Shown here: one piece after another, positions 1 through 64,000 of the stretch
Position numbering within the stretch: the first letter of the stretch is position 1
Layout of the letters: the number at the start of each line of letters is the position of its first letter
DNA from: Dipteris shenzhenensis
Lineage: Eukaryota
Strand: one strand, 5' to 3'
Length of the DNA stretch: 64,000 bases
Assembly: GCA_047967505.1 (NCBI GenBank)
Contig: CM106538.1
Made by a program: the position numbers and the translations under genes
The notes under the pieces: model-generated
Told to the model about the DNA's origin: nothing
Seen by the model: the letters and a program-made list of their open reading frames with translations, nothing else
Database searches by the model: none

Positions 1-1211
1 TAGGGATTCGTTAATGTTTCTTGTAAGAAGCCCATTTTAAATGTCATGCTCGTAATGTTGGTTATTTCAAATGAACATTACTTAGATAAGAATGCATTTA
101 TTATTAAGATCACCATCATCACTATTATTATTATACTATGTAGTATTTCAAATTGCATAATAGAAGCTCCATGTGTAGATGGAATTGAAAAGAAAAATAC
201 TACTTTCATACCACGTGCCTAGGCAAAAAAAGTGCATAGCAATGTGTGAAGAGTGCAGATCTATATGTTTGCTGGTCTAGAAAGGATGGTTTTGAGTGAT
301 GAGCTAAATGAGAAGGGTACCTATAAGGTCTATTCTATTGAGTCGAGGAGAGTTACTTTATAATAACAGTGACTTGAAAGTCTATAATATGATAAGGTCG
401 AGGTTCCTTTCTAAGTAGTTTAGTCATGTGACTTACCAACACAGGAGAAAAGAAACCGCGGCTAATAATTGCAACATGTGAGCATGTTGAAGAGCCTTGG
501 AAAGGGAGTCCAAAGCCTATATTTATGTTGATAAGAAAACAATATGGCCTTAGAAAAGATATTGTATACTCACGTTTTTGGGGCGCTTTTAGACAAGACG
601 GTACTTGAGACACCCAATGGAGATTGCGAATCAAGTAGTATGTGGCTCTATTCTTGGTGGGACAAGGAAGAAAAGAAACCTACTTTTAACTGATTGCTCA
701 TGATAAAAAGAAGACCAGCAAAAGCCCATATTATACTAACTTTAATCATGAATGCCTGTTTCAAAATTAAGGCCATGCATGTTTGTTTCAAAATTCATGC
801 TTTCAACAAATTCATGTTTCTAAAAAAATCATGTTTTTCACAAATTCATGCCATGCATGTTTGTTTCAAAATTCCTATTTTTTAGACCCCAAATTGTTAG
901 TGCGAAAAAAAATGGGACTTGGGATTTTCCCATTTTTCCTAATATGGTCTTTTTGTGGTGTGCTTTCTAGTTGTGCCCTCTCTTCTCATTTCCACTCTTC
1001 TCCTCCCGTCTCTTCATATTTTGTCACAAGCCTATCATGTATTGTTGATATACACATACACTCAAGATTCTGTTTATGAGTCCAAGCTAATCAATCTTGG
1101 AACCTAATTGACTTGAGTTACATGTCATGAGCACTCTCTTCATCATGTTTACCCATAGGTTCCATCCACCTAAGAGCGCTCCATGGATCTTGAGGCACGC
1201 ATGTTTTCATA

Positions 1212-1860
1212 GAGGAGACCAAGTCTAATAAGAAAGTGGGCAAAAGGGCATTAGAGATTCGACTAGCACTCTCTTAAATAAATTTGAAGTCTGAAATTTT
1301 AGATAGACTTTCACATTGTCATGTTGACCATCAAAAACCAAGGAAATGTTCATATTTTTTTGGTGTGAAACCTTGAGTATGTATGACATGAAAGCTACAA
1401 AGAAAACAAGGGAATGGCCATCTGAGCTTTGCCACCTTACGAAATAATTTTGACTTCTAATTATTAGGAAGCCTTCCATTCAGCCGTTTGGACCATTGAA
1501 CCAAAGAAAATTTTCATATGTTTACTTTCTACAAGTGCAAATGATAAAACGCTATATGGTTTACAGGTTTGCCACGAACACCAAAACCCAAGTAGCTAGA
1601 GAAGGGACGTCGGCCATAATGCTAAGGATGAGGAATGAATCCTCCTCCTCCTCCTTCATGACATCCATGGACAACCCCAATGAGAGGGAGGGTGAAGGGG
1701 TGGTAGACACGTTGGGGGTCGGCCAAGGAGGCAAGGTGCGATAAGGGATGATGATGGTTGAAAAGATGATGATGATGATGAAACATAATAATCATAAGAA
1801 AGAGAGAAAAATGAGGGTTAGTTAAGGCATTGCAATGTTCATTGTGATGAAGAATTCCAC
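1212..1860. repeat. Diverged upstream duplicate of the region 5' of the MUB gene (copy of ~5290-6070)
   Basis: Long colinear matches, e.g. ggagaccaagtctaa..aaagtgggcaaaa, tttcacattgtcatgttgaccatcaaaaaccaaggaaatgttcat, acaagtgcaaatg, caaggtgcgatag/aggg, aaatgagggtta. Confidence 0.85.
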
Positions 1861-4464
1861 CTCTCATTCTACTCCTTACCATATGGTGAGGCTTGTTATG
1901 GTGAGTGACATCCTTATGGTGAGGCTCCTTACCATATACATTGATGTGATGTCGCACACTCGAGCTTTGATCTCTGGGTGCCTGCAGTCAATTATCTTCC
2001 ATCTTCCATATGACACAACAAGTTGACAATCTAATGTCGAGTCCCTCCGTCTTCTTTGTCTTTCCTCATCTTTTGATTACTCCACCTTTGCTTGTGTTAG
2101 CCAAATGGATAATCCTCCTTGGACACCAATTTTTGGATATCCTTGCATTGGGAGCCCTACAATCTGCCCACTGCAAGGTATGCTAGATGATGTCATGCAA
2201 GCACTAAAGAGGCATAGTGGCAATCCTCTGCATGCACTCAAAATGTGCGTGAATCTCATAGGCAAGCTTCTCTTCTTCTTCATCCTCCTTTCATGTTAAC
2301 AATCTCTTCCCTGGTCTTCTACTTCTCTCACCATCTCAATGTGACTCCTCTCTTGACATTACAAATAGTAGCAGGTGCTGTGTGAAGGGAGAAGGCGGAT
2401 CATGTGTGAAGATATTGGTGGATGCAAGCAAAATCATCTGCATGCATAAATTCAAGTACAAGGACAAAATTAATAGGCAAGCATGTATCATTTCACAATT
2501 TAAAGCATGCAATATGATATAGATTCATGCATATTTTGTTTTGATAGTTGGTTTCAATTTATATGCATGCAAAACAAAAAATGAAATGCATTAAAAGGAA
2601 AAATGACAAAAACCACGTGTCTCTTTTTGAGATATCTCAGGTACCTGCACCGTAAGAGTGGTCCCATCTAGCTCTTATGCCTTGTGAGCACAAGGGCCGA
2701 GGACTATTGTACAAGACAAGGTTGAGATTTATCTCTTGAATCAAAAGCATTGCAAAATGAGCCGATGGCTCCTTATATAGTTGAGGTGGTACTAGTACTA
2801 CCTATATGCACACTTGTAGCACTAGCAGTAGGCCTGCTACTGGTGGTAGCATCGTACTACCAATGATACTGGATAGTGTATCATTGGTAGAGTGCCGGTG
2901 GTTGAATTTGCACCTAGTTTTGCTAATGTAGTATTGCCTTTACCTCCAATACTATGCTATTTATCAATAGTAAGTGTCCTTGTATTGACGGTATAATTCG
3001 CTAGTACCATCGATGTATGTCAAAGTACCAATGGTAAGTTGGTTCTTGTTTTTGTCTTGGCCAGCAAATTTTTTTCCATTATTGCATGCATGAACTCATG
3101 AAAAGAATGTTCACGAATGTAAATCTCACAAAAAGTTGTGTAATTACATGAATATGCAATCCATGTGCTTGTCGTTCTCGCAATTGCATAATTGCATAAG
3201 ATTGTGATGGAAATGCTTAAATGTTAATATGACCAAGATTATCAATTTAGTGTCACGCTTATAAAGATCATGATGTGTATGATCAACTTGCTTGAAAATA
3301 CTACTACAACTTGCAATTTCTTGTTTGATTTCTCTCTTAAGATAGAAATTGCCTATGTCAAACTCCATGACTAGAAATGAATGAGGTATGAGGTTAAGAT
3401 AGTGATAATAATAAATCTATCCATGCCATCGTAATGCTTGCATAAGATTTTGGGTGGTCTACAAGTCAAATGCGCTCATTTATTTACATCTTGAAAGCAA
3501 GAGAGATCTTTTGTACTCACCAAGATTCATATGTGATGTTCGTGAGGGGTAATTGGGGACACACAACTAGACAATATAAGGGGTTGATCCAGGTGGGTAG
3601 AATTGCTACCTTTGGAGCTTGCTTGGAGGTGAAATAAGCTCTCTAATGATCCACATGGGACCTCATGGATCACTGTGCCATTTACAAAAAATATGGGATC
3701 AGTAGAACCCTTACATGATATTGTTGTCCCATATGTGACATTGTGGATCCCAATAGGACCTTGTGGATGCTAATGGGTTCTAGCCAATCACTTTATTGAA
3801 TTAAAAAATGACGATAAGTTAAAAGAACATGTAGGTAGTTTGAAAATTCATCCTAAATCTCAATGGTGTCAGGGTATACTTTGTGATGTGGGAAACTACA
3901 AAAACTCTTTGGGAGATCTACAAGCCTTTTCCTCCTTTTAAACATAATTGCCAACTTGTATAGTTTTGATCTAGCTTTCAGTTGTAGGAGGTCATCATTA
4001 TGAGTTTTCCAAAAGATGACTATATTTTCTTATATTTTGAGGGAACAATCTTGTGCCATGCAATTTACAAGAGGAGCATTATCAATAACATAGTCAAGGT
4101 ACCAATAACCTCAAGCACTTTTAGCATGTAAAGATAGAGTGCACATGGATAAAATAGTTAATTAAGTATTAAAGTGAATGCATTGGGATAATATGCATTG
4201 GGATAATATGCAAAATGATAAGGTTAAAAATCAAGTTGCAATTGCACATGGGTGGCTAAGACTTAGCATGTAATCTTTGGTATGTGAGACTTTCATAACA
4301 AGTGGACTTTAGATGTACAAGTGATAAAGGGATGGAGGGGGTCTCTTTTGGACCCATGGACACGAATGAATTACAAAACAAGGAGAAAGAGTTGATGGTA
4401 ACAAGTCATGTCATATTTGGTGAAAGAATTAGTGTATTGTCATGGAAAGTTAAGAATATTTTCT

Positions 4465-4760
4465 TGGGGGTCAAGAGGCTCTTTGTTGAAACAAAGAATT
4501 ATAATGTATTCTTCAAACTTTGAGGTGTCCTATGTATCATTTGAAAAATAGATTTTAGTGTGCTCCGTTGGTATAAAGAGTTATGCATATGAACTTTTGG
4601 CACATGCTTTATAAGGTAAAAGTTCAAGAGACTCTTTGTTGAAACAAAGAATCATAATCTATTCTTCAAACTTTGGAGTGTCCTATGTGTCATATAAAAA
4701 CCAAAACTTAGTGTGGTCCTTCAGTATTGAGAGCTATGCATATGAAGTTTTGCCATGTGG
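4465..4760. repeat. Tandem duplication, ~150-160 bp unit x2
   Basis: tcaagag(g/a)ctctttgttgaaacaaagaat...ttcttcaaactt...gtgtcctatgt...tatgcatatgaa occurs at ~4471 and ~4624. Confidence 0.85.
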
Positions 4761-5669
4761 TTTTATTTGGCTAGTCCAAAGCCATTTTGCTTTTTAGTAT
4801 GAGAAGACATTTTCAAGCCATCATGAACTTGCTATATTGACTTGTTGTGAAAGTTGGGTGTCCATTCTTTTGGAAGAAATAATAGCAAGCTTGTCTCGTC
4901 ATAATTAGGTGAGCCCCATAACTTTGAGGTAGAGGGTATGTGCTCATAGCAACCTTATCTCATTGCAAATTAATTGAGCCCCATAACTTCGAGGTAGAGG
5001 AATGCGGTCATAGCTATTTTAATGTAAGCATCTTTCTCCCTTGATTAATGTGCAAGTCATGAGAAGTTAAAATGCTAAACATAAGAGCTGTGTAGTTGGT
5101 AACTTTTGAAACATCCAATTGTCCAAGATTTTATGATGCACTCAAAACCTCATGGTGCTTGTGTTTTGTAGACACCAATGTTATGCAACTCGAGGTTGAG
5201 GGGGGAGGGCATTCAAATAAGTGACAAGTCAACGAAATTGTTATTGAGGGAGCAAAATTTTCAAGATTATATATGTTATCACCTTAAGGAGGAGACCAAG
5301 TCTAAGAAGAAAGTGGGCAAAAAGGTATAAGAGATTTGACTACCACTCCATTTCACATTGTCATGTTGACCATCAAAAACCAAGGAAATGTTCATATTCT
5401 TTTGGTGTGAAACCTTGAGCATGAATGGTGTGCAAGCTACAAAGAACGCAGGGGAATGACCATTTGAGCTTTGCCACCTTATGAAATAATTTTGACTTCT
5501 AAATATTTGGTAGCCTTCCATTCAGCCATTTGGACCATTGAACTAGAGAAAACTTTCATACTTTTGTTGAGAAGCCCCAAAAAATATTTCCTTGATTTTG
5601 CAAAATTTGCAAAATTTCAGGCAATTCAGCTATATATATGTTATAGCTGAAAAATCTGCAAAAAACTTC

Positions 5670-6560
5670 GAAATACGAGAACCGCGAGTTTTGTGATTTG
5701 CTGAGAAAGAAAGTGTTGTGTCGACTTTCCACAAGTGCAAATGGTAAAGCGTTCTATACAGATTACAGGCACCGAAACTCGAGGAGCCAGAGAAGCGAAG
5801 GCGGCGACCATAGGGGCAGGCGAGGGGCGAGGAAGGAATCGTGGCGAGCTCCGGGATGTATGTACAAACATATTACATACAAATGTACATGGGGCAAAAA
5901 ACCCGAACAAAATGAGAGGGGAAGGATGAAGGGGCGGCAGACACGTGGGGGGACGGCAGGTGAGGCCACGTGTGCAAGGTGCGATAGGGGAATGGGGATG
6001 ATGATGATGATGAAGAGAAATGAGGGTTAATTTGAAGGCATTTGTAATGTTCGTTGTTTTGATGATGAAGATGATGATGATGATGATGACTTCTTCTCGA
6101 ATTCCCTCCTCCTCCATCGCTCCTCCTCCGACTCAGGTTTCATCTCCTCCCCTTTCCTCACCAATTCCCTTCTTCTCCTCTTTTGCTTTTCGATTTCATC
6201 CCTCATCCTCAAATTGCTTACGCCTTCTGCTTCCCGCTTCCCTTTCCAACCCTCTTTTTGGCGCCCCCGTCCTTGCTTGCCTGCTTTTGTTTTTGGGCAG
6301 TTTCCCTTACAGGGCCGCCATTCGTTTTCCACCTTCGCCTCGCTTACCTCCGCCCCATCGCTGCATAGGGTGTCCGGTGCATCGCCTCATGTTCTGAACT
6401 CGTATCCTGTAGCAGTCTTATATTTCATTGTTATCAGTAAGTTGGGCGTGGCCTTTCGGCTTATTTCGTATGCTGGAGCAGGACGTCGAATGACTTGAAT
6501 TCTTGAATCGCTCTTCACAATGACGTGCGCCCACAAAACCAGAGATTTGATACTAGGTTA
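5670..6560 (+). promoter_or_regulatory. CpG-rich putative promoter and 5' UTR exon of the MUB gene
   Basis: Local CpG enrichment in an otherwise CpG-poor window; pyrimidine-rich leader at ~6090-6360; candidate donor AG|GTTAGG at 6557; acceptor ttttccag at 12158 just upstream of the ATG. Exact TSS unknown. Confidence 0.45.
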
Positions 6561-8059
6561 GGACCTCTAAAAGGATGTCATATCGTTGAATTCTTTCCGT
6601 AGTACCAGGCAGTCGAGTTTATTAGGGCGGGCAGCGAAGAAATCTTATCTGGCGGGTTTACCATAATGCAGGATCAAATGAGGCTTTGCTAGCGTAAACT
6701 GGTCGACAAGTACCTGGGGTGTCTGTGTGTGTTTCTGAAGAACCTTATATCTGACACGCTTTAAAGAAAATTGTGCGAGTAATGACACATGCCATGTGCT
6801 AATATGGAGGTTTTTGTAAATATGTGGTCAGCCCTTTTCATTGTTAAACAACTTCCAATGCCTGCGAACACATAGAACATGTTCACATTTGCTCTTGTAT
6901 CTCACAATTCCACTGAGAAAGTGCTTTGCATTGTATGCATTCCCGATCTCACGTTTTTGTTTCTGCCCCAATAACGAGAATGGACATTTGTACCTTCATT
7001 TTTTATCTGAATGGTGCTAAAATGAACTAGCTTGTAACTAGATTTTGGGAAGCTACACTAGACACACAGATTTTTACAATATTGAGGTTTTTCTCGCGTT
7101 TGAAACTTGTTCTACTTGATGTATATAATTGTTTTTGTCTTTAGTAGTGCTAGTGTCCTGCATATTAGCACTCTTTTCTTTTGCAGAGGTGTTTAAGCGC
7201 TTTGGCCTTAAGCTTTTTGATTTGGAAGATATTTAAATACTAACATGACTTAGCCCGTGTTTTTACAGGCGGTTGTGCTTTCAATGAAAGTATCTTTTGA
7301 TTCAAGCGTCTCCATAAAGGAGTTTGTAGTAGCTAGTCTGTCCTATACCTGATGATCGTAAATTTCTAGCTTTGTTATGAGTATCATAAGATAAGATTGC
7401 ACCCCCAAGAAAAAGGAAGACATGATGAATAGGGCACATGCATGTCGTTCATTTCAGATGTGTTTACAATAAATGTTCTGCAGCCATGTCTGCCAAGCAA
7501 TTTTGTGGAATAGCAATCTCGCCATTGCTATTTGTTTTTTGCCAAGAGAGTAGACTGTATAAGCACGTCCAGCCCTGCATACTTCTTGGGCTGATGATTG
7601 ACGTTCGATGCCTAATTTTGTGATATCTGATTGATACTAGTATAAGCTAGCTTGTTACAGTAGTTTTACAAAGGAATATCAGATACCTCTTGGTATAGAT
7701 GATAACATCAGGTTCTTCTCCTTGTTATGAAACACTTTCTATGTTGCAGTTAGCTTGCTGTCATTTGCAAAGCTCTGACAGAAATTCAATTTATGTTCTT
7801 CTGTAAGCAGAGAGGGTTGCATTTGTGAGAGCATGTTGAGGTGTCATGTACATGTTGGCATGCTGCTGAAATCAATGGCGGGGATTTAATTAGTTGATCA
7901 CGTTCTTGGATTCATAGAGTGGATGTGCTGATATTACCTTCGGAAATTTTCTATGCAAGTCTTGACACTCTAATATACTCAAAATCTTGCTACTTTTCAT
8001 GGTGCGAGTGTCCTATTAATTAACATGTTATACGATGCTTAGAGTTCTTGCAATATGCA

Positions 8060-10450
8060 TGAGAACAACTATACGCAACATGCATATGGACTACCTTTGA
8101 GGGCGGTACACTTGTATGCTTGCTGAGTTGGCTTCTCAATCGCCAAGTGCACAAAGAATACAACTGAGCCACTAGATTGGAGATGCAATGAATTCCAAGT
8201 GAAGGACCTCCTTGGAGTGAACCAAGAAGCTGAGCTGCTCGCGAAACAGGAAGCCAATGGAAAATGAGGGGTCACACTTTTTTGTTAGAGCTTTGAACTT
8301 GTGCTGGCTGCCCGATTGGAAGAAGGATAGATTGGTGTCAGCTAGTCTAATTCTGATTGATCATTGGATAGAGAACTGCTCTTCTAGTGCTTGTGGGTAT
8401 TGAGGTGGTAGAAACCTCTCAGCAATGGTTGTCTTTGTCATACTTTTACCTCTATAAAGGTGCATTGATACAAGGAGACATGGTTCAGTGGCTTTTTATC
8501 GACAACTTGGAAGTAGCTATTAAATTGATTAAGTACCTAGTGAGAAGATAGTAAAAGGGGGGGCAATGGCGACTCAATTAACGTCAATAGTGGGAATGGG
8601 AGCAATGACGACAGACACCACAACTCTAAAAGAAGGTTAGGTAGTTACCTTGGGCCACAACAAGAAGAACAAAGAAAACCTTTCGAAAGGCAAGGCAATA
8701 GGAGGTACTTTTTTACTTGAGGCATTCTAGCTTGAGGATCAATGCTGTGGTGACCAACGAGATTGAGCAATAGGCCCAAGGAGAGGCTTTTATTATACAT
8801 AAAGAGAGGGTTCTAGATACAAGACTCATATGGAGGAAGCAAGCTTGTCTATTCCTTGGCAACACTTCAGATTTTGTTTGGTCCACCATATTTCAAGATT
8901 CGAAGTTGGAATCCTTGCAGCTGGATCCTTTAGGATGTTTTAGGGCTTGGTGGAAAACCTCTTACTGTAGTAGATCGCTTAAGCGAATCTGTCATATGGT
9001 TCCTTGCAAGTTGATAGTGACTTCTGACAAGATAGCTAGGCTTTTCATTGTTTGTATCCAAGTTGTGGACCTCTGCGTTCCCTAGTGTTGCACAGATTCA
9101 AAATTAACTAGTCAGTTTTGGAGGGCATTGTTTGACGCCTTTCTCACCAAGCCGGATTTCTGTAGTTGATTCCATCTCGAATCTGATGGATAAAGAGAGG
9201 GCTCTAGATACAGGACTCATAGGGAGGAAGTTTTTGGATCCTATGGGTAGATTAATGGCCATGCGGCACAATGGACAGCACAATGGCCAAGCAAGCTTGT
9301 CTATTCCTTGGCAACACTTCAGATTCTGTTTGATCCACAATATTCCAAGTTGGAATCCTTGCAGCTGGATCCTTTAGGAGGTTTTAGGGCTTGGTGGAAA
9401 ACGCTTACTGTAGTAGATTGCTTAAGCGAATCTGTCATGTGGTTCCTTGCAATTTGATAGTGACATCTGATGAGATAGCTAAGGCTTTTCATCCATTGTT
9501 TGTATCCAAGTTGTGGACCTCTGCGTTCCCTAGTGTTGCACAGATTCAAAATTAACTAGTGAGTTTTGGAGGGCATTGCTTGACGCCTTTCGCACCAAGC
9601 CGAATTTCAGTAGTTGATTCCATCTCGAATCTGATGGACAAAGAGAGATGCTCAGCTTGCATCTGATGTATTGAAGCTAGCGAGCATTAGAGTAGTTTGG
9701 AGGGGTATCTGTCTTTGCTTCAAGGCAGTTTGATTTATTTTTTCCTTATGCAATTGGAAGAAACCCTTTATAGAAAAAGTCTATCAAGCATAGAAGATAC
9801 TAGAGAATTATGAGTAGGTGATTTGAGTCTGTTAAACATAGTATTGTCCAAGGTGCAAGAGCCACTGCAAGTTAATAAGCATATGATATGATACATGCAG
9901 CTATTCAAAAGGAGATTGAATGTACCTGTGAGTCATTAAACAAGGCTATGCACATGCATCCAGTTTTCCATGGGGAATAGCTGAAGATGTACACTGGAGA
10001 GGAGGTGAACGATGCTGAACCGCTGGAGCTTATACATGAGGGAGAGGCGTTGAGGTCTGAACAGATTCTTTGCATGACATTAATTACAGACCGACCTGCA
10101 GTTTTCAACGATACAAGCTCACAAAGCCATTTGGTCTGGCGAGAGATTTTCGATGTCTGTCCCAACCTCCTTAGCATGTACAAGGAGACCATGCATTTGA
10201 CCTGATCCTTTTTAGAATTATGCAGAAGGAGATGTCACATGGACATGCCTGCTACCTACCTTTTTGTAAATGCATAGTAGTCTAGGAAAGAAATCACAGT
10301 GGAAGAGGCCTTAGCCTAGAGCATGTAGTTGCATAGAAGATCTTTGAGAGCATGGAAGGCTCCCAAGTTTCCATTTGTGTCAAAGTGAGTTCTTGCTCTC
10401 CCGATCACAATGCAGCAGTCGGCATGTTGATTAGATATGGGAGCCAAGAG
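8060..10450 (+). mobile_element. Degenerate Ty3/Gypsy remnant (integrase-core fragments, internally duplicated) in the MUB 5' intron
   Basis: Integrase-like fragments LTVVDRLS and DSKLTSQFWRALFDA occur in two copies (~8840-9200 and ~9290-9650); the segment at ~8080-8350 recurs at ~11370-11880. Confidence 0.55.
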
Positions 10451-10868
10451 ATTGTAACATGCCCCATATTGTCAGTAGGAGTCAGAGTCAGAATCATGCA
10501 GCCCATGGGATAGCCACTCTGAGACAGGCAAGTCAACCTTTAACAGTGCCACTAACAGGTGACTATGGCAGCCCAATGGGCAAGTGAGCTTGCCATCTGT
10601 AAGTAGGCAACTTCCTTGAGGCTTGTGGCTAACCCTACTTGTGTACTTAGCTTTGTGCACGGAGTAGTTTGGTTGAGAAAGGCATCCCTAGCGCATTAGG
10701 GGAGTTCAGTTTACCTACAGTGAGGAGGCTTGGTGCTGCAGCTCTGGGTCCAACATTTGGTGATCTTTTTGGTGGAATTGTCAAGCTTTTGTACTTTCAG
10801 CTTTGTGCACCAACATTGAGATGCTCTGCCCTGTAGGCAGGAGATGTTGCAGCCCATACAATGGCGGT

Positions 10869-10931
<63 letters not shown>

Positions 10932-12286
10932 GCTCGCAGGCATGCACGCATGCTCACTTGCACATATGCGCGCGCAGTGTCCCTTATTTCACATAAGCGT
11001 CCGCTTTTTTTCTTTAAATTTAACATGAGCAGCATGGAATTAGAAGCATAGTGTCTTCACTCTTATTACACATCTATAAAATTGGTCATAAACGGTTTTC
11101 CCCCCAAAGAGAATAGGCTTCGTCCTGCATTTGGTGTCATGGAGAACTAAAGATCAGTGTCTAATGGGGAATGTGCTAAAATTCATTCACACTGTGAGGA
11201 AGGGGGGTGGTATGAGTTTATTCTCTCAAACCGGTCCCTTCTCCAAGACTGACTTACCCCTAGGGTGGACCTTTCCATTCATACTTTGCAGACGAAAATT
11301 GTGCGCCCCATGATCTAAACATGCTCTGAGACCTATGTAACATGCATCATATCTATGTTTCCCAACTCAACTACATGGACTACTTCTGACAACGGAAGAC
11401 GTCCATGTACGCTAACTACTATGGCCTTTGCCTTGGCCTTAGAATACAACTGAGCCACTAGGGCTGGCGATACATGGAATACAACTGAAGGTCCTCCTTT
11501 GAGTGAACCAGGCAGCTGAGTTGCTGCTTGCTGCTGCTGTAGTGGATGCAGATGGAATCTTTCGAAACTCAGATGGCAGCTTATGCTTGGGTACTGATGA
11601 GAACATAAGTGTAGCTTTGCTTACTAAGTTCCTTTTCTTCTTTTTTATTTTTCTCATTTACTCATTTCTTTTAAATATTTTTCCTTTGTTTTTTTGCTTG
11701 TGCTATAAAAAACTTAATCTGTAAGATTGGATGTATTCTAGTTTTATGAAGGTATATTGCAACTACCAAATGCTCAACAAAACTGGGCTTGAACCCTCCT
11801 TTTCATGACTGTGAACCCCTGCTGGCTTGCTGACTGGAAGAGGATAGACAGTCGGACTTCAGGTGTCACTGGCTGTCTCTAAGGGGAGCCTGTTCTTGTA
11901 TTGCTAAGTGGGCTGAACAGATCTAGCTGACCCTTACTGCCCCTGCTATTGGCCAACTGGCTCCATTTAAGCCTGTAACATGCTGCTCTGCTGTTATGTC
12001 CTGCCAGAGATGCCCTCCTGCGTGCCCCCGCTCCCCCCTCCCCCGTCTCTCTCTCTCTCTCGCTCTCTCTTAATGTTTATTTCTAACCTTTGTTTTTCAT
12101 TCTATTTTTATAAGTTTTAATAAACGATGACAAGCTTGCCCGTTCAATTTTTTTCCAGGGTTAGTACCAGGCTTGTTGTAGTGATTGGTGCAGACCTGGG
12201 GTTTGAGAAATTCAGCACTCAGAATTACAAAACACTTTATACAAAATTGTGAAGTGAGATCTTGATCAGCTGATTGAGAAAAAGAG

Positions 12287-12416
12287 ATGGCAGTTGAGGA
12301 GCTATTGGAGTTGAAATTTCGACTGTATGATGGAACCGACATTGGTCCCATCAAGTATGCTCCTGCCACAACCATCACAAAGTTGAAAGAGAGTATTCTC
12401 GCACAGTGGCCCAAAG
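12287..12416 (+). CDS. MUB: Membrane-anchored ubiquitin-fold protein, coding exon 1
   Basis: MAVEELLELKFRLYDGTDIGPIKYAPATTITKLKESILAQWPK, then GT donor at 12417; typical plant MUB N-terminus (ELKFRLxDGxDIGP...QWPK). Confidence 0.95.
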
Positions 12417-12584
12417 GTATTTACCTTTTAAATGACATTTAGTATCATATTCTTCAGGTTTCTCTGTTTTTCTACCATCCGTTTCTTTTCTTTACATAAG
12501 TCACATAATTCAGTGTGATCTGCTTGTTTGGTAGTGAATGCTTGGATTATTGTTTAAGCATTATTCTTTTCTCACTTTATTCAG

Positions 12585-12755
12585 AGAAGGAGAGTAGTCC
12601 CAGATCGATCAATGATCTGAAATTGATCAATGCTGGGAAAATTCTGGAGAACAGCAAAACACTTGCAGAATCTAGGGTACCTGTGGGAGAGATTCCTGGC
12701 GGTGTTATCACTATGCATGTGGTGGTGCGGCCACCCGCTTTAGACAAGGGTCTTG
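12585..12755 (+). CDS. MUB: MUB coding exon 2
   Basis: AG acceptor at 12583-84; EKESSPRSINDLKLINAGKILENSKTLAESRVPVGEIPGGVITMHVVVRPP; GT donor at 12756. Confidence 0.95.
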
Positions 12756-13328
12756 GTACGTGCTAAGCACACACCATGGTGAAAGCAACCTTTATTTTTC
12801 TCAATGCAATGCTGGAAAATAAGCCACCTTTTCTTCATTCCGTCTTAGTTTTTAAGATTTCTTCAGTAAGCAATAATCACCAAGTCATTCATTTTAATAC
12901 TGTGTAGATTTTTTTGATGGGACAGAGAATCCCTTAAGCTTTGCTTGGTTGAGTGCCCATTTTTACAAATTTTGTTTGATGCTACATATAAAGTGGGGCT
13001 GCTTTCCTTATTATATTATTTTGGGATTTGATTAATTTTACCTTATACTTGTTCACAGTTAGTCAATTTTTTTGTCCGTAACAAATCCATGGTTGCTGAA
13101 GGTCAAGAAAGGTGTTTAAGATGGACAACTCATGTAGAGGTTATCCATGTATATCTGTCCGTACCTTTGAGCGTGGGAGAATCTACAGTTAGAATGTGCA
13201 GTTTATGGTTTTGGAGATACCGGATACCTGAACAGAGGGACTGTTATATCCTGCCTTCGAAGTTGTGGGTCAATTTGTTGTGCGTGTGTGTGTGTGTGTC
13301 TCTTTCTCTCTCTCTCTCTCTCTCTCTC

Positions 13329-15420
13329 AATTGAAAAATGGCTAATGGAAAAGCATCGGAAACAGTGCAATTGAGTGCAGAACTTATAAAATGGACAAAT
13401 GAATACACACGAAGATGCCTAGTAGGGCTACTCAATGATGCAATGCTCAATGGTTTTCCACCCGAATGGCAAGAGAATTGGATAAAGCCACTTTACAAAG
13501 GAGGGAACCGCAATCAACTTACCAATTATAGAACCATAATGGTGAGCTCCACAATGGCAAAACTGTTTAGCACAATAATTGAGTCAGAACTCAGCCTATG
13601 GGCAGAGTTGCATAAAAAAAGGGCCATTGGACAAGCAGGCTTTAGGAAAGCTCACAGCACTGTGGATCATCTGGTCACTATACGAGTTTTAATGGAGGAG
13701 AGTAGGCTACAAGGCAAAACCCTTTTTTGTTGCTTTATAGATTTTAAGAAAGCATTCGATATGGTGCCCAGAAACAGTTTATGGGAGAGAATGTTGCAGT
13801 TGGAAGTACCACACCAATTCAGGATAGCAGTTTTCAGGCTATATGAGAAGGTAACATGCCAACTCAAGGGAAAAAATGGGCTATCAACAGCGTTCTACAG
13901 CAATATGGGGGTGAAACAGGGATGCCCACTGTCACCTACATTGTTTGGCTTATGCATTGATAGACTAGAAGAATCGGTCGAGGAGACACTACAAGAAAAG
14001 AGCATAGACAGCCCTCAAATCTTGGGATATGCTGTATTACTGCTGTTGTATGCAGATGATGTTGTTTTCTTCTCACACACAGCAGAAAAGGTGGGATGGA
14101 TGATGCATGTACTTCATAAATTTTGTGTGGAAAGTGGCTTTGCTGTTAATGTCAACAAAACAAAGATGATGATAGTCAAAACAGTACAGCCAGCAAACAC
14201 ACCAAATATTATGTACAATGGCCAGCAAATTGAAAGAGTGCAAACTTTCAAATACCTAGGGGTGGATATACCAGCAAATCACAGGTGGAGTGATTGTGTT
14301 CAAAGAAGGATTGATGCAGGGTGGGGTAAGTACTATCAGTTTGAGAATGATTGCAGGAATAGTGACACTATAAGATGGGGTATCAGACAAATCCTTTTTG
14401 ATGCATATGTTGTACAGATAGTGTTATATGGGGTGGAAGTTTGGGGAGGAAGTATCTCAGCATCAAAATGGGATGATATTGAGAAGATGCAAAAATCATT
14501 CATCAGAAGGCACTTGGGAATCAAAATTACCACACCCTACTCAATCATGCTTCTAGAGACTGGCACCAAACCAATTGAAATAAGGGCATTGGAAAGAGTT
14601 TTTAAATACATCAAGAAGGTCAAGGCCATGGACATACACAGACTACCAAGAAAGGCATGGAAAGCAAGTAGAAGACTTCAAAAAACAAATAAGAGTAAGA
14701 TACTATCCTCAGGATGGTGGCTAGATATTCATGGCTGGTTCCAAAGGTGGGAAGTTGCCTCATATTTAGATAGCCCCTCAGACAAAATGGATGAGGAGGC
14801 ACTGCAAAAAGCGCTCCTTGAAGCATTGCATCACAAATGGCAATCAGCTAAGAAAAGAACTAAGTTTGAATACTATTGCCAACATATTAGTCCCAGCTAT
14901 TGGAGCACATATGCTCAAGCAAAGGACAATGTTCAAAGATACATAAGCATGCCCATACCTATTAATGTCAGGCGTAATATTGCAAGTATGCGTACCCGTT
15001 CTCATATGCTAGAGGTGGAGAGAGGAGCCTGGGGAGATACTTCAAGAGATCAATGAATTTGCCAAATGCGTGATTTGCAGGACGTGGAGACAGAAGCACA
15101 TGTTTTATTGACATGCCCACAGTATGCCCACATAAGGAAAGATTTTCAGAATGTCGTAGAGAGGCACTCAAATCTTGTGAGCCTACTCACGCATGTACAT
15201 CCTCCTATCTTGGGCACATATATTGGTAGGATTCTTAAGCACAGAGAACAATGCACGATGTCGTAGGCTATAAAGCAGTGATACTGTGTTACTTTATCAC
15301 CCCTTCTCTTTGGGGGACAGAGACTTCCTTTTTTGTATCTTCTCTGATCAGATGAGGTCCCATGGGTCGTTTTTCGGCCCCCAGAGGACGATAATACAAC
15401 ATTCTATTCTATTCTATTCT
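13329..15420 (+). mobile_element. 5'-truncated non-LTR retrotransposon (RTE/RTEX-like) in MUB intron 2, with near-intact RT ORF 13338-15266
   Basis: RT motifs QAGFR, FIDFKKAFD, GVKQGCPLSPTLF, LLYADD, FKYLG; one in-frame TGA at 15054 before a C-terminal C..VETEAHVLLTCP motif; (ATTCT)n 3' tail at ~15400-15420; both flanks are (CT)n. Confidence 0.9.
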
Positions 15421-15619
15421 CTCTCTCTCTCTACATTCCCTCTCAGTTGCAGTTAGTCCTGCACACATGCACGCACGCACACACAGATGCTGTCTTTTGA
15501 GCACAGCATCTTATATGCACGCATGCAGACGTGTGTGTAATGTGTTATAAATAAATGAATAAATATGATGTTACACATAAAACACACACGCAAACACTTT
15601 TTTTTTTGGAAATCCATTT

Positions 15620-16330
15620 GCTGGAAGAAGTGATACGTGGCCAGGGCCAAAGATCCTATGGTTTCAGTCCTTCCATAGAGTCCATAGCACCCAATAATGA
15701 AACCCAATGAAAGAAAATATATACTACTGCCTAGCAGGAGGAGCCAGAACAGCTTGCCAAAGCAAGTAGTAGTGAAATAGGCCTGAAGATGTTGCTATAA
15801 AAAAACAAGAAGTTACAAGAATGAGGGGGCAATGTCAAAATAGATGAGAGGAGACATCGGCGACAAGTAGGACCATATGTGATTCGCATGAATAGAAACC
15901 CAAGGAGAAAGCAATCTCCAACCTATGCAGTGCATCTGTAGCTATGAAGTGATCCATTTATTGAAGCATCGGATGAATAGCTATTGCATAAGAAAAATAA
16001 AGGGTCCATTCATCAGTAAGATCATCTGCCAAAATGCTAGCAACCTTGACATATTGAACAATGAAGGGTCCATTCATTAGTAAGATCATCCGCCAAAATG
16101 CTAGCAGCAGTAGTATCTTGATAGAGCTGTTAAGATGCTGCATTTTTTCCAAATCCCTAAGATTGCATAGTTTGGGAAATGAAATCCCATTGTATAGTAT
16201 CAAATGCTTTTGCAATCCCTACATAAGCATTGGCAATATTGTCTGTAATATGTCGGCGGGGAATGAACCTAAATTGGGTAGTGTGTAACCCCTCATGCAA
16301 GAAATTTTTGATACGGCTCACTATCATCTT
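15620..16330 (-). mobile_element. Degenerate L1-type LINE RT fragment
   Basis: Minus-strand HTTQFRFIPRRHITDNI, AKAFDTIQWDFI and ILADDL motifs with frameshifts. Confidence 0.7.
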
Positions 16331-16776
16331 AGCACAACACCCCCCGCCCCCCCTTTTCCCTTTTCCCTCCTCTCTCTCTCTTTCTCTCTCACACACACAC
16401 ACACACACATTTTTTTGGATGAAAATTTTGATGCTTTATATTACACAGAAGCTTCCCCTAAATGAGGAGCTGAACATTACATCAGCAGAAGATCTCAGTA
16501 TATTACAAGTGTACATTGTAGTCCATATAATCAGTTTGTAGACAATCAAAGAAAGATTGCTGCAGAGAGCGTCAGAAAAAAGGGAAAGTGGAAAAAGTAG
16601 ATCACCAAAGACTATGTTTTCGATCCTTCCATCAGTCCAGGCCCAATAACGAACACACGCACACGCACACGCACTCACAGATGTGAGCGCGCATGCATGT
16701 GTGTATGTACAGAAATGTAAACTACGTACATACATATTTAGATAGATCTATATGTATGTACATACATATCTACATA

Positions 16777-16826
<50 letters not shown>

Positions 16827-17252
16827 CCCCCCCTCTCTCTCTCTCTCTCATGCAAGCTGAAGGGCACAATAATTTGGATATCTAAGGAGCTTACTCCGTC
16901 ACTTCGACGCAGCTCAAACAAAGACACATCGAACTCAATAAAGCGAAAGAAGCACACAAGGAAGGTAAGTGGGTGGTTTATCAGGATGTGCAAGCACTGA
17001 TTCGAGATTTCAAATCCAAACCCAAAGACTCTTAGTCTTAAACTGATGTTATTCAGGCCGCTTCAAAGATACTAAAACTTAGCTATGCATCTAAATAGTT
17101 ATCGGCTGAGTTGCCTTGGGGACTTCCCTGACTCTTTGGCTACCCAAATGTAATTGGAACTTTTTGGTGTGTACTTTGTCTCATAGGCCCATGGGGCCTT
17201 CCACAAACATTAATATAACTTCTGCTCTGTGTGTGTGTGTGTGCCTCTCTCT

Positions 17253-17333
<81 letters not shown>

Positions 17334-17676
17334 TAATATATACATATACATATATGTTTACATATATAATACATATATGCATGTATGTATTTATATACGT
17401 ATTTCTATTTTTTGGAGGGCATTTGGTCTTAGGTACTTGTTAGTTTTAGATTTTTTCCACCTCCTTATTCTATTATTTATTATTATTTTCAAATTTAAAA
17501 CATAAACTAACTCAGATAATAATAATTGTTTTCTTGTGTTTGTGTCGGCATTTCATTTGTCTTCTGATACTTTGTTTCCTTAATATAACTCGAAGTTATT
17601 GTTGTTTGGGGGTTGGGATTTCAAAGCTTAGTAAGCACCAGGTAGTAAAAGAGACTCTTGAATCTTTTGAAACCTA

Positions 17677-17860
17677 GATGACAGCTTATGCTTGGGTATT
17701 GATGAGAACATAACTGTAGCTTTGTTTACTAAGTTATTTGTATTTTTAGTTTTCTCATTTACTCATAATTTAATTTGTAATCGCTTACTGATTCTTTTGC
17801 TTGTCTTATAAAAAAATACTTTGTAAGATTGATATATTCTAGTCTTATGAAGGCATATTT
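17677..17860. repeat. ~190 bp dispersed repeat, second copy at ~11570-11760
   Basis: gatg(g/a)cagcttatgcttgggta(c/t)tgatgagaacataa...tttctcatttactcat...gtaagattg...tattctagt shared by both MUB introns. Confidence 0.85.
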
Positions 17861-18299
17861 TTCTGTCACCTTATCGGACATTGCAAGTTCTATAAGAAAT
17901 TTCATCTAGTCTAGCTAAGTTTCTTATTTGGAAATGTGCTATTTTTCTTGGGTTGCTTGTTTAATTCCTTTGCATTATTTCCATCTTTTTTGTTTACTAT
18001 CTCTGTTCTTATTCTTCTTTGCGGTTTATTGGGTCCTTCTTGGATCAAGGGCTTCTTTTGCGGTTTCTTGAAAGGTCCTTGGTGTGAGGGGGACTAAGTA
18101 GGGATTCTACCCAGAAGTCATGGGCATGTGAGTGGACACTATTGCCAATGACTTCTCAAGTGTATCGAGTAGTCTCTTTAGGGCCTCGTTGCTCGGTGGC
18201 AGCCTCGCTACAAAAGAGGGGAGTGTGGTCAGCACCGCCTTTTCTGATTTCAGATCATCTGCCCATGGGTGGTGTTGGTCGTCCTAACTATTGAAAATG

Positions 18300-21200
18300 T
18301 AAGCATGACTTCTACAATGTAGGGTTGCATGGCGTCTAGGAGGTTGCATGAGGAGCCAACAATGAAGAGTTACATGTGATCCCGTGGATTACCAGGAGAT
18401 ATCTTTTGTAAAAACTGAAAAGCAAGGGTTGCATCGGTGCATCTCAGCTAAAAATAGGGGCAGAGGTCTTTTTTGGCATGAGAGGCTGCCTTTGGATTGC
18501 TTAGAAAGACGTGGAAACATTAGGACAAAAGGCCTTCAATTAGGACAAAACAGTGGTAGAAACCTTACAAGCATCGACAGTTGGCCATTCATAGTAATAA
18601 ATAGTTTATTCCTTTCAGCGCGACAGTTCTATAGGACATGCTGCTGCTGCTGATACTTCTGTCCTTCCTACTGACTTTCTAAGGAGCTTTTCTTAGTAAT
18701 AACAAGTTTATTCCTTTCATTGACAGTTCTATAGGACATGCTGCTGCTGCTGCTGCTGATACTTCTGTCCTTCCTACTGATTTTCCAAGGAGCTTTTCTT
18801 AAAGGGGTCAAGTTTGACTTTCTTCTTCCAAGGATTCGTGCCTATTAAAAGCCATAGAGAAAAGTTTGCTATCCAAGTAGAAGAATCTTTAGTGGTAGAA
18901 GGTCTCTTATAACATTGAAAATCGAGAGTGTTTAATCTAGCTGCTTCAAAACTAAGAGAAATATCTTTCATCGGTGTCTCCAATATTGGTAGCTCTCTCT
19001 CTTTAGGGGATGTAAATTCCAGCAGAAGCTGTTGATTTCTTATGTAGACAATGTTGTAGTATAGCTGGTCACCTCCCCATTTGTAAGCTCCCATATGAGG
19101 AGAGTGTGGGGGAGGTGGAGTCTGGACCATGATAGGATGGGGCTGCCACATGGGCAGCACATAGGCTGCCATGTGGGCAGCACAAAAGGAGCTCACCTGT
19201 ATGTCATTGGAGGCTGCGTGTGGAGCAGATCTGATGAGCAGCAGGGAGTGTGATCAAAGGCGCAATCATCTGGACGAATCCTGAAGAGATATGCACAGGT
19301 ATTACACCCTGGAACAGATCGTAATCAGCCCAAGACATTGCAGGCACTGATGGGACACATGGCGCCTGTGTACGGGCTGCTGCAGACAACTGTACGGAAG
19401 CCTTTGAGGCTGGAAATGATCAGGAGCAGCTTCAGATTCAGGCAGAACTGCAGGGGGAGGAGAGGCGACTTTTTGGCAGGTGACATGGACAGGTTTGGGG
19501 CAGGAATAGACCCTGACTGGGTCTGCACATGGCTGGGCCAGTGGCTGGATGCCACTGGCCAGGCAGGCCAGCAGAAGGCTGTCCAGGAGCTGCCAACCAG
19601 GTCGGGCACCACGGACCAGCAGGTTGGATGGTTGGGCCTGCCTGGGTCGGCCTGAATAGGCTGCTGGGTTGGTCCTTTTTGGATGGCCTATGGCCCTATA
19701 AAAGGGGAGCCATTTGAGCTCACAAGTCATCCATTGGAGCAGCAACTTGGGAGCAGACTGGAGCAGCAGGAAGCCAGCCTGAAGGACATATTCAAGGTAT
19801 ACACAACGCACCTTTGCATATGGGTCTAGTTCCCCTATTGTACTCATGGCAGCATGGGGACGAGGGGAGCTCATTCCCAACAGCCCTTTTGAGGAAAACC
19901 GGAGAACAGAAAGCCAGATCAGACAAGATGATGGTAGAGCCAACTATAGAGTAGGCTTCATCAATAACCCAATAGTGCAGGACCAATGTGACGTACAGGT
20001 CGAAGTCTACACAGCAATGCACGTGTCCAAAGCTAGGTTGCTGCAGACAAAGCTACGTGTCAGTGACAAAAACCGGCTCTGATACTGTGGTAGGAAAGAG
20101 CGCTCAAACATGCCACCTGTCCAAAGGAAACACTGGATGCAAGGATGGCCCATAGCAGTGTCAGCCTGCCCACTATCCCAAAAGAGCCGGCGGGATAGTG
20201 AGGAGGGTCTCAAACCTTGAATATATTCAAGCTACACCACAACACATCTTTGCATAAGGGACTAAGTCCCGAATTGTACACGTGGCAGCATGCGGACCCC
20301 AGCATCTGACTTACAGTACATCAGGTGGGCACAGTGGGATAGCGGACCAGCTAGGTCCTTGGGGACATGACTGTCTCCCCTAGTAGTCAAGGAGTGGAAG
20401 TGAGCACTGGCACATTTGTGAGGGGCTCGCAGCAGTATGTTGGAAATTTGGCACAACTATTCTAGAGGTTTGGAGGGAGGTCGGCATGGGTGGCTGAGAG
20501 GATCTAGTGGAGCAGTCGGGAGCTCCAGTGCCAGACTCTTAGACGAAGATCTGCTCTTCAGGAGTGGGAGAGAGCTCTTCGCCGAGACCTAGCATCTATT
20601 GAGAGACTCAGGGAGTAGGATCCGGGGTCCCAGTGGCTTAGGGGGTTTGGAGCTATAGGATTTGGAGGTCCATAGATCAGAGTTCTCATACCACTCTTTT
20701 CGGGCCAATGGGTCCAACAGATGACAAGATGACCAGGCAGTTTTTCCAAATCACATGACCACCGTCTGCAAGGATCCATCTCTAGCGACTAAGAGAATCG
20801 CAGGGATAGATGCACTCAGACCCGACAAGGGGTGGGCGGCATGGGTGGCTCAGAGGATCCAGTGGAGCAGTTGGGAGCTCCACTGCCAGACTCTTAGACG
20901 GAGATCTGCTCTTCAGGAGTGGGAGAGAGCTCTTCGCCGAGACCTAGCATCTATCGAGAGACTCAAGGAGTAGGATCTGGGGTCCCCATGGCTTAGGGAT
21001 TTCCTAGAGTGTGCACGTTTGGAGCTATAGGATTTGGAGCTCCATAGAGCAGAGTTTTCATACCACTCTTCTCTGGCCAATGGGTCCAGCAGATTACAAG
21101 ATGACCAGGTAGTTTTTCCAAATTACAGGACGGCAGCCTGCAAGGATCCATCTCTAGCGACTCAGGGAATCACAGCGATAGATGCACACAGACAGCCAGA

Positions 21201-22760
21201 CCCTGTCGTCTGGTTTATTGGTTCAAGAGGGACACTTCTCCTTGAGACAGTGACTTGCTGGCAGTGACACAGAGGAGGTCGTGGGTTCAACTCCCTAGAG
21301 TGGTAGAGGATGAGAGCAGTGGGATGGTTGGAGAAGAGATGGACATGGATCCTCAACCTTGCACATGCATGAGTTCGCTCAGTGGAAGCTATGGAGTGGT
21401 GCTCGAGGATTGAGCAGATTCCGGTATTCTCTTGCACCACCCATATTGGCAGGCATCTTCAGCTGGCAGCCACCCTCGGACCCCCTCGCGAGCTGGACAG
21501 CTTGAGCAGCAGATGCCTTAGGAGGTTATTAGCAGGTTCTGGTCACACCTATGGACCAGGCCCCGGCCCTGGCCAAGAAAGATCTCTCATTTATTTTGGC
21601 TTGTGGTACATGGAGGTCTACTAATGGGTCCCTTCTTTATGAGATGTGGGGGTAGATGGCACTTTTCATTGTTGCCAATAGGGGACATGGAGACTCTTTT
21701 GCACTGCCTATGGGGATGCTAGGCAGCCCACAGGATTTGGCAGTGCCCCCTCAGGATTATTGCGCTGTGGAGCGGATTCGAGAGGTGTTCACATGGGGCA
21801 TGGTTGGTTGGTTGAAGGGTGGCACGCCTTCCCCATAGATATGAGCTCTCTTGCATCCCTGGTGGATGGGGATACTGTGATGGCAGGACATTTGGGACTC
21901 GGTTCCCCACTCCAAACAGCATCCAGAGTTCTCATGAGAGACCAAGGTTCAGAGGGTTCCAGGATGATAGCCAAGAGGCTTGAGCACTTCTGCAAGGCCT
22001 GGCCTGCAAGCATTTTCTACATATTCACGTGTTGAGGAATCCACCGGTGGTACAGATACTCCATACTGGTTGTTGGTCTGGGGTACCCTAGGCATTGAGC
22101 TGGGACCCTGCGAGGCAGCCTGCAGGACAGGTGGCCTTTTTCTAGCGCCTCATGGATAGCTCACTCCTTTGTATTGGATAGATGGTTCTTTTCTTTGGTG
22201 GGGGGGTGGGGAACTGACATGGGTTCCCTAAGCAACTTCCAGTTTTTAATCCTTTAAAGGCCACCCTGAAAGGGCACTGGAGGTTTCGGAATATGCTTTT
22301 GGTATATGGGAAACCCGTGCCATATAATAACCAAGCAGAGATAGAGACTCTGTATATGTAGAAGTCTGCAAGGTTCCTGAGTCCATCTGGGGCATCGCAG
22401 TACCTATCTCTGAGGAGCTGGATAAGCTATGTGTGCTAGTACTTCAGATTTAACCATGTCCATGTCACCCACAGTGCACAACACTGCGTCAGGGAGCTAT
22501 CGCCATCTGCGTGTCCTGGTGCGAATCAGTGATATTACAGTCTTGCTTGCTGAGAGAGGGGTGCATCTGGGTGACGTTTGTCTGTGATGTGCTCGCAGTA
22601 GTACTAGTATATCTCATCTGGCGACATTCTGTCACTCATGTATGGTGTACCTGATCAACCAAGTATGTTCCGTTGACTAGAAGGTCTATTATAGGGAGAG
22701 ATCTAGCAGCTCCTCTACATCGAGCTCCCAAATTACGCTGTGGTATCTAAGACTCGTGTA
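18300..22760. mobile_element. GC-richer unclassified retroelement-like insertion in MUB intron 2 with internal tandem duplications
   Basis: Compositional shift; tandem ~100 bp units (18590-18800) and ~350 bp units (20480-21190); TGTAA at ~19082, TATAAAA at ~19697, TTAC at ~22735 followed by PBS-like tggtatc at ~22743. No intact ORF. Confidence 0.4.
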
Positions 22761-22984
22761 GAGTTCAAAAGTTTGCTTTTGTGAGTTTTCTTGGTTTGGA
22801 GCCAACATCCCATGTACGAGTCATGACTCCATTTCATCTTCCATTTTCTAATGCTGCACTATGTATATATCTCTATGTCCCTTTGATGAGTTTCCAACAC
22901 AAGTATAGGAAGGTGTAGAATTATTCACACTCAAGGGTTGCCTTTTACCACGAGGGGATTAAAAAAGAAAGCTCTTAAATGCCA

Positions 22985-23034
<50 letters not shown>

Positions 23035-23081
23035 GCCAATGATGATCTGAAGCTTTCTTTTGTTGTTGTGTACTGGTTCAG

Positions 23082-23137
23082 AAAAGCAGCCATCAAACAA
23101 ACCTAAGAAGAGCAAGTGTGAATGCACGATTCTTTAG
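23082..23137 (+). CDS. MUB: MUB coding exon 3 with C-terminal CaaX motif (CTIL)
   Basis: Acceptor ttcag at 23081; phase matches exon 2; EKQPSNKPKKSKCECTIL*; spliced total 357 nt = 118 aa plus stop, the expected MUB size. Confidence 0.92.
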
Positions 23138-24639
23138 TTCCATTGGCTCTCCGGACATAAGGTTGCTCGTTCTTAATATCCACTCCGGATGGATCCTATT
23201 GACCTACTTATGTGTTCAGGTAGAAGGATTTTTCCTGGAAGATGTACCTGTAATGATAACATTGGATACTTTCAGATGGAGTGCCCTCTAACTGCAGCAG
23301 CTGATTGAGGCTTGTAAATGTTGGGTCCTAGAAGAAATTTAACAGATGCTAACATCTAGACTGGCGAGCTATAGGGCTCGTGGATCATCAGTGCTTGTAT
23401 TGGTGTATGCTCTCTCCTCTAAGACTGGTAAGACCACATGTATTGCGGTACCCCGTCAGGTGCATCTGTACTGGGAGTATCAAGGCGTGCCAAAAGTACT
23501 AAGGCTGCAGCCTCATGGTGTGGTCTCTTCAATGGTTCTCAGTCCAAGTGTGTCTCTCATTTGGATTTATTTTGGCAGTACCAGGAAGTGGACAAGGTCT
23601 GTCACATGATAAGTTCTGTGACAATCCATTTTTATCAATGATCATGACAGATTCCAGAATGGAACTGTCCGGGGACGCTGACACAAAGCATGGAGGTGAA
23701 TGGCGACTTTAAAATCCAGTGGATGTTCGGAAAATGCTAAATTTATTATATTTTCCAATGTAATCAAGGATTCTGCATTTTGAATAATTTTAGGTGGCCG
23801 ATGTGGGTTCTGTCAACTGTAAGCTATCTTTGAAACTTCTCACCAGGAGCATGCACTTTTTTTGTTGATCAAATCCTGAAAGAATATTTGGTAACTATTT
23901 CTGACTTAGTGAGCCAGGGCTCCTTTTTTTGGAAGAAGGGGGAGAGAGAGAGAGAGAGAGCAACCTCTTTAAAGGGTTATACAACAGGAGTCTGAGCCAA
24001 TTCCTTTTTCGTTTTGGGGTGGGAGAGGGAGGTAAGGGGGTAGAGAAAAGTTTTATGCATAAATGCAGACCTGCATATGTAAATGTAGACCTATCTGTCT
24101 CCTTGCATGCACACTTGGCTGCATACACATATTTATATGTATGTATGCACTCTTATATACGTGCATGTTACGTACATAAATGTACGCATATGTATGTACA
24201 CTACATGTAGGCATGTATTCTTATGTGTATACGCACATATATATGCGCCCAGCTGGTTGTATGCATAAATGCAGATCTGCATTGTGAAGGTAGACCTATG
24301 TGCATTTGTACATATGTACTGGTATGTGTATGTAATTGTGTATTTATGTAAGTACATGTGCATGCATGTGAGAGAGACGTGTATGCATAGACTACCAAGC
24401 TTGCAGACACTTTACAATTATGTATGCACAATGGCAAAATAAAATGCTAGTCTTCACAAGCAGTTGTAGCTTGAATGAAGAGAACATGGACTACTTTTTG
24501 ATAGCTTTCATCTTGGGTGGCTACCTTTGTTATGGCTGACTTTGCCCTTCACTTCTGGAGTATTGACAGAAATTTAGTATAGAGATCTTTGTATTAATAA
24601 ATGCTCACGTGTGTGTAGATATGCATATTTGAGAGCCTA

Positions 24640-27600
24640 TATCCTAGAGTGAAAAGAAAGGTTGCAATTGCCCCCGTGTGTTGAGGGAGAAGACCTCTCT
24701 AGTATGGCTTGCTATAGGGATTTGACTAGAGCTCCTCGTGTATCAAGCAAAAATCCCACAATCTCATTGAGCTCCCAAACATAGGCATTGCTGCATAGTG
24801 CTGTGCCCTTTTAGGAAAAGGCTAAATCCAATTTGACATGAGCTTTTTTGACATGTAAAGGAGTATCACAAGCTGTTGTTAGGCCTCCTAGAAGATGCAA
24901 ATATCGTGTGAGATGCTCCCCTTGAACAAAGATACTTTTGCGTAGCACAGCTGAGAGGTCTCAGCCACAAGGTCAATCCCTTGGTAAGATCTTGTAGGCC
25001 ATGTCTAATAAGATGATCAGCCTCCACTTATGAATATTTGCCCTAACCTCTCCCTTGGGGATTAAAGAAATGCAGCTAGGGAAGAGGAATTGGGGTACTT
25101 ACCCTAAGTCAAAGAGGTCCTATGAGGTGCACAAAGATAAGTTACCTCTCTTGGGCATTTTTTGTGTTCGGAGGGTCTTCAAGGCCTCAAGCATTTCAAC
25201 ATTTGTGGAGTTGTCTTTGAGTATTTCATAACATAGGAAGTGACATTGAAGGAGTGACTATTGAAGTAGGAACCTCCTTTGAAGGAACCTATGCCTAGAT
25301 CTCTTCCCATGCCCTCTCCATGCCCTTTGACCTCAGGGGTGATCACCTTTGTTTGGAAAAGTTGTCTATAAAATGAAGTGGTATCTCGAGTATCTCTTGT
25401 TGATTGAATGGATGTAGCCCTCGTTGTTCCTCAAGCTTTAGAGTTGAGTCCGTGCCAAGATTGAGCCTGTGTTTTGATGAAATTGCGTGTCATCCTATCA
25501 CCCTATTATACCCATCACACTCTTTCAGAGTGAAAGGGCTCGCATGAAGTGCGAGTCTACTAGATTTGCATCTATCCACAATCCATGGTGAACCAAGCTT
25601 CTGCTCTTGGCGCCGCAAGGTCTTTGTTGAGTGCTCGTTCATGATCATAGAGTTTGCCTACAAAGCGCACTACTTTAATGAATGTCATTTGTTGTCCAAA
25701 GGCCCCATCCTCTTTTGGGGTTAATGCTCTCCCACTTTTTATATTTGCATGATGGCTTCACAAACTCTCTCTTGATTGAGGTTATCATGGGTTTCCACTT
25801 CTCTTTGAGGAGGCCCCTAATGAGCTGATCCAGATAGAGGACAACCAATGAATGATGTGACATCATCATGCTTGCTAGGATATCCGTGGTTTTACCTCTA
25901 TGCATGGCCAAGTTCCCAACATAGAAATAGTCTAACCCCTCCATCAAATCATGAAGGCAATGTTGACCAAAGGAAAATATAAGATTGCTGTAGAGTCTAG
26001 AGAACTCTGCTTTTTGCCATGGGTCTGATCCTCTTATACGAAAAATGAACTACTCCCAAGTGCCATGCTATGTTGGGGGTGATCCCTTGGAAGGATGCAT
26101 CATCTTGCTATCCTCATAAACTCGAAGTTGTTGAAGGTAGCTCAAACTACAAGAGTCTACTTTCGGTAAGCTATTACTTAATTAATGCTAGAAGAGACGT
26201 TACTTTTGTCAATAGGGTGGAGCATAAATGTTGAGAGGATCCTATACTGACATCCCCAACCCTTAGCCCATCTAGATTGCTCTGTCCCCAATTAGCTCTC
26301 CTTGATCGGACATGTCAAATGCCAAGGATGAAGTGATCATTGGACATATAGATAAATCCACTTTGTTCTAGGCCTCTTGCCAGAAGAAGATGCCCAACAC
26401 TTGTGAATATTTGACAATGAATATTTGTTCTGGCAATGTGAGGATATCCACAGGACCCAAAATCAAAGGCCGTTCTAACTCCTTCCATAGAATGATTGTT
26501 GCCTTGAAGCCATGCATCTTTGAACTTCTATGGTCGAAGTGATGGGGGTAGTGGTGAATAGGTGTTGGAAGCCTATGTGACTGCTTCTGAGCGAGTCGAC
26601 TTCAAAAGGGATTTGGAAGGGGAGTAATCAAGGTCAGTGCGGCGTCCTCCCAGGGGCATCACTAGCTCCATCCAAGCTTGGGGGTAGCATTGGCTACATG
26701 GCCAATGGGTGACATTGATGGAGCTTTTAATCCACATCTAAGGCAAACCACTATCACCAAACACTCAATTCAGAGTTCATCCTTGGGGGCGGCATCTTGG
26801 AAGTTAGCCTTGTTGCCATGCACAATCCATCCTTTTGACCCAACCAATTATCAAGTATTTGCATCATTAGGCCCATCATAATAAGGTCAGAGAAAGCAGG
26901 GTTCCATTGTTCCTCATGTGTTACTACAAAGTTAAAGCCCCAGAAGGGATGGTTCATGGTCCCCACTACTTCGATAGTCTCCTTTCTTGGGCTATAAAAT
27001 CATTACTAAGACCTCAAGGGCAAGGATACTCCTCCAGTATCTCTATGTAGTTCCACCAAAACTGCTTGGGAAGTGGTTGCGGCTTAGTAATTGAAACAAA
27101 GGATCCGATCCTGGTGATTGAGAAGATATAGGATACAAATCTAAAAAGGATGAATCAAAAGATGGTCAAGAGTCTCCATTACTAGGAAAAGGGCCAATAG
27201 GGGAGAAATGGGCAGGAGATGACAACAAATGAAGAGCAGGATCTAGAGATGAGGAAGTTGGTTGGGAAGGGCAAATAGGCTAATTCAAGGCCTCGAGAGG
27301 CAAGGGAGAGTTGTGAGTGGGGTCGGGGTTAGTAGGAGGGTGTAGAGGAAGGGGAGGCGGGGTTTAGGATTCAGAGGAAGGGGAGACAAGGGGAACACCT
27401 CCTACATGGAGTTGTGGCCATCACTATAGGTTCCTTTGAAAAGAGGAGTGGGATCTTGAGTAGAGAGATTTGTAGGTATATCAAATATCTTCCCTTGATG
27501 TGAAGGAGCTAATCTCTTCGGGGGTGGCTCAACCTCATGCTCAAGAACCCTAGTGGGATGCCTCTTTACTTGCTCGGCATGCCCTCCATTTCACAATCTT

Positions 27601-28400
27601 TGTTGCCCGTGAACTTTCCCTTTTGCTTCTCCTCCACCCTACTTCAAGCTCCAATGGGGTGGGGTTTGGGCTTGAGGGGGCATGGGGTTGATGAGTTTGT
27701 TAGGCTAATGTTGTGGATACATGGGTTGTATCCTCTTCCCCCCCTATGGGGATGATTTGGGAAAAGTTAGGGTTGGCGGTGAGGGCCTTGGCTAGATGGC
27801 CCACCTATCTCCATTATAGGCATTGTCTTGCCCCTTGCTCTTCAACGTCACCTTGGGGGTCCTGTACAATCAATTGGGCCTTCGGTAATCCATCATCTGA
27901 GAGTACCAAAGCTATTGTCATCACTAGGGCCTCCATTATTGTGCAGAAACAAGCTCCAATGGATTAGAAGATGGCTTGATAATCCTTTGGAAGATATCGA
28001 AAAGGAAGCATGATTAGGATGACCGCATGGGGACAAGAGTCCATATCATCCATAGTAAACCATTGAGCCAAGGGATGGAAAACACCAAATGTGGACCCAA
28101 GGAGAAGCACAAGAGTACCTTAGTGTTGATTCGATATAAGATCAATGGTAGTTGACCAAGAAAGCCACTGCTAATCGATTATTGAATTCTTGATCTCCTT
28201 CCATCTCGGTGGTGAATTCCACCCCACAGATTGATCTTGAAACTAAACACAATCTCGAGTGTCCACTCAACAATCCATGAAGGCCCTCATGCCTAAAACC
28301 ATGGTGAGCCAATTCCCACTAACATTGTGTATAAAGAAATCTTCCCAAACTTTTTAAGGTTACTTGCCTCAACTTTCAAATGGCATATTATAATTTTGCA
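24640..28400 (-). mobile_element. Degenerate L1-type LINE (ORF1, endonuclease and RT N-terminal remnants)
   Basis: Minus-strand fragments resembling the endonuclease C-terminus (LDYFYV...MSHHSLVVL) and early RT; many stops and frameshifts. Confidence 0.6.
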
Positions 28401-28466
28401 CTCAATCCAAGTGACTCCTTCAAAATGGAAGCAATATTTTGGCGAGTGTGCATAGAAATGGCAAGC

Positions 28467-28510
<44 letters not shown>

Positions 28511-30869
28511 CCTGTAATAGCTATGTTGCGTGTGTTTGGTGGGGGGAGGGTGCAAAAAAAGGAGGCAAACCTCGCCCCCCCACCCCCCTTCCCCACTTGA
28601 AAAAAACCAAACAAACAAAAGTCCTTTTGACCGAAAGTTCACTTTTTGAATGTAAAAAACCACGTGGCCATTTTGATAGCCAAAACCATTCCAACAAAAA
28701 AACCCTCTCTCAAAGGTAAGCATAACTCTATATGCACACACCAATTGCCACATAATTAAATCCTTTAACTTAGCAAAACAACATATCTTTAACAAAATAA
28801 CTTCATAAACAACTCCTTCTTTGGACTTTGGGGTTGAGGACAAAGGAATTTTTTTGGAAAGCATCTAGAAAATGTGATTCAAACACTAATGCCAAGTGAG
28901 CTTTCTTGAAAATTTTTAATCAATAAGTATATGTGGAAGTAAGCCTTTTATCAATGAGCCAACACACAAGAGGAATTTTGATAAGCCTCATTTAGAAAGA
29001 ACCATATTAGTAAGCCTCCAGTTTGTGAGCACCACTTTCAATCAAGGTAAGCCTCCAAAAGGGAGCACCTCCCATTAACAAAATGCATATGTTGATACCA
29101 TCATCATCAATAGTTTGGAAACCCTTCAATAGGAAGCCCCAGCATGCCATGCAAGCCTCTTCTAAAGAGCATTATAGTAAATAGTTGGGAATGACTAGAT
29201 GCTATCTCACTTTAAAGCTAGGTGCATATGATGTGCCTCTACAAAAAAATGACAACATCATAAGATATGGAATAAGAGGAGTTTGCAAGTTTTAGTCAAG
29301 AATTAGAGTTTAGAATTATATGGGAAGATTACAATCAAAAGAATTGGAACAAGAGGACTTTTCATGTTTCGATTAAGAATTAGAGTTTGATAATATACGG
29401 GAAGAATTTTCACAAGAAACTTTGGCACAACAATTAGACACTACGAGGCACCAGCAACCGTCATTGAAGATCCACATCTACATTAAATGTCAAAAGAGAT
29501 ATTACACGTCCTTATGCAAAGCACCCAAGTTTCTTTTCACTCAAACATCTTCAAAAGAATTAAGAAATTCTAAAATTATAGCAATGGGATCCACATCAAA
29601 CATTGATTCCAATTCAGACTTAAAGAAGTCAAAGAAGCTGCCAACATTGCACCAATATGCTATTCAATCATATCCTTCAAATCATAAAAATCTAAAAGAA
29701 GCGAAAGATATATTAATACAAGTGATGATTTTCAAAGGAAATCCCTCATATAATGATTATGTTGATAATTCAATATTTGATCATTAATGCAGGTGTTCCA
29801 ATCCAAAGTCATAATTTGGCACCAATAATAGTGCAATTTTGGTATAAAATTCGAGAATATCAACAAGACAATGATGTAGATATTGTGACACTTAAATTTG
29901 ACCTTTTACTTTGTAACGTTCTCACTTTTATGTATGTGTGATAAGATTATGGTGGAAGACATGAGGCCCATTTCTTTATATGACACATTCTTCCTATCTC
30001 ACATCATACCAAAGTATCTATCATTTATACACATAGTATAATGATTCATTTTGCGCCTTGCCCTGTACATGTATCCATCGTTGGCTCCTGTGCCATTGCC
30101 AACCGTTGCTAGCACCTACCTCACACATCACACACTTCACGCCCTCCATCCGTAGATAGAGAGAGAGGAGAGATAGATACAGAGAGTGAGGAGAGTGAGG
30201 AGAGATAAAGAGAGAGAGTGAGGAGAGTAGATAGAGGTAGAGAGAGAGTTAATATAGAAACTAACCCTTAGGTTAGTCAACCTAATGATAGTACATTAGG
30301 CTAGGTTAGGTCTCTTTAAAAAACCCTCCACCCCCCAAAAAAAGAGTCCCTTATTAAAAAATTAACCATTTTTTGTCCTAATTTAAGGCCCTTTTTCTTG
30401 GTCATTTGAATTGCAAATTCCACACAATGAAAGAGCATGTTTTGCAAAAAAATTCCACTACTTTGAGTCTAGTTTCTTACATCATTTTGAAGGTCAATCA
30501 TTGCTCCATTTTGAGGCACACTTCAATAGAAAACTGATCATAACTTTGCCAAAACGTACCAGAATTGCTTGCAATCTTCACGAACATGATAAGCCATTTG
30601 CAAATAATATATCAGCATAGATTTTTAGGATTATTAAGCAACTTTGTCAATGTATTACTCCAAGGGCAACACATTATCGACAAATTGGCATTGTTTAAAA
30701 AGGACATCATCAATTGGTGCAATTCAACATCCCACAATGGAACCCATATGGGATCAACTCCTAAAGGGCTACCTCAAATACATAGATATGTGTACCAACA
30801 ATATGATGGACCATTTGGAGTCAATTCCATAAGAACATGACACACAACAAGATTCACTTGTATACCTAC

Positions 30870-32310
30870 CTATGTTCTCAGGTAGAGGTAATCCCAAAGA
30901 ATTCATTGCTTTGTTTGAGTACAAATGGTTAGGTGATATCTCAAGGTAGGAGGAAAATTATTTGAACATATTCCCACAAGCTCTCATAGGAGAACCGTTT
31001 GATTAGTACTACAAAATGGATGTGGAAACACAAAGCTCATGGCCCATGCTATGACAATATTTGTAGTCACTCATAGACTAATAATGGATCTCCATCAGAG
31101 TGTGTCATCCACAAATTTTGGCAATCACGAAAGATTAGACAAAGGGATTCAAAAACCGCATTTCCAAGGGTGGTTCAAAAGAATTGGGATATAGTGATAG
31201 ATTACTTCTACAAGCTTAAAAATACTATCATAGAGAGAAATCTGTCACTTATAGAGCACCATTTATTCAAAAGTTTTGTCAAAGGCTTGCATGAAGAAAT
31301 TAAGAGCAATTGGATTACTGTAACTATAAAACTATATCAAAAGTATATGATGCCGCAATAATGATTGAAGAATCAATTGAGAAGGATCGGAAAAGGATTG
31401 AAGCAATATTAGAAAGGCAAGTTTCCAAATTGAATAATGACACAAGTGAAGGCACTCTTAACTCCACTGATGCACATAGTGTAAAGCTTATAGAATCATC
31501 AAACACACTAGGCAATAATGAGGGTAATTTGGCAATGGTTTCAAGAGAAACCACTTTCACTAACATGTGCACAATGGAAAGTCAAATAACAAGGAAAAAG
31601 GGAAAAAAGAAGAAAGGAGCTAAGAGAGGTAATGTGAATGTGCAATCAATTAATGACCCAAAACCAACCCTTACAAAAGTAGATTGCACAAAGAGGGAAG
31701 AAATCCAAAGCATTACACTAGAAGGTTGTAACACATGTGTCTTGGGTGATGCAAGCCCAAAGAGTGGCATTCACGAACATCTCAGTTACTTGGGCTCTTC
31801 AAGTACGACACTTCTGCATGAAAAGGATGTGCAAAGCATCCTCTGTGATAAATCTCAAATCTAGGTGCCCACCATGGAAGAAGAATTACATGTTGGCCAT
31901 GTACCAAAGGATCCCCCAAAGACAACTACAAAGGTACAACAGTCGGATCCAGTCTCTTATCAAAACCCTCTAAGACCTATTTTTGATACATTCAAGAGGG
32001 AAGAACAAGAGAGTATAGGCCCACCACAAGATCTGAAACAACTCAAGCTATTTTGCAAGAGCATGTTCAACTAATGCACGAATTCCAAAATACTTGGCAT
32101 CAACAGTTGACATAGCTCAAGCAACAGCTACAACAAGAGCAGAATCAAAAGAATAAACTTAGTTCATGCCTGGTAGAGCAAAATAATGAGATAAAGGACT
32201 TAAAAGAAGAGCTCAATAAACTCAAACAAGTGCTAGCGATTGATACTAACCCATGTCAAAGATCTACACAGTTTGACAGAATTCAAAAGGGAGAGTCAAG
32301 AATATCAAGA
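30870..32310 (+). pseudogene. Retrotransposon gag-like ORF remnant without adjacent pol
   Basis: MFSGRGNPKEFIALFE...IFPQALIGEPFD*YY...SW, then FVKGLHEEIK...ISKVYDAAIMIEE (retrotransposon gag-like), then a low-complexity/coiled-coil tail. Confidence 0.55.
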
Positions 32311-32698
32311 TGACACAAAGACTCTTGCCTGGCAAGGGTCAATGCTGACTCTGCTACTAATGTGGCACTGGTTGAACTAACCCAAGGTCAGATTGACCTC
32401 TAACCATGGTTTGATTGACTAACCCCAAGGTCTATCTAACTAAACCCAAGGTGTGGTGATGTATAAGGATGGTGTGGCTATGGGATAAGCTGATGATGTG
32501 ACTGATTTGACACATGGCAATTAGGATAAGGCCTAATCCTCCTCACCCTCCATGCCTGTTGGTCTGCCCCCCTTTCCTCCTCTTCAACTACTGGTCCTCC
32601 CTCCCCTATCCCTCCTCCTCCTCGCCCTCCCTCTTCTTGCGTGTTGCTCCTTCAAGCCTGCATCTCCACACCTTCTCCTTCTCTACACTCCTTTAGTC

Positions 32699-35594
32699 AT
32701 GGCACCATTCGAGGATGTCTCCAACAAGTACCAGGTTCACTTAGAGTTGGAGGTTGAATATGCAAGCACACATAGTCTAGGATTGAGGAGATCTTCCAAA
32801 ATCCATAGTCTTCGTTTGCAAGGAAATAAGCATCTCAACCTTTGAGTAGAAGGATCCTTGTATCCTTTAGATCCTGCCGACGAAAAGAGCCCTCCTTTCC
32901 ATACAATGCATGAACTAGTTTGGTTTGTTGGAAATGGACGTGCGGGGTTGCTTGGTTATTGCAATCGGTTAAACAATGCTCATTCAATGGCTATGCAAGC
33001 AAGTGAGATGTGCAGAGCCCAAGCAGAGATGCTAGCACATTTAGGAAATAGCACCATTGTTGCAATGCATAACTCTATGCAGGATCTTCAAAGGAAGAAC
33101 CGAGATCTTCATGATAAAGCCAAAGCATTGGACTTGGAGCGACATAAATTAGAAGAGTCGCTCTGTAAGCTAGCTGAGTCCAAAAAAGGCTTGGAAAGAT
33201 CTATATACAATCAAGTTCGATGAGCCGTAGAGAAGGAACGAGAGAAGGCAGAAGAACGAGTGCAAAAGATGAAAGAAACACCTTTGGGATTGAAGGAGAG
33301 GAAAAGAAGGTACTTACATAACATCGATGCATTGGCACCCACTGGTGGTGCTAGAAAGAGGAGAGTCCGGGCTACAAGGTTGGTTATCAAATGTTCCAAT
33401 GAGATTACACTCTTTTGTGCTACACTATTTGTGACTAAGTTTTCATTGTGTTCTTCTTTAGGAACTTCATGGAAGATGTGATGGGAAGAACGGACGGGGA
33501 TGATATTAACTGTTCATATGCTCTAGCAAGTTTATTGAAGTCAAGCGATGTCATTGGGATACTAAGGGACCCAAGACACAAGCGCCTACGTGTGCAAGTT
33601 GCTGAAGAGGTGATGAAGGACTTCAAGGATATTGTGGATGCAAAGGAGATGCTTGTAGCTTGTGATGAGCTTGTGATATTGCCGGTGTAAGTCGTGAAGC
33701 TTACACATCTATTTTCAAAAATTTCAAGTCTACTATTTTGGGAAAGTATAAGAAGTCTACAGTGCCCCTACCCACACCTTGGTCTAAGAGACGTTCACGG
33801 CGAGAAACAAACCAATGTGCAAGAGAAATGCTTGGAGGGTACCATTGCGTAAGGGGCACAATGACTTGGAAGAGTAAAAAGAAATCTGGCTTGCAAACCT
33901 TTGAGATGAATGCTTTCAACAATGTCTACTTAGATGTTGAGAAACTGCAACAAGCAATGGTCAAATTCTATGGCATGAAAGAAGATGGTAAGAGGAAATC
34001 CATTATAGCATTGCACTTTACTAGTTCATTTCCTATATCATGTTTATCCTAACAATTTTTCTCTTTTGTTGTACAGATTGCAATGGAAAGCTCATATTTG
34101 TCATCAAAATGGATGAAGCTCAATTGGTGAAAGAGCACAAGTTAGAGAGAGTCAGCATCTGCATTATGAATAAAGCCTTAGCCTTTGTTCAAGGGGACGA
34201 AGAAGTAGAGCAAGATTTCTCAGTGCAATTAGAGAAAGATATATGGTGGCTTGCAGCATTTGAGACTCCAAAAGAGTGCCATGAGACATTGAAGTGTGTT
34301 CTAGATAGAATAGGAATCCCATCGATGATCTGAAGACAAGAGGAAGGGCAAACATTGATAGTCGATGGCCATGGAACCTTTCAAGTTGAATGGCATCTTG
34401 CTGGTGATTTGAAAACCCTCAACTTCTTGCATGGTTGTGATACAGGGGAAAATGCAATGAACACATGCCTTTATTGCGTGTGTTCGCAATGTAAGCAAAA
34501 GGCTGGCTTACAATGGGAGAATGGCATTCTATCTTGTAGCCAAACGCAAGCTCCTAATCACGACAAGAAGGATCCAAAGTGGGATCCCATCTTGCCCATC
34601 CCACTTGAGAGAGTACACATATGTACTTTACATGCAAAACTGCGCGTACTTGATAAGTTGTTGTATTTGCATCTTGTTTATGCTTGGAATTTAATTCCGC
34701 AAGAAGTATCCACACGGTGCATTGCAAAAGCTGAGGAGTTGCTGTTAGAGATGGGATTTCGTGGAGGACATGTCAAACTTAAGGAGGATAAGAAAATGTC
34801 TGGGGCACAAACATACACTATCTCAAAGTAGTTTGGGTTGGGAATACTGGAAGCATTGTGTGAATGCACGACCAATAAGGCTTCTCATCCTCAAGTAGCA
34901 ACTTTGAGAGCTAAAGTATGGACAAAGGTAGATGCATTGATAAAATTGCTTCGCCAAGTTCAAATCGATGAGATGTATTATGAAAGGTTTAGGATGGCTG
35001 TGAAAGAGTTTATGCAATTAATGGTGAAAGCATGGGGGGAGTCGCACATTATGCATTACATGGTAATCTTGGCACCGTCGTAATATTTAGCACTTGCTTT
35101 ATAAACAGTTTTTGTTGCTGAAATGATTCTCATCATGTTTGCAGCATATTCTCTATGCACACGGACCATGGTTTGTACAAAATTGGGGTCCTTTATCCAT
35201 TTGGAATACACAAGGCATGGAGAAGTCACACTATAGAGCCAAGGCAACCTACTTCAAGAAATCAAGGCATGGTGGTGGTGTCACTCGTAGCAATGCATTG
35301 CATGAGATGTTCAACTAGTTTTTTAGATGTTTACTAGGAAGGACTTTGAAGTCTGAAAAGGCAAAGGCATCAGAACTTGCAAAAGCAATTCAAATTGTAT
35401 CAAAGAATAGAAGACATAGTGCTTGGAAAGCATCCATAGGGAGTCGAGGAGTCGCACGTTGGTTGCAAGCTAGAGTGAGAGAAGGGAGTAGATGGGTCCA
35501 ACCACCAACAGAAGCTGTATACAAATATGAAATAAATATATTGCTTATTTTGACCACAATTTGTGTACTCTCTTTAATATCTTGCTTATTTTGA
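32699..35594 (+). pseudogene. RAG1/Transib-like DDE transposase, 4 exons (introns 33379-33461, 33988-34076, 35063-35144), inactivated
   Basis: Spliced product has IKMD (D 34112), KECHETL (cf. RAG1 ESDHETL), AGDLK (D 34406), CLYC (34466-34477), ICTLHAKLR, HYM|HILYAHGP (HxxxxH) and GPLSIWNTQGMEKSH (E 35220; cf. RAG1 GSIGAWASEGNESGN). All three introns are GT..AG with consistent phase. Several in-frame stops and a frameshift near 33685. Exact 3' end uncertain. Confidence 0.85.
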
Positions 35595-35629
35595 CTACAA
35601 TTTTTATACTTACACGACGTTGGGAAAAG

Positions 35630-35835
35630 TGGGGACATGGTGAAGGAGGGGGGAGAGAAGGAAGGGGCATGGGGCGGGGCAAGGGGAGGGGTGGAGTGGT
35701 AGCAAGGGTGGGGGGAGGGGGGGTATGGGGAAGGGTGATGGGTGTGGGCAGGGCAAGTAGGGGGAGGGCAATGGGGGGGGGAGGGCGACAAGGGTGGGGG
35801 GGGTTGGAGGGGTTAGGGTGGAGGAAAGGGGCACG
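35630..35835 (+). repeat. G-run-rich spacer (G-quadruplex-prone) between transposase and H3 gene
   Basis: Many G3-G8 runs separated by short loops. Confidence 0.7.
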
Positions 35836-35838
35836 ATG

Positions 35839-35910
35839 AAACCCTAAATGTAATTAAAAGGGATGTCAAAACATGATGTGCCTATATAAAACGTTTGAAA
35901 AAAACCCTAA
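35839..35910 (+). promoter_or_regulatory. Core promoter of the H3-like gene: TATA box flanked by two telo-boxes
   Basis: AAACCCTA at 35839 and 35902; cctatataaa at 35881-35890; ATG at 35924. Confidence 0.65.
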
Positions 35911-35923
35911 CTCTCATTATTCA

Positions 35924-36945
35924 ATGGCAAGAGTGAAGAACACTGCTAGACCCACTGGACGCCGCCTCCACCCTTCCTCCTCTAGCTCCACCACCTCCAT
36001 GGCATTTGTGCACACGAACCTACTCGAGTCCAATGGTGCCTCCCCCGACTCTCGTGAGTTGTCCCCCAACTCTCGTGAGGTCTCCCAGGACTCTCGTGAG
36101 CCCTCCCCCAACTCTCTTGAGTATGAGCCTTCCCCTCAGCCTTCCCCCCAGCCTTCCCCTCAACCTTCCCCTCAGCATGAGCCCCAAGAGCATGAGCCTT
36201 CCCCTCAGCCTTTCCCCTAGCCTTCCCCTCAGCGTCAGCCTTCCCCCCAGCCTTCCCCTCAGCACCAGCCTTCCCCTCAACCTCAACCTCAGCCTGACCC
36301 TCAACCTTCCCCTCAACCTTCCCCTTGGCCTTCCTGTCCCCATGAGAGCCCTCTCCCAATCGAACAAAATGTGTTCAATAACCTCCCGAACATAGAGAGG
36401 CTTCCTGAGGGCCAATAAACTGCCAGGAAGAGAACCATCTTCCCTCTCCCGGTTATACAGTCCATTGCAAAGATGATCCATGTGCCCATGAGGACGGTAA
36501 AGCAGACGCTGAGGAAGCCCCATCCCAAAGAAAGTCAAAGCTCAAGACGTCAGCGAGAGGAGGACTCGGAGGAGGATCAATGCAGACAAGAGCAGCAAAA
36601 GAAGTTTATGGTAGACAAGAGGTCATGGGCTCATGTTTGGGTACCTATAAGGACCGCACCAAGAGTTAGGAAGCCGTACAGAGCAAAGCTAGGAGCGCGG
36701 GCCCTGAGGGAGATCAGGCAAATGCAGAAGACCATTGACAACTTGATCCTGCGTTCCAACGTGTGGTATGGGAGATAGCACAGGGGTACAAGGATGACAT
36801 GCGATTCAGCACAGGAGCTATGAGGGCACTCCAGGAGGCTACGGAGCAAGTGACCACCGCTCTATTCGAGGATGCCAACTTGTGTGCCATCCATGCAAAG
36901 CGCGTCATGGTCATGGACATGACTGCAGTAACCAACCATTTTAAT
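35924..36945 (+). pseudogene. Histone H3 variant with long Pro/Ser/Gln-rich N-terminal tail
   Basis: N-terminus MARVKNTAR; (PSPQ)n repeats; histone fold [26 protein letters not shown] / [52 protein letters not shown]; in-frame stops at 36218 and 36416, and a small frameshifting deletion at ~36750. Confidence 0.9.
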
Positions 36946-37344
36946 GTAAGTTTTGAATTCTATCAAATTCTGAAGGAATTTCACTGTCGCGCAGAAGAGA
37001 AAAGTATTCGGCACGTCGCCAGGACCCCATTCTATGCCCAAATTTGTGCCGTGGCAGGTTTTGGGCTTTCTGGGGTCCTGGCAATGGTGAAATTCCTTTA
37101 GGATTTGACAGAAATGAACTTTTGATACCCAAAATTGGTGAAAATGATGCTAAATTGGCTAAAAATGTATTAAATTAACACAATTAAAATGATGGAGAAA
37201 AACTATCATCAAAGACTTAAACAAAACACAATGGAATTCATGACGACCAATGACAACTTAAAACAAATAATAAAGACATGTAGTCATGTATCCATTAAAA
37301 TATCCATTTAAATATATGTTTATATATACAAAAGGCCTCACAGG

Positions 37345-38744
37345 CTATCTTTCTTCTTGGCTAGTTCGAGTACATTGAGAATAGGGGTCTTTGAATCTAG
37401 TCGCAACAGCACTAACATCCTCCTCTCCTACTGCCAAAGACATAGCCATTGCCGTCAATGCACTGCCATGAATGTTCGATCCAAAAGCATTGATAGCAGC
37501 TAGGCGGTGTACCAAAATGACTTTGTCGGTATTCTGAGTAATGTTGGAGTATCTGATAGCGCACGACAAAGCCTTGCACTTCAGCAGCTTCGAAGGACCT
37601 CGAGGAGAAAATTTGTTGTGAAAGATCACGATATGCTCTGCGACTTTGCCAAGGTAATGGGCCAAAGAATGATCTCGCCCAAATGCGTTGTGAACATTAC
37701 CCCGTCAAGATGAGAAATCATCAAGCTCAAATGCATCTTGCAACAATTCAATAAACATTAGAAGACTGACAAAACAAATTATACTAAAAGAACATCAAAA
37801 TAAAAAATATTGTTCGAACTTACTACTACAACGTCGTCGGCTTCTATCCCTTCCTCATTTGCAATGTTGATGGAACCAGGTGCTGTGTGATGTTCCATTT
37901 GGGAGGTGGACGCTTTCTCCTAACCTGTGTTGGAGGTGGAAGCTTTTGCATGAGAGGGTTGTGCATTGTATACGGACATGTCTGCATCCCTCATTGAAAC
38001 CAGCATCGTCAAGAGAAAGTCTTCCATTGTATGGTCTTCGGTACCTAAAACCCTAGGATCTTTGACACTTGTGTCAACATCGAACCCCGATAGGACTTCG
38101 AGTGCCTCATCCTCTTGTAGTCCAAAAAGAATCTCTATGTCATGGAGGAATATGTACTCTTCTCCATCAATGATGAGGAGGGACAAGGACCATAATTCTG
38201 AGTCTGAATCAGTGGTCTCCGATGCAAATTCTTGCTTACTGGGGGCTCTTCAAGTAGGCTCAATGCTTGAGCTGCTTCCATCTCCTCTATTGGATCATCA
38301 AGACTCTCTTCCATGTAGATGTCCGAGTCTAGTCTAGTGACCAGATCAGCAGTTCTACTGGAGGGGGTGCTAGACGATGAGGCTTCTTCCTCTAAATTTC
38401 CTTCTTGCGTTTAGGATGTCTTGAACTTCGACTGTCCTAAACCCTTCGTCTATAAGGTTGTCACAAAAGCGAGCCAAGCACTTTACAAACTTGGGTTCCT
38501 CTACGAACAGATACTTTATGTAATCTATGGGAACCCATCTCTTTGAAGAGTGGTCAAGTGTATAGGCAAAATTTGAGAAATTATCTTGCATGTAAAGGAT
38601 GAGATCTAAGAAATCATCCTTGGCTCGCATATATGTGCCTAGGACATCTAAAGTCCTATCAAACACTAAAAATAGCTCTTCCTCATGATCTGCAAATGCA
38701 GTTCATGAGATGAAGTCATGGAACGCAGTTCTAGTTGAATCCAT
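37345..38744 (-). pseudogene. Unknown-function gene remnant within the transposase cluster
   Basis: ATG at 38744 in frame with ORF 38370-38666; successive minus-strand coding-like ORFs 37920-38186 and 37345-37665; putative intron ~37737-37823; TATA-like 38845-38854 and telo-box 38857-38864 upstream. Confidence 0.55.
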
Positions 38745-39020
38745 GGCAAATAGCAGTTGGAGGGAGTAACTTCTGAGGACGGGAGTTTCTATGGCTCTCT
38801 AAATGTGACAGTGAGAATGTGATGTAAAAAGGGCTCTTACCCCTTAATATATATCAAAACCCTAAAAATTAAAATTAATCATAAATTCCCCAAATTTTTT
38901 GGAAAACATTTACCATGAACTGAAAGGAGAAAACATTAAAAGAAATAACATTTTATTTAATTGTCCATCATCTTTTAAAGCAATAACTAGGATTTGACAA
39001 ACAACAAATTAAATGCTGCA

Positions 39021-40303
39021 CTAGTCAAACACATTGTTAGCAATCTTCAAAGTTGCAAGAGGAATGAAATTGGCACTATGCTTGCACTTCTCCACACGGC
39101 GGCGGATCTTACCACCATTTAAGGTAAAGTAGAAGGACTCTGACATGCCATCCTCCATGACCAATAGGTGTTCTTGCACATCCCTTAGAGTCCATTGCGA
39201 TGTGACATTCACATTCTTGACATCTCCCTCTTCAACATCAATAGACAAACTTATCCCCGTATTGTCTTCATCATTAGAGTCTAGGGGAAGCCACTGGCAA
39301 TTCGCTTTCTTCTAGCGCCTGAAAAGCTAAATACAACATTTGGCATGACAAATGGTATCTAATAACCACATTGTCTTTACATGCGTGACATTGAAACACA
39401 TCACCCTTTTGGTCACCTGACTTGGTTCCCCAATTCATCCCAAGTAAAACTTCAAGAGCATTTTCATCTACACGCTTGCAGGACCACATAATTTTTGTTC
39501 TATGCATATGTATATTCTGAAATAAAGAAGCAAAAATGTGCAGAGGCATAAACCAAGATAACGTTGCCCATTTGGATCCAAATGTAAACTTCATGGCCAT
39601 GCCCACATCCTTTGCAATCTTGTCCTTATACGATTGCAATGTCCTCGAGTCCACATTGCTGCAATCCATGTCTTGAATTTGTGGTGGTGCAATGGTTTGC
39701 AGTCGGCCATAGCTTGATGATGTCATTGGAGTGATGTATGTTTCATTATACCAATACACATTCTTCATTTGCAAGGAGGCCAACTTCTCCCAGGCATGCA
39801 TTTGCTTACCTAAATCCTCATGAATCGCAGTGAACTTGCCTATGAATGATTCAACTGGTTCCCACTCCTCGAGGTTCGAAGGGAAAACATCTGCCACCAT
39901 GAATAAGAGCTCTTAGAAACCAAAAACAAAATTTCCAAATGGACTCATTACACTTACAGGTGAGAAAGGTACATAGATAGAAAGGCTCACAGTGTGATGG
40001 TATCCTAGATTGATTGAATGATGGAGGAAGCTACATATCTTTTCCCATGTAAACATGTTGCACTTTTGCGAGCCATCCTTTCTTGCCAAACTTAAACTTC
40101 AAGATGCACCCCTTCCACTCATGCAAGATGTCACCTCTCTTGCTCTTGGGAAGCTTATGTGGACCTTTGGCCAATCCTTTCATCACTATCCAGTCATTTA
40201 AGCTGTAGGTGCAAGGGATTCACTCATCCAATGCATTTTTGGTGTTGTGGAAGACACAAGAGGCCACAGCATTGTGTGGTCTTGTAGCCTTTCTCCTCAC
40301 CAT
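39021..40303 (-). pseudogene. BAH-like domain protein with possible C-terminal ubiquitin-like fold (intron 39891-39957)
   Basis: MVRRKATRP...TYSLNDWIVMKG...EWKGCILKFKFGKKGWLAKVQHVYMGKDM...YVFPSNLEEWEPVESFIGKFTAIH follows the BAH consensus pattern; C-terminal ISLSIDVEEGDVKNVNVTSQWTLRDVQEHLL..FYFTLNG is beta-grasp-like; two stops and one frameshift near 39280. Confidence 0.6.
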
Positions 40304-41419
40304 GCTTGTAGAGGTTGCAATAGCAAGAATGGGACTCCTACACAAGGCAATGCAGCTCCAACAGAGGCACAAAAGAGGGAGAAGGAGAGGGATAGAGGGA
40401 TGCATCAATTTTACGAGCAAAAACCTATGAGCAGGTTTATCCGAGCGTGTTTTTCAAGAGATTTTTAAAAATGTTTTTCTTTAGGAAACATGGTTTTTAC
40501 ACTTTTATTTTCACTAGAACTAGATCCCTTTATCATAAAAATATACAGACTAGTCACTCATTCATTTTTACACAACATAATTTTCTTATTTGGAGACATC
40601 CCTTTGTACCCCTGTTATTACCTTAAAAAAGTGTTGATTCCTTTAAGAAACATTCCTCATAATCACTCTCAATGTAATAATACTATGCATATATAATTAC
40701 TTATTAACACATTTATATCATATGGCAATATCTTTTTAGTGTTTTTATAGCATATTTATGGACATATTTCTAAAGAAGTTTAAATTACTATAAATAAGTA
40801 TTAACTTAGGCTTATATATCACTCTCATAAAATACATGTAATATTTAATACTATATATGAAAGATTTTCCAAAATATAACTCCATAGATGTGCTCAAATG
40901 GGGTGTTCCGATCAATTTGAGTGGTTGAATGACTATATTTGGACATTGGATATGAAAGTTATGTCACTTTTAAAAGTGTTGTCCAAGGTAGTTTCGCCAG
41001 CGAAACTACCTTGGGAGACTTGCTTCAAAGGGGTTTCGCTGGCGAAACTACCTGGATGGCTTGCTTCAATGAGTTTTCTTTGAAGAAACTCTGTCATGAA
41101 GATAGGTTGAGAGAGGGTTTTCAATGTCACCCCCTATTAAGTAAAAGTTGTAAGAAGGATCATAAGGGAATTTTCATAGAGAAGTCTACTCTACATGTGG
41201 GTTTCTTCAAAAGCCATCCCATTATGCTCTCACCATTCCTACAGATTCACCTAAAGATTTTTGTATAAAATAGGCATTGCTATAATACTTTGCATATTTC
41301 TAAGTGAAACTATGTTTTCTTCTGATCGATTTTTGCCATATTTATGCATAGTTGGAAGCTTTTTTTTTCCTTCGCTCGGACGCTCGGAAGATTTCGCTCA
41401 GAAAATGCTCGTCCCCGGG

Positions 41420-41677
41420 ATAGAGCAGCAGCAATAGAGACATAGGAGAGGGAGAAGGAGAGGGACAGAGTAGCTCGAATAGAGGCACAAAAGAGGGAGA
41501 AGGAGAGGGATGGAGCAACAGCAATAGAGGCACAGGAGGGGGAGAAGGAGAGGGATGGAGCAACAGAGGCACAGGAGAGGGAGAAGGAGAGGGATGGAGC
41601 AACAGCAACAGAGGCACAGGAGGGGGAGAAGGAGAGGGACAGAGCAGCTCCAACAGAGGCACAAGAGAGGGAGAGGG

Positions 41678-41700
<23 letters not shown>
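41420..41700. repeat. Purine-rich minisatellite, ~36-42 bp unit x ~6
   Basis: Unit approximately gagggagaaggagagggatggagcaacagcaacagaggcacagga; one related unit at 40350-40400 upstream of the BAH-like gene. Confidence 0.85.
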
Positions 41701-41712
<12 letters not shown>

Positions 41713-42145
41713 GAGTTGCAGCAAGCAGGCCAGAGCAGGAGGGAGCAGAGAAAGAGGGGGAAGAGGAAAAATGCGTGGGATTTGTTTCAAATCTGAGTGA
41801 TTTGGCAGGTTGGACTAGAACAGTGGGGGGCAGAGGCCATAGAAAGAGGGAGGGGAGAAGAAAAATTTTCCATTTGGGCCCTACCATCCCATTGAATGCA
41901 GTTTTGGGCTCATGTGGGGGAGGTGCACCTGGTAGGAGGGTCAAACATGGGTTAAGAGGGAGGGGATGTTTTGGGTGGTCCCTAGTGTAAGGGGAGCAAC
42001 CAATAGGGGCTCTCTGTAGGCCTGCCCACCCTCCACCTCAACATACCATTGCCCCACGCCTTCTAGCACTCTCATTGGTACACCTCAAATCACTCTCTAA
42101 TCCCTTGAAATTAGGAAACACTAATTGGAGGCCCTTTTGAGACCC

Positions 42146-43385
42146 CAATTCTCCCCTAATGTGCATGAGCTATTTGCTATGCTGGCATTTGCTGTGTGGA
42201 GGTAGACATTAGTGGAGGTCGATGCAGAGGCATCGACTGGAGACATTGTTGAGGTCGCTCGGGAGAGCTAAGTCATTGCAGATGAAGGTCAGTCAGCCAG
42301 TGGTTGCCACGGTCAGCTCATCGGAGGCGGTGCATTGGCTGGAGCATGGGCTACCATCGCTATAGAGTCATGGAGGTTTAGCACTGTTGATGGCCCATCC
42401 TGAGCTTCGTTGCACCTTGTCTGTAGGTGGAGACACCTATCCTTTATTGTGTGAAGCCCGTTGGGAGCGATTGTGCATGCTCGTTGGTTAATGGAGCTGC
42501 TCACTGATCGACGGAGGATTCTTTGGAGTGCTACAAATGATGATGCTATAGAGACTACTAGTTGGAGAAGGCGTCTCTCTGTCAATGTGTAGCAATTCAT
42601 TTGTGTAGCAACCGAACTGCTCATTTGTGTCAATCGTCTAATCCTTATCTCTATTGTTGCAGTGTAAGCTGTTTTGTGTATGGAGCCTTTGAAGCCTTTG
42701 AATGAGGCTTTGCTCTATGTAGAGGCTGCAGCCTTTAACACTATTCGAGGCTTGCCTTTGTTGGAGATGCTTGGAGCATATTTTGAGTCTCCATCTCTCA
42801 AAACTCTCCCAAATCTCTCAAAGCATCTCTCTCTTTCTCATAAGAACAGATCTCTCAAGAAGAATGCCTCACTATTTCTCTTTCAACAATCGGCAAAGTA
42901 ATGAATGGAAGGAATACCTCTCTTTCGCTCATGAAAGAAATAATTCTCAATGTATGAAATCAATGACAAAAATTCTCTCTCTCATGAAATGAATGGAAAT
43001 GTCTCTCTCAATGGAAGTGAACTTGCATGAAGAACACTCAAGAGGAACTCTCGATCTCACAATCTCTCAATCACTCTCGCAAGGATCTCAATGCCTCAGC
43101 AGAAGGCAAGGGAGCTCTGATACCATGACAAAATATGAAGAGGGGAGAGGAGAAGAGTGGAGATGAGGAGAGAGGGCACAGCTAGAGAGCACACCACAAA
43201 TGATTAATTGTACACTAGATATAGTTGAAAAAATAGAATATGTAAAAACCCATTTAGGGTTAGGGTTAGGGGATCTAACCCTTTCCTTTATAGCACTCTA
43301 TTGGGTTAGTGCTATGCACATATGATCACATGATGGTGCTATGCACACATGATCACATGATGTTGAGCGTGAACTCTCAACAACA
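42146..43385 (-). mobile_element. Non-autonomous LTR-type unit: LTR (43385-43126), PBS (43125-43114), non-coding internal region, PPT (42157-42148)
   Basis: Minus strand TG...CA LTR followed by TGGTATCAGAGC (tRNA-iMet PBS); ends AGGGGAGAAT-TG. Confidence 0.7.
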
Positions 43386-43389
43386 AAGA

Positions 43390-44826
43390 TGTGTCATTAG
43401 TATTTTTTGGTATAGTGGGCTTGATTTCCCTAGTTCTCATATTGATTTGCATATTAATATCCTGATTCTAGATTGTGATCCTATCTGTACCCCAATTATG
43501 GATTATTGACGTCTCCCAAAGCCATGTTCTTCCCAACAATATTTCGTATGCGGTCGATCCTTGGGAAAGATCCAATATGGTGATTGGTATAGTGACTTTG
43601 ACTGCCGCGATTTTTGTTGGCACATTGTTAGCAATTCCCAATGGCTTCATCTCATTGATGTCGGCTAGGCATATGTTGAATGTGGCATTCCTCATTGGTG
43701 TTAGTCCCCATTCTTCATAGATATCCCTTGCAAGAATGTTGACACCTACCTTGCCATCCATTATTGTAGGGTATTGACCAATGGCTTTATGCTCTAGCAG
43801 GATAATTACATTTTTTATGTCATTTATATAGCCTTATGTTCCTCTTTAGGTGGTGGGAAACATTGTGTTGATTCTATCCAACCCTTGAAATTTTCCCACA
43901 TTGTACAAAAATTTCTCAATAAGGATCCAATTGACATTGTGATGGGACAACTGATTAAGCTGGCTAAGGTGGCATCATCCAATTGGGGATGAGTTGCATG
44001 CGTTGCCACACTTTGTTTCTTTATGGCAAAAATGAGTTTTTGTCATGCTGCTTCCTTCTACTTCCTTGTTATCACTAGTACAGGTTGGGATACAATGCTT
44101 GGTGTAGCCACACTATGACTCTCAATGCTAATGATTCCATGGGGTAAATCCAACTTTGCTTCATTGGGTTGTGGAGGCTTTCCTCTGAGTGGGCAAATCC
44201 ATGCACGGATGCCCAACTCGGCTTCCTTTGAGCGGATTAGATGGTTTCTCCACATCCCAAAAGACTTGATGGGTGCTTGATATGTCACTGGTTTTACTTG
44301 ATTGGCATCCAATGGAATGAGTCCTTCAGCACCATCCATGTAGTACATGGGGTATTGTGGTTCACACTCATATTGTGGTTCCAAGTTCTGAGGAAGGAGT
44401 TGTTGCACTAGATTGTTGAGCAAGATTAGGGACTCGAGGATACTGTGTAGGATTGGGATTTCTTAGTAGTTGAGGTGCTTGTGTCCTCATGGGGATGGGA
44501 TGGAGTAGTGGCACGGGGTGCAAGTACTGGCTGCTTGTAACTGGAATTGGTGCCTGTTGGTATTGTTGGGGCCGGGGTTATGCAATCCTCATATTGTAGA
44601 AGCATGTGTTGACTTTGTGGCTTGCAACATTGCAAACGGCACACCATAATCTTGGGGATTGGGCCACTTCTGGTGGGTTGAGTCTGTTCCTTAGGATTGG
44701 GCACTCATTGGCCATGTGGCTGCCATACAGTGTCGGCACCATATATTCTCTCATCTTGGGTACTATGGTGGTCGAGAGACTCGCAACTTTTGCTCTATGG
44801 CCTAGATTATTTCTTCCTTCACCCTT
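43390..44826 (-). mobile_element. Ty3/Gypsy gag-protease fragment
   Basis: Decayed Zn knuckle (..GSHMANEC) and aspartic protease-like IMDGKVGVNI...YEILLGRTWL...IIHNW. Confidence 0.7.
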
Positions 44827-46173
44827 TGTTGTGGATTCATCTCAACATCATGTGCTATCATATGTGCATAGCACTAACACAGAGTGCTAAAAGGCACAAG
44901 GGTTGGAAAACGTAACCCTATAGGGATTTGTACATTTTCATTATTTTCAACTAAATCTAGTGTATAGTTAGTCATTTGTGGTGTGCTCTCTAGCTGTGCC
45001 CTCTCTCCTCATCCCCACTCTTCTCCTCATCTCCTCATCCTCTCATCTCATCATCTCCACTCTTCTCCTTCTCCTCTATCCATATTTGTTCATGGTATTA
45101 AAGCACGTGGTCGTTCCTTCCGCTGAGGCGCCATCGGTGAGAGATCGAGAGGTCCTTCTTGATTATTCCATTCACTTTCATTGAGTGAAATTTTCGTTCA
45201 TCTCTTTTGAGAGTTTGTGAGAGATCTAGTGATTGAGAGAGAGATTTGTGAGTTCTTTTTTCGTTCATTTCCCTTATGAGAATTCATTGAGAGGCCTTTG
45301 AGTATTCATTTCTGTCATGTCAGAGAGAGAGGCTTGTGAGAATTTTTTGAGTTCATTGAGAGAAAGGCATTGAAATCCATCTTCTTTTCTTTGAGAGCAT
45401 TCTGTGTCTGAGAGAGAATAGAGAGGTGTTCTAAGAGAGAGGCTTTCTTGGGGGAAGAGAGAGTGCTTTAGTCTTTCATTGAAATCCATCTTATTTCCTT
45501 TCAAATTGAGAGAATTCTGTGTCTGAGAGAGAATAGAGAGGTGTTCTAAGAGAGACGCTTTCTTGGGGGAAGAGAGAGCGCTTTAGTCTTTCATCAACTC
45601 CAAAATCTTTCAACACAGTAGCAGCCTCAAATGAACTCACAGCAAAGAGCTTAGGCTATGGGTGGTTGAGCCACAGTTCTACCTTCATCCTACCTAACAA
45701 TAGATACACCATGCACAACAATGCCGAACGACTTCTTGCCGAAGGTTTCAACACAATGTGCAAGCCAAGCCTCCAATTACAAGGCATAGACCACAACATA
45801 GCCACCTCAACAATGCTTCAACCTAAGCCTACAACCCGGTGACCTCCACACTCTATCTACAACCATCCAAGGCAACAAGCTATAGCATGCCAACATGCCA
45901 TAATAGTAGTGCGATGACTCCTACAACAACTTCTAGCTTCAGCAACCATGACAAGAAATCAATGCAATGAATGGCAGCTATGCTATCCAAATGCCCTGAC
46001 ACAATGACCTACTACCTTAATGCTCCAATGACCTACCGGCTCAAGCATACGACTATGACATAACACTACAAAGAAGCTCAAAACAACTAGACAAGGCTAT
46101 CTTCACCGAGCATAGCACTAGGTTGGGTTAATACCGAGCACCTTTTTTGAGTTAGCCTTGGGTGAGGGAATTG
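44827..46173 (+). mobile_element. Second copy of the same non-autonomous LTR-type unit: LTR 44827-45092, PBS 45093-45104, PPT ~46159-46171
   Basis: LTR is the inverted homologue of 43126-43385; PBS tggtattaaagc; internal region related to the first copy; ends GAGGGAAT-TG. Confidence 0.7.
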
Positions 46174-46183
46174 AACCATCAAC

Positions 46184-47500
46184 ATTTTGGCGATCCTGCT
46201 AGGGAAGGGTTAATTAAATTGCAAGCTGATGATCGATCTAGGTAGGAGATTTAGAGAACCGAGTTAGTAAGCTCAATGTCAAGGCCAGTAAGATCATGTT
46301 AACTAGTCACAAAGTGAAACCATTGCTGAAAATCATGGGCTACCATAGGAAATTCCTCCAAGTGACTCTAGACAAGTGGCACTGACTAATGTGTGCTTGA
46401 AGACCGACGTGTGGGATACACAAAGTATTCGGATCGCTACTCGGATACTTTTTGCCTTCGTTAATGGCTGACACATGCTTGAAAAGATAAAGAACATACA
46501 CGACTAGGTGTGAAGAATATTTGAGCCAAAGAAATTGGTTACATTCGACTATGAGAAATGGAGCAATCTCAAAACTAGAGTCAATGCCTAAAGGAGGCTA
46601 GCAAAAGCAACTGACCAATCAGAGTGACGAGTACAAGGAGAGAGACTCAACTACGCTACCCCAGGGGTGGAAGTTGACTTTATGTAGAGCTATAAGGATA
46701 GAATGATAGTGTTGGGATGAGGCCACGTAGAAGATTGGCAAGTGAATGTCCGTCATGGCAAGTGGAGTCCGAGCACTCATCTATAGAGAGTTTGGATTTT
46801 GAACGAATGGCCATTCTCTTGGTGGGGGAACATCAGAATGAACAAGAAGATAACTCAAAGAAAAAGAGAGTGTCTTTGATAGTACTCATCTATCATTCTC
46901 TAGAGGGATTGCATCGAGAAAGACATGAAGGTAGAAGACCAGCTATGGCTGATGGTCACAGAACCAACTAAGGGAAAGAGAGGCATGCTGCTAATGGAGA
47001 GAGACGTTGCCAAAGACCTGAAGTGAATGTGGAGAAACTAAGGCAATTTTCTTGAGTTCCTCTCACAGTAGATAGAAATTCTACTCGGCCAATGGGCGTA
47101 CGTTGAATTGTACCTTTAAGGCCTAAAGATAATACCAATCAATTGAGGGAGAGTTTACAGTGACCTCACACACATGAAGGTAGTTATGACAAGTGGAAGG
47201 CTAGTGACTCTGTCCTTCCGAGTGGAAGACCTACTTACTCTGGTTTTTGAGCAGAAAAGTCTAAGTCAAGTTCCAACATCAAGGTGGAATTTCAAAATTT
47301 CAAAGGCATAGATGATGAAGACCCTTACAGTCACTTGCAAATTTTCTTACGTGTCTGTCACATTAACGGGCAATAACAGATGAAGAGTATATGGATTATT
47401 TCACATGTACCCTAATAAAAAATGCCAGAGATGGTTTAACTAGTTTCCAATTGGGTATTTCCAAGATTGGCATGCCATGTCCGAACTCTAAGATTTTCTA
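46184..47500 (+). mobile_element. Gypsy 5' internal region with PBS-like site and gag start
   Basis: caaca-ttt-tggcgatcctgctaggg (LTR end plus TGGCG PBS-like site at 46188); gag-like KVEFQNFKGIDDEDPYSHLQIFLRVCHING at ~47280-47370. Confidence 0.55.
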
Positions 47501-49139
47501 GGATAGACTATATCTTATTTATCACTATTCTTTCCCATTATTAACAGAAAAGCAAAGTCATGGTGAAATGGCCCTCAAAAGCGAGTCATGGTATAATGGC
47601 CGTTAAATGTGAAGTCACATGCATTTTATGACTTTTGAAATGGCCCTCAAAATAAACATCATGATTAAACACTAAAGGGAAAGTCATGGTATCCTTATTT
47701 CATGTTAAATATCATGATTCATATCCTCTTATATTCTTTGTTCAAATATTAAAACCTTGTCATATAGAAATATCACATTTTTGCCATACTACACTCTATT
47801 TTCATATTAGACTCTCTTTTTTGCCACACATAAATAGAGCTGGTCTTAGAATGGGTCTTAGAATGTTCACAATATTTCATTACGAAATAGAATGCACACA
47901 CTAAAGAACACTTAGTTAAAATGTTCATACTATTCTAGTATGAAATATAATGTGGGCACTTAATATACGAAGCCTTAAAATGAGTATGGGTTAGAATGTA
48001 TATATTAAGCATATCAACTCTTAGAATGTTTATATTATTATAATATGAAGCAAAATGTACACACTAAGCATAGAGTGTTTACACTAAGGGTCAACATTTT
48101 CTTGGGTGTAGCCAATCACGGAACTATTTTCGGGGCCATTTTGGGGCTGCGATGCGATGTGCTCCTGAGTGAGATTTTGAATTTTGTGCAGACCCACGCT
48201 CTCGCCGAAGATTTTCCCGTCGTCATGATACTGCATTGGCATAATAATGAGAAAAAATCCATTTATTTGAACACCCCTAGGGGTCCCTAAAGAACCAATT
48301 CATATGAAATACTTTTCATTGTTCTCTTGCAATATGAAAACATCACCTTGCTTCTATTTCAAAAGTATTACATTCAAAAGGCAGCCTAGAGGAATCAAAG
48401 GGATCCTATGCTTTTCATGAAGCCAAATGCATTTACATAATTGGCCCAAAATTCTTTTTAAAACACCCCATAACAAAAAAAAGCAATAGCTTTATAAATT
48501 TGGAAGTGCCTTATTATAAGGGGAAACCATGCAACCAGTCCTCAAGTACCTTCCTCAAACACCTAATGAGCTTGCTTTTCCCTTACATTACCTTCTCCTC
48601 CCCATGGCTTAGTCACTTTAACACACTTACTCTGCTTTGTACTCCCTCCTCCACCCACAAAATGACCCTTCTCCCTATGCTTTCCCAATTGTTTGATTGT
48701 GGTGTGAGCTACAAAGACATGCAATTGCAACTTGTCAAGTTGAAGCAATTCATTTTTCGATGTTTCCATATACAAATGCATCATCATCTTCTTCTCATAG
48801 TGCCTTCCATTTTGGCGCTTCTTTAATAGAGTATCAAACTCTCTCCTTCCATCTCCTTTTGACATGTATGTGATCATGTGATTTGTGCCTTCCTTGAAAA
48901 CGTAAATGTCCTTTAACTAATCTTTTGAATATTGTGCACTCTCAATGATCTCAATCATTTGGCTATTGCTCTCACCTAACATAGTCATTTGGCTTTGCCA
49001 AACCTTAAATTATCTCTATTTGGGCTAAGGTTAGCTTGCTTGAGATTGCTTGGAATATCCTAAGGGACCATTCCTACTTTACCTTTTTGGTTACTAGATT
49101 CCATAGGCAAAGGAGAGAAAGGATCGACGAATGCTAGAT

Positions 49140-49510
49140 GTGAAGTAGTATGGTTTAAATGAATTCTTTTAGAGTTTCAATTTTTTCCAAAAGATCCTAC
49201 AATACTTTATTTAGACAATATGAGCAGCATTTAAGTGGCGAAGATCCCAATTTTCCATGCCAAAATGAAGCACATTGAGGTGTATTGTCATTGAGATGTA
49301 TTGTATGAAGCACATTGAGGTGTATTGTCATTTTGTTAGAGGAAAAGCTCTCAATGGTGAGACAAATCTTATTCATGTTCTAACTCCCTTCTAATTTAAT
49401 GAAAAGCTACATATATCTTCAACAAACCTATTTTCCTGACAAATTTAGTTACATTTGACAATTATTATGGCATTTGCCCAAATTAGCCACAACCTAAGAT
49501 GGGGAAGTGA
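49140..49510 (+). mobile_element. Ty1/Copia RNase H 3' fragment with PPT
   Basis: YLDNMSSI*VAKIPIFHAKMKHIEVYCHFVR matches the Copia RNase H motif DNxSAI..A.NP.FH.RxKHIE; purine tract aagatggggaag-tg at ~49496-49509. Confidence 0.75.
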
Positions 49511-50799
49511 GGGCTAAGTTGTACTTTGCATTCCTTTCTGTAAATGTCAATGCATATTCATTGTGCTCAGGCACATACTACTTTGATGTTTTTCATCAAA
49601 TTTTCCTTTTTAGTTTATTAAACTTTTCATTCCCAAAAAAAATAAAAAAATTGTAATGCAATATCTACTTATTCAATGCTATTTAAGCACGGGCATTAGG
49701 CATGTAAGGTACACTAGAGTGCTAGTGTCCTATGTGGACAATATGTCCCAAGTGGAACAAAATGTTCACTAAAGAAAATAAATTCTTACCCATTCAATTG
49801 TATAATTATTGTCTTCTCTTTTCTATGCTAGTATATAGTTACCCATATCATGTGTGGGTGGACTCTCTTCCTATCTATTGTGCACTTACCTTCTCTTACA
49901 CTCTCCCTCTCTTGAGCCTTTAAATATCTAAGATTATAGATGTAATGGGCACATCCCCCCTTATATCCTAAGGTAGGGTTTCTACAAGGCCTAATGGCCT
50001 CAAATTTTATACTTGAACTACCACTAGTGCATGGACTTCTACAAGTTGTTATGATGTGTTCTTGTGAATGGTAAACTATCTTTGGTAGTGATACTTTTCT
50101 TTTGAGGCATCTTAGTTTAACTGCCAGCTCATCTATTGAGGGGGGGTTTCCTTGTATGTTTCATATGGGAGACATCTTCTTTCCCATTGCTTATGTCTTT
50201 GCCTCTGCATTCCCTCCTTATATTTGAGGGTTACTATTGTTGAAGAAATGGAGAAAAGGAGGGAGATGAGTAGTGTCACACCACACATTACTATACAATA
50301 TATACACTACACTCCACTATCCTCCACATAGTAGAGTGAACCCAAAGTGGGTATATACAAGGAAGGTGATAGGGGAATAAGGTCCCATATATCCCATATA
50401 CACACCAATGATGCAATTTATAGTCTCAATGTCACCTCTTATATTGCACTACAAGATGGACATGGAGTGCAAATTTTAAAATATTTCTCTAAAAATTTAC
50501 AACATTCAAGAAAATTGTAGGAGCATGTACAATGTGTGCAACTTAACATGTGGTTTTCCCATCTTGAGCTTAAAAGTATCCATTGACTTTGGGAAGAAAA
50601 GCAAGAAAATAGGCTAAAGGAAAATTGGAACTATGCAAAAGAAAAGGAAGTCACTCTAGATCAAAGATTTGTCACTCAATAAACTATGTGCTACAAATGG
50701 CTGAGGCAGAGTGGAATATATCATAAGTAGTATTGGATAGGCATGTTATTCCATGGCGATCACAATGAAGCTAACTATATAATAGATGCCACCTATAGA

Positions 50800-52200
50800 A
50801 ATGACCACATCCTACAACATACCTTTGGGGTCAACTGGTCATTGATATGCCATACGCACTCAAGATGGTGATGGCTTATATAATTTGATAGAAATAATGT
50901 TCACTCATGAATCACCATCCACTATTTCTCCCGATATGGTTTGTTTTTTAGCCTTGATGGTGGTGATCATTGGGACTTCCTCATCAACTACTGGAGTATC
51001 AATCACATGTATAGTGGATAAGGATTGCAGCTCTTCTGGTTTCTCAAATGATTCCTTGATTTGTGGAGCAAAGAAATCATGCTAGTATGGAGCTATTCAC
51101 ATTAACTTGGAGAAAGTCAAACTGGCTTGCACATTCTTAAATATTTCCCATGATCGTGCTACCTCTATATAGAACTTGGTTCTACCTTATATTTTGAAGA
51201 TTCCCTATTTTGGTAACAGACTGTTGAGTCTACTCGGGCATCTCCATTGCTAGAGCTTTACCTTTCAACTCTCTTGCAATTTTGGCTACCAACTCCTTTT
51301 AAGCCCTCCAATTAATATCTCTACTTGAAGCATCTGCATCTGTGTCTTCAGTGGTTGCCACCACTGATCCTTTTGATCGAGTGACTACTTGAGCATGACT
51401 GCATCTCAAAGCTCGGCTACAAGTGCTCGGCATTTTGGATCCACTTCTTTTCTTTCCATGTTAGTCTTGGTTTAAATGTTCAGCCCATATTGGACAGGGA
51501 GAATGTAGATGATTCTCTCCACAATAGAAGCAATTGATCTTAGATGGATTGGTCTTCTCCTTACCATTCTTACCTTTTTCCTTTTGCTCGGGACATGGTG
51601 GTTTACCGCTTGGTGGTTGAGCATCAGTCGTTACATGGTTTGCTGACATGGCAATTTTTGCCATTAAACCACCAATCTGATTCATCATGCCCAAACTTGG
51701 TGTAGGTGTTACAATACTTTCATTCCTCTTCTACATTTCCACCTTTGGAATACTTGTAACACCATTTCTCATACCTGGCTTATCTCAAATGCCCAATTGT
51801 TTTAAGGACTTCTTCATCTCGATTTTGAGTTTGTTGTTCTTTGTTGTTGTCCCCTTGGTATCATTGTCAGCATCTTTCTTCTTTGCCTTGTTCTTTGAGC
51901 CTTCACTCGTCTTCTCCAAAGCAACAGCTTGGTCTAGCAATACTTCATAAGTTCTAGACAGATTGACTATCTCTGGCTTGTGCAAATCTACTTGGGTGCA
52001 ACCTGTGATCAGCCAGGCTTGCATAGACTTGTCATGCAAAACCATGTGCAATTCGTTTTGATAAGAGCTTGCATTCTAAGCACGAAATCTTGAATGGATT
52101 CTCCTTTGTTCTGCTTCAACTCACATAACTTCGTCCAAATATCTTCTTCATTAATCTCCAGCCTGAACCTTTGCAAGAATGCTTCTATATGATTGAACAT
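50800..52200 (-). mobile_element. Ty3/Gypsy gag-protease remnant
   Basis: LKQNKGESIQDFVLRM gag motif; Zn knuckle CFYCGENHLHSPC; decayed protease (..VDGDS*VNII) near 50900. Confidence 0.7.
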
Positions 52201-55079
52201 GTTTATGCTACTTTCTAGATTCTTGTGAATCGTGTGAAAGATGCTTTCTTATGTAAATATGCTAGATTCATATCAAGGTTGCAACCTTGTTAGTGAGGAA
52301 TTTTGTGTTATAATCTAAGCTTGCATGCAAATCATGTTTGCATTAAGTATGCCAAATAAAAAATTGCATGGCATGCAGTGAAAATTGTTGAATTCATGAT
52401 TTAAAAATTAAAAAAAAACCAGCTGGATGCTTTGATGCAGGGAAAAATTTGAGTAAAAATCATTGCAATGTCACAATTTTTTAAGAATGTGCCATGTTGT
52501 CAATAAGTATTTGTATGAATAAAAGTTATTCATAGGAATAACACTTTGGAAAAGAAAAGCAAAATAGAATCCCAAAAGAATTCATTTTAAATCACAAAAT
52601 TCTCAAAATTTTAAAAATTTCAAGTGAATCAATGCAACTTAGATGGTAGCTGCTATAAATGTTACCGTGGGGGTTTGAACTAACTATGAGAAATACTTTA
52701 TTGTATGCTAAAGTCTTGTGGATAATAGAACGTGATTTTACTCATAAAGGGATATATTAATTCATCATATACATGCTACATGTTAGAACTTATGATGTTT
52801 GCACATATAAATCGTATATTCAGAAAGACATATATATTAATTAAGCACATACATGCTACATGCTAAACTTATGATTTTTGCATATATAATTCGTAAGTTA
52901 GATTGTGTATCAATGTGATAGTATAGTCATACAAATCTTGGAATACAAACGTTGAAGATGTTATGCCATAAGGTAAACTTGCAACAAAAGCATATTGAAG
53001 TTTCTCCTATTACAAATGCAATTTTGTTGTGGTCAATCATTGTGCAAGTTGCACATGCATATTGTACATCAATACATTAATCATTTGAAATTATACTACA
53101 TTGGTGTTTGTGAAACATGAAAGGGATATAGGCAATTGGTTGCTTAATTATTCAAGCAAATTTTTTGGACATGAAATAGTAATATAATTAAAATTAATAT
53201 TGTGCCTTATTGTTCTTAAGATGGTATGAATAACATGAAGGTTGGAAGAGACCAAAATCAGAATTGAATGTGGATAATGTATTCCTACAAAATACCTTTA
53301 AAGCTGCATCATATACATAGCTCATGAAGAGGAAATTTTTTTAAAAATATCACATTGTAATGCAAATTATGAAATTGTTCCATTCCCAATACATCTAAGA
53401 GTAGCCTTCCCAAAAACTTCAGTGTATGTTCTCCATACTTTACAGTCAATGGTATACAAATTCTAAGCTAAATAGGAATAGGAAGGTAACAACCATAAGA
53501 ATTGGGAAGAGCTCCAGCATATACTCAACCAAAAAGATATAGTACTTCCAAAGCTTGATCCTCATTTTATAATCTAAGGTGAATTTAGAGGAAAACTAAG
53601 AAAGTGATCATTTAAAAAGTGCTGAAAAGTTTGTAGAAAATAAATCCATTAACCCCTTGTCTCATGAAATTCCTCACTAGGCACCCCCATAAATTTATTT
53701 TGTTTTGTTTTTGCAATGTTCATGGGATTGTTTGTGAGTGAAATCCTTTGCTTATTCTTGTCCTATGTGGATACTTCACCTTGCTTTTTTTATATACTCT
53801 ATGCATGGAGCAGCTGATTAGTAGTGAAATGGAGAAATTTCTAACACACCAACATCTCAAGCTTAGATTCAATACAATTTGCTTCCCTAATTAGATAAAT
53901 AGACACCCCTTGAAATGTATTAGGCAATGAATGGGTACATTTCTCCTCCTTTTTTACTATATTGCTCCATTGATGTAGTCTAAGGATTTTGGTTCTACTC
54001 CCACATAGTTATTTTTTGGCAAGGGCACGCTGTTTATTTGTTAGGATGGCCTTAGCATAATGTGTGTTGGTTTAGAATGGGGGTAGGATGGGTATGGAAT
54101 TCTACCTCTAAATCCATTCTAAACCAACTAGGAATAAGCCACACATTTTTCCAGCTTGACTAGGTCCATAAACTAATCTTTAGCATAGTGTGAATTTATG
54201 AAATATGGAAGGAAAAGTAGCCATTTATATCCTATACCAATCATTCATCAGCCCATGTGCTCTAGGTTGAAGATGAATTCAAGATGGGAAATGAAATTTT
54301 GCAACTAGAAATAATATGGGAAACAAAATTTGCTTCCCTAACTCAACAAAAAGCCAGTAATGAAGCTAACTAACCCTCAATGTGCTTAGCACATGAGCAG
54401 AGATACAATGGGAATAGATCCATTGTTCCATTGTTGGCCTCGATAATTGAATTTGTTTTTTGATTGGACTAGGGGGACATATCTCTTCCATAATTCCAAA
54501 TTATTTGTTTTCATTATTGGAGCACAAATAACCCATCTTAAGGGCACTCATATAATTAGGGTATTTGGGGAGCTAGATTAACCTATCATTTGTGGCCCTA
54601 ATTGTTTGGGCTAGTGGTGCACTTCCAAATTCCAACTTATTTGTTTTAACAATTGAAGCACAAACAACCCTTATTAAGGGCACTCATATTGCAATTAGGA
54701 GCTAGATTAACCTATCATTTGTAGCCCTAATTGTTTGGACCAGTGATCACTTCCAATGATTGTGATTTACCATGCTTCAAAAGCTTAAATAGGGGGCTCT
54801 GCTATGCAAGACTAGGAGCTGAACTCATGACCTATGCATGAACTCATCAGAAGGACAACTTTATATGCTATATACAATATAATGTATCCTCTCCCATCTC
54901 ATCGCTCTCTTCAAAAAGGGTCCTCCCTTATAATGGCACCATGCCACCTCTTCCCCTTTACTCTCCCCCTCCTCTCTTCACTTAATGTGGAGTCCTTGAA
55001 TCCCCCCCTAAGTCCTCTCCTTACTCCTCTTCATTTAATGCTGCACACCCCCCAAGAATGTGTGGAGAGCGGGGTTGTG

Positions 55080-58000
55080 AGTTGCGAATTGCAAGCTGAG
55101 GGTAGCCATACATGAGCATGCCATCTGGCTCATTAGGTCTTGTCTAGGGGTCACGGGGAAGGCAAACGACAGTAACAATTTTTTAGAGAGGATCATTTCT
55201 GTATGGAAAGGTGTGATGGTTGAGGGTAGAGCTGAGGAGGTTTTGAAGTCGGTGGAGAGTAGGGAGGTGCATGTCCCATCAGAGAGTGGTGAAGGTGATC
55301 ACGAGGCAGATCGACCCTCGTATGCAGTGGTGGTAGTTTCTCTGAGCTAGACAATGAGTTGGCAACAAGGCTACTTTAAGCAGAGGTTGAAAGGCATGCA
55401 AGGGAAGTGGCAAGGAAGCCTTGGTTCGAGAATGGCAAGAGGCATTTTGCTGCATGCAAGCTACATTTGAGGGATGTGAAGCCATAGCTTACTAGGTTGG
55501 CTAAGGGGGGGATTTACCTGTCTTTTACTGGTCAAGTGTGTTTGATGGTCGAGTTGAAAGAATTTCTTTTGTTTGAATATGACATTCGTTAGATTGGATA
55601 CACGAGACAGTTCTTGCTGAAGGGTTTCTTCTTGGTTCACTTGTTGTCTGAGAAGCTCTGGGATGAAATGTCTAGAAGATCATTCATGTTCTTAGAGGCT
55701 ACAGTCTTGGTCATCCCTTGGATTTTGAGCTTCAGCATTGATGAGTTTTTATTCCTTGAGTATCTAGTATGGATCGAATTCCCCAACATGCCAGCGATCC
55801 TAGGCAAATTAGTTGAGTGGATGGCTTCAGCATTGGGGCGATTTCTTCTGGTACCCCCTCCAACTAAATCTTAAGCAAATCTAGGGAGGTCCTGGATATT
55901 ATGGGATAGGAGGCAAGACATGCTTGACTTTATGGATGTAGAGTTGCAAAATGGTATGGCTATTGCCCACTAGCAGTTTGATTTGGGGCATTTCCTAATG
56001 CATGTTTCATCTACCAAGCTACGTCGCATTTTGCAATGAACTACCCTTGGAGATAGGCCAATACAAAGTTCGCTACAAGTGAAAAAGATGATGGTCTGCC
56101 ATCTCAACCACAAAAGGGTGTTCAGAAGCGAATGAATGGTGGAGATGAAGAGCAGTTGTTCGAAGATTTGCAAGTCATTGCCAAGAAAGGGGAAGGTTCT
56201 AAAGACAAGCCATCGTCAAGCCATCTAGATGGTGATCTGTGGCCTATCATGGGGAAGAAAAGAAAATCCAAGGAGATGTTGCATGACATTTCGGGTGTGT
56301 CATCTTAGTCTGCATGTGTGGAGTCTTTGTGTAATCTTTGTATGAAGACCGTCAACAAGAGTGATGGATATGGTGTCCAAGGCAGGCTCGCTTGGCTGGT
56401 GAAAGGATTAGGGTGAAGGCTCGTTGGATAATATGATGCATGAGGATGAAGACCCTCAAGAGCTTAGATTGCTTGATTGACATGCACAAGAATTGCCAGA
56501 GGTAAACCATTAAAAAAAAGAATGCTAGAAGAGCAATATGCAGAGAAAAAGTGCTTGGATTAAGCTCTCAGAATGTCGAAGCTCTCTGTACTAGAACGAT
56601 GTCCAAAAGGATCAAAGAGGTGGCCTGTAATGTGGATCAAGGTAAGGAGAAAGCTGCTTACTAGGCACTTGCAAGCCAATAAATCGTTGTCTTAAAGAAG
56701 TGGTGGGGGAATAAAGTCTATAGCTATTCTCTCATGGAATCTACGGGGTTGTTGTAGTTTGGTGAAGCAAAAAGGCTACGTGTCTGTGCTTTGTAGGGTT
56801 AATGCTAACATTATGTTATTGCAAGAGCTTATGGGAAAAATGATCCGCTATGGTTCACTATTAGTATGCTTGGGTATGAGGTGTTGGTAAAGTGCCCTGC
56901 AAGGGGGAAGGGAGGGCCGGCAATTTTGGCAAAGGCTTACTTGGGTATAAGATAGATTTTCCATCTTCGAGAAGGCTAGTTTCTGGCCGCATCTGTGTCG
57001 ATGGGTTTGTTCAAGTTTAATGATCCTAGTATGTATGCACCCAATAGTCCGACAGAGCATTGTGATTTTGTTGGTCATTGTTAAGGTTTGTCTTATTGGA
57101 TGAGCATTGGTTGTTGGGTGGGACTAGAGCCTCACAAAAACAGTGTTGGAGGACTGGTCTCACATGGCTAGGGTAGTGTCGATATCAAAATGGGAGGCCT
57201 AGGATAGTTTGTGCATGGATTTTGGTCTTACTAACTGTGTGGAGTTGGACCTTGATGGTCTGGAGGGCTTCTCTTGGGAAAATAGAAGTTATGTCCTCCA
57301 AAAGTTCTTGCTGGCACACTAGGGAGGCTTGGATGCAAGCTAGGACCCTTAGTGATGATCCCTCTATCAGATGGGATTTGGCCATTTGAGCGGTGCTTCA
57401 AGAAGCAAGAGGATGGGACAAGCCAGATTGAGAATCCAAATGGAGCCTAGTAGACTTGACTATGTGATGAGCTCTTAGCGAAGTGCCTTGGACCTGTCTA
57501 AGGGGAATCTGATTATGGCGACTTTATTGACAAAACTAGAGCAAGAGATGCAGACCAATGAGCTTGAGGAAGCAGATTGTGCTAGGATACAGATTAGGCA
57601 AATGTGGCTTGATTTGGGGGATACCTAATGTGGCTTGATTTGGGGGACTACCGAGAAACTTTTTCTTCTAGGCTGTCAAGAGAAAGCACCAGGGGGACTA
57701 TTGATAGGGTACTTGATGCAACATGCAAGATAGAAACCACATTTTGACATATTGCAGATATTTCAAATCACACTTGAGGGGCCTAATGGGTTCTCTTGTA
57801 ACTCAAGATGAGGATTGAAAGGGGTTTTGTCAAAGGTCCTATCAGGGTTGTCAGGGAGGGTTTCTAAGGCTTAGAGTCTATAGCTAGCTCCTCCATTTAC
57901 TCTAGTTGAGTTGTGGGAGGCATTGACGAACATCAAAGAAGGATAGAGCCCCATGCTTGAATGGCCTTACGTTGGAGTTTTACAAGGATTCTAAGATGTG

Positions 58001-59740
58001 ATGGGGGAGGACTTGGTAGGATAGCAAATGAATCAGTGATACAAGGGACTTTACCTCAAGATGTTAACACAGGTTTGATCAAACTATTTTCTAAAGGGAA
58101 GAGCATGCTTAATGTAAGGGATTAGAGGTCAATCCACATGCTGAATACCCCTTATAAATTGTGCCTAAGGCTATGGCATTAAGGATCAGGGAGATCTATT
58201 CATAGGTGGTGGATAAAGAGCAATGTGGCTTTGTGAAAGGTAGGGACATTTTTTATACATCCTGAATATCAGCTCGGCTTTGGATTATCCTGCATGTCTG
58301 GGTAGAAATGTTTTAGGCTTGGACTTGTTGACCTGGATAGGCTTATGAAAGGATACATTGGGATTTCATCCTTGCAATTCTGAGGAAGTTGGGATTTGGT
58401 GAGCAGTTCACGAAGATGGTGGCTATGCTCTTTGATAATGCTTGGCATGAATGGGGGAGTGGTGGGCTGGCCTCAGTAGGTCCTTCCATCAAGGTTGCCC
58501 CATTGCACCCCTCCTAGTTGCTATTAGTTCAGTCCTCTTACTATTAGTTTAGTCCCCTTGCTTCATTTGATTAAGCAAACCCTTGCCTCGAGATGGTTGG
58601 AAGGAGTAAGATTCCCTTTAGGGAAGCAATTCAACTCCCAAATGTTTGCTGATGATCTCATAATATTCTCCAAGGAAAGCCCGTCTTGTTTGGATACCCT
58701 GAAGGAGATAGTGTCAGTATACTGTCGTGCATTGGTGCTAGCTTGTAGTTGGTCAAAGTCTTATGCCCTTAGACCTTTGTTGGATCACTTGCCTGTCAGG
58801 GCGGGTGTAATGCCAGTGTGCAGTGGTTACCTCAGTGAGGTGGTGAGATATATGGGTGCCTCGCTGGGTCTGGGATTGACAGTTAGGTAGTGGTTTAACT
58901 AGTTCAAGGATCACATTAAGGCTAAGCTAAAAAGTTGGTGTGGGCTGTCTCTTGGGTGGAATGCCAGGGCTTTAGTGAATGGTGAAGCATGTATTGTCAG
59001 CCACGACGACTTACGTTGCAATTGTGTGGAGGTTCAACATAGTCATTGCATGGAGATAGAAATATGTTTTCGGGCTTTCATATGGGCAGAGGAAGGGGGT
59101 GAGAGGCATATGCACTATATCTCGTGGGAGCCTCTCAAGTCTCCAAAGTAGCAGGGTGGGCTAGGGATCCCTGACATTGAACTAAAAAATGTTCTTTGAT
59201 TGGGGAGTGTCTCCTCCAGCTATTTGGGGAGAGCTGTCTGTGGGTGGAAGTAGTGCAATGGTTTATAGAGACAACTTGAGGAGCAAAGGTGGGCTCTTGG
59301 GATGGTATGATGTGGTATGAGAGATTGTTTTCAGATTTCCCGTTGAGGGTGAAGGGGTTGGACTTGTTAGTCGGTCTTGTCTCCACATGGAAGATGGCTA
59401 TCGCTAAACTTTCTTAGAAAGGGATGGGGGGTGCTAGCCTTGCTGAATGCATATGGTGGAGTAAGGACGTTATGGTCTGAGATAATTCAGTAGGAACTTA
59501 TAAGTGGTCCATAGTATCCTCAAGAAGGGTCGGGTTTATTGGGCCCAGATTTGGGACCCTCGGAAGGGAGACTGCTGGCTTGAGAGTGTGTGAGACAACT
59601 TTTGTGCACGGGATTTTGGGATTAGTTCTGGAAGGTTGGCCAATGAATTGTATTGAGGTTAGAGGAAGGATAATATTTCAATGGGTCATGGGGAGGAAGG
59701 TCAAGCTGTAAAAATTTCAACCTGCTACAATGTAGGCTTT
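55080..59740 (+). mobile_element. Degenerate near-full-length L1-type LINE
   Basis: ORF1-like VIPWILSFS...VWIEFPNMP; endonuclease start ILSWNLRG (~56727); RT motifs QGCPLHP and SQMFADDL (ORF 58558-58890); many disablements. Confidence 0.75.
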
Positions 59741-60194
59741 GGGTTTCTACCCTGTTCTTTGGCCAAATTTTGTACTTAGGGTTTTTTTAGGGTCCCCCCC
59801 CCCGCTTCTTTAATAGAAGCCGGTAATGTTTTGTGGGGCCCTTAGGATGTTTATAGACTAGCCTAGCGTGGGCATGCTGAGGGGATCATGGACGGGCAAG
59901 ATTGCTCGCCCAAGTCTAGCCCAGGGCCCAAATTCATGCAATGCACCGTGGGCAGACATGGGTGCCCCTAGTTTATAAACATCGTTAGTTTAATCATGCA
60001 CTTGTCCTCTTCCTTTACACTGGTCATAGTGTAAGGGATCGTTCACATGAGAGGGGTGGTTTGAAAACCACTCTAAGGTGACTCAAAAGTGGCTTTTGGA
60101 CTGGAGGCTATTTGAGAGGTGGGGCCTTCACAAGCAAGGTGGTGTTCCGTAAGAGGGAAGGGTGAACCTGCTCTCATAGATAGTCCCCCAACTA

Positions 60195-60460
60195 ATAGTT
60201 ATAAGATAAGATATAAGACATAAGAAGTGGTTTTAGGATGGGAAACAAGCTTCTATAATCAGCTATGCAATCTACACGTTTTTCACCACCTTATCACGTT
60301 TTTCACCACCTTGATAAGATAAGATATAAGATATAAGAAGTCGTTTTAAGATACCTTGAAAAGATAAGATATAAGATATAAGATATAAGAAGTGGTTTAT
60401 TAGGATGGGAAACAAGCTTTTAAAAACCAGCTATGCACTCCACACGTTTTTCACCACCTT
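60195..60460 (+). repeat. Tandem duplication spanning the 5' leader and start codon of the Rossmann gene
   Basis: (gatataa)n-gaagtggttt..aggatgggaaacaagctt..cagctatgca..cacgtttttcaccacctt occurs at ~60200-60292 and ~60362-60460. Confidence 0.85.
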
Positions 60461-60677
60461 GCCTGCTGCAAGCAACTAATTGCTCTTCAGCATTTCGCCA
60501 CAAACCCTCTCCCACACTACGCCTTCTTGGGGCTTCGTCCCCATCATCATCATGGAAGCTCAACTCTCGATTCGCTCAAGAACACGATTTCGCTGCGGTT
60601 TCCCATCCCAGTTTGTTCATCTTCGGCATCGGCTACGTTGGCCTTGCCGTCGCGCGCTATCTTAAAGGAGTGGGATG
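60433..60677 (+). CDS. NAD(P)-binding Rossmann-fold (YeeZ-like epimerase/dehydratase family) exon 1, with probable organellar transit peptide
   Basis: Ser-rich N-terminus, then LFIFGIGYVGLAVARYL (GxGxxG); GT donor at 60678. Confidence 0.85.
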
Positions 60678-60761
60678 GTAATCTACATGGTTGCATGCCG
60701 TTCTACTTAACCTGTTGTTGCTGTAATACATCATCCCTACTCGCCCTTTGATATTTGACAG

Positions 60762-60866
60762 GGAGGTTTCGGGGACTTGCTCAAGTGAAGAGAAAAGAGA
60801 AGCCCTGGAACGAATTGGCTTGCGTGTGTTCCATTTCAATTCTAACAATGACGGGGAAGGTCTCGT
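60762..60866 (+). CDS. Rossmann-fold gene exon 2 (gene continues beyond the Copia insertion and the window)
   Basis: AG acceptor 60760-61; W|EVSGTCSSEEKREALERIGLRVFHF; GTAAGT donor at 60867. Confidence 0.85.
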
Positions 60867-61119
60867 GTAAGTACTTTCGGTCTATTCCATTCTTTTTGAG
60901 TACGGTATTGTCTCGAGTTCACTTCTCCTTTCATTACGTATTCCGTGCAGATATATTAATCAAGCTTTTCCTCCATCATTGCGTGTATGGTCTTTAAGAA
61001 ATGGAGCACAATAAACAACCCTTGTAGTAAATACACTATTTGCAGCTCTTTAAACGATACCGAATTTTCTAGAATTTCTTCTTTCAACCTAAATTGTAGC
61101 CCTTATAACTTTTCATAGT

Positions 61120-64000
61120 TGTACGGCCAGGGAACTGGCCTGGTGGCCACCAGTCACGGCTCCCTGTGCCCACTGGTCCGGGCAGTCTGCCCTATTTTTT
61201 CTTTTCGTTTCTTCATCACTCATGGAAGGAAATGGATTATGACAACCACCCGGAGGTGGTTGACTGTTTACATTCTATACAAGAGCCTTTCTCTTTCCCT
61301 TATTGAAGGCTACGAGGACAGCTATTTCAGCCAGTTTAGTGAGGTCTCTAAGAGTGGTTGGGTTGAACATTTTAACCTCATACGTCACGTTTAGGGTTTA
61401 CGGATGAAAGATATATCTTTCTTCTATCTTCCACATTGTTTCCTGGTAACTCTAAAGAGAGTTTTCCAAACCTGGCTGTAAATTCAGCAATACTCTTAGT
61501 ATCAAATTGCTTGAACCTTTCCCAATGGAAGGTCAAGTTCCTTGGTGGCTTTCAGTTGTTCCACAAACTTAGCTCAATCAAGGTAGGCTCTCTTCCTATT
61601 TGTAACAATGACCACCACGTTAAAGCATCATTTTGTAGATGCAATGTAGCAAGGGAAGCTTCTCTTGATCGGTCTTTCCTTCATTGGGCGAATTAAAGCT
61701 GAAAATGGCAAATACAATCAAGGATTTTATGAGCCTTCCTTTCTTCATCATATTCAGGGAATTCAATCTCTCTTGTGATTGAAAGTTGATTCTTTTTGGA
61801 GGAGTGCTCAGCTCTCCCTCTCCAAAATTGAGAACCCTCTTTGTTCCTAGCTTTGTCATTATGAACTGTTCTATCATATTACTAAGTTGAGAAACCAGCT
61901 TCTCAATGGGAGACCCTTCCTCCTCTTCGTATTTGGATTATCTATGTGTGTGGAATTTTGAGCTAAAGGTTTAAACTCATTACCTTGCTATTGGGTGGAC
62001 TCATTTCTCCCCTCCTTTCCAAAAGAGAACTCCTATCAAGAGGTTCTTGTTGGAAAGAGGGTAACTCTATTCGTGGATTATCATAATCAAGGTGTGTTTA
62101 AGTGTTGGGATAAAGGCCAATGGCCTAGTATATACCCCTTTGTACCATACATACATAATAAGAGCTTACCTTGATCTGGGTGAGTTAGCACCCACAATTT
62201 CGGTGTTCTCCTTTTCTTTGTTGCTCTCCGATAAGACTTCCTCTCCATCAACTGGTATCAGAGCTTGGTTGAGCGAAGCCAACAAGGAGACTGTAGCATT
62301 GTGGTGTTGCTGTGTCAAGAGCCCGAACTTGTTGCGTGGAGTCTCCTACTGCTCGTGGGTTGCCCCTGGGAGCTGTATTTTGACATATACTAGCTCGTTT
62401 TTACTGTTTCAGCCATATATATCAGGTTGCCTCGATTGTTCCAGCAATCTATTGCCTTGTTTGAGCAGGGGAAAAGAAATATTATCCATCTATGGTCAAA
62501 AACGACTTGCTGCTCTGCAATTCCAGCCACTGGAAGTTGCTTTTTTGGGACCTGAAAGCAAAAACGTCTTTTGCTTGTGGCGGACTCCAGTTGATCAAAG
62601 GCAGCTGGTACATTCAGATTTTAGTTGGGTTTATGCCTTCAAGTTGATGCGTATTAAGCCAAAGGTTGGCTGAAAGTGATTGCTTACAATTGATGCATTT
62701 TGAGCCTTTGTTTAGCTGAGAAAGTAAGCATAAGTGAATAGTGTTTTTCTGAAGCTGTCTTGTATCCCAGGAAGGGATTATTTTTTGATGGCTTCGGCAT
62801 CAGAGAATGCATTGTTTAACATTGAGAAGTTGGATGGCACAAACTTCTCCTATTGGAAGGAGCAAATCTACAATGTTCTGGTGCAGAAGAAGCAAGTAAA
62901 GCCTATAAAATGCAAAGGCATAAAGCCAGAGGATTGGAAAGATGATGAAGAGTGCAAGGAATTAGATAAGCTTGCACGCTCTACGATCATGCTCACACTT
63001 TAAAAATCGGTATATTTCAATGTCAAAGATACTGCAGGTGGTACCTATGGTATGTGGACAAAGTTGCATGATCTTTATGAGAAGCAGAGTGCCGCTTGTC
63101 AAGTTTATTGGCTGAAGAAACTCATAGATCTTCGCATGGAAGAAGGGACTTCCATGTCTAGCCATTTAAATGAGTTAACACAATTTTCAGTCAACTTTCA
63201 GCTCAGAAAATTGCCTTTGATGACTCAGTTAAGGCAATGTTCTTATTGGTCACCCTTGCTGAAAGTTGGGACACTTTTAGGACTGCTATAAGCAATTCAG
63301 CCCGTGCAGGAGGCCTTACAAGTAATGATGTTGAGAGTAGCCTTCTCACTGAGGAGGTAAATAGAAAGAACACTACTGGAACTAAAAGTTCAAGTGCTCT
63401 CAATGTGAGAGGGAGGTCATATTTCAGAGGGAAATACCACGACAGAAATACAAGCAAGTCTAGAAGCAAATCTAGAGGAAAATCCCATGCCAAAAAGGAT
63501 TTGGAATGCTTCTATTGTGGGAAGAAAGGCCATTTCAAAAAGGATTGCTACAAATGGAAGAACAATAAAGGCAAAGGCAAAGGCAAAGCTAATGTGCAGC
63601 CCAAGAAGGAAGAGAAATCCACGGTCAATATAGAGGAAGTGAATGCCATAAGTAATAATACTGATGAGGGTGACATTCTTTATGCCTCTATGTTTGAGCA
63701 TGCTTTTCTTGTGACTAGTGATGATGCATTGTCACAGAATTGGATACTAGACTCAGGGGCATCTTTCCATGTCACTCCACATAGGGAGTGGTTTACCATT
63801 TATGATGCAGGAAGGAAAGGAACCGTGAGACTTGGAAATGATTATCCATGTGACATTGTTGGAGTGGGAGATATTCACTTGTCTCTTCCTAATGGTTCCA
63901 CATTTGTACTCAAGAAATTAGCAAAGGGTCACTTGTGATTGCTAGAGGTTTCAAGCATGGAACGTTGTACTCAATGCATGTGTTAGGCGTAAGAGATAAT
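61120..64000 (+). mobile_element. Ty1/Copia LTR retrotransposon 5' part: LTR ~61120-62250, PBS 62253-62264, gag-protease from 62788
   Basis: TGGTATCAGAGC PBS after ...CATCA; IEKLDGTNFSYWK; Zn knuckle CFYCGKKGHFKKDC; protease WILDSGASFH; stop at 63001 and frameshifts. LTR start tentative. Confidence 0.9.

Follow-up and report, generated by a model that had tools for sequence, protein, structure and literature searches.

The locus studied here raises the question whether four decayed genes lying side by side in the 64-kb stretch of DNA analysed, which will be referred to as the window, belong to a single mobile element and, if so, to which kind. A preliminary description had proposed four tightly packed, decayed genes in about 7.6 kb, arranged as a transposase gene (+), an H3-like gene (+), an unknown gene (-), here termed ORF2, and a BAH/Ubl-like gene (-), here termed the fourth gene. 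This order and orientation was confirmed: all four are real genes within 32699-40267 (7.6 kb), none being a chance open reading frame, and each is disabled by stops and/or frameshifts (Table 1). The TATA and telo-box promoters of the H3-like gene and ORF2 are likewise present at the sites claimed earlier. The sequence AAACCCTA matches seven times in the 64-kb window, four of these matches lying within 32699-40267, at an expectation of 2.7 for the full window. With a probability of roughly three in four, we consider the region to be an inactivated copy of a cut-and-paste DNA transposon with several genes, among them a RAG1/Transib-like transposase and the element's own H3. Since all four genes are broken, the copy in the window is unable to act.

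Table 1. Coordinates of the genes, promoters and repeats of the element copy in the window.
Feature	Position	Strand	Evidence
CT-rich stretch directly before the transposase start codon	32537-32653	.	local alignment
Transposase pseudogene	32699-35594	+	homologue matches, ORFs, predicted fold of homologue
Transposase premature stops	32843-45, 33221-23, 34331-33, 34829-31, 35316-18	+	ORF and homologue comparison
H3-like promoter: telo-boxes 35839-46 and 35902-09, TATATAA 35883-89	35839-35915	+	
H3-like pseudogene	35924-36945	+	Pfam Histone E 3.8e-16; sequence reading; tandem repeat search
ORF2 pseudogene, conserved accessory gene	37345-38743	-	phmmer against ORF2 of loci, E 4e-9 to 5e-8; tblastn
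ORF2 promoter: telo-box 38857-64 (+ strand reading), then TATA box on minus strand	38846-38864	-	
Fourth gene	39021-40267	-	P0038, E 1.7e-76, 57% identity; one frameshift near 39315
One separate 45-bp unit, immediately upstream of the fourth gene	40352-40397	+	83% identical to 41425-41470
AT-rich 1-kb stretch of high copy number, with a 45-bp unit on either side	40398-41416	.	X2 depth; repeats
Array of about six 45-bp repeats, (AG)n at end	41417-41712	+	repeat search

The transposase gene opens with an ATG at 32699, and homology extends to ~35510 in ORF pieces that end at 35594. The best homologue matches at E 5e-96, and 36 proteins fall within E ≤ 1e-3; the sole named relative among them is a protein of a streptophyte alga. 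At least five premature stops interrupt the conserved exons; the TGA at 32843-45 replaces the W of 'DLW' in relatives, and another stop, in 'EMFN*FF', also falls where relatives carry W. The N-terminal region comprises 'HxDLWxDGxxYPxDP' and a coiled coil, the core contains the motifs KMDE, AGDLK, CLYC, HICTLH and HYM/HILYAH, and the C-terminal exon holds QGMEKSH. An intron is likely after 'HYMV', at ~35070-35140.

The fold was evaluated on an AF2 model (pLDDT 77, pTM 0.73) of the homologue P0003, which is 39% identical and was modelled without the last exon, which carries the third catalytic residue. All 43 Foldseek matches at E ≤ 1e-3 were RAG1 or BbRAGL, HzTransib came after them with E values of 2e-3 to 2e-2, and no other fold scored better than E 0.11. 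VIA ranked RAG1 first (Z 14.9, 392 residues aligned), followed by BbRAGL (13.0) and HzTransib (12.7), the next fold being that of the P element at Z 7.7. The predicted model displays the RAG1-core architecture, an RNase H fold into which zinc-binding and helical modules are inserted. Pfam assigned no family to 15 members of the transposase family at E ≤ 10, its RAG1 and EnSpm models included, and profiles A1 and A6 yielded no RAG1 or Transib match among PDB sequences at E ≤ 10. A sequence-level match to RAG1 or Transib is absent, and the placement rests on the predicted fold together with the motifs. Invariant in the family are D (KLDE), D (AGDLK), C-x2-C, HxCTLH, H(4)H and E; the CIYC/CLYC motif follows the second D (AGD) by 20 residues, and HILxxH precedes the E of QGMEKSH by 20 residues. 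Both spacings are close to those of RAG1, for which we take D708/C727 and H942/E962 to be the corresponding residues. The motif order D, D, C(2)C, H(4)H, E is shared with Transib, RAG1 and BbRAGL, and is given as the signature of the CMCT clade in the passages of Kojima 2025 that define it (PMC12730594); the transposase family carries the motifs named in that definition. As judged from the predicted model, which aligns with these three over about 390 residues at Z 12.7-14.9, the transposase is a DDE enzyme with RAG1/Transib architecture, as had been proposed. It differs from Transib and RAG1 in its lack of detectable sequence similarity and in a long extra N-terminal region with the coiled coil. 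In contrast to Transib, RAG1 and ProtoRAG, the host of the family appears to belong to the green lineage, and the element carries an H3 gene.

Linkage of the genes was analysed in 34 metagenome loci with this transposase, 13 of which extend for 500 nt or more beyond it on the downstream side. The first gene to follow in these 13 loci was ORF2 in nine and an H3-like gene in three, with nothing recognised in the remaining one. ORF2 adjoins the transposase in 11 of the 34 loci (nine convergent, two tandem), and the gene formerly called unknown is thus a regular partner. In 3/34 loci (L011, L012 and L013) the transposase is followed immediately by an H3-like ORF on its own strand, that is, in the same position and orientation as in the window at independent loci, which confirms its linkage to the transposase. 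The fourth gene was seen in none of the 34 loci, few of whose contigs extend that far. H3 and ORF2 recur beside the transposase elsewhere, and the link of the fourth gene to the element is indirect. The family core consists of transposase and ORF2, usually convergent, with ORF2 having no assigned fold or family; in some lineages, the window's included, an H3-variant gene under its own promoter sits between transposase and ORF2.

In DNA run X2, 545 contig pieces covered 30 of 30 bins with identities ranging from >99% to <90%, and the cluster, which had been described as one mobile unit, indeed behaves as a single repeated unit. A single contig (depth 7) joins 37165 to 40493, which looks like a copy with an internal deletion that has kept the sequences flanking ORF2 and the fourth gene on either side.

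ORF2 starts with an ATG at 38743 and is interrupted by an early stop as well as by several changes of frame. Three pieces (38702-38373, 38249-37923 and 37704-37348) match the family adjoining the transposase elsewhere at the E values given in Table 1; the second contains the motif IDGxxYxxLxDIxxLFxLxEDEAL and the third a C-terminal 'KVILV...A..AFG' domain. The family comprises 104 cluster representatives at E ≤ 1e-3, and a SET domain fusion was found in one of 103 scanned relatives. The predicted ORF2 model (pLDDT 71.8) shows three small helix/hairpin domains and no kelch propeller of the RAG2 type; in this the partner differs from that of ProtoRAG, which the family resembles in the convergent accessory gene of most loci. 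Foldseek with this model retrieved nothing at E ≤ 1e-3, and the best VIA match, the Dachshund DNA-binding domain at Z 6.7, is at noise level.

The H3-like gene (ATG at 35924) encodes a protein that begins with MARVKNTARP and combines a histone fold with a long Ser/Pro tail, whose coding sequence holds a 12-bp PSPQ repeat (36126-36334). It is damaged by in-frame stops at 36218 (TAG) and 36416 (TAA) and a frameshift near 36755, and has lost its normal stop. The homologous genes match Pfam PF00125 at E 7e-34 (L012) and 3e-18 (L013), the window copy at 3.8e-16; the L012 frame is intact, and that of L013 is intact as far as the contig end. Within the histone fold, canonical-type H3 sequences come closest by identity (57-67%). 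The H3 variant keeps R2 and K4, which all four element-borne tails retain, and has lost both ARKS motifs (K9, K27). Between L011 and L012, dN and dS of H3 are 0.26 and 1.29, with a transposase dN of 0.27; the H3 cargo is under purifying selection in this one locus pair. Monophyly of the four element-borne H3s was not rejected (p-AU 0.52); the H3 tree lacks resolution and contains long branches. Elements with H3 are distributed over three clades of the transposase tree, intermixed with H3-less ones (3 changes), and this scatter points to repeated loss or repeated gain. No element-derived reads were seen in the 19-24% read of two RNA runs; RNA reads at 36861-36899 have canonical-H3 flanks.

The fourth gene consists of exon 1 (~40267-40034), an intron and exon 2 (39903-39021), a layout also displayed by its read-through relative P0051. 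Pfam detected no BAH or other family in the window ORFs or in P0038. Seven of the ten ESM-Atlas structural clusters nearest to residues 1-80 of P0051, a protein that includes exon 1, contain BAH; in five clusters the aligned part itself is labelled BAH, and TM by query is 0.61-0.66 for the BAH rows, all P0051 rows being marked 'under the bar' at a whole-protein pLDDT of 0.56. For the C-terminus, Ubiquitin_3 clusters score 0.81-0.84 in the Atlas feature search, against a lead threshold of 0.9. A BAH-like exon 1 and a Ubl-like C-terminus are taken as no more than leads. The closest clusters of the fourth gene (61 members, 56-68% identity) and of the transposase (77 members, 69%) both come from ENA short contigs, and the window lineage seems to carry the fourth gene, too, as part of the element.

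Candidate subterminal sequences were found on both sides of the genes. The CT-rich stretch upstream of the transposase resembles part of the 45-bp array (41509-41633), inverted, with a local alignment score of 52 over 117 nt, a likeness that is weak because the sequence is of low complexity; the stretch may be a subterminal repeat. The 45-bp array may represent the right-hand subterminal repeats, and the AT-rich stretch before it, where the summed contig depth of run X2 is 172-675 across bins 40437-41400, may be a nested small element. Contigs of run X1 pile up at 32493-32823 and 40106-40436. The remainder of the window is a mosaic of other repeats. No inverted repeats of at least 16 nt link 31500-32700 to 40200-43000 in this old copy, and the matches that were detected are of low complexity or at chance level. 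Neither CA..TG nor CACTA termini nor TSDs were detected, the locus contigs stopping short of the element ends; the CACxxTG TIRs and 5-bp TSD that characterize Transib are likewise not found in the window element. The TIRs and 5-bp TSDs expected around the unit, and an element end at 41987, thus could not be confirmed in the window.

The missing TIRs and TSDs that would delimit one unit, the lack of linkage between the fourth gene and the transposase in 34/34 loci and the repeat mosaic around the cluster would suit an accidental neighbourhood, in which the H3-like and fourth genes are host pseudogenes or separate nested insertions near a transposase relic. This is improbable, as at three independent, diverged loci H3 occupies the same place in the same orientation and shows purifying selection, ORF2 adjoins the transposase in 11 loci, every part of the cluster occurs in multiple copies in run X2, one contig joins the flanks of ORF2 and the fourth gene, and the transposase and fourth-gene clusters match in size and divergence; for H3, an accident is already largely refuted. 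The preliminary description had favoured a ProtoRAG-like unit in which the role of RAG2 as chromatin-reading partner is taken over by a BAH protein together with the H3 of the element. The predicted RAG1 fold of the transposase, the convergent layout, the R2 and K4 retained in 4/4 H3 tails and the BAH-like lead on exon 1 are consistent with this idea. It is nevertheless unlikely and was not borne out: the conserved, mostly convergent partner is ORF2 (11/34 loci, versus 3/34 for H3 and 0/34 for the fourth gene), H3 is missing from 9/13 informative loci, and the BAH call lies below the Atlas tool's own bar and lacks a Pfam match. Least probable of all is a centromeric-H3-type variant serving centromere-directed behaviour instead of anti-silencing. 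The long divergent tail, an enlarged loop 1 in L011 and L012 and several best database matches above 186 aa named CENP-A-like argue for it, whereas loop 1 of the window copy has normal length, canonical-type H3 is closest by identity (57-67%), and evidence from centromeres is lacking.

A further explanation touches the novelty of the element and leaves its anatomy as described: the family may be Lanisha, a moss superfamily reportedly described by Maumus, McDaniel and Carey in Repbase Reports 2020, and the window an ordinary old copy of it, to which we assign slightly less than even odds. Published passages present Lanisha as a plant cut-and-paste superfamily of the CMCT clade with C(2)C and H(3-4)H in its transposase (PMC12730594), motifs also found in the window family, and as making up 1-5.8% of moss chromosomes (PMC8245031; host Ceratodon purpureus, GenBank MT647524). 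Neither Lanisha nor the window family is known to Pfam, and Lanisha was also missed by RepeatMasker-type classifiers. The window family is plausibly of plant origin as well, and the only named transposase relative, from a streptophyte alga, also speaks for this identity. However, the two were compared by published description only, and Lanisha is described there as EnSpm-like whereas the window transposase matches RAG1/Transib; to our knowledge, no EnSpm structure exists for comparison. Moss proteins are absent from the 36 transposase matches, which is a weak point since transposon genes are often masked before annotation. The main texts on Lanisha give neither sequence nor gene content and name no H3, ORF2 or BAH-Ubl gene. 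With a moss superfamily of the same CMCT clade in print, the earlier remark that no described plant element with this gene set was known appears doubtful.

The element in the window also resembles EnSpm/CACTA elements, which belong to the same clade, in having two or more genes (there transposase and DNA-binding accessory protein) and subterminal repeat arrays, here the 45-bp units and short repeats near the ORF2 start in L005, L007 and L024. It differs from them in that ORF2 has no known family, that none of 15 members matches the Pfam EnSpm models and that no CACTA termini were found. A histone H3-like gene is also carried by a hAT element of Pyrenophora tritici-repentis, which is described as multi-copy, with a shorter derivative that has recombined internally (Manning et al. 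2013, PMC3538342). That element, however, belongs to another superfamily and to fungi and underwent a recent, near-identical amplification, whereas the H3 of the window family recurs across deeply diverged sublineages under purifying selection. Other chromatin cargo of transposons named in the passages on this topic includes SET in HarbingerS/MuDR of Phytophthora, TET/JBP in fungal elements and VANC in VANDAL (PMC12730594). Like these, the cargo of the window family plausibly acts on silencing marks, and one ORF2 relative has a SET domain; in contrast to them, it consists of a nucleosome core histone and a possible reader and not of an enzyme or a sequence-specific anti-silencer.

In an intact element, the transposase would cut and paste along the Transib pathway of nicking, hairpin formation and integration, and ORF2 would bind the DNA or the chromatin of the element, with the subterminal repeats as a possible site. 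The element's own chromatin would also be the target of the H3 variant and of the BAH-Ubl protein, and there the cargo would most likely blunt H3K9/K27-based host silencing or, less likely, steer integration.

Gene calling in the window by stop-to-stop ORFs and homology revealed four genes between 32699 and 40267, which are listed below together with other repeats and ORFs. The transposase contains at least five premature stops within conserved exons, two of them at conserved tryptophans ('DLW', 32843-45, and 'FNW', 35316-18). Part of its apparent frame changes represents introns common to the relatives, for example the one after 'THYMV', where the database proteins end too. The H3-like product begins with MARVKNTARP and continues with a Ser/Pro tail enlarged by a 12-bp repeat, followed by the histone fold; its gene is damaged by two in-frame stops and one frameshift and has lost its stop codon. 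On the minus strand, the same repeat creates a spurious 173-aa Arg/Gly/Leu ORF. The window ORFs 39912-39274 and 39311-39021 of the fourth gene were formerly one frame, as shown by the database relative P0038. Judged by ORFs, homology, stops and frameshifts, the preliminary description of four similarly decayed genes was accurate.

Positions of the four genes and of other features in the window
Feature	Position	Strand	Remarks
Transposase	ATG 32699, chain of ORF pieces to ~35510	+	N-terminal region, core and C-terminal exon each conserved in relatives
H3-like gene	start 35924	+	two telo-boxes and TATA box upstream; histone fold, Pfam E 3.8e-16
12-bp repeat	36126-36334		18.7 copies; source of the PSPQ repeats in the H3 tail
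ORF2	start 38743	-	own telo-box and TATA box upstream
Fourth gene	40267 to 39021	-	relative P0038
AT-rich 1 kb	40398-41416		between two 45-bp units; 28-nt palindrome at 40986-41053
121-nt inverted repeats	43147-43267 / 44908-45028		88% complementary, around 1.64 kb; unrelated TIR element
Third related arm	952-1026		42 kb away from the 121-nt repeats
573-aa ORF	13335-15056	+	non-LTR reverse transcriptase-like, by eye
Retropepsin-like piece	43468-43833	-	'ILLGRTWL', by eye
Gag-protease ORF	63174-63938	+	CCHC knuckle, by eye

Whether the genes form one unit was examined on metagenome contigs, where a scan with the transposase alignment yielded 34 loci of 1.3-6.1 kb. An ORF2 homologue adjoins the transposase in 11 of these 34 loci, convergently in L005, L007, L014, L018, L021, L023, L024, L027 and L028 and in tandem in L016 and L020. 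In L011, L012 and L013 the transposase is followed immediately downstream by an H3-like ORF of the same orientation (Pfam histone E 7e-34 for L012 and 3e-18 for L013). Thirteen loci extend 500 nt or more past the final transposase match; the gene that follows is ORF2 in nine of them and H3 in three, with none recognised in the remaining one (L009). These locus counts indicate that ORF2, the 'unknown' gene of the preliminary description, is the regular partner of the family and H3 a recurrent cargo in a fixed slot. L008 (712-3076) and L009 (1-2363) are 99.7% identical copies whose similarity ends ~100 nt past the transposase C-terminus, and L009 continues for another 1.27 kb downstream without ORF2 or H3; this boundary could be an element end or could reflect a transposase-only form.

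Pfam gave no match for the transposase, neither with the window pieces nor with 15 relatives, and profile searches of PDB sequences returned no RAG1 and nothing else relevant. For the homologue P0003 (580 aa), AlphaFold2 produced a model from 39 sequences with a pLDDT of 77 and a pTM of 0.73, and this model was compared with known structures. All 43 Foldseek matches at E<=1e-3 were RAG1 or amphioxus BbRAGL, followed by HzTransib (2e-3 to 2e-2); no unrelated fold scored better than E 0.11. VIA-align ranked the same proteins highest, with Z scores of 14.9 for RAG1 (392 residues), 13.0 for BbRAGL and 12.7 for HzTransib, the next best being the P element transposase with Z 7.7. Two D residues, in KLDE and in AGDLK, are invariant in the transposase alignments, as is a C-x2-C twenty residues after the second; the alignments also contain HxCTLH, an H(4)H (HILxxH) and, twenty residues later, an E in QGMEKSH, and all these motifs are retained in the window copy. 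Two of the spacings, from D to C-x2-C and from H(4)H to E, are presumably close to those of RAG1. The family combines C(2)C with H(3-4)H, exactly the pattern by which Kojima 2025 (PMC12730594) recognises the CMCT clade, home to Transib, RAG1 and EnSpm as well as to Lanisha, a superfamily from moss. By its predicted fold and its motifs, the enzyme is classed as a CMCT member with a RAG1/Transib-like architecture; since sequence similarity was lacking and ends were not found, it is no more than a candidate for Transib in the strict sense.

The partner, ORF2, belongs to a family that comprises, at E<=1e-3, 104 cluster representatives from a library of 1.84 billion proteins. No Pfam family covers ORF2, and among 103 members Pfam produced two matches only, one to RVT_3 and one to a C-terminal SET fusion. 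The latter, P0232, is an ORF2-family protein naturally fused to SET (26.2 bits, cut-off 22.4), which makes SET the second module of these transposons with a relation to chromatin. A model of the ORF2-family protein P0193 from 77 sequences (pLDDT 71.8) showed three confident small helix/hairpin domains. Foldseek found no match to it at E<=1e-3. In VIA, a Dachshund DNA-binding domain scored highest, with a Z of 6.7 that is within noise. As the modelled protein is not a propeller, ORF2 is not RAG2-like.

Divergence of the histone was estimated between L011 and L012, for which H3 yielded a dN of 0.26 and a dS of 1.29 and the transposase a dN of 0.27. On these values, selection has maintained the H3 cargo, and its divergence has kept pace with that of the transposase. 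Elements bearing H3, four in all, are spread over three clades of the transposase tree amid H3-less ones, which corresponds to three changes. The H3 tree, comprising 76 rows (72 of 120 database matches that passed a simple motif filter and the four element-borne H3s), was unresolved and had long branches. Constraining the four element-borne H3s together was not rejected and scored slightly better (p-AU 0.52), so that one ancient capture with later losses is allowed by a tree whose long branches fall short of showing it. A giant-virus origin of the histone was considered and dropped, since viral genes are absent and the histone is located within the transposase-ORF2 unit. All four element-borne tails carry R2 and K4, and both ARKS motifs of canonical H3 (reference P0070) are absent from all four. 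Among the database proteins, a set of 187-194-aa H3-like sequences (P0069, P0071, P0073, P0077 and others) originates on long contigs in ENA; the member inspected, P0069, is extended in an unusual way at its N-terminus and shares 'VWEIAQ' (W for R) with the 429-aa H3-like protein P0068 and with the H3-like gene of the window.

The fourth gene, flanked by ORF2 and an array of 45-bp repeats, gave no Pfam match with its window ORFs or with P0038. P0051, a read-through ORF of the P0038 cluster, consists of an upstream exon, an intron and a main exon, the upstream exon matching window 40267-40034 with 68% identity. The ESM Atlas supplied two leads. BAH occurred in seven of the ten structural clusters nearest to residues 1-80 of P0051 (EBS-like, chromomethylase and BAH-PHD ones among them), every row being marked as under the bar, and the nearest feature matches of P0038 were Ubiquitin_3 clusters (0.81-0.84). 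The earlier label 'BAH/Ubl-like' is thus a fair guess. The fourth gene is tied to the element by indirect evidence, namely its place next to ORF2, the deletion contig described below, and a closest database cluster (61 members, 56-68% identical) that resembles the closest one of the transposase (77 members, 69%), both being drawn from short ENA contigs of one kind. No match to the fourth gene was detected in the 34 loci even at E 10, where hardly any contig extends past ORF2; the gene is probably a lineage-specific cargo. One contig of the DNA run X2 (depth 7.1) joins 37165 to 40493, with an insert of 8 letters at the junction, skipping ORF2 and the fourth gene, and probably represents an internal-deletion copy with both flanks kept.

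Comparison of the low-coverage run X2 with the region of the four genes at 80% likeness gave 545 contig pieces covering 30 of 30 bins, with 36, 104, 184 and 221 pieces in identity classes from at least 99% down to below 90%; a second DNA run, X1, covered 21 of the 30 bins. Every part of the element is accordingly repeated and of mixed age. Depth drops to 1.2 at 32162-32492, which suggests a left edge of the element near 32.5 kb. Summed contig depth over the AT-rich 1 kb reaches 172-675 (bins 40437-41400), far above its neighbours, and this segment may be a nested small element. Two RNA runs, of which 19-24% was covered, contained one sizeable pile-up only, at 36861-36899 with canonical-H3 flanks, as well as a few reads on short conserved transposase stretches; taken together, the matches were essentially canonical-H3 cross-matches. 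Rfam gave no match in the window.

A repeat search of the window, a seed-and-extend scan and local alignment recovered no TIRs or TSDs. Local alignment yielded a CT-rich match, 32537-32653 resembling the 45-bp array (41.4-41.7 kb) in inverted orientation, and a CACAGT-containing match of 15-17 nt at 32264/42578, which was rejected as a TIR and attributed to chance because its flanks are inverted, not direct. Eight loci searched for ends showed subterminal repeats and no clear ends. Just past the ORF2 start, short repeats in both orientations are found in L005 (4939-5190, a ~17-nt motif at least five times), L024 (5051-5291) and L007 (5009-5257). These look like subterminal binding-site arrays and, together with the inverted CT-rich match, hint at subterminal repeats of the kind that CACTA elements have.

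Transposons with chromatin genes have precedents. In a published hAT element of a fungus, an H3-like gene accompanies a transposase and a central ORF (PMC3538342); Kojima 2025 (PMC12730594) lists transposons with SET, TET/JBP or anti-silencing genes. Lanisha, introduced from the moss Ceratodon purpureus as a 'previously undescribed superfamily' (PMC8245031 and preprint), is placed like the window family in the CMCT clade. The window family may be Lanisha, whose main texts do not give its gene content. The literature search returned no paper on a plant RAG1/Transib-like element carrying a histone, and a search for histones encoded by transposons gave none; mentions of Transib in Viridiplantae were confined to RepeatMasker tables, with a liverwort count of 0 in the one inspected, and nothing relevant was returned for streptophytes. 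RAG1-type transposases are rare outside animals, a broad screen having recovered only 35 Transib transposases (bioRxiv 10.1101/2021.09.26.461848).

The relic in the window is real and was correctly observed before; it derives from a multi-gene CMCT transposon, which combines an enzyme of RAG1 fold with a conserved partner other than RAG2 and an H3 cargo under selection. A plant host is plausible from its telo-box promoters and from a relative in Klebsormidium. With 36 protein matches, 34 metagenome loci and a named streptophyte-alga relative, the family, which seems to have been missed by Pfam, widens the known range of the V(D)J-type enzyme architecture.

A chromatin function of the cargo would go beyond this. 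We give a chance of roughly one in five to the reading that a deep green-lineage RAG1/Transib-like branch supplies its own chromatin, in the form of a selected H3 variant (R2 and K4 kept, the K9/K27 ARKS motifs lost) and, in some lineages, a BAH-Ubl reader or a SET fusion. The element would thereby package or mark itself to escape H3K9/K27 silencing, or would pick its targets with these proteins. If such self-chromatin reading holds true, the link of RAG1-type cutting to histone H3 tails through the RAG2-PHD would be echoed by different parts.

The enzyme architecture of V(D)J recombination is here paired with a different, conserved partner. With its H3 cargo under purifying selection, the family is also a case in which the supply of a nucleosome component by a transposon can be tested, a matter of relevance to the ways in which mobile elements escape or exploit silencing through histones. 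Open reading frames for experiments can be taken from intact relatives, L005, L011 and L012 among them; the window copy is only a relic.

Follow-up and report, generated by a model that had tools for sequence, protein, structure and literature searches.

What is a histone H3 sequence doing among the genes of a transposon? Few eukaryotic proteins are as conserved as histone H3, and mobile elements do not normally make it but are silenced through its tail. Nevertheless, positions 35924-36945 of the window (that is, the whole stretch of 64,000 nucleotides analysed here, to which all coordinates refer) hold an H3-like sequence flanked on both sides by element genes. A sequence-only reading had described it as an element-borne H3 variant with a tail of about 250 residues. 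It is probably a decayed accessory H3-variant gene of a DNA transposon whose transposase is RAG1/Transib-like in its predicted fold. At the level of sequence, its H3 ancestry, its bracketing by two element genes and the occurrence of H3-like ORFs in the corresponding place in relatives are established. The gene order of the element would be transposase (+), H3-like gene (+), ORF2 (-). None of the three is intact in the window, and thus nothing functional is left there now.

Ancestry and decay of the H3-like gene

Profile and structure-database matches show that the H3-like sequence is real and H3-derived. Its fold matches the Pfam Histone family (PF00125) with 59.9 bits (E 3.8e-16, cut-off 26.4), and in a phmmer search of PDB sequences (E 5.8e-17) residues 5-60 of the query align to H3 residues 66-121 without gaps (56 residues). 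In the PDB alignments FQR and RF are present and loop 1 has the canonical length, so the earlier argument that this is not a CenH3 holds for the window's copy. The sequence is nevertheless far from canonical H3: in protein collections the best identity of the window's fold to any H3 is 70% over the matched 54-55 residues, and fold searches in the "longer" and "near" length ranges returned nothing closer than 67% and 70% identity, respectively. When the 119-aa segment preceding the fold was compared with 1.84 billion representatives, two weak matches were obtained, both to helix αN.

The window's H3-like gene is a pseudogene, with two stops, one frameshift and helix α3 lost, and has no uninterrupted reading frame. 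Both stops in the tail frame, TAG at 36218-36220 and TAA at 36416-36418, had been reported before. By contrast, the frameshift is absent from the sequence-only reading, which had placed tail and fold in a single frame. The tail frame ends at a TAG (36776-36778) while, from about 36751 onwards, α1-L1-α2 occupies a different frame; thus, the frame changes in the joint between αN and α1, at about 36750. The H3 fold recognised earlier is also incomplete, as neither α3 nor the C-terminal PKDIQLARRIRGERA of canonical H3 is present, and no exon for it is seen in any of the three frames scanned over some 1.3 kb (36880-38200).

Table 1. Features of the element and of the H3-like gene, in window coordinates
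Feature	Positions	Strand	Remarks
Decayed transposase gene, ~900 aa when intact	32726..35501	+	Five or more in-frame stops and three or more frame changes
G-rich repetitive spacer, transposase to H3-like gene	35600..35830	.	TRF rows 35663 to 35814
Promoter-like stretch, 12 to 85 nt 5' of ATG	35839..35911	+	Read from sequence; parts AAACCCTAAA (35839-35848), TATATAAAA (35883-35891), AAACCCTAAC (35902-35911)
Distal tail module: MARVKNTAR, Ser-rich stretch, SRE(L/V/P)S then PSPQ repeats	35924..36217	+	Ends at TAG 36218-36220
Same-frame continuation: PSPQ/PQPQ repeats, TAA 36416-36418, weak Q*TARK (36413-36430)	36221..36487	+	
Proximal module: Met + RTVKQTLRK (36488-36517), then acidic/basic linker (REEDSEEDQ...)	36488..36661	+	
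H3 helix αN, then frameshift site ~36749-36753	36662..36750	+	
Histone fold α1-L1-α2, shifted frame	36751..36918	+	Pfam and PDB matches
Degenerate C-terminal stretch MTAVTNHFN in place of α3	36919..36945	+	
Small inverted repeat, 32-nt arms, 84% complementary	36953..37118	.	Directly 3' of H3-like gene
Decayed ORF2, second element gene, convergent with transposase	39912..37345	-	Homology and motifs

The tail opens at the ATG at 35924 with MARVKNTAR (35924-35950), which resembles H3 residues 1-8: when ARVKNTARP is set against ARTKQTARKS, A1, R2, K4, T6, A7 and R8 are kept and K9 and S10 are lost. Four copies of a 21-nt repeat (36040-36122) then encode SRE(L/V/P)S, and PSPQ-type repeats of 12 nt follow (36126-36334; 18.7 copies, 66% matches). 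Further on, RTVKQTLRK (36491-36517) has an ATG directly 5' of it, at 36488. ARVKNTAR, the SRE(L/V/P)SP and PSPQ repeats and RTVKQTLRK were all found as first described, and the 246 codons from M1 to the start of αN (36662) agree with the tail length of about 250 residues.

Of three H3 N-tail-like motifs proposed for this tail, sequence scoring finds two robust and one weak. The window's 127,924 six-frame 12-mers were scanned for ARTKQTARK, and the sites at 36491 and 35927, with a score of 28 each, were two of the three best. The top score, 29, fell at 8666 in A-rich sequence, and we take that match to be due to chance. GQ*TARK (36410-36430) is present, but Q*TARK lies outside the top 15 sites of the scan.

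Some of this sequence recurs in public data. At 85-97%, contigs of one other public sequencing run match 35850-36442, and they reach a small part of 36858-36941; none falls on 36480-36857, a gap that does not speak for the absence of this segment. One contig, from run X1, spans 35850-36005 with five differences and one gap. Among the runs listed, a single one, apparently of DNA, contains words of the window (share 0.05), and none is of RNA.

The surrounding transposon

The series of ORFs upstream of the H3-like gene belongs to a family of proteins of about 900 aa (E 5.3e-82; 24 of 1938 candidates at E <= 0.001). By tblastn, the decayed gene is colinear over its whole extent with residues 4-760 of one relative (P0129) and 761-890 of another (P0130). 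D411, D508, H586 and H591 never vary across the family alignment (A2), where C528 and C531 are at least 90% conserved; catalytic D, D and E are arranged so that the zinc ligands, CxxC and Hx4H, come after the second D and before the E, this last residue (in GMEKSH) being assigned by eye. The catalytic columns would correspond to the equivalent residues of RAG1, and in Transib and RAGL transposases D, D, CxxC and Hx4H come in the same order.

The carrier transposase is predicted to have a RAG1/Transib-like core fold. The model was made with AF2 (mean pLDDT 67) on P0130, not on the window's broken copy. Ranks 1 to 47 of a Foldseek search were occupied only by RAG1, BbRAGL or HzTransib (best E 2.3e-8). 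In VIA-align, residues 243-765 of the model superposed on RAG1 459-945 with Z 12.6 and rmsd 6.7 over 380 aligned residues, and HzTransib reached Z 10.8; the top 35 rows were RAG1, RAGL or Transib, and the next row had Z 6.6. This likeness in fold differs from what is seen at the sequence level, where no match to RAG1 or Transib was obtained: the transposase family has no Pfam match, the Pfam RAG1 family included, Pfam on seven transposase relatives gave weak coiled-coil matches only, and the A2 profile found no RAG1, Transib or other transposase chain among PDB sequences at E <= 10. An Atlas result served as a lead only: at rank 24 stood a cluster in which 24-26% of the members have RAG1 domains. 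No transposase relative was found in the viral contigs searched.

On the other side of the H3-like gene, the C-terminal domain of ORF2 at 37728-37417 (-) matches the ORF2 of three related loci (L012, L024 and L005; E 1.7e-9), and two N-terminal motifs, C..H...C and ..DI..LF.L.ED.AL, were recognised by eye. RAG1L-RAG2L likewise pairs the transposase with a second, convergent gene (Kapitonov & Koonin 2015, PMC4411706, a paper in which the word "histone" occurs 0 times). Unlike RAG2L, ORF2 is mostly helical in its AF2 model, of poor confidence (mean pLDDT 51.8); no propeller is seen in it, although the model is too weak to exclude one. ORF2 has no Pfam family, and its model gave no fold match at Z >= 5 against 48,161 chains.

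Termini of the Transib kind, CACNGTG with a 5-bp duplication, were looked for without success. Neither inverted-repeat scans, run on the window and on six loci, nor a scan for CACNGTG with 5-bp flanks returned convincing TIRs or a TSD; the candidate pair at 31570 and 43941 (4/5 flank match, 13/25 arm identity) is about what chance gives for 16 pairs, and the motif TTTGACAGAAWT is no commoner than chance (24 matches, 24.95 expected). No meaningful Pfam match was obtained for 23 flanking ORFs, and the window contains no Rfam family and no tRNA gene. Unrelated repeats abound in it, a LINE RT ORF and a copia-like ORF among them; an Atlas search with the LINE RT pointed to no usable taxon.

H3-like genes in related elements

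The window's element was compared with 32 metagenome loci encoding the transposase. An H3-fold ORF lies directly after the transposase and on the same strand in four of them (L001, L002, L014 and L030), and in L021 an ORF starting MARTKQTARK follows the transposase and is cut by the contig end. In nine others, ORF2 is convergent directly after the transposase, without an H3. The remaining 18 are uninformative: 17 have less than 400 nt past the transposase match, and in L008, with 1312 nt, neither gene was recognised. The Pfam Histone family is matched in L001, L002 and L014 with E 5.6e-26, 7.3e-34 and 3.1e-18, respectively. In the transposase tree, the window's copy falls in a clade (SH-aLRT 95) with L014, L021 and L030.

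Such an arrangement could in principle arise if a host H3-variant or CenH3 pseudogene had come to lie beside transposon debris by chance. Unrelated repeats fill the window, so chance neighbours are common in it, and the element termini were not found. However, the gene sits between two genes of the same element that are direct neighbours in nine related loci, the order transposase then H3 recurs in four to five independent loci, and the length of loop 1 together with FQR speaks against CenH3. A chance origin is therefore very improbable, and the view of the gene as element-borne, put forward in the sequence-only reading, is supported by the two element genes around it and by the relatives that carry H3-like ORFs at the same position.

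Another explanation is that a host H3 or H3-variant gene was taken up, in the manner of Pack-type elements and of fungal hAT elements, as neutral cargo that decays. The window's copy is broken in four ways, and the nine loci without an H3 include L007, the nearest transposase relative of the window's copy that has downstream sequence. At least two changes are needed to explain H3 presence on the transposase tree. Moreover, the clades differ in the type of H3 that they carry: in L001 and L002, loop 1 is about 15 residues longer, FQR is replaced by FSR or FAR and RF by RW, while L014 and the window have a canonical loop 1. Different H3 types in two transposase clades fit separate captures. There is also a precedent, as PMC6710886 describes a captured H3 amplified by hAT elements to hundreds of copies in Pseudocercospora fijiensis. 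The low count likewise speaks against the explanation favoured here, with an H3 in only four (plus one) of the 32 loci and in none of nine, and a parent gene in the host is conceivable.

Several observations are difficult to reconcile with neutral cargo. The sequence-only reading had suggested estimating dN/dS on fold and tail, and for the H3s of L001 and L002 the ratio is 0.21 overall, 0.18 in the fold and 0.32 in the tail, an estimate that comes from one pair with near-saturated dS and with one in-frame stop in L001. The H3s of this pair have diverged about as much as the transposase core (dN 0.263 and 0.216; amino-acid identity 65% and 69%), whereas the intergenic spacer is near random, with only 59 of 114 positions identical. 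These values indicate purifying selection on H3 in this one pair. In a Pack-type capture, purifying selection on the cargo would be lacking; the cargo here differs in this respect, as judged on the relatives, not on the window's copy. In addition, eight distinct full-length intact sequences of 168 aa exist for the H3 of the L002 type, 88-93% identical to each other. The element-linked H3s are also far from canonical H3 (45-49% identity by tblastn for L001 and L002, at most 70% for the window's fold), and they always lie 130-390 nt after the transposase and in the same orientation. Neutral capture thus seems unlikely, and an accessory gene of the element, decayed in the window, is the preferred reading. 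In a quick tree of 47 H3 rows, the window's H3 stands apart from the CenH3-like rows, but its end branch is 1.49 and its placement is an unresolved polytomy, not joined to the element-linked H3s.

Conservation of the tail can be followed over a short distance only. The window's tail matched P0008, L014 and L021 only at αN or in the first nine residues. The tails of element-linked H3s cannot be aligned past the first ~10 residues and αN, and consequently, of the motif conservation among copies raised earlier, only that of the N-terminal xR.K is shown. A Met-xR.K followed by an acidic Ser/Asp/Glu stretch is common to the window's proximal module, L001, L002 and L014. As read from the ORF of L014, long tails are real in the relatives: one open frame runs from MARTKQTAKK through a tail of ~170 residues, with a second Met-GRVKGKAQR, to αN and then the fold. 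A similar layout is found in a family of long-tailed H3s of ~386 aa from public assemblies (P0003-P0111, alignment A1), with MARTKQTARK, a tail of ~290 residues, a second Met-GRGKK and the H3 fold. This family has many near-identical variants and shares QRVV, DY/GY, EAT and DAN with the window's fold, but its tail cannot be aligned with the window's.

It is also possible, if doubtful, that the tail in the window is not one unit. The histone would then start at the ATG at 36488 (MRTVKQTLRK...), with a tail of ~70 residues like that of L001 and L002; on the same doubtful footing, 35924-36487 would be an upstream ORF of its own, or else a 5' module that had been duplicated, in frame by chance. 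The internal motif is indeed preceded by a Met, as in L014 (SMGRVKG) and in the 386-aa family (AMGRGKK), both tail stops lie upstream of 36488, and L001 and L002 have a separate Ser/Pro-rich ORF starting MVR(R/V)K. As no frame is closed by a stop in the CCT-rich repeats, an open frame there is weak evidence. By contrast, L014 passes from its first to its second Met-motif and into the fold without interruption, as do many sequences of the 386-aa family, and both repeat periods (21 and 12 nt) are divisible by three. Furthermore, a TATA-like box precedes 35924, not 36488, and 35839-35911 is the putative promoter of the H3-like gene. Under the preferred reading of a single long tail, this tail probably originated by duplication of the gene's 5' end, start codon included.

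Possible role and comparison with known systems

If the accessory gene had a function, this must be sought in intact relatives. There, H3 would be made from its own TATA promoter, pair with H4 and enter nucleosomes. It would keep the extreme N-terminus xR.K (R2, K4) and come without the K9-S10 and K27 contexts, and therefore the silencing and reading machinery might have an altered view of the chromatin on, or made by, the element. Taken together, these steps are offered tentatively, as a chain that may well fail at some point. The decoy, kinase-site and chromatin-marking roles proposed in the sequence-only reading would likewise be candidate roles. Bolder still, and distinctly unlikely, is the idea that a RAG1/Transib-like lineage carries its own H3 variants as a working part, either to mark nucleosomes of donor or target for the transposase or to shield the element from H3K9/K27-based silencing. 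Some variants would then be CenH3-like and others long-tailed, with an H3K4-type N-terminus and no K9-S10 or K27 context. RAG2 couples RAG1 to H3K4me3, and a transposon of this kind would be its "bring your own histone" counterpart.

A transposon family that keeps an H3 variant under selection would represent a new kind of interaction between element and host chromatin, and, given the RAG1/Transib-like fold, histone biology would be connected with a V(D)J recombinase relative otherwise than through RAG2. The window's copy is only a fossil; its value is that all three element genes lie in one piece of DNA, and the family has intact members. In the literature searched, Repbase Reports and supplements being outside its scope, no account of H3 genes in RAG1/Transib-like transposons was found.

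The closest parallel is fungal. Histone H3-like sequences transduplicated by hAT elements in Dothideomycete fungi were reportedly described by Manning et al. in 2013. According to Dhillon et al. 2019 (PMC6710886), Dothideomycete hAT elements carry transduplicated H3-like sequences; as here, an H3-derived sequence lies inside a cut-and-paste transposon and is amplified with it. The superfamily is different, however (hAT as against a RAG1/Transib-like fold), and the fungal elements captured canonical H3 coding sequence, with all P. fijiensis copies inactivated by RIP. By contrast, the H3s described here are strongly diverged, having acquired a new tail or an extended loop 1, keep a constant position and have a dN/dS of 0.21 in one pair.

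Centromeric H3s offer a second comparison, as CenH3/CENP-A likewise combines a divergent N-tail with an H3 fold. A loop 1 that exceeds that of H3, a missing FQR Gln and RW for RF are hallmarks of CenH3, and L001 and L002 share all three. The window's copy differs from CenH3 in its canonical loop 1, in its FQR and RF and in its place in the tree.

Finally, DNA viruses with histones provide a case of mobile genetic entities that bring a core-histone homologue of their own (Talbert et al. 2022, PMC9145170). In that review, the sole mentions of "transposon" and "transposable", one each, are unrelated to histone genes. As described there, the viral genomes often carry full sets or doublets, whereas a single H3-like gene in a cellular cut-and-paste transposon is observed here.

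The H3-like gene and its decay

The H3-like gene at 35924-36945 is the only one in the window, in which no second H3-like sequence was found. Its tail frame opens with MARVKNTAR and a Ser-rich stretch. Next come SRE(L/V/P)S units from four 21-nt repeats and PSPQ/PQPQ units from a 12-nt repeat array, then a linker that holds Q*TARK, the segment M-RTVKQTLRK (ATG at 36488), an acidic/basic stretch and, still in the same frame, the H3 alphaN helix. The two in-frame stops through which the sequence-only reading had passed are present (TAG 36218 and TAA 36416), and the frame terminates at TAG 36776. That reading had also placed tail and fold in a single frame, which proved wrong. Instead, the fold is read in another frame from about 36751, and thus a frameshift lies in the alphaN-alpha1 joint that had been missed. 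The H3 fold with its FQR and RF residues was recognized correctly: it matches Pfam Histone (E 3.8e-16), and its residues 5-60 correspond to H3 66-121 without gaps against many solved structures (E 5.8e-17), with FQR and RF retained. Judged by sequence, the fold is H3 beyond doubt.

After RVMVMD, no alpha3-like sequence occurs in any plus-strand frame across the next 1.3 kb. In all, four lesions make the window copy a pseudogene. The original observation is partly confirmed: an element-borne H3 variant, as proposed, stands, in the form of a fossil whose fold is out of frame. Adjoining the gene where alpha3 is absent is a 32-nt inverted repeat (36953-36984 / 37087-37118, 84% complementary, 102 nt apart), possibly a small hairpin element that inserted here. 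Contigs of one other public run are 85-97% identical to 35850-36442, which fits a repeated family and is silent on expression. Protein searches found no relative closer than 70% identity to the fold, and neither sequence searches nor tail comparisons detected relatives of the tail.

Features of the H3-like gene's upstream side and other elements of the window
Feature	Position	Strand	Basis
Start codon ATG	35924	+	read from sequence
TATATAAAA, upstream of ATG 35924	35883-35891	+	read from sequence
Two AAACCCTAA-type motifs	upstream of ATG 35924	+	read from sequence
G-rich repeat block (units e.g. GGGGTGGGG/AGGGCAA), spacer between transposase and H3-like gene	35600-35830		
Open 573-aa LINE-type reverse transcriptase ORF	13335-15056		
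254-aa copia-type gag/protease-like ORF	63174-63938		

The carrier element

Upstream of the H3-like gene lies a plus-strand series of ORFs, with single stops between them and the frame changing a few times. It is similar to a ~500-900-aa protein family in public assemblies (E down to 5.3e-82), colinearly over 32726-35501. No Pfam domain was found in this family. Its alignment shows an invariant D in KLDE, another in WHLAGDLK and the motif H-x-C-T-x-H, together with a nearly invariant CxxC and, further along, a conserved GMEKSH. With the AlphaFold model of one relative (P0130; mean pLDDT 67), Foldseek returned exclusively RAG1, amphioxus RAGL and Helicoverpa Transib at ranks 1-47 (best E 2.3e-8). 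Similarly, VIA-align placed model residues 243-765 on RAG1 459-945 (Z 12.6, rmsd 6.7 A, 380 aligned), and its first 35 rows belong to the RAG1/RAGL/Transib families before Z falls to 6.6. By modelled fold and motif order, the protein is called a RAG1/Transib-like transposase; since a profile search of PDB sequences gave no sequence-level match to RAG1, membership of the superfamily is not proven. In four related loci (L011, L012, L019 and L024), tblastn alignments of the transposase core are interrupted at one shared residue, about number 66, by gaps of 62-73 nt that resemble a short, positionally conserved intron.

Downstream, broken minus-strand ORFs at 39912-37345 belong to a second gene of the element, ORF2, whose C-terminal domain matches ORF2 in three related loci (E down to 1.7e-9); its model is poor and gave no known-fold match. 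Inverted-repeat and terminus scans of the window and related loci did not find the element termini. Clusters of palindromic short repeats lie upstream of ORF2 near contig ends (L012:5051-5291, L005:5009-5257 and L007:4985-5104), and these could represent the element's subterminal repeats.

H3 genes in related loci

Scanning metagenome contigs with the transposase alignment yielded 32 loci. In four of them the transposase is followed by a same-strand ORF with the H3 fold: the start codon of this ORF is about 130-190 nt past the transposase match in L001, L002 and L014 (Pfam Histone E 5.6e-26, 7.3e-34 and 3.1e-18, respectively), and in L030 the H3 match starts directly after a truncated transposase. 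In L021, an ORF beginning MARTKQTARK lies 290 nt past the transposase and is truncated by the contig edge. ORF2 follows directly and convergently, with no H3, in nine loci (L005, L007, L011, L012, L013, L015, L019, L024 and L026). The other 18 are uninformative, 17 having <400 nt beyond the transposase match and L008 (1312 nt) having neither gene recognized. The window is the one place showing all three genes, and it is mainly this position of the H3-like gene between both element genes that bears out the claim that it is element-borne.

In a transposase tree (41 rows, quick search, SH-aLRT support), the window groups with L014, L021 and L030 (95), L001 and L002 fall in another clade (99), and most loci lacking H3 form a third (99). 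H3 presence requires at least two changes on this tree; the window transposase's nearest relative with downstream sequence, L007, has no H3.

Element-linked H3s are of two kinds. In L001 and L002 the tail is short (MVRIKECANR... and MGRVKQCAKR...), loop 1 exceeds that of H3 by about 15 residues, FSR/FAR replaces FQR and RW replaces RF, alpha3 is complete, and a C-terminal extension, NN.DAF.LDPNM, is common to both; by sequence, these traits resemble CenH3. L014 and the window have canonical loop 1 length and QGY, and the long L014 tail starts with MARTKQTAKK and contains a second Met-GRVKGKAQR. An H3 tree, a kind of check that the sequence-only reading had proposed, leaves the window H3 on a long unresolved branch, outside the canonical cluster and not with the CenH3-like rows. 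In L001 and L002, a further Ser/Pro-rich plus-strand ORF follows (L001:3077-3238 and L002:2713-2856), again with an H3-N-terminus-like start (MVRRKITPRR / MVRVKKTPTR), and in both loci it is truncated by the contig edge. Most of the 117 matches of the window-fold search belong to a large ~386-aa H3 family from public assemblies (P0003-P0111), laid out as MARTKQTARKD, a conserved ~290-residue tail before alphaN and then the H3 fold, with many variants in which R is changed to C, H or W.

Tail motifs, constraint and possible roles

Three H3-tail-like motifs had been proposed in the window tail. When each of the window's 127,924 six-frame 12-mers was scored for likeness to ARTKQTARK, 36491 and 35927 came out as two of the three best sites, both with 28; the highest score, 29, falls at 8666 in an A-rich tract and is taken to be a chance match. 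Q*TARK is outside the best 15. By these ranks, the first and third motifs are solid and Q*TARK is weak. The R and K of xR.K are kept in 6/6 element-linked N-terminal motifs (window motifs 1 and 3, L001, L002, L014 and L021), in which the S10 position is P, L or D, never Ser, and the K27 region of element-linked H3s is replaced. With the 386-aa family added, the S10 position is P, L, D or N, never Ser, and R2 and K4 are retained throughout; in L014, L021 and many family members, K9 is followed by Asp. Internal motifs in the window, L014 and this family are preceded by Met, which suggests that a duplicated 5′ end of the gene gave rise to the long tails.

Between L001 and L002, H3 dN/dS is 0.21 overall, 0.18 in the fold and 0.32 in the tail (dS 1.24), and H3 dN (0.263) differs little from the 0.216 of the transposase core, whose dS is saturated, while 59/114 positions of the intergenic spacer are identical. 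Eight different full-length versions of the L002-type protein occur, each of 168 aa and 88-93% identical to one another. This constraint, from one pair and one cluster, argues against neutral cargo and does not settle the matter. H3 ancestry, the position inside the element, and recurrence and constraint in relatives are established; beyond that, intact versions would be expressed from the element as nucleosomal H3 variants that pair with H4 and lack the usual K9/S10/K27 signals. Tentatively, and with more doubt than confidence, such a variant might blunt silencing of the chromatin that it enters or tag chromatin for the transposase. The decoy role first suggested for the tail is a possible candidate. 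The family behind the fossil copy is worth following in its intact members.

The literature search turned up no account of a histone gene in a Transib, Chapaev or RAG-like transposon; Repbase Reports and supplements were outside the search, and a prior description is possible. The nearest precedent is hAT-captured H3 in Dothideomycete fungi: there the cargo is a canonical H3 coding sequence, inactivated by RIP in P. fijiensis (PMC6710886). Manning et al. (2013; PMC3538342) reportedly also deal with this capture. Viral histones are another precedent for histone-bearing mobile entities (PMC9145170). The word "histone" has 0 occurrences in PMC4411706 and in 10.1101/2021.09.26.461848.

Repeats are abundant across the window, which is eukaryotic DNA and yielded no tRNA gene or Rfam family. 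Two long inverted-repeat pairs with a common arm region at 43.1 kb (952-1026 / 43126-43200, 75 nt, 91%; 43147-43267 / 44908-45028, 121 nt, 88%) probably belong to another repeat family.
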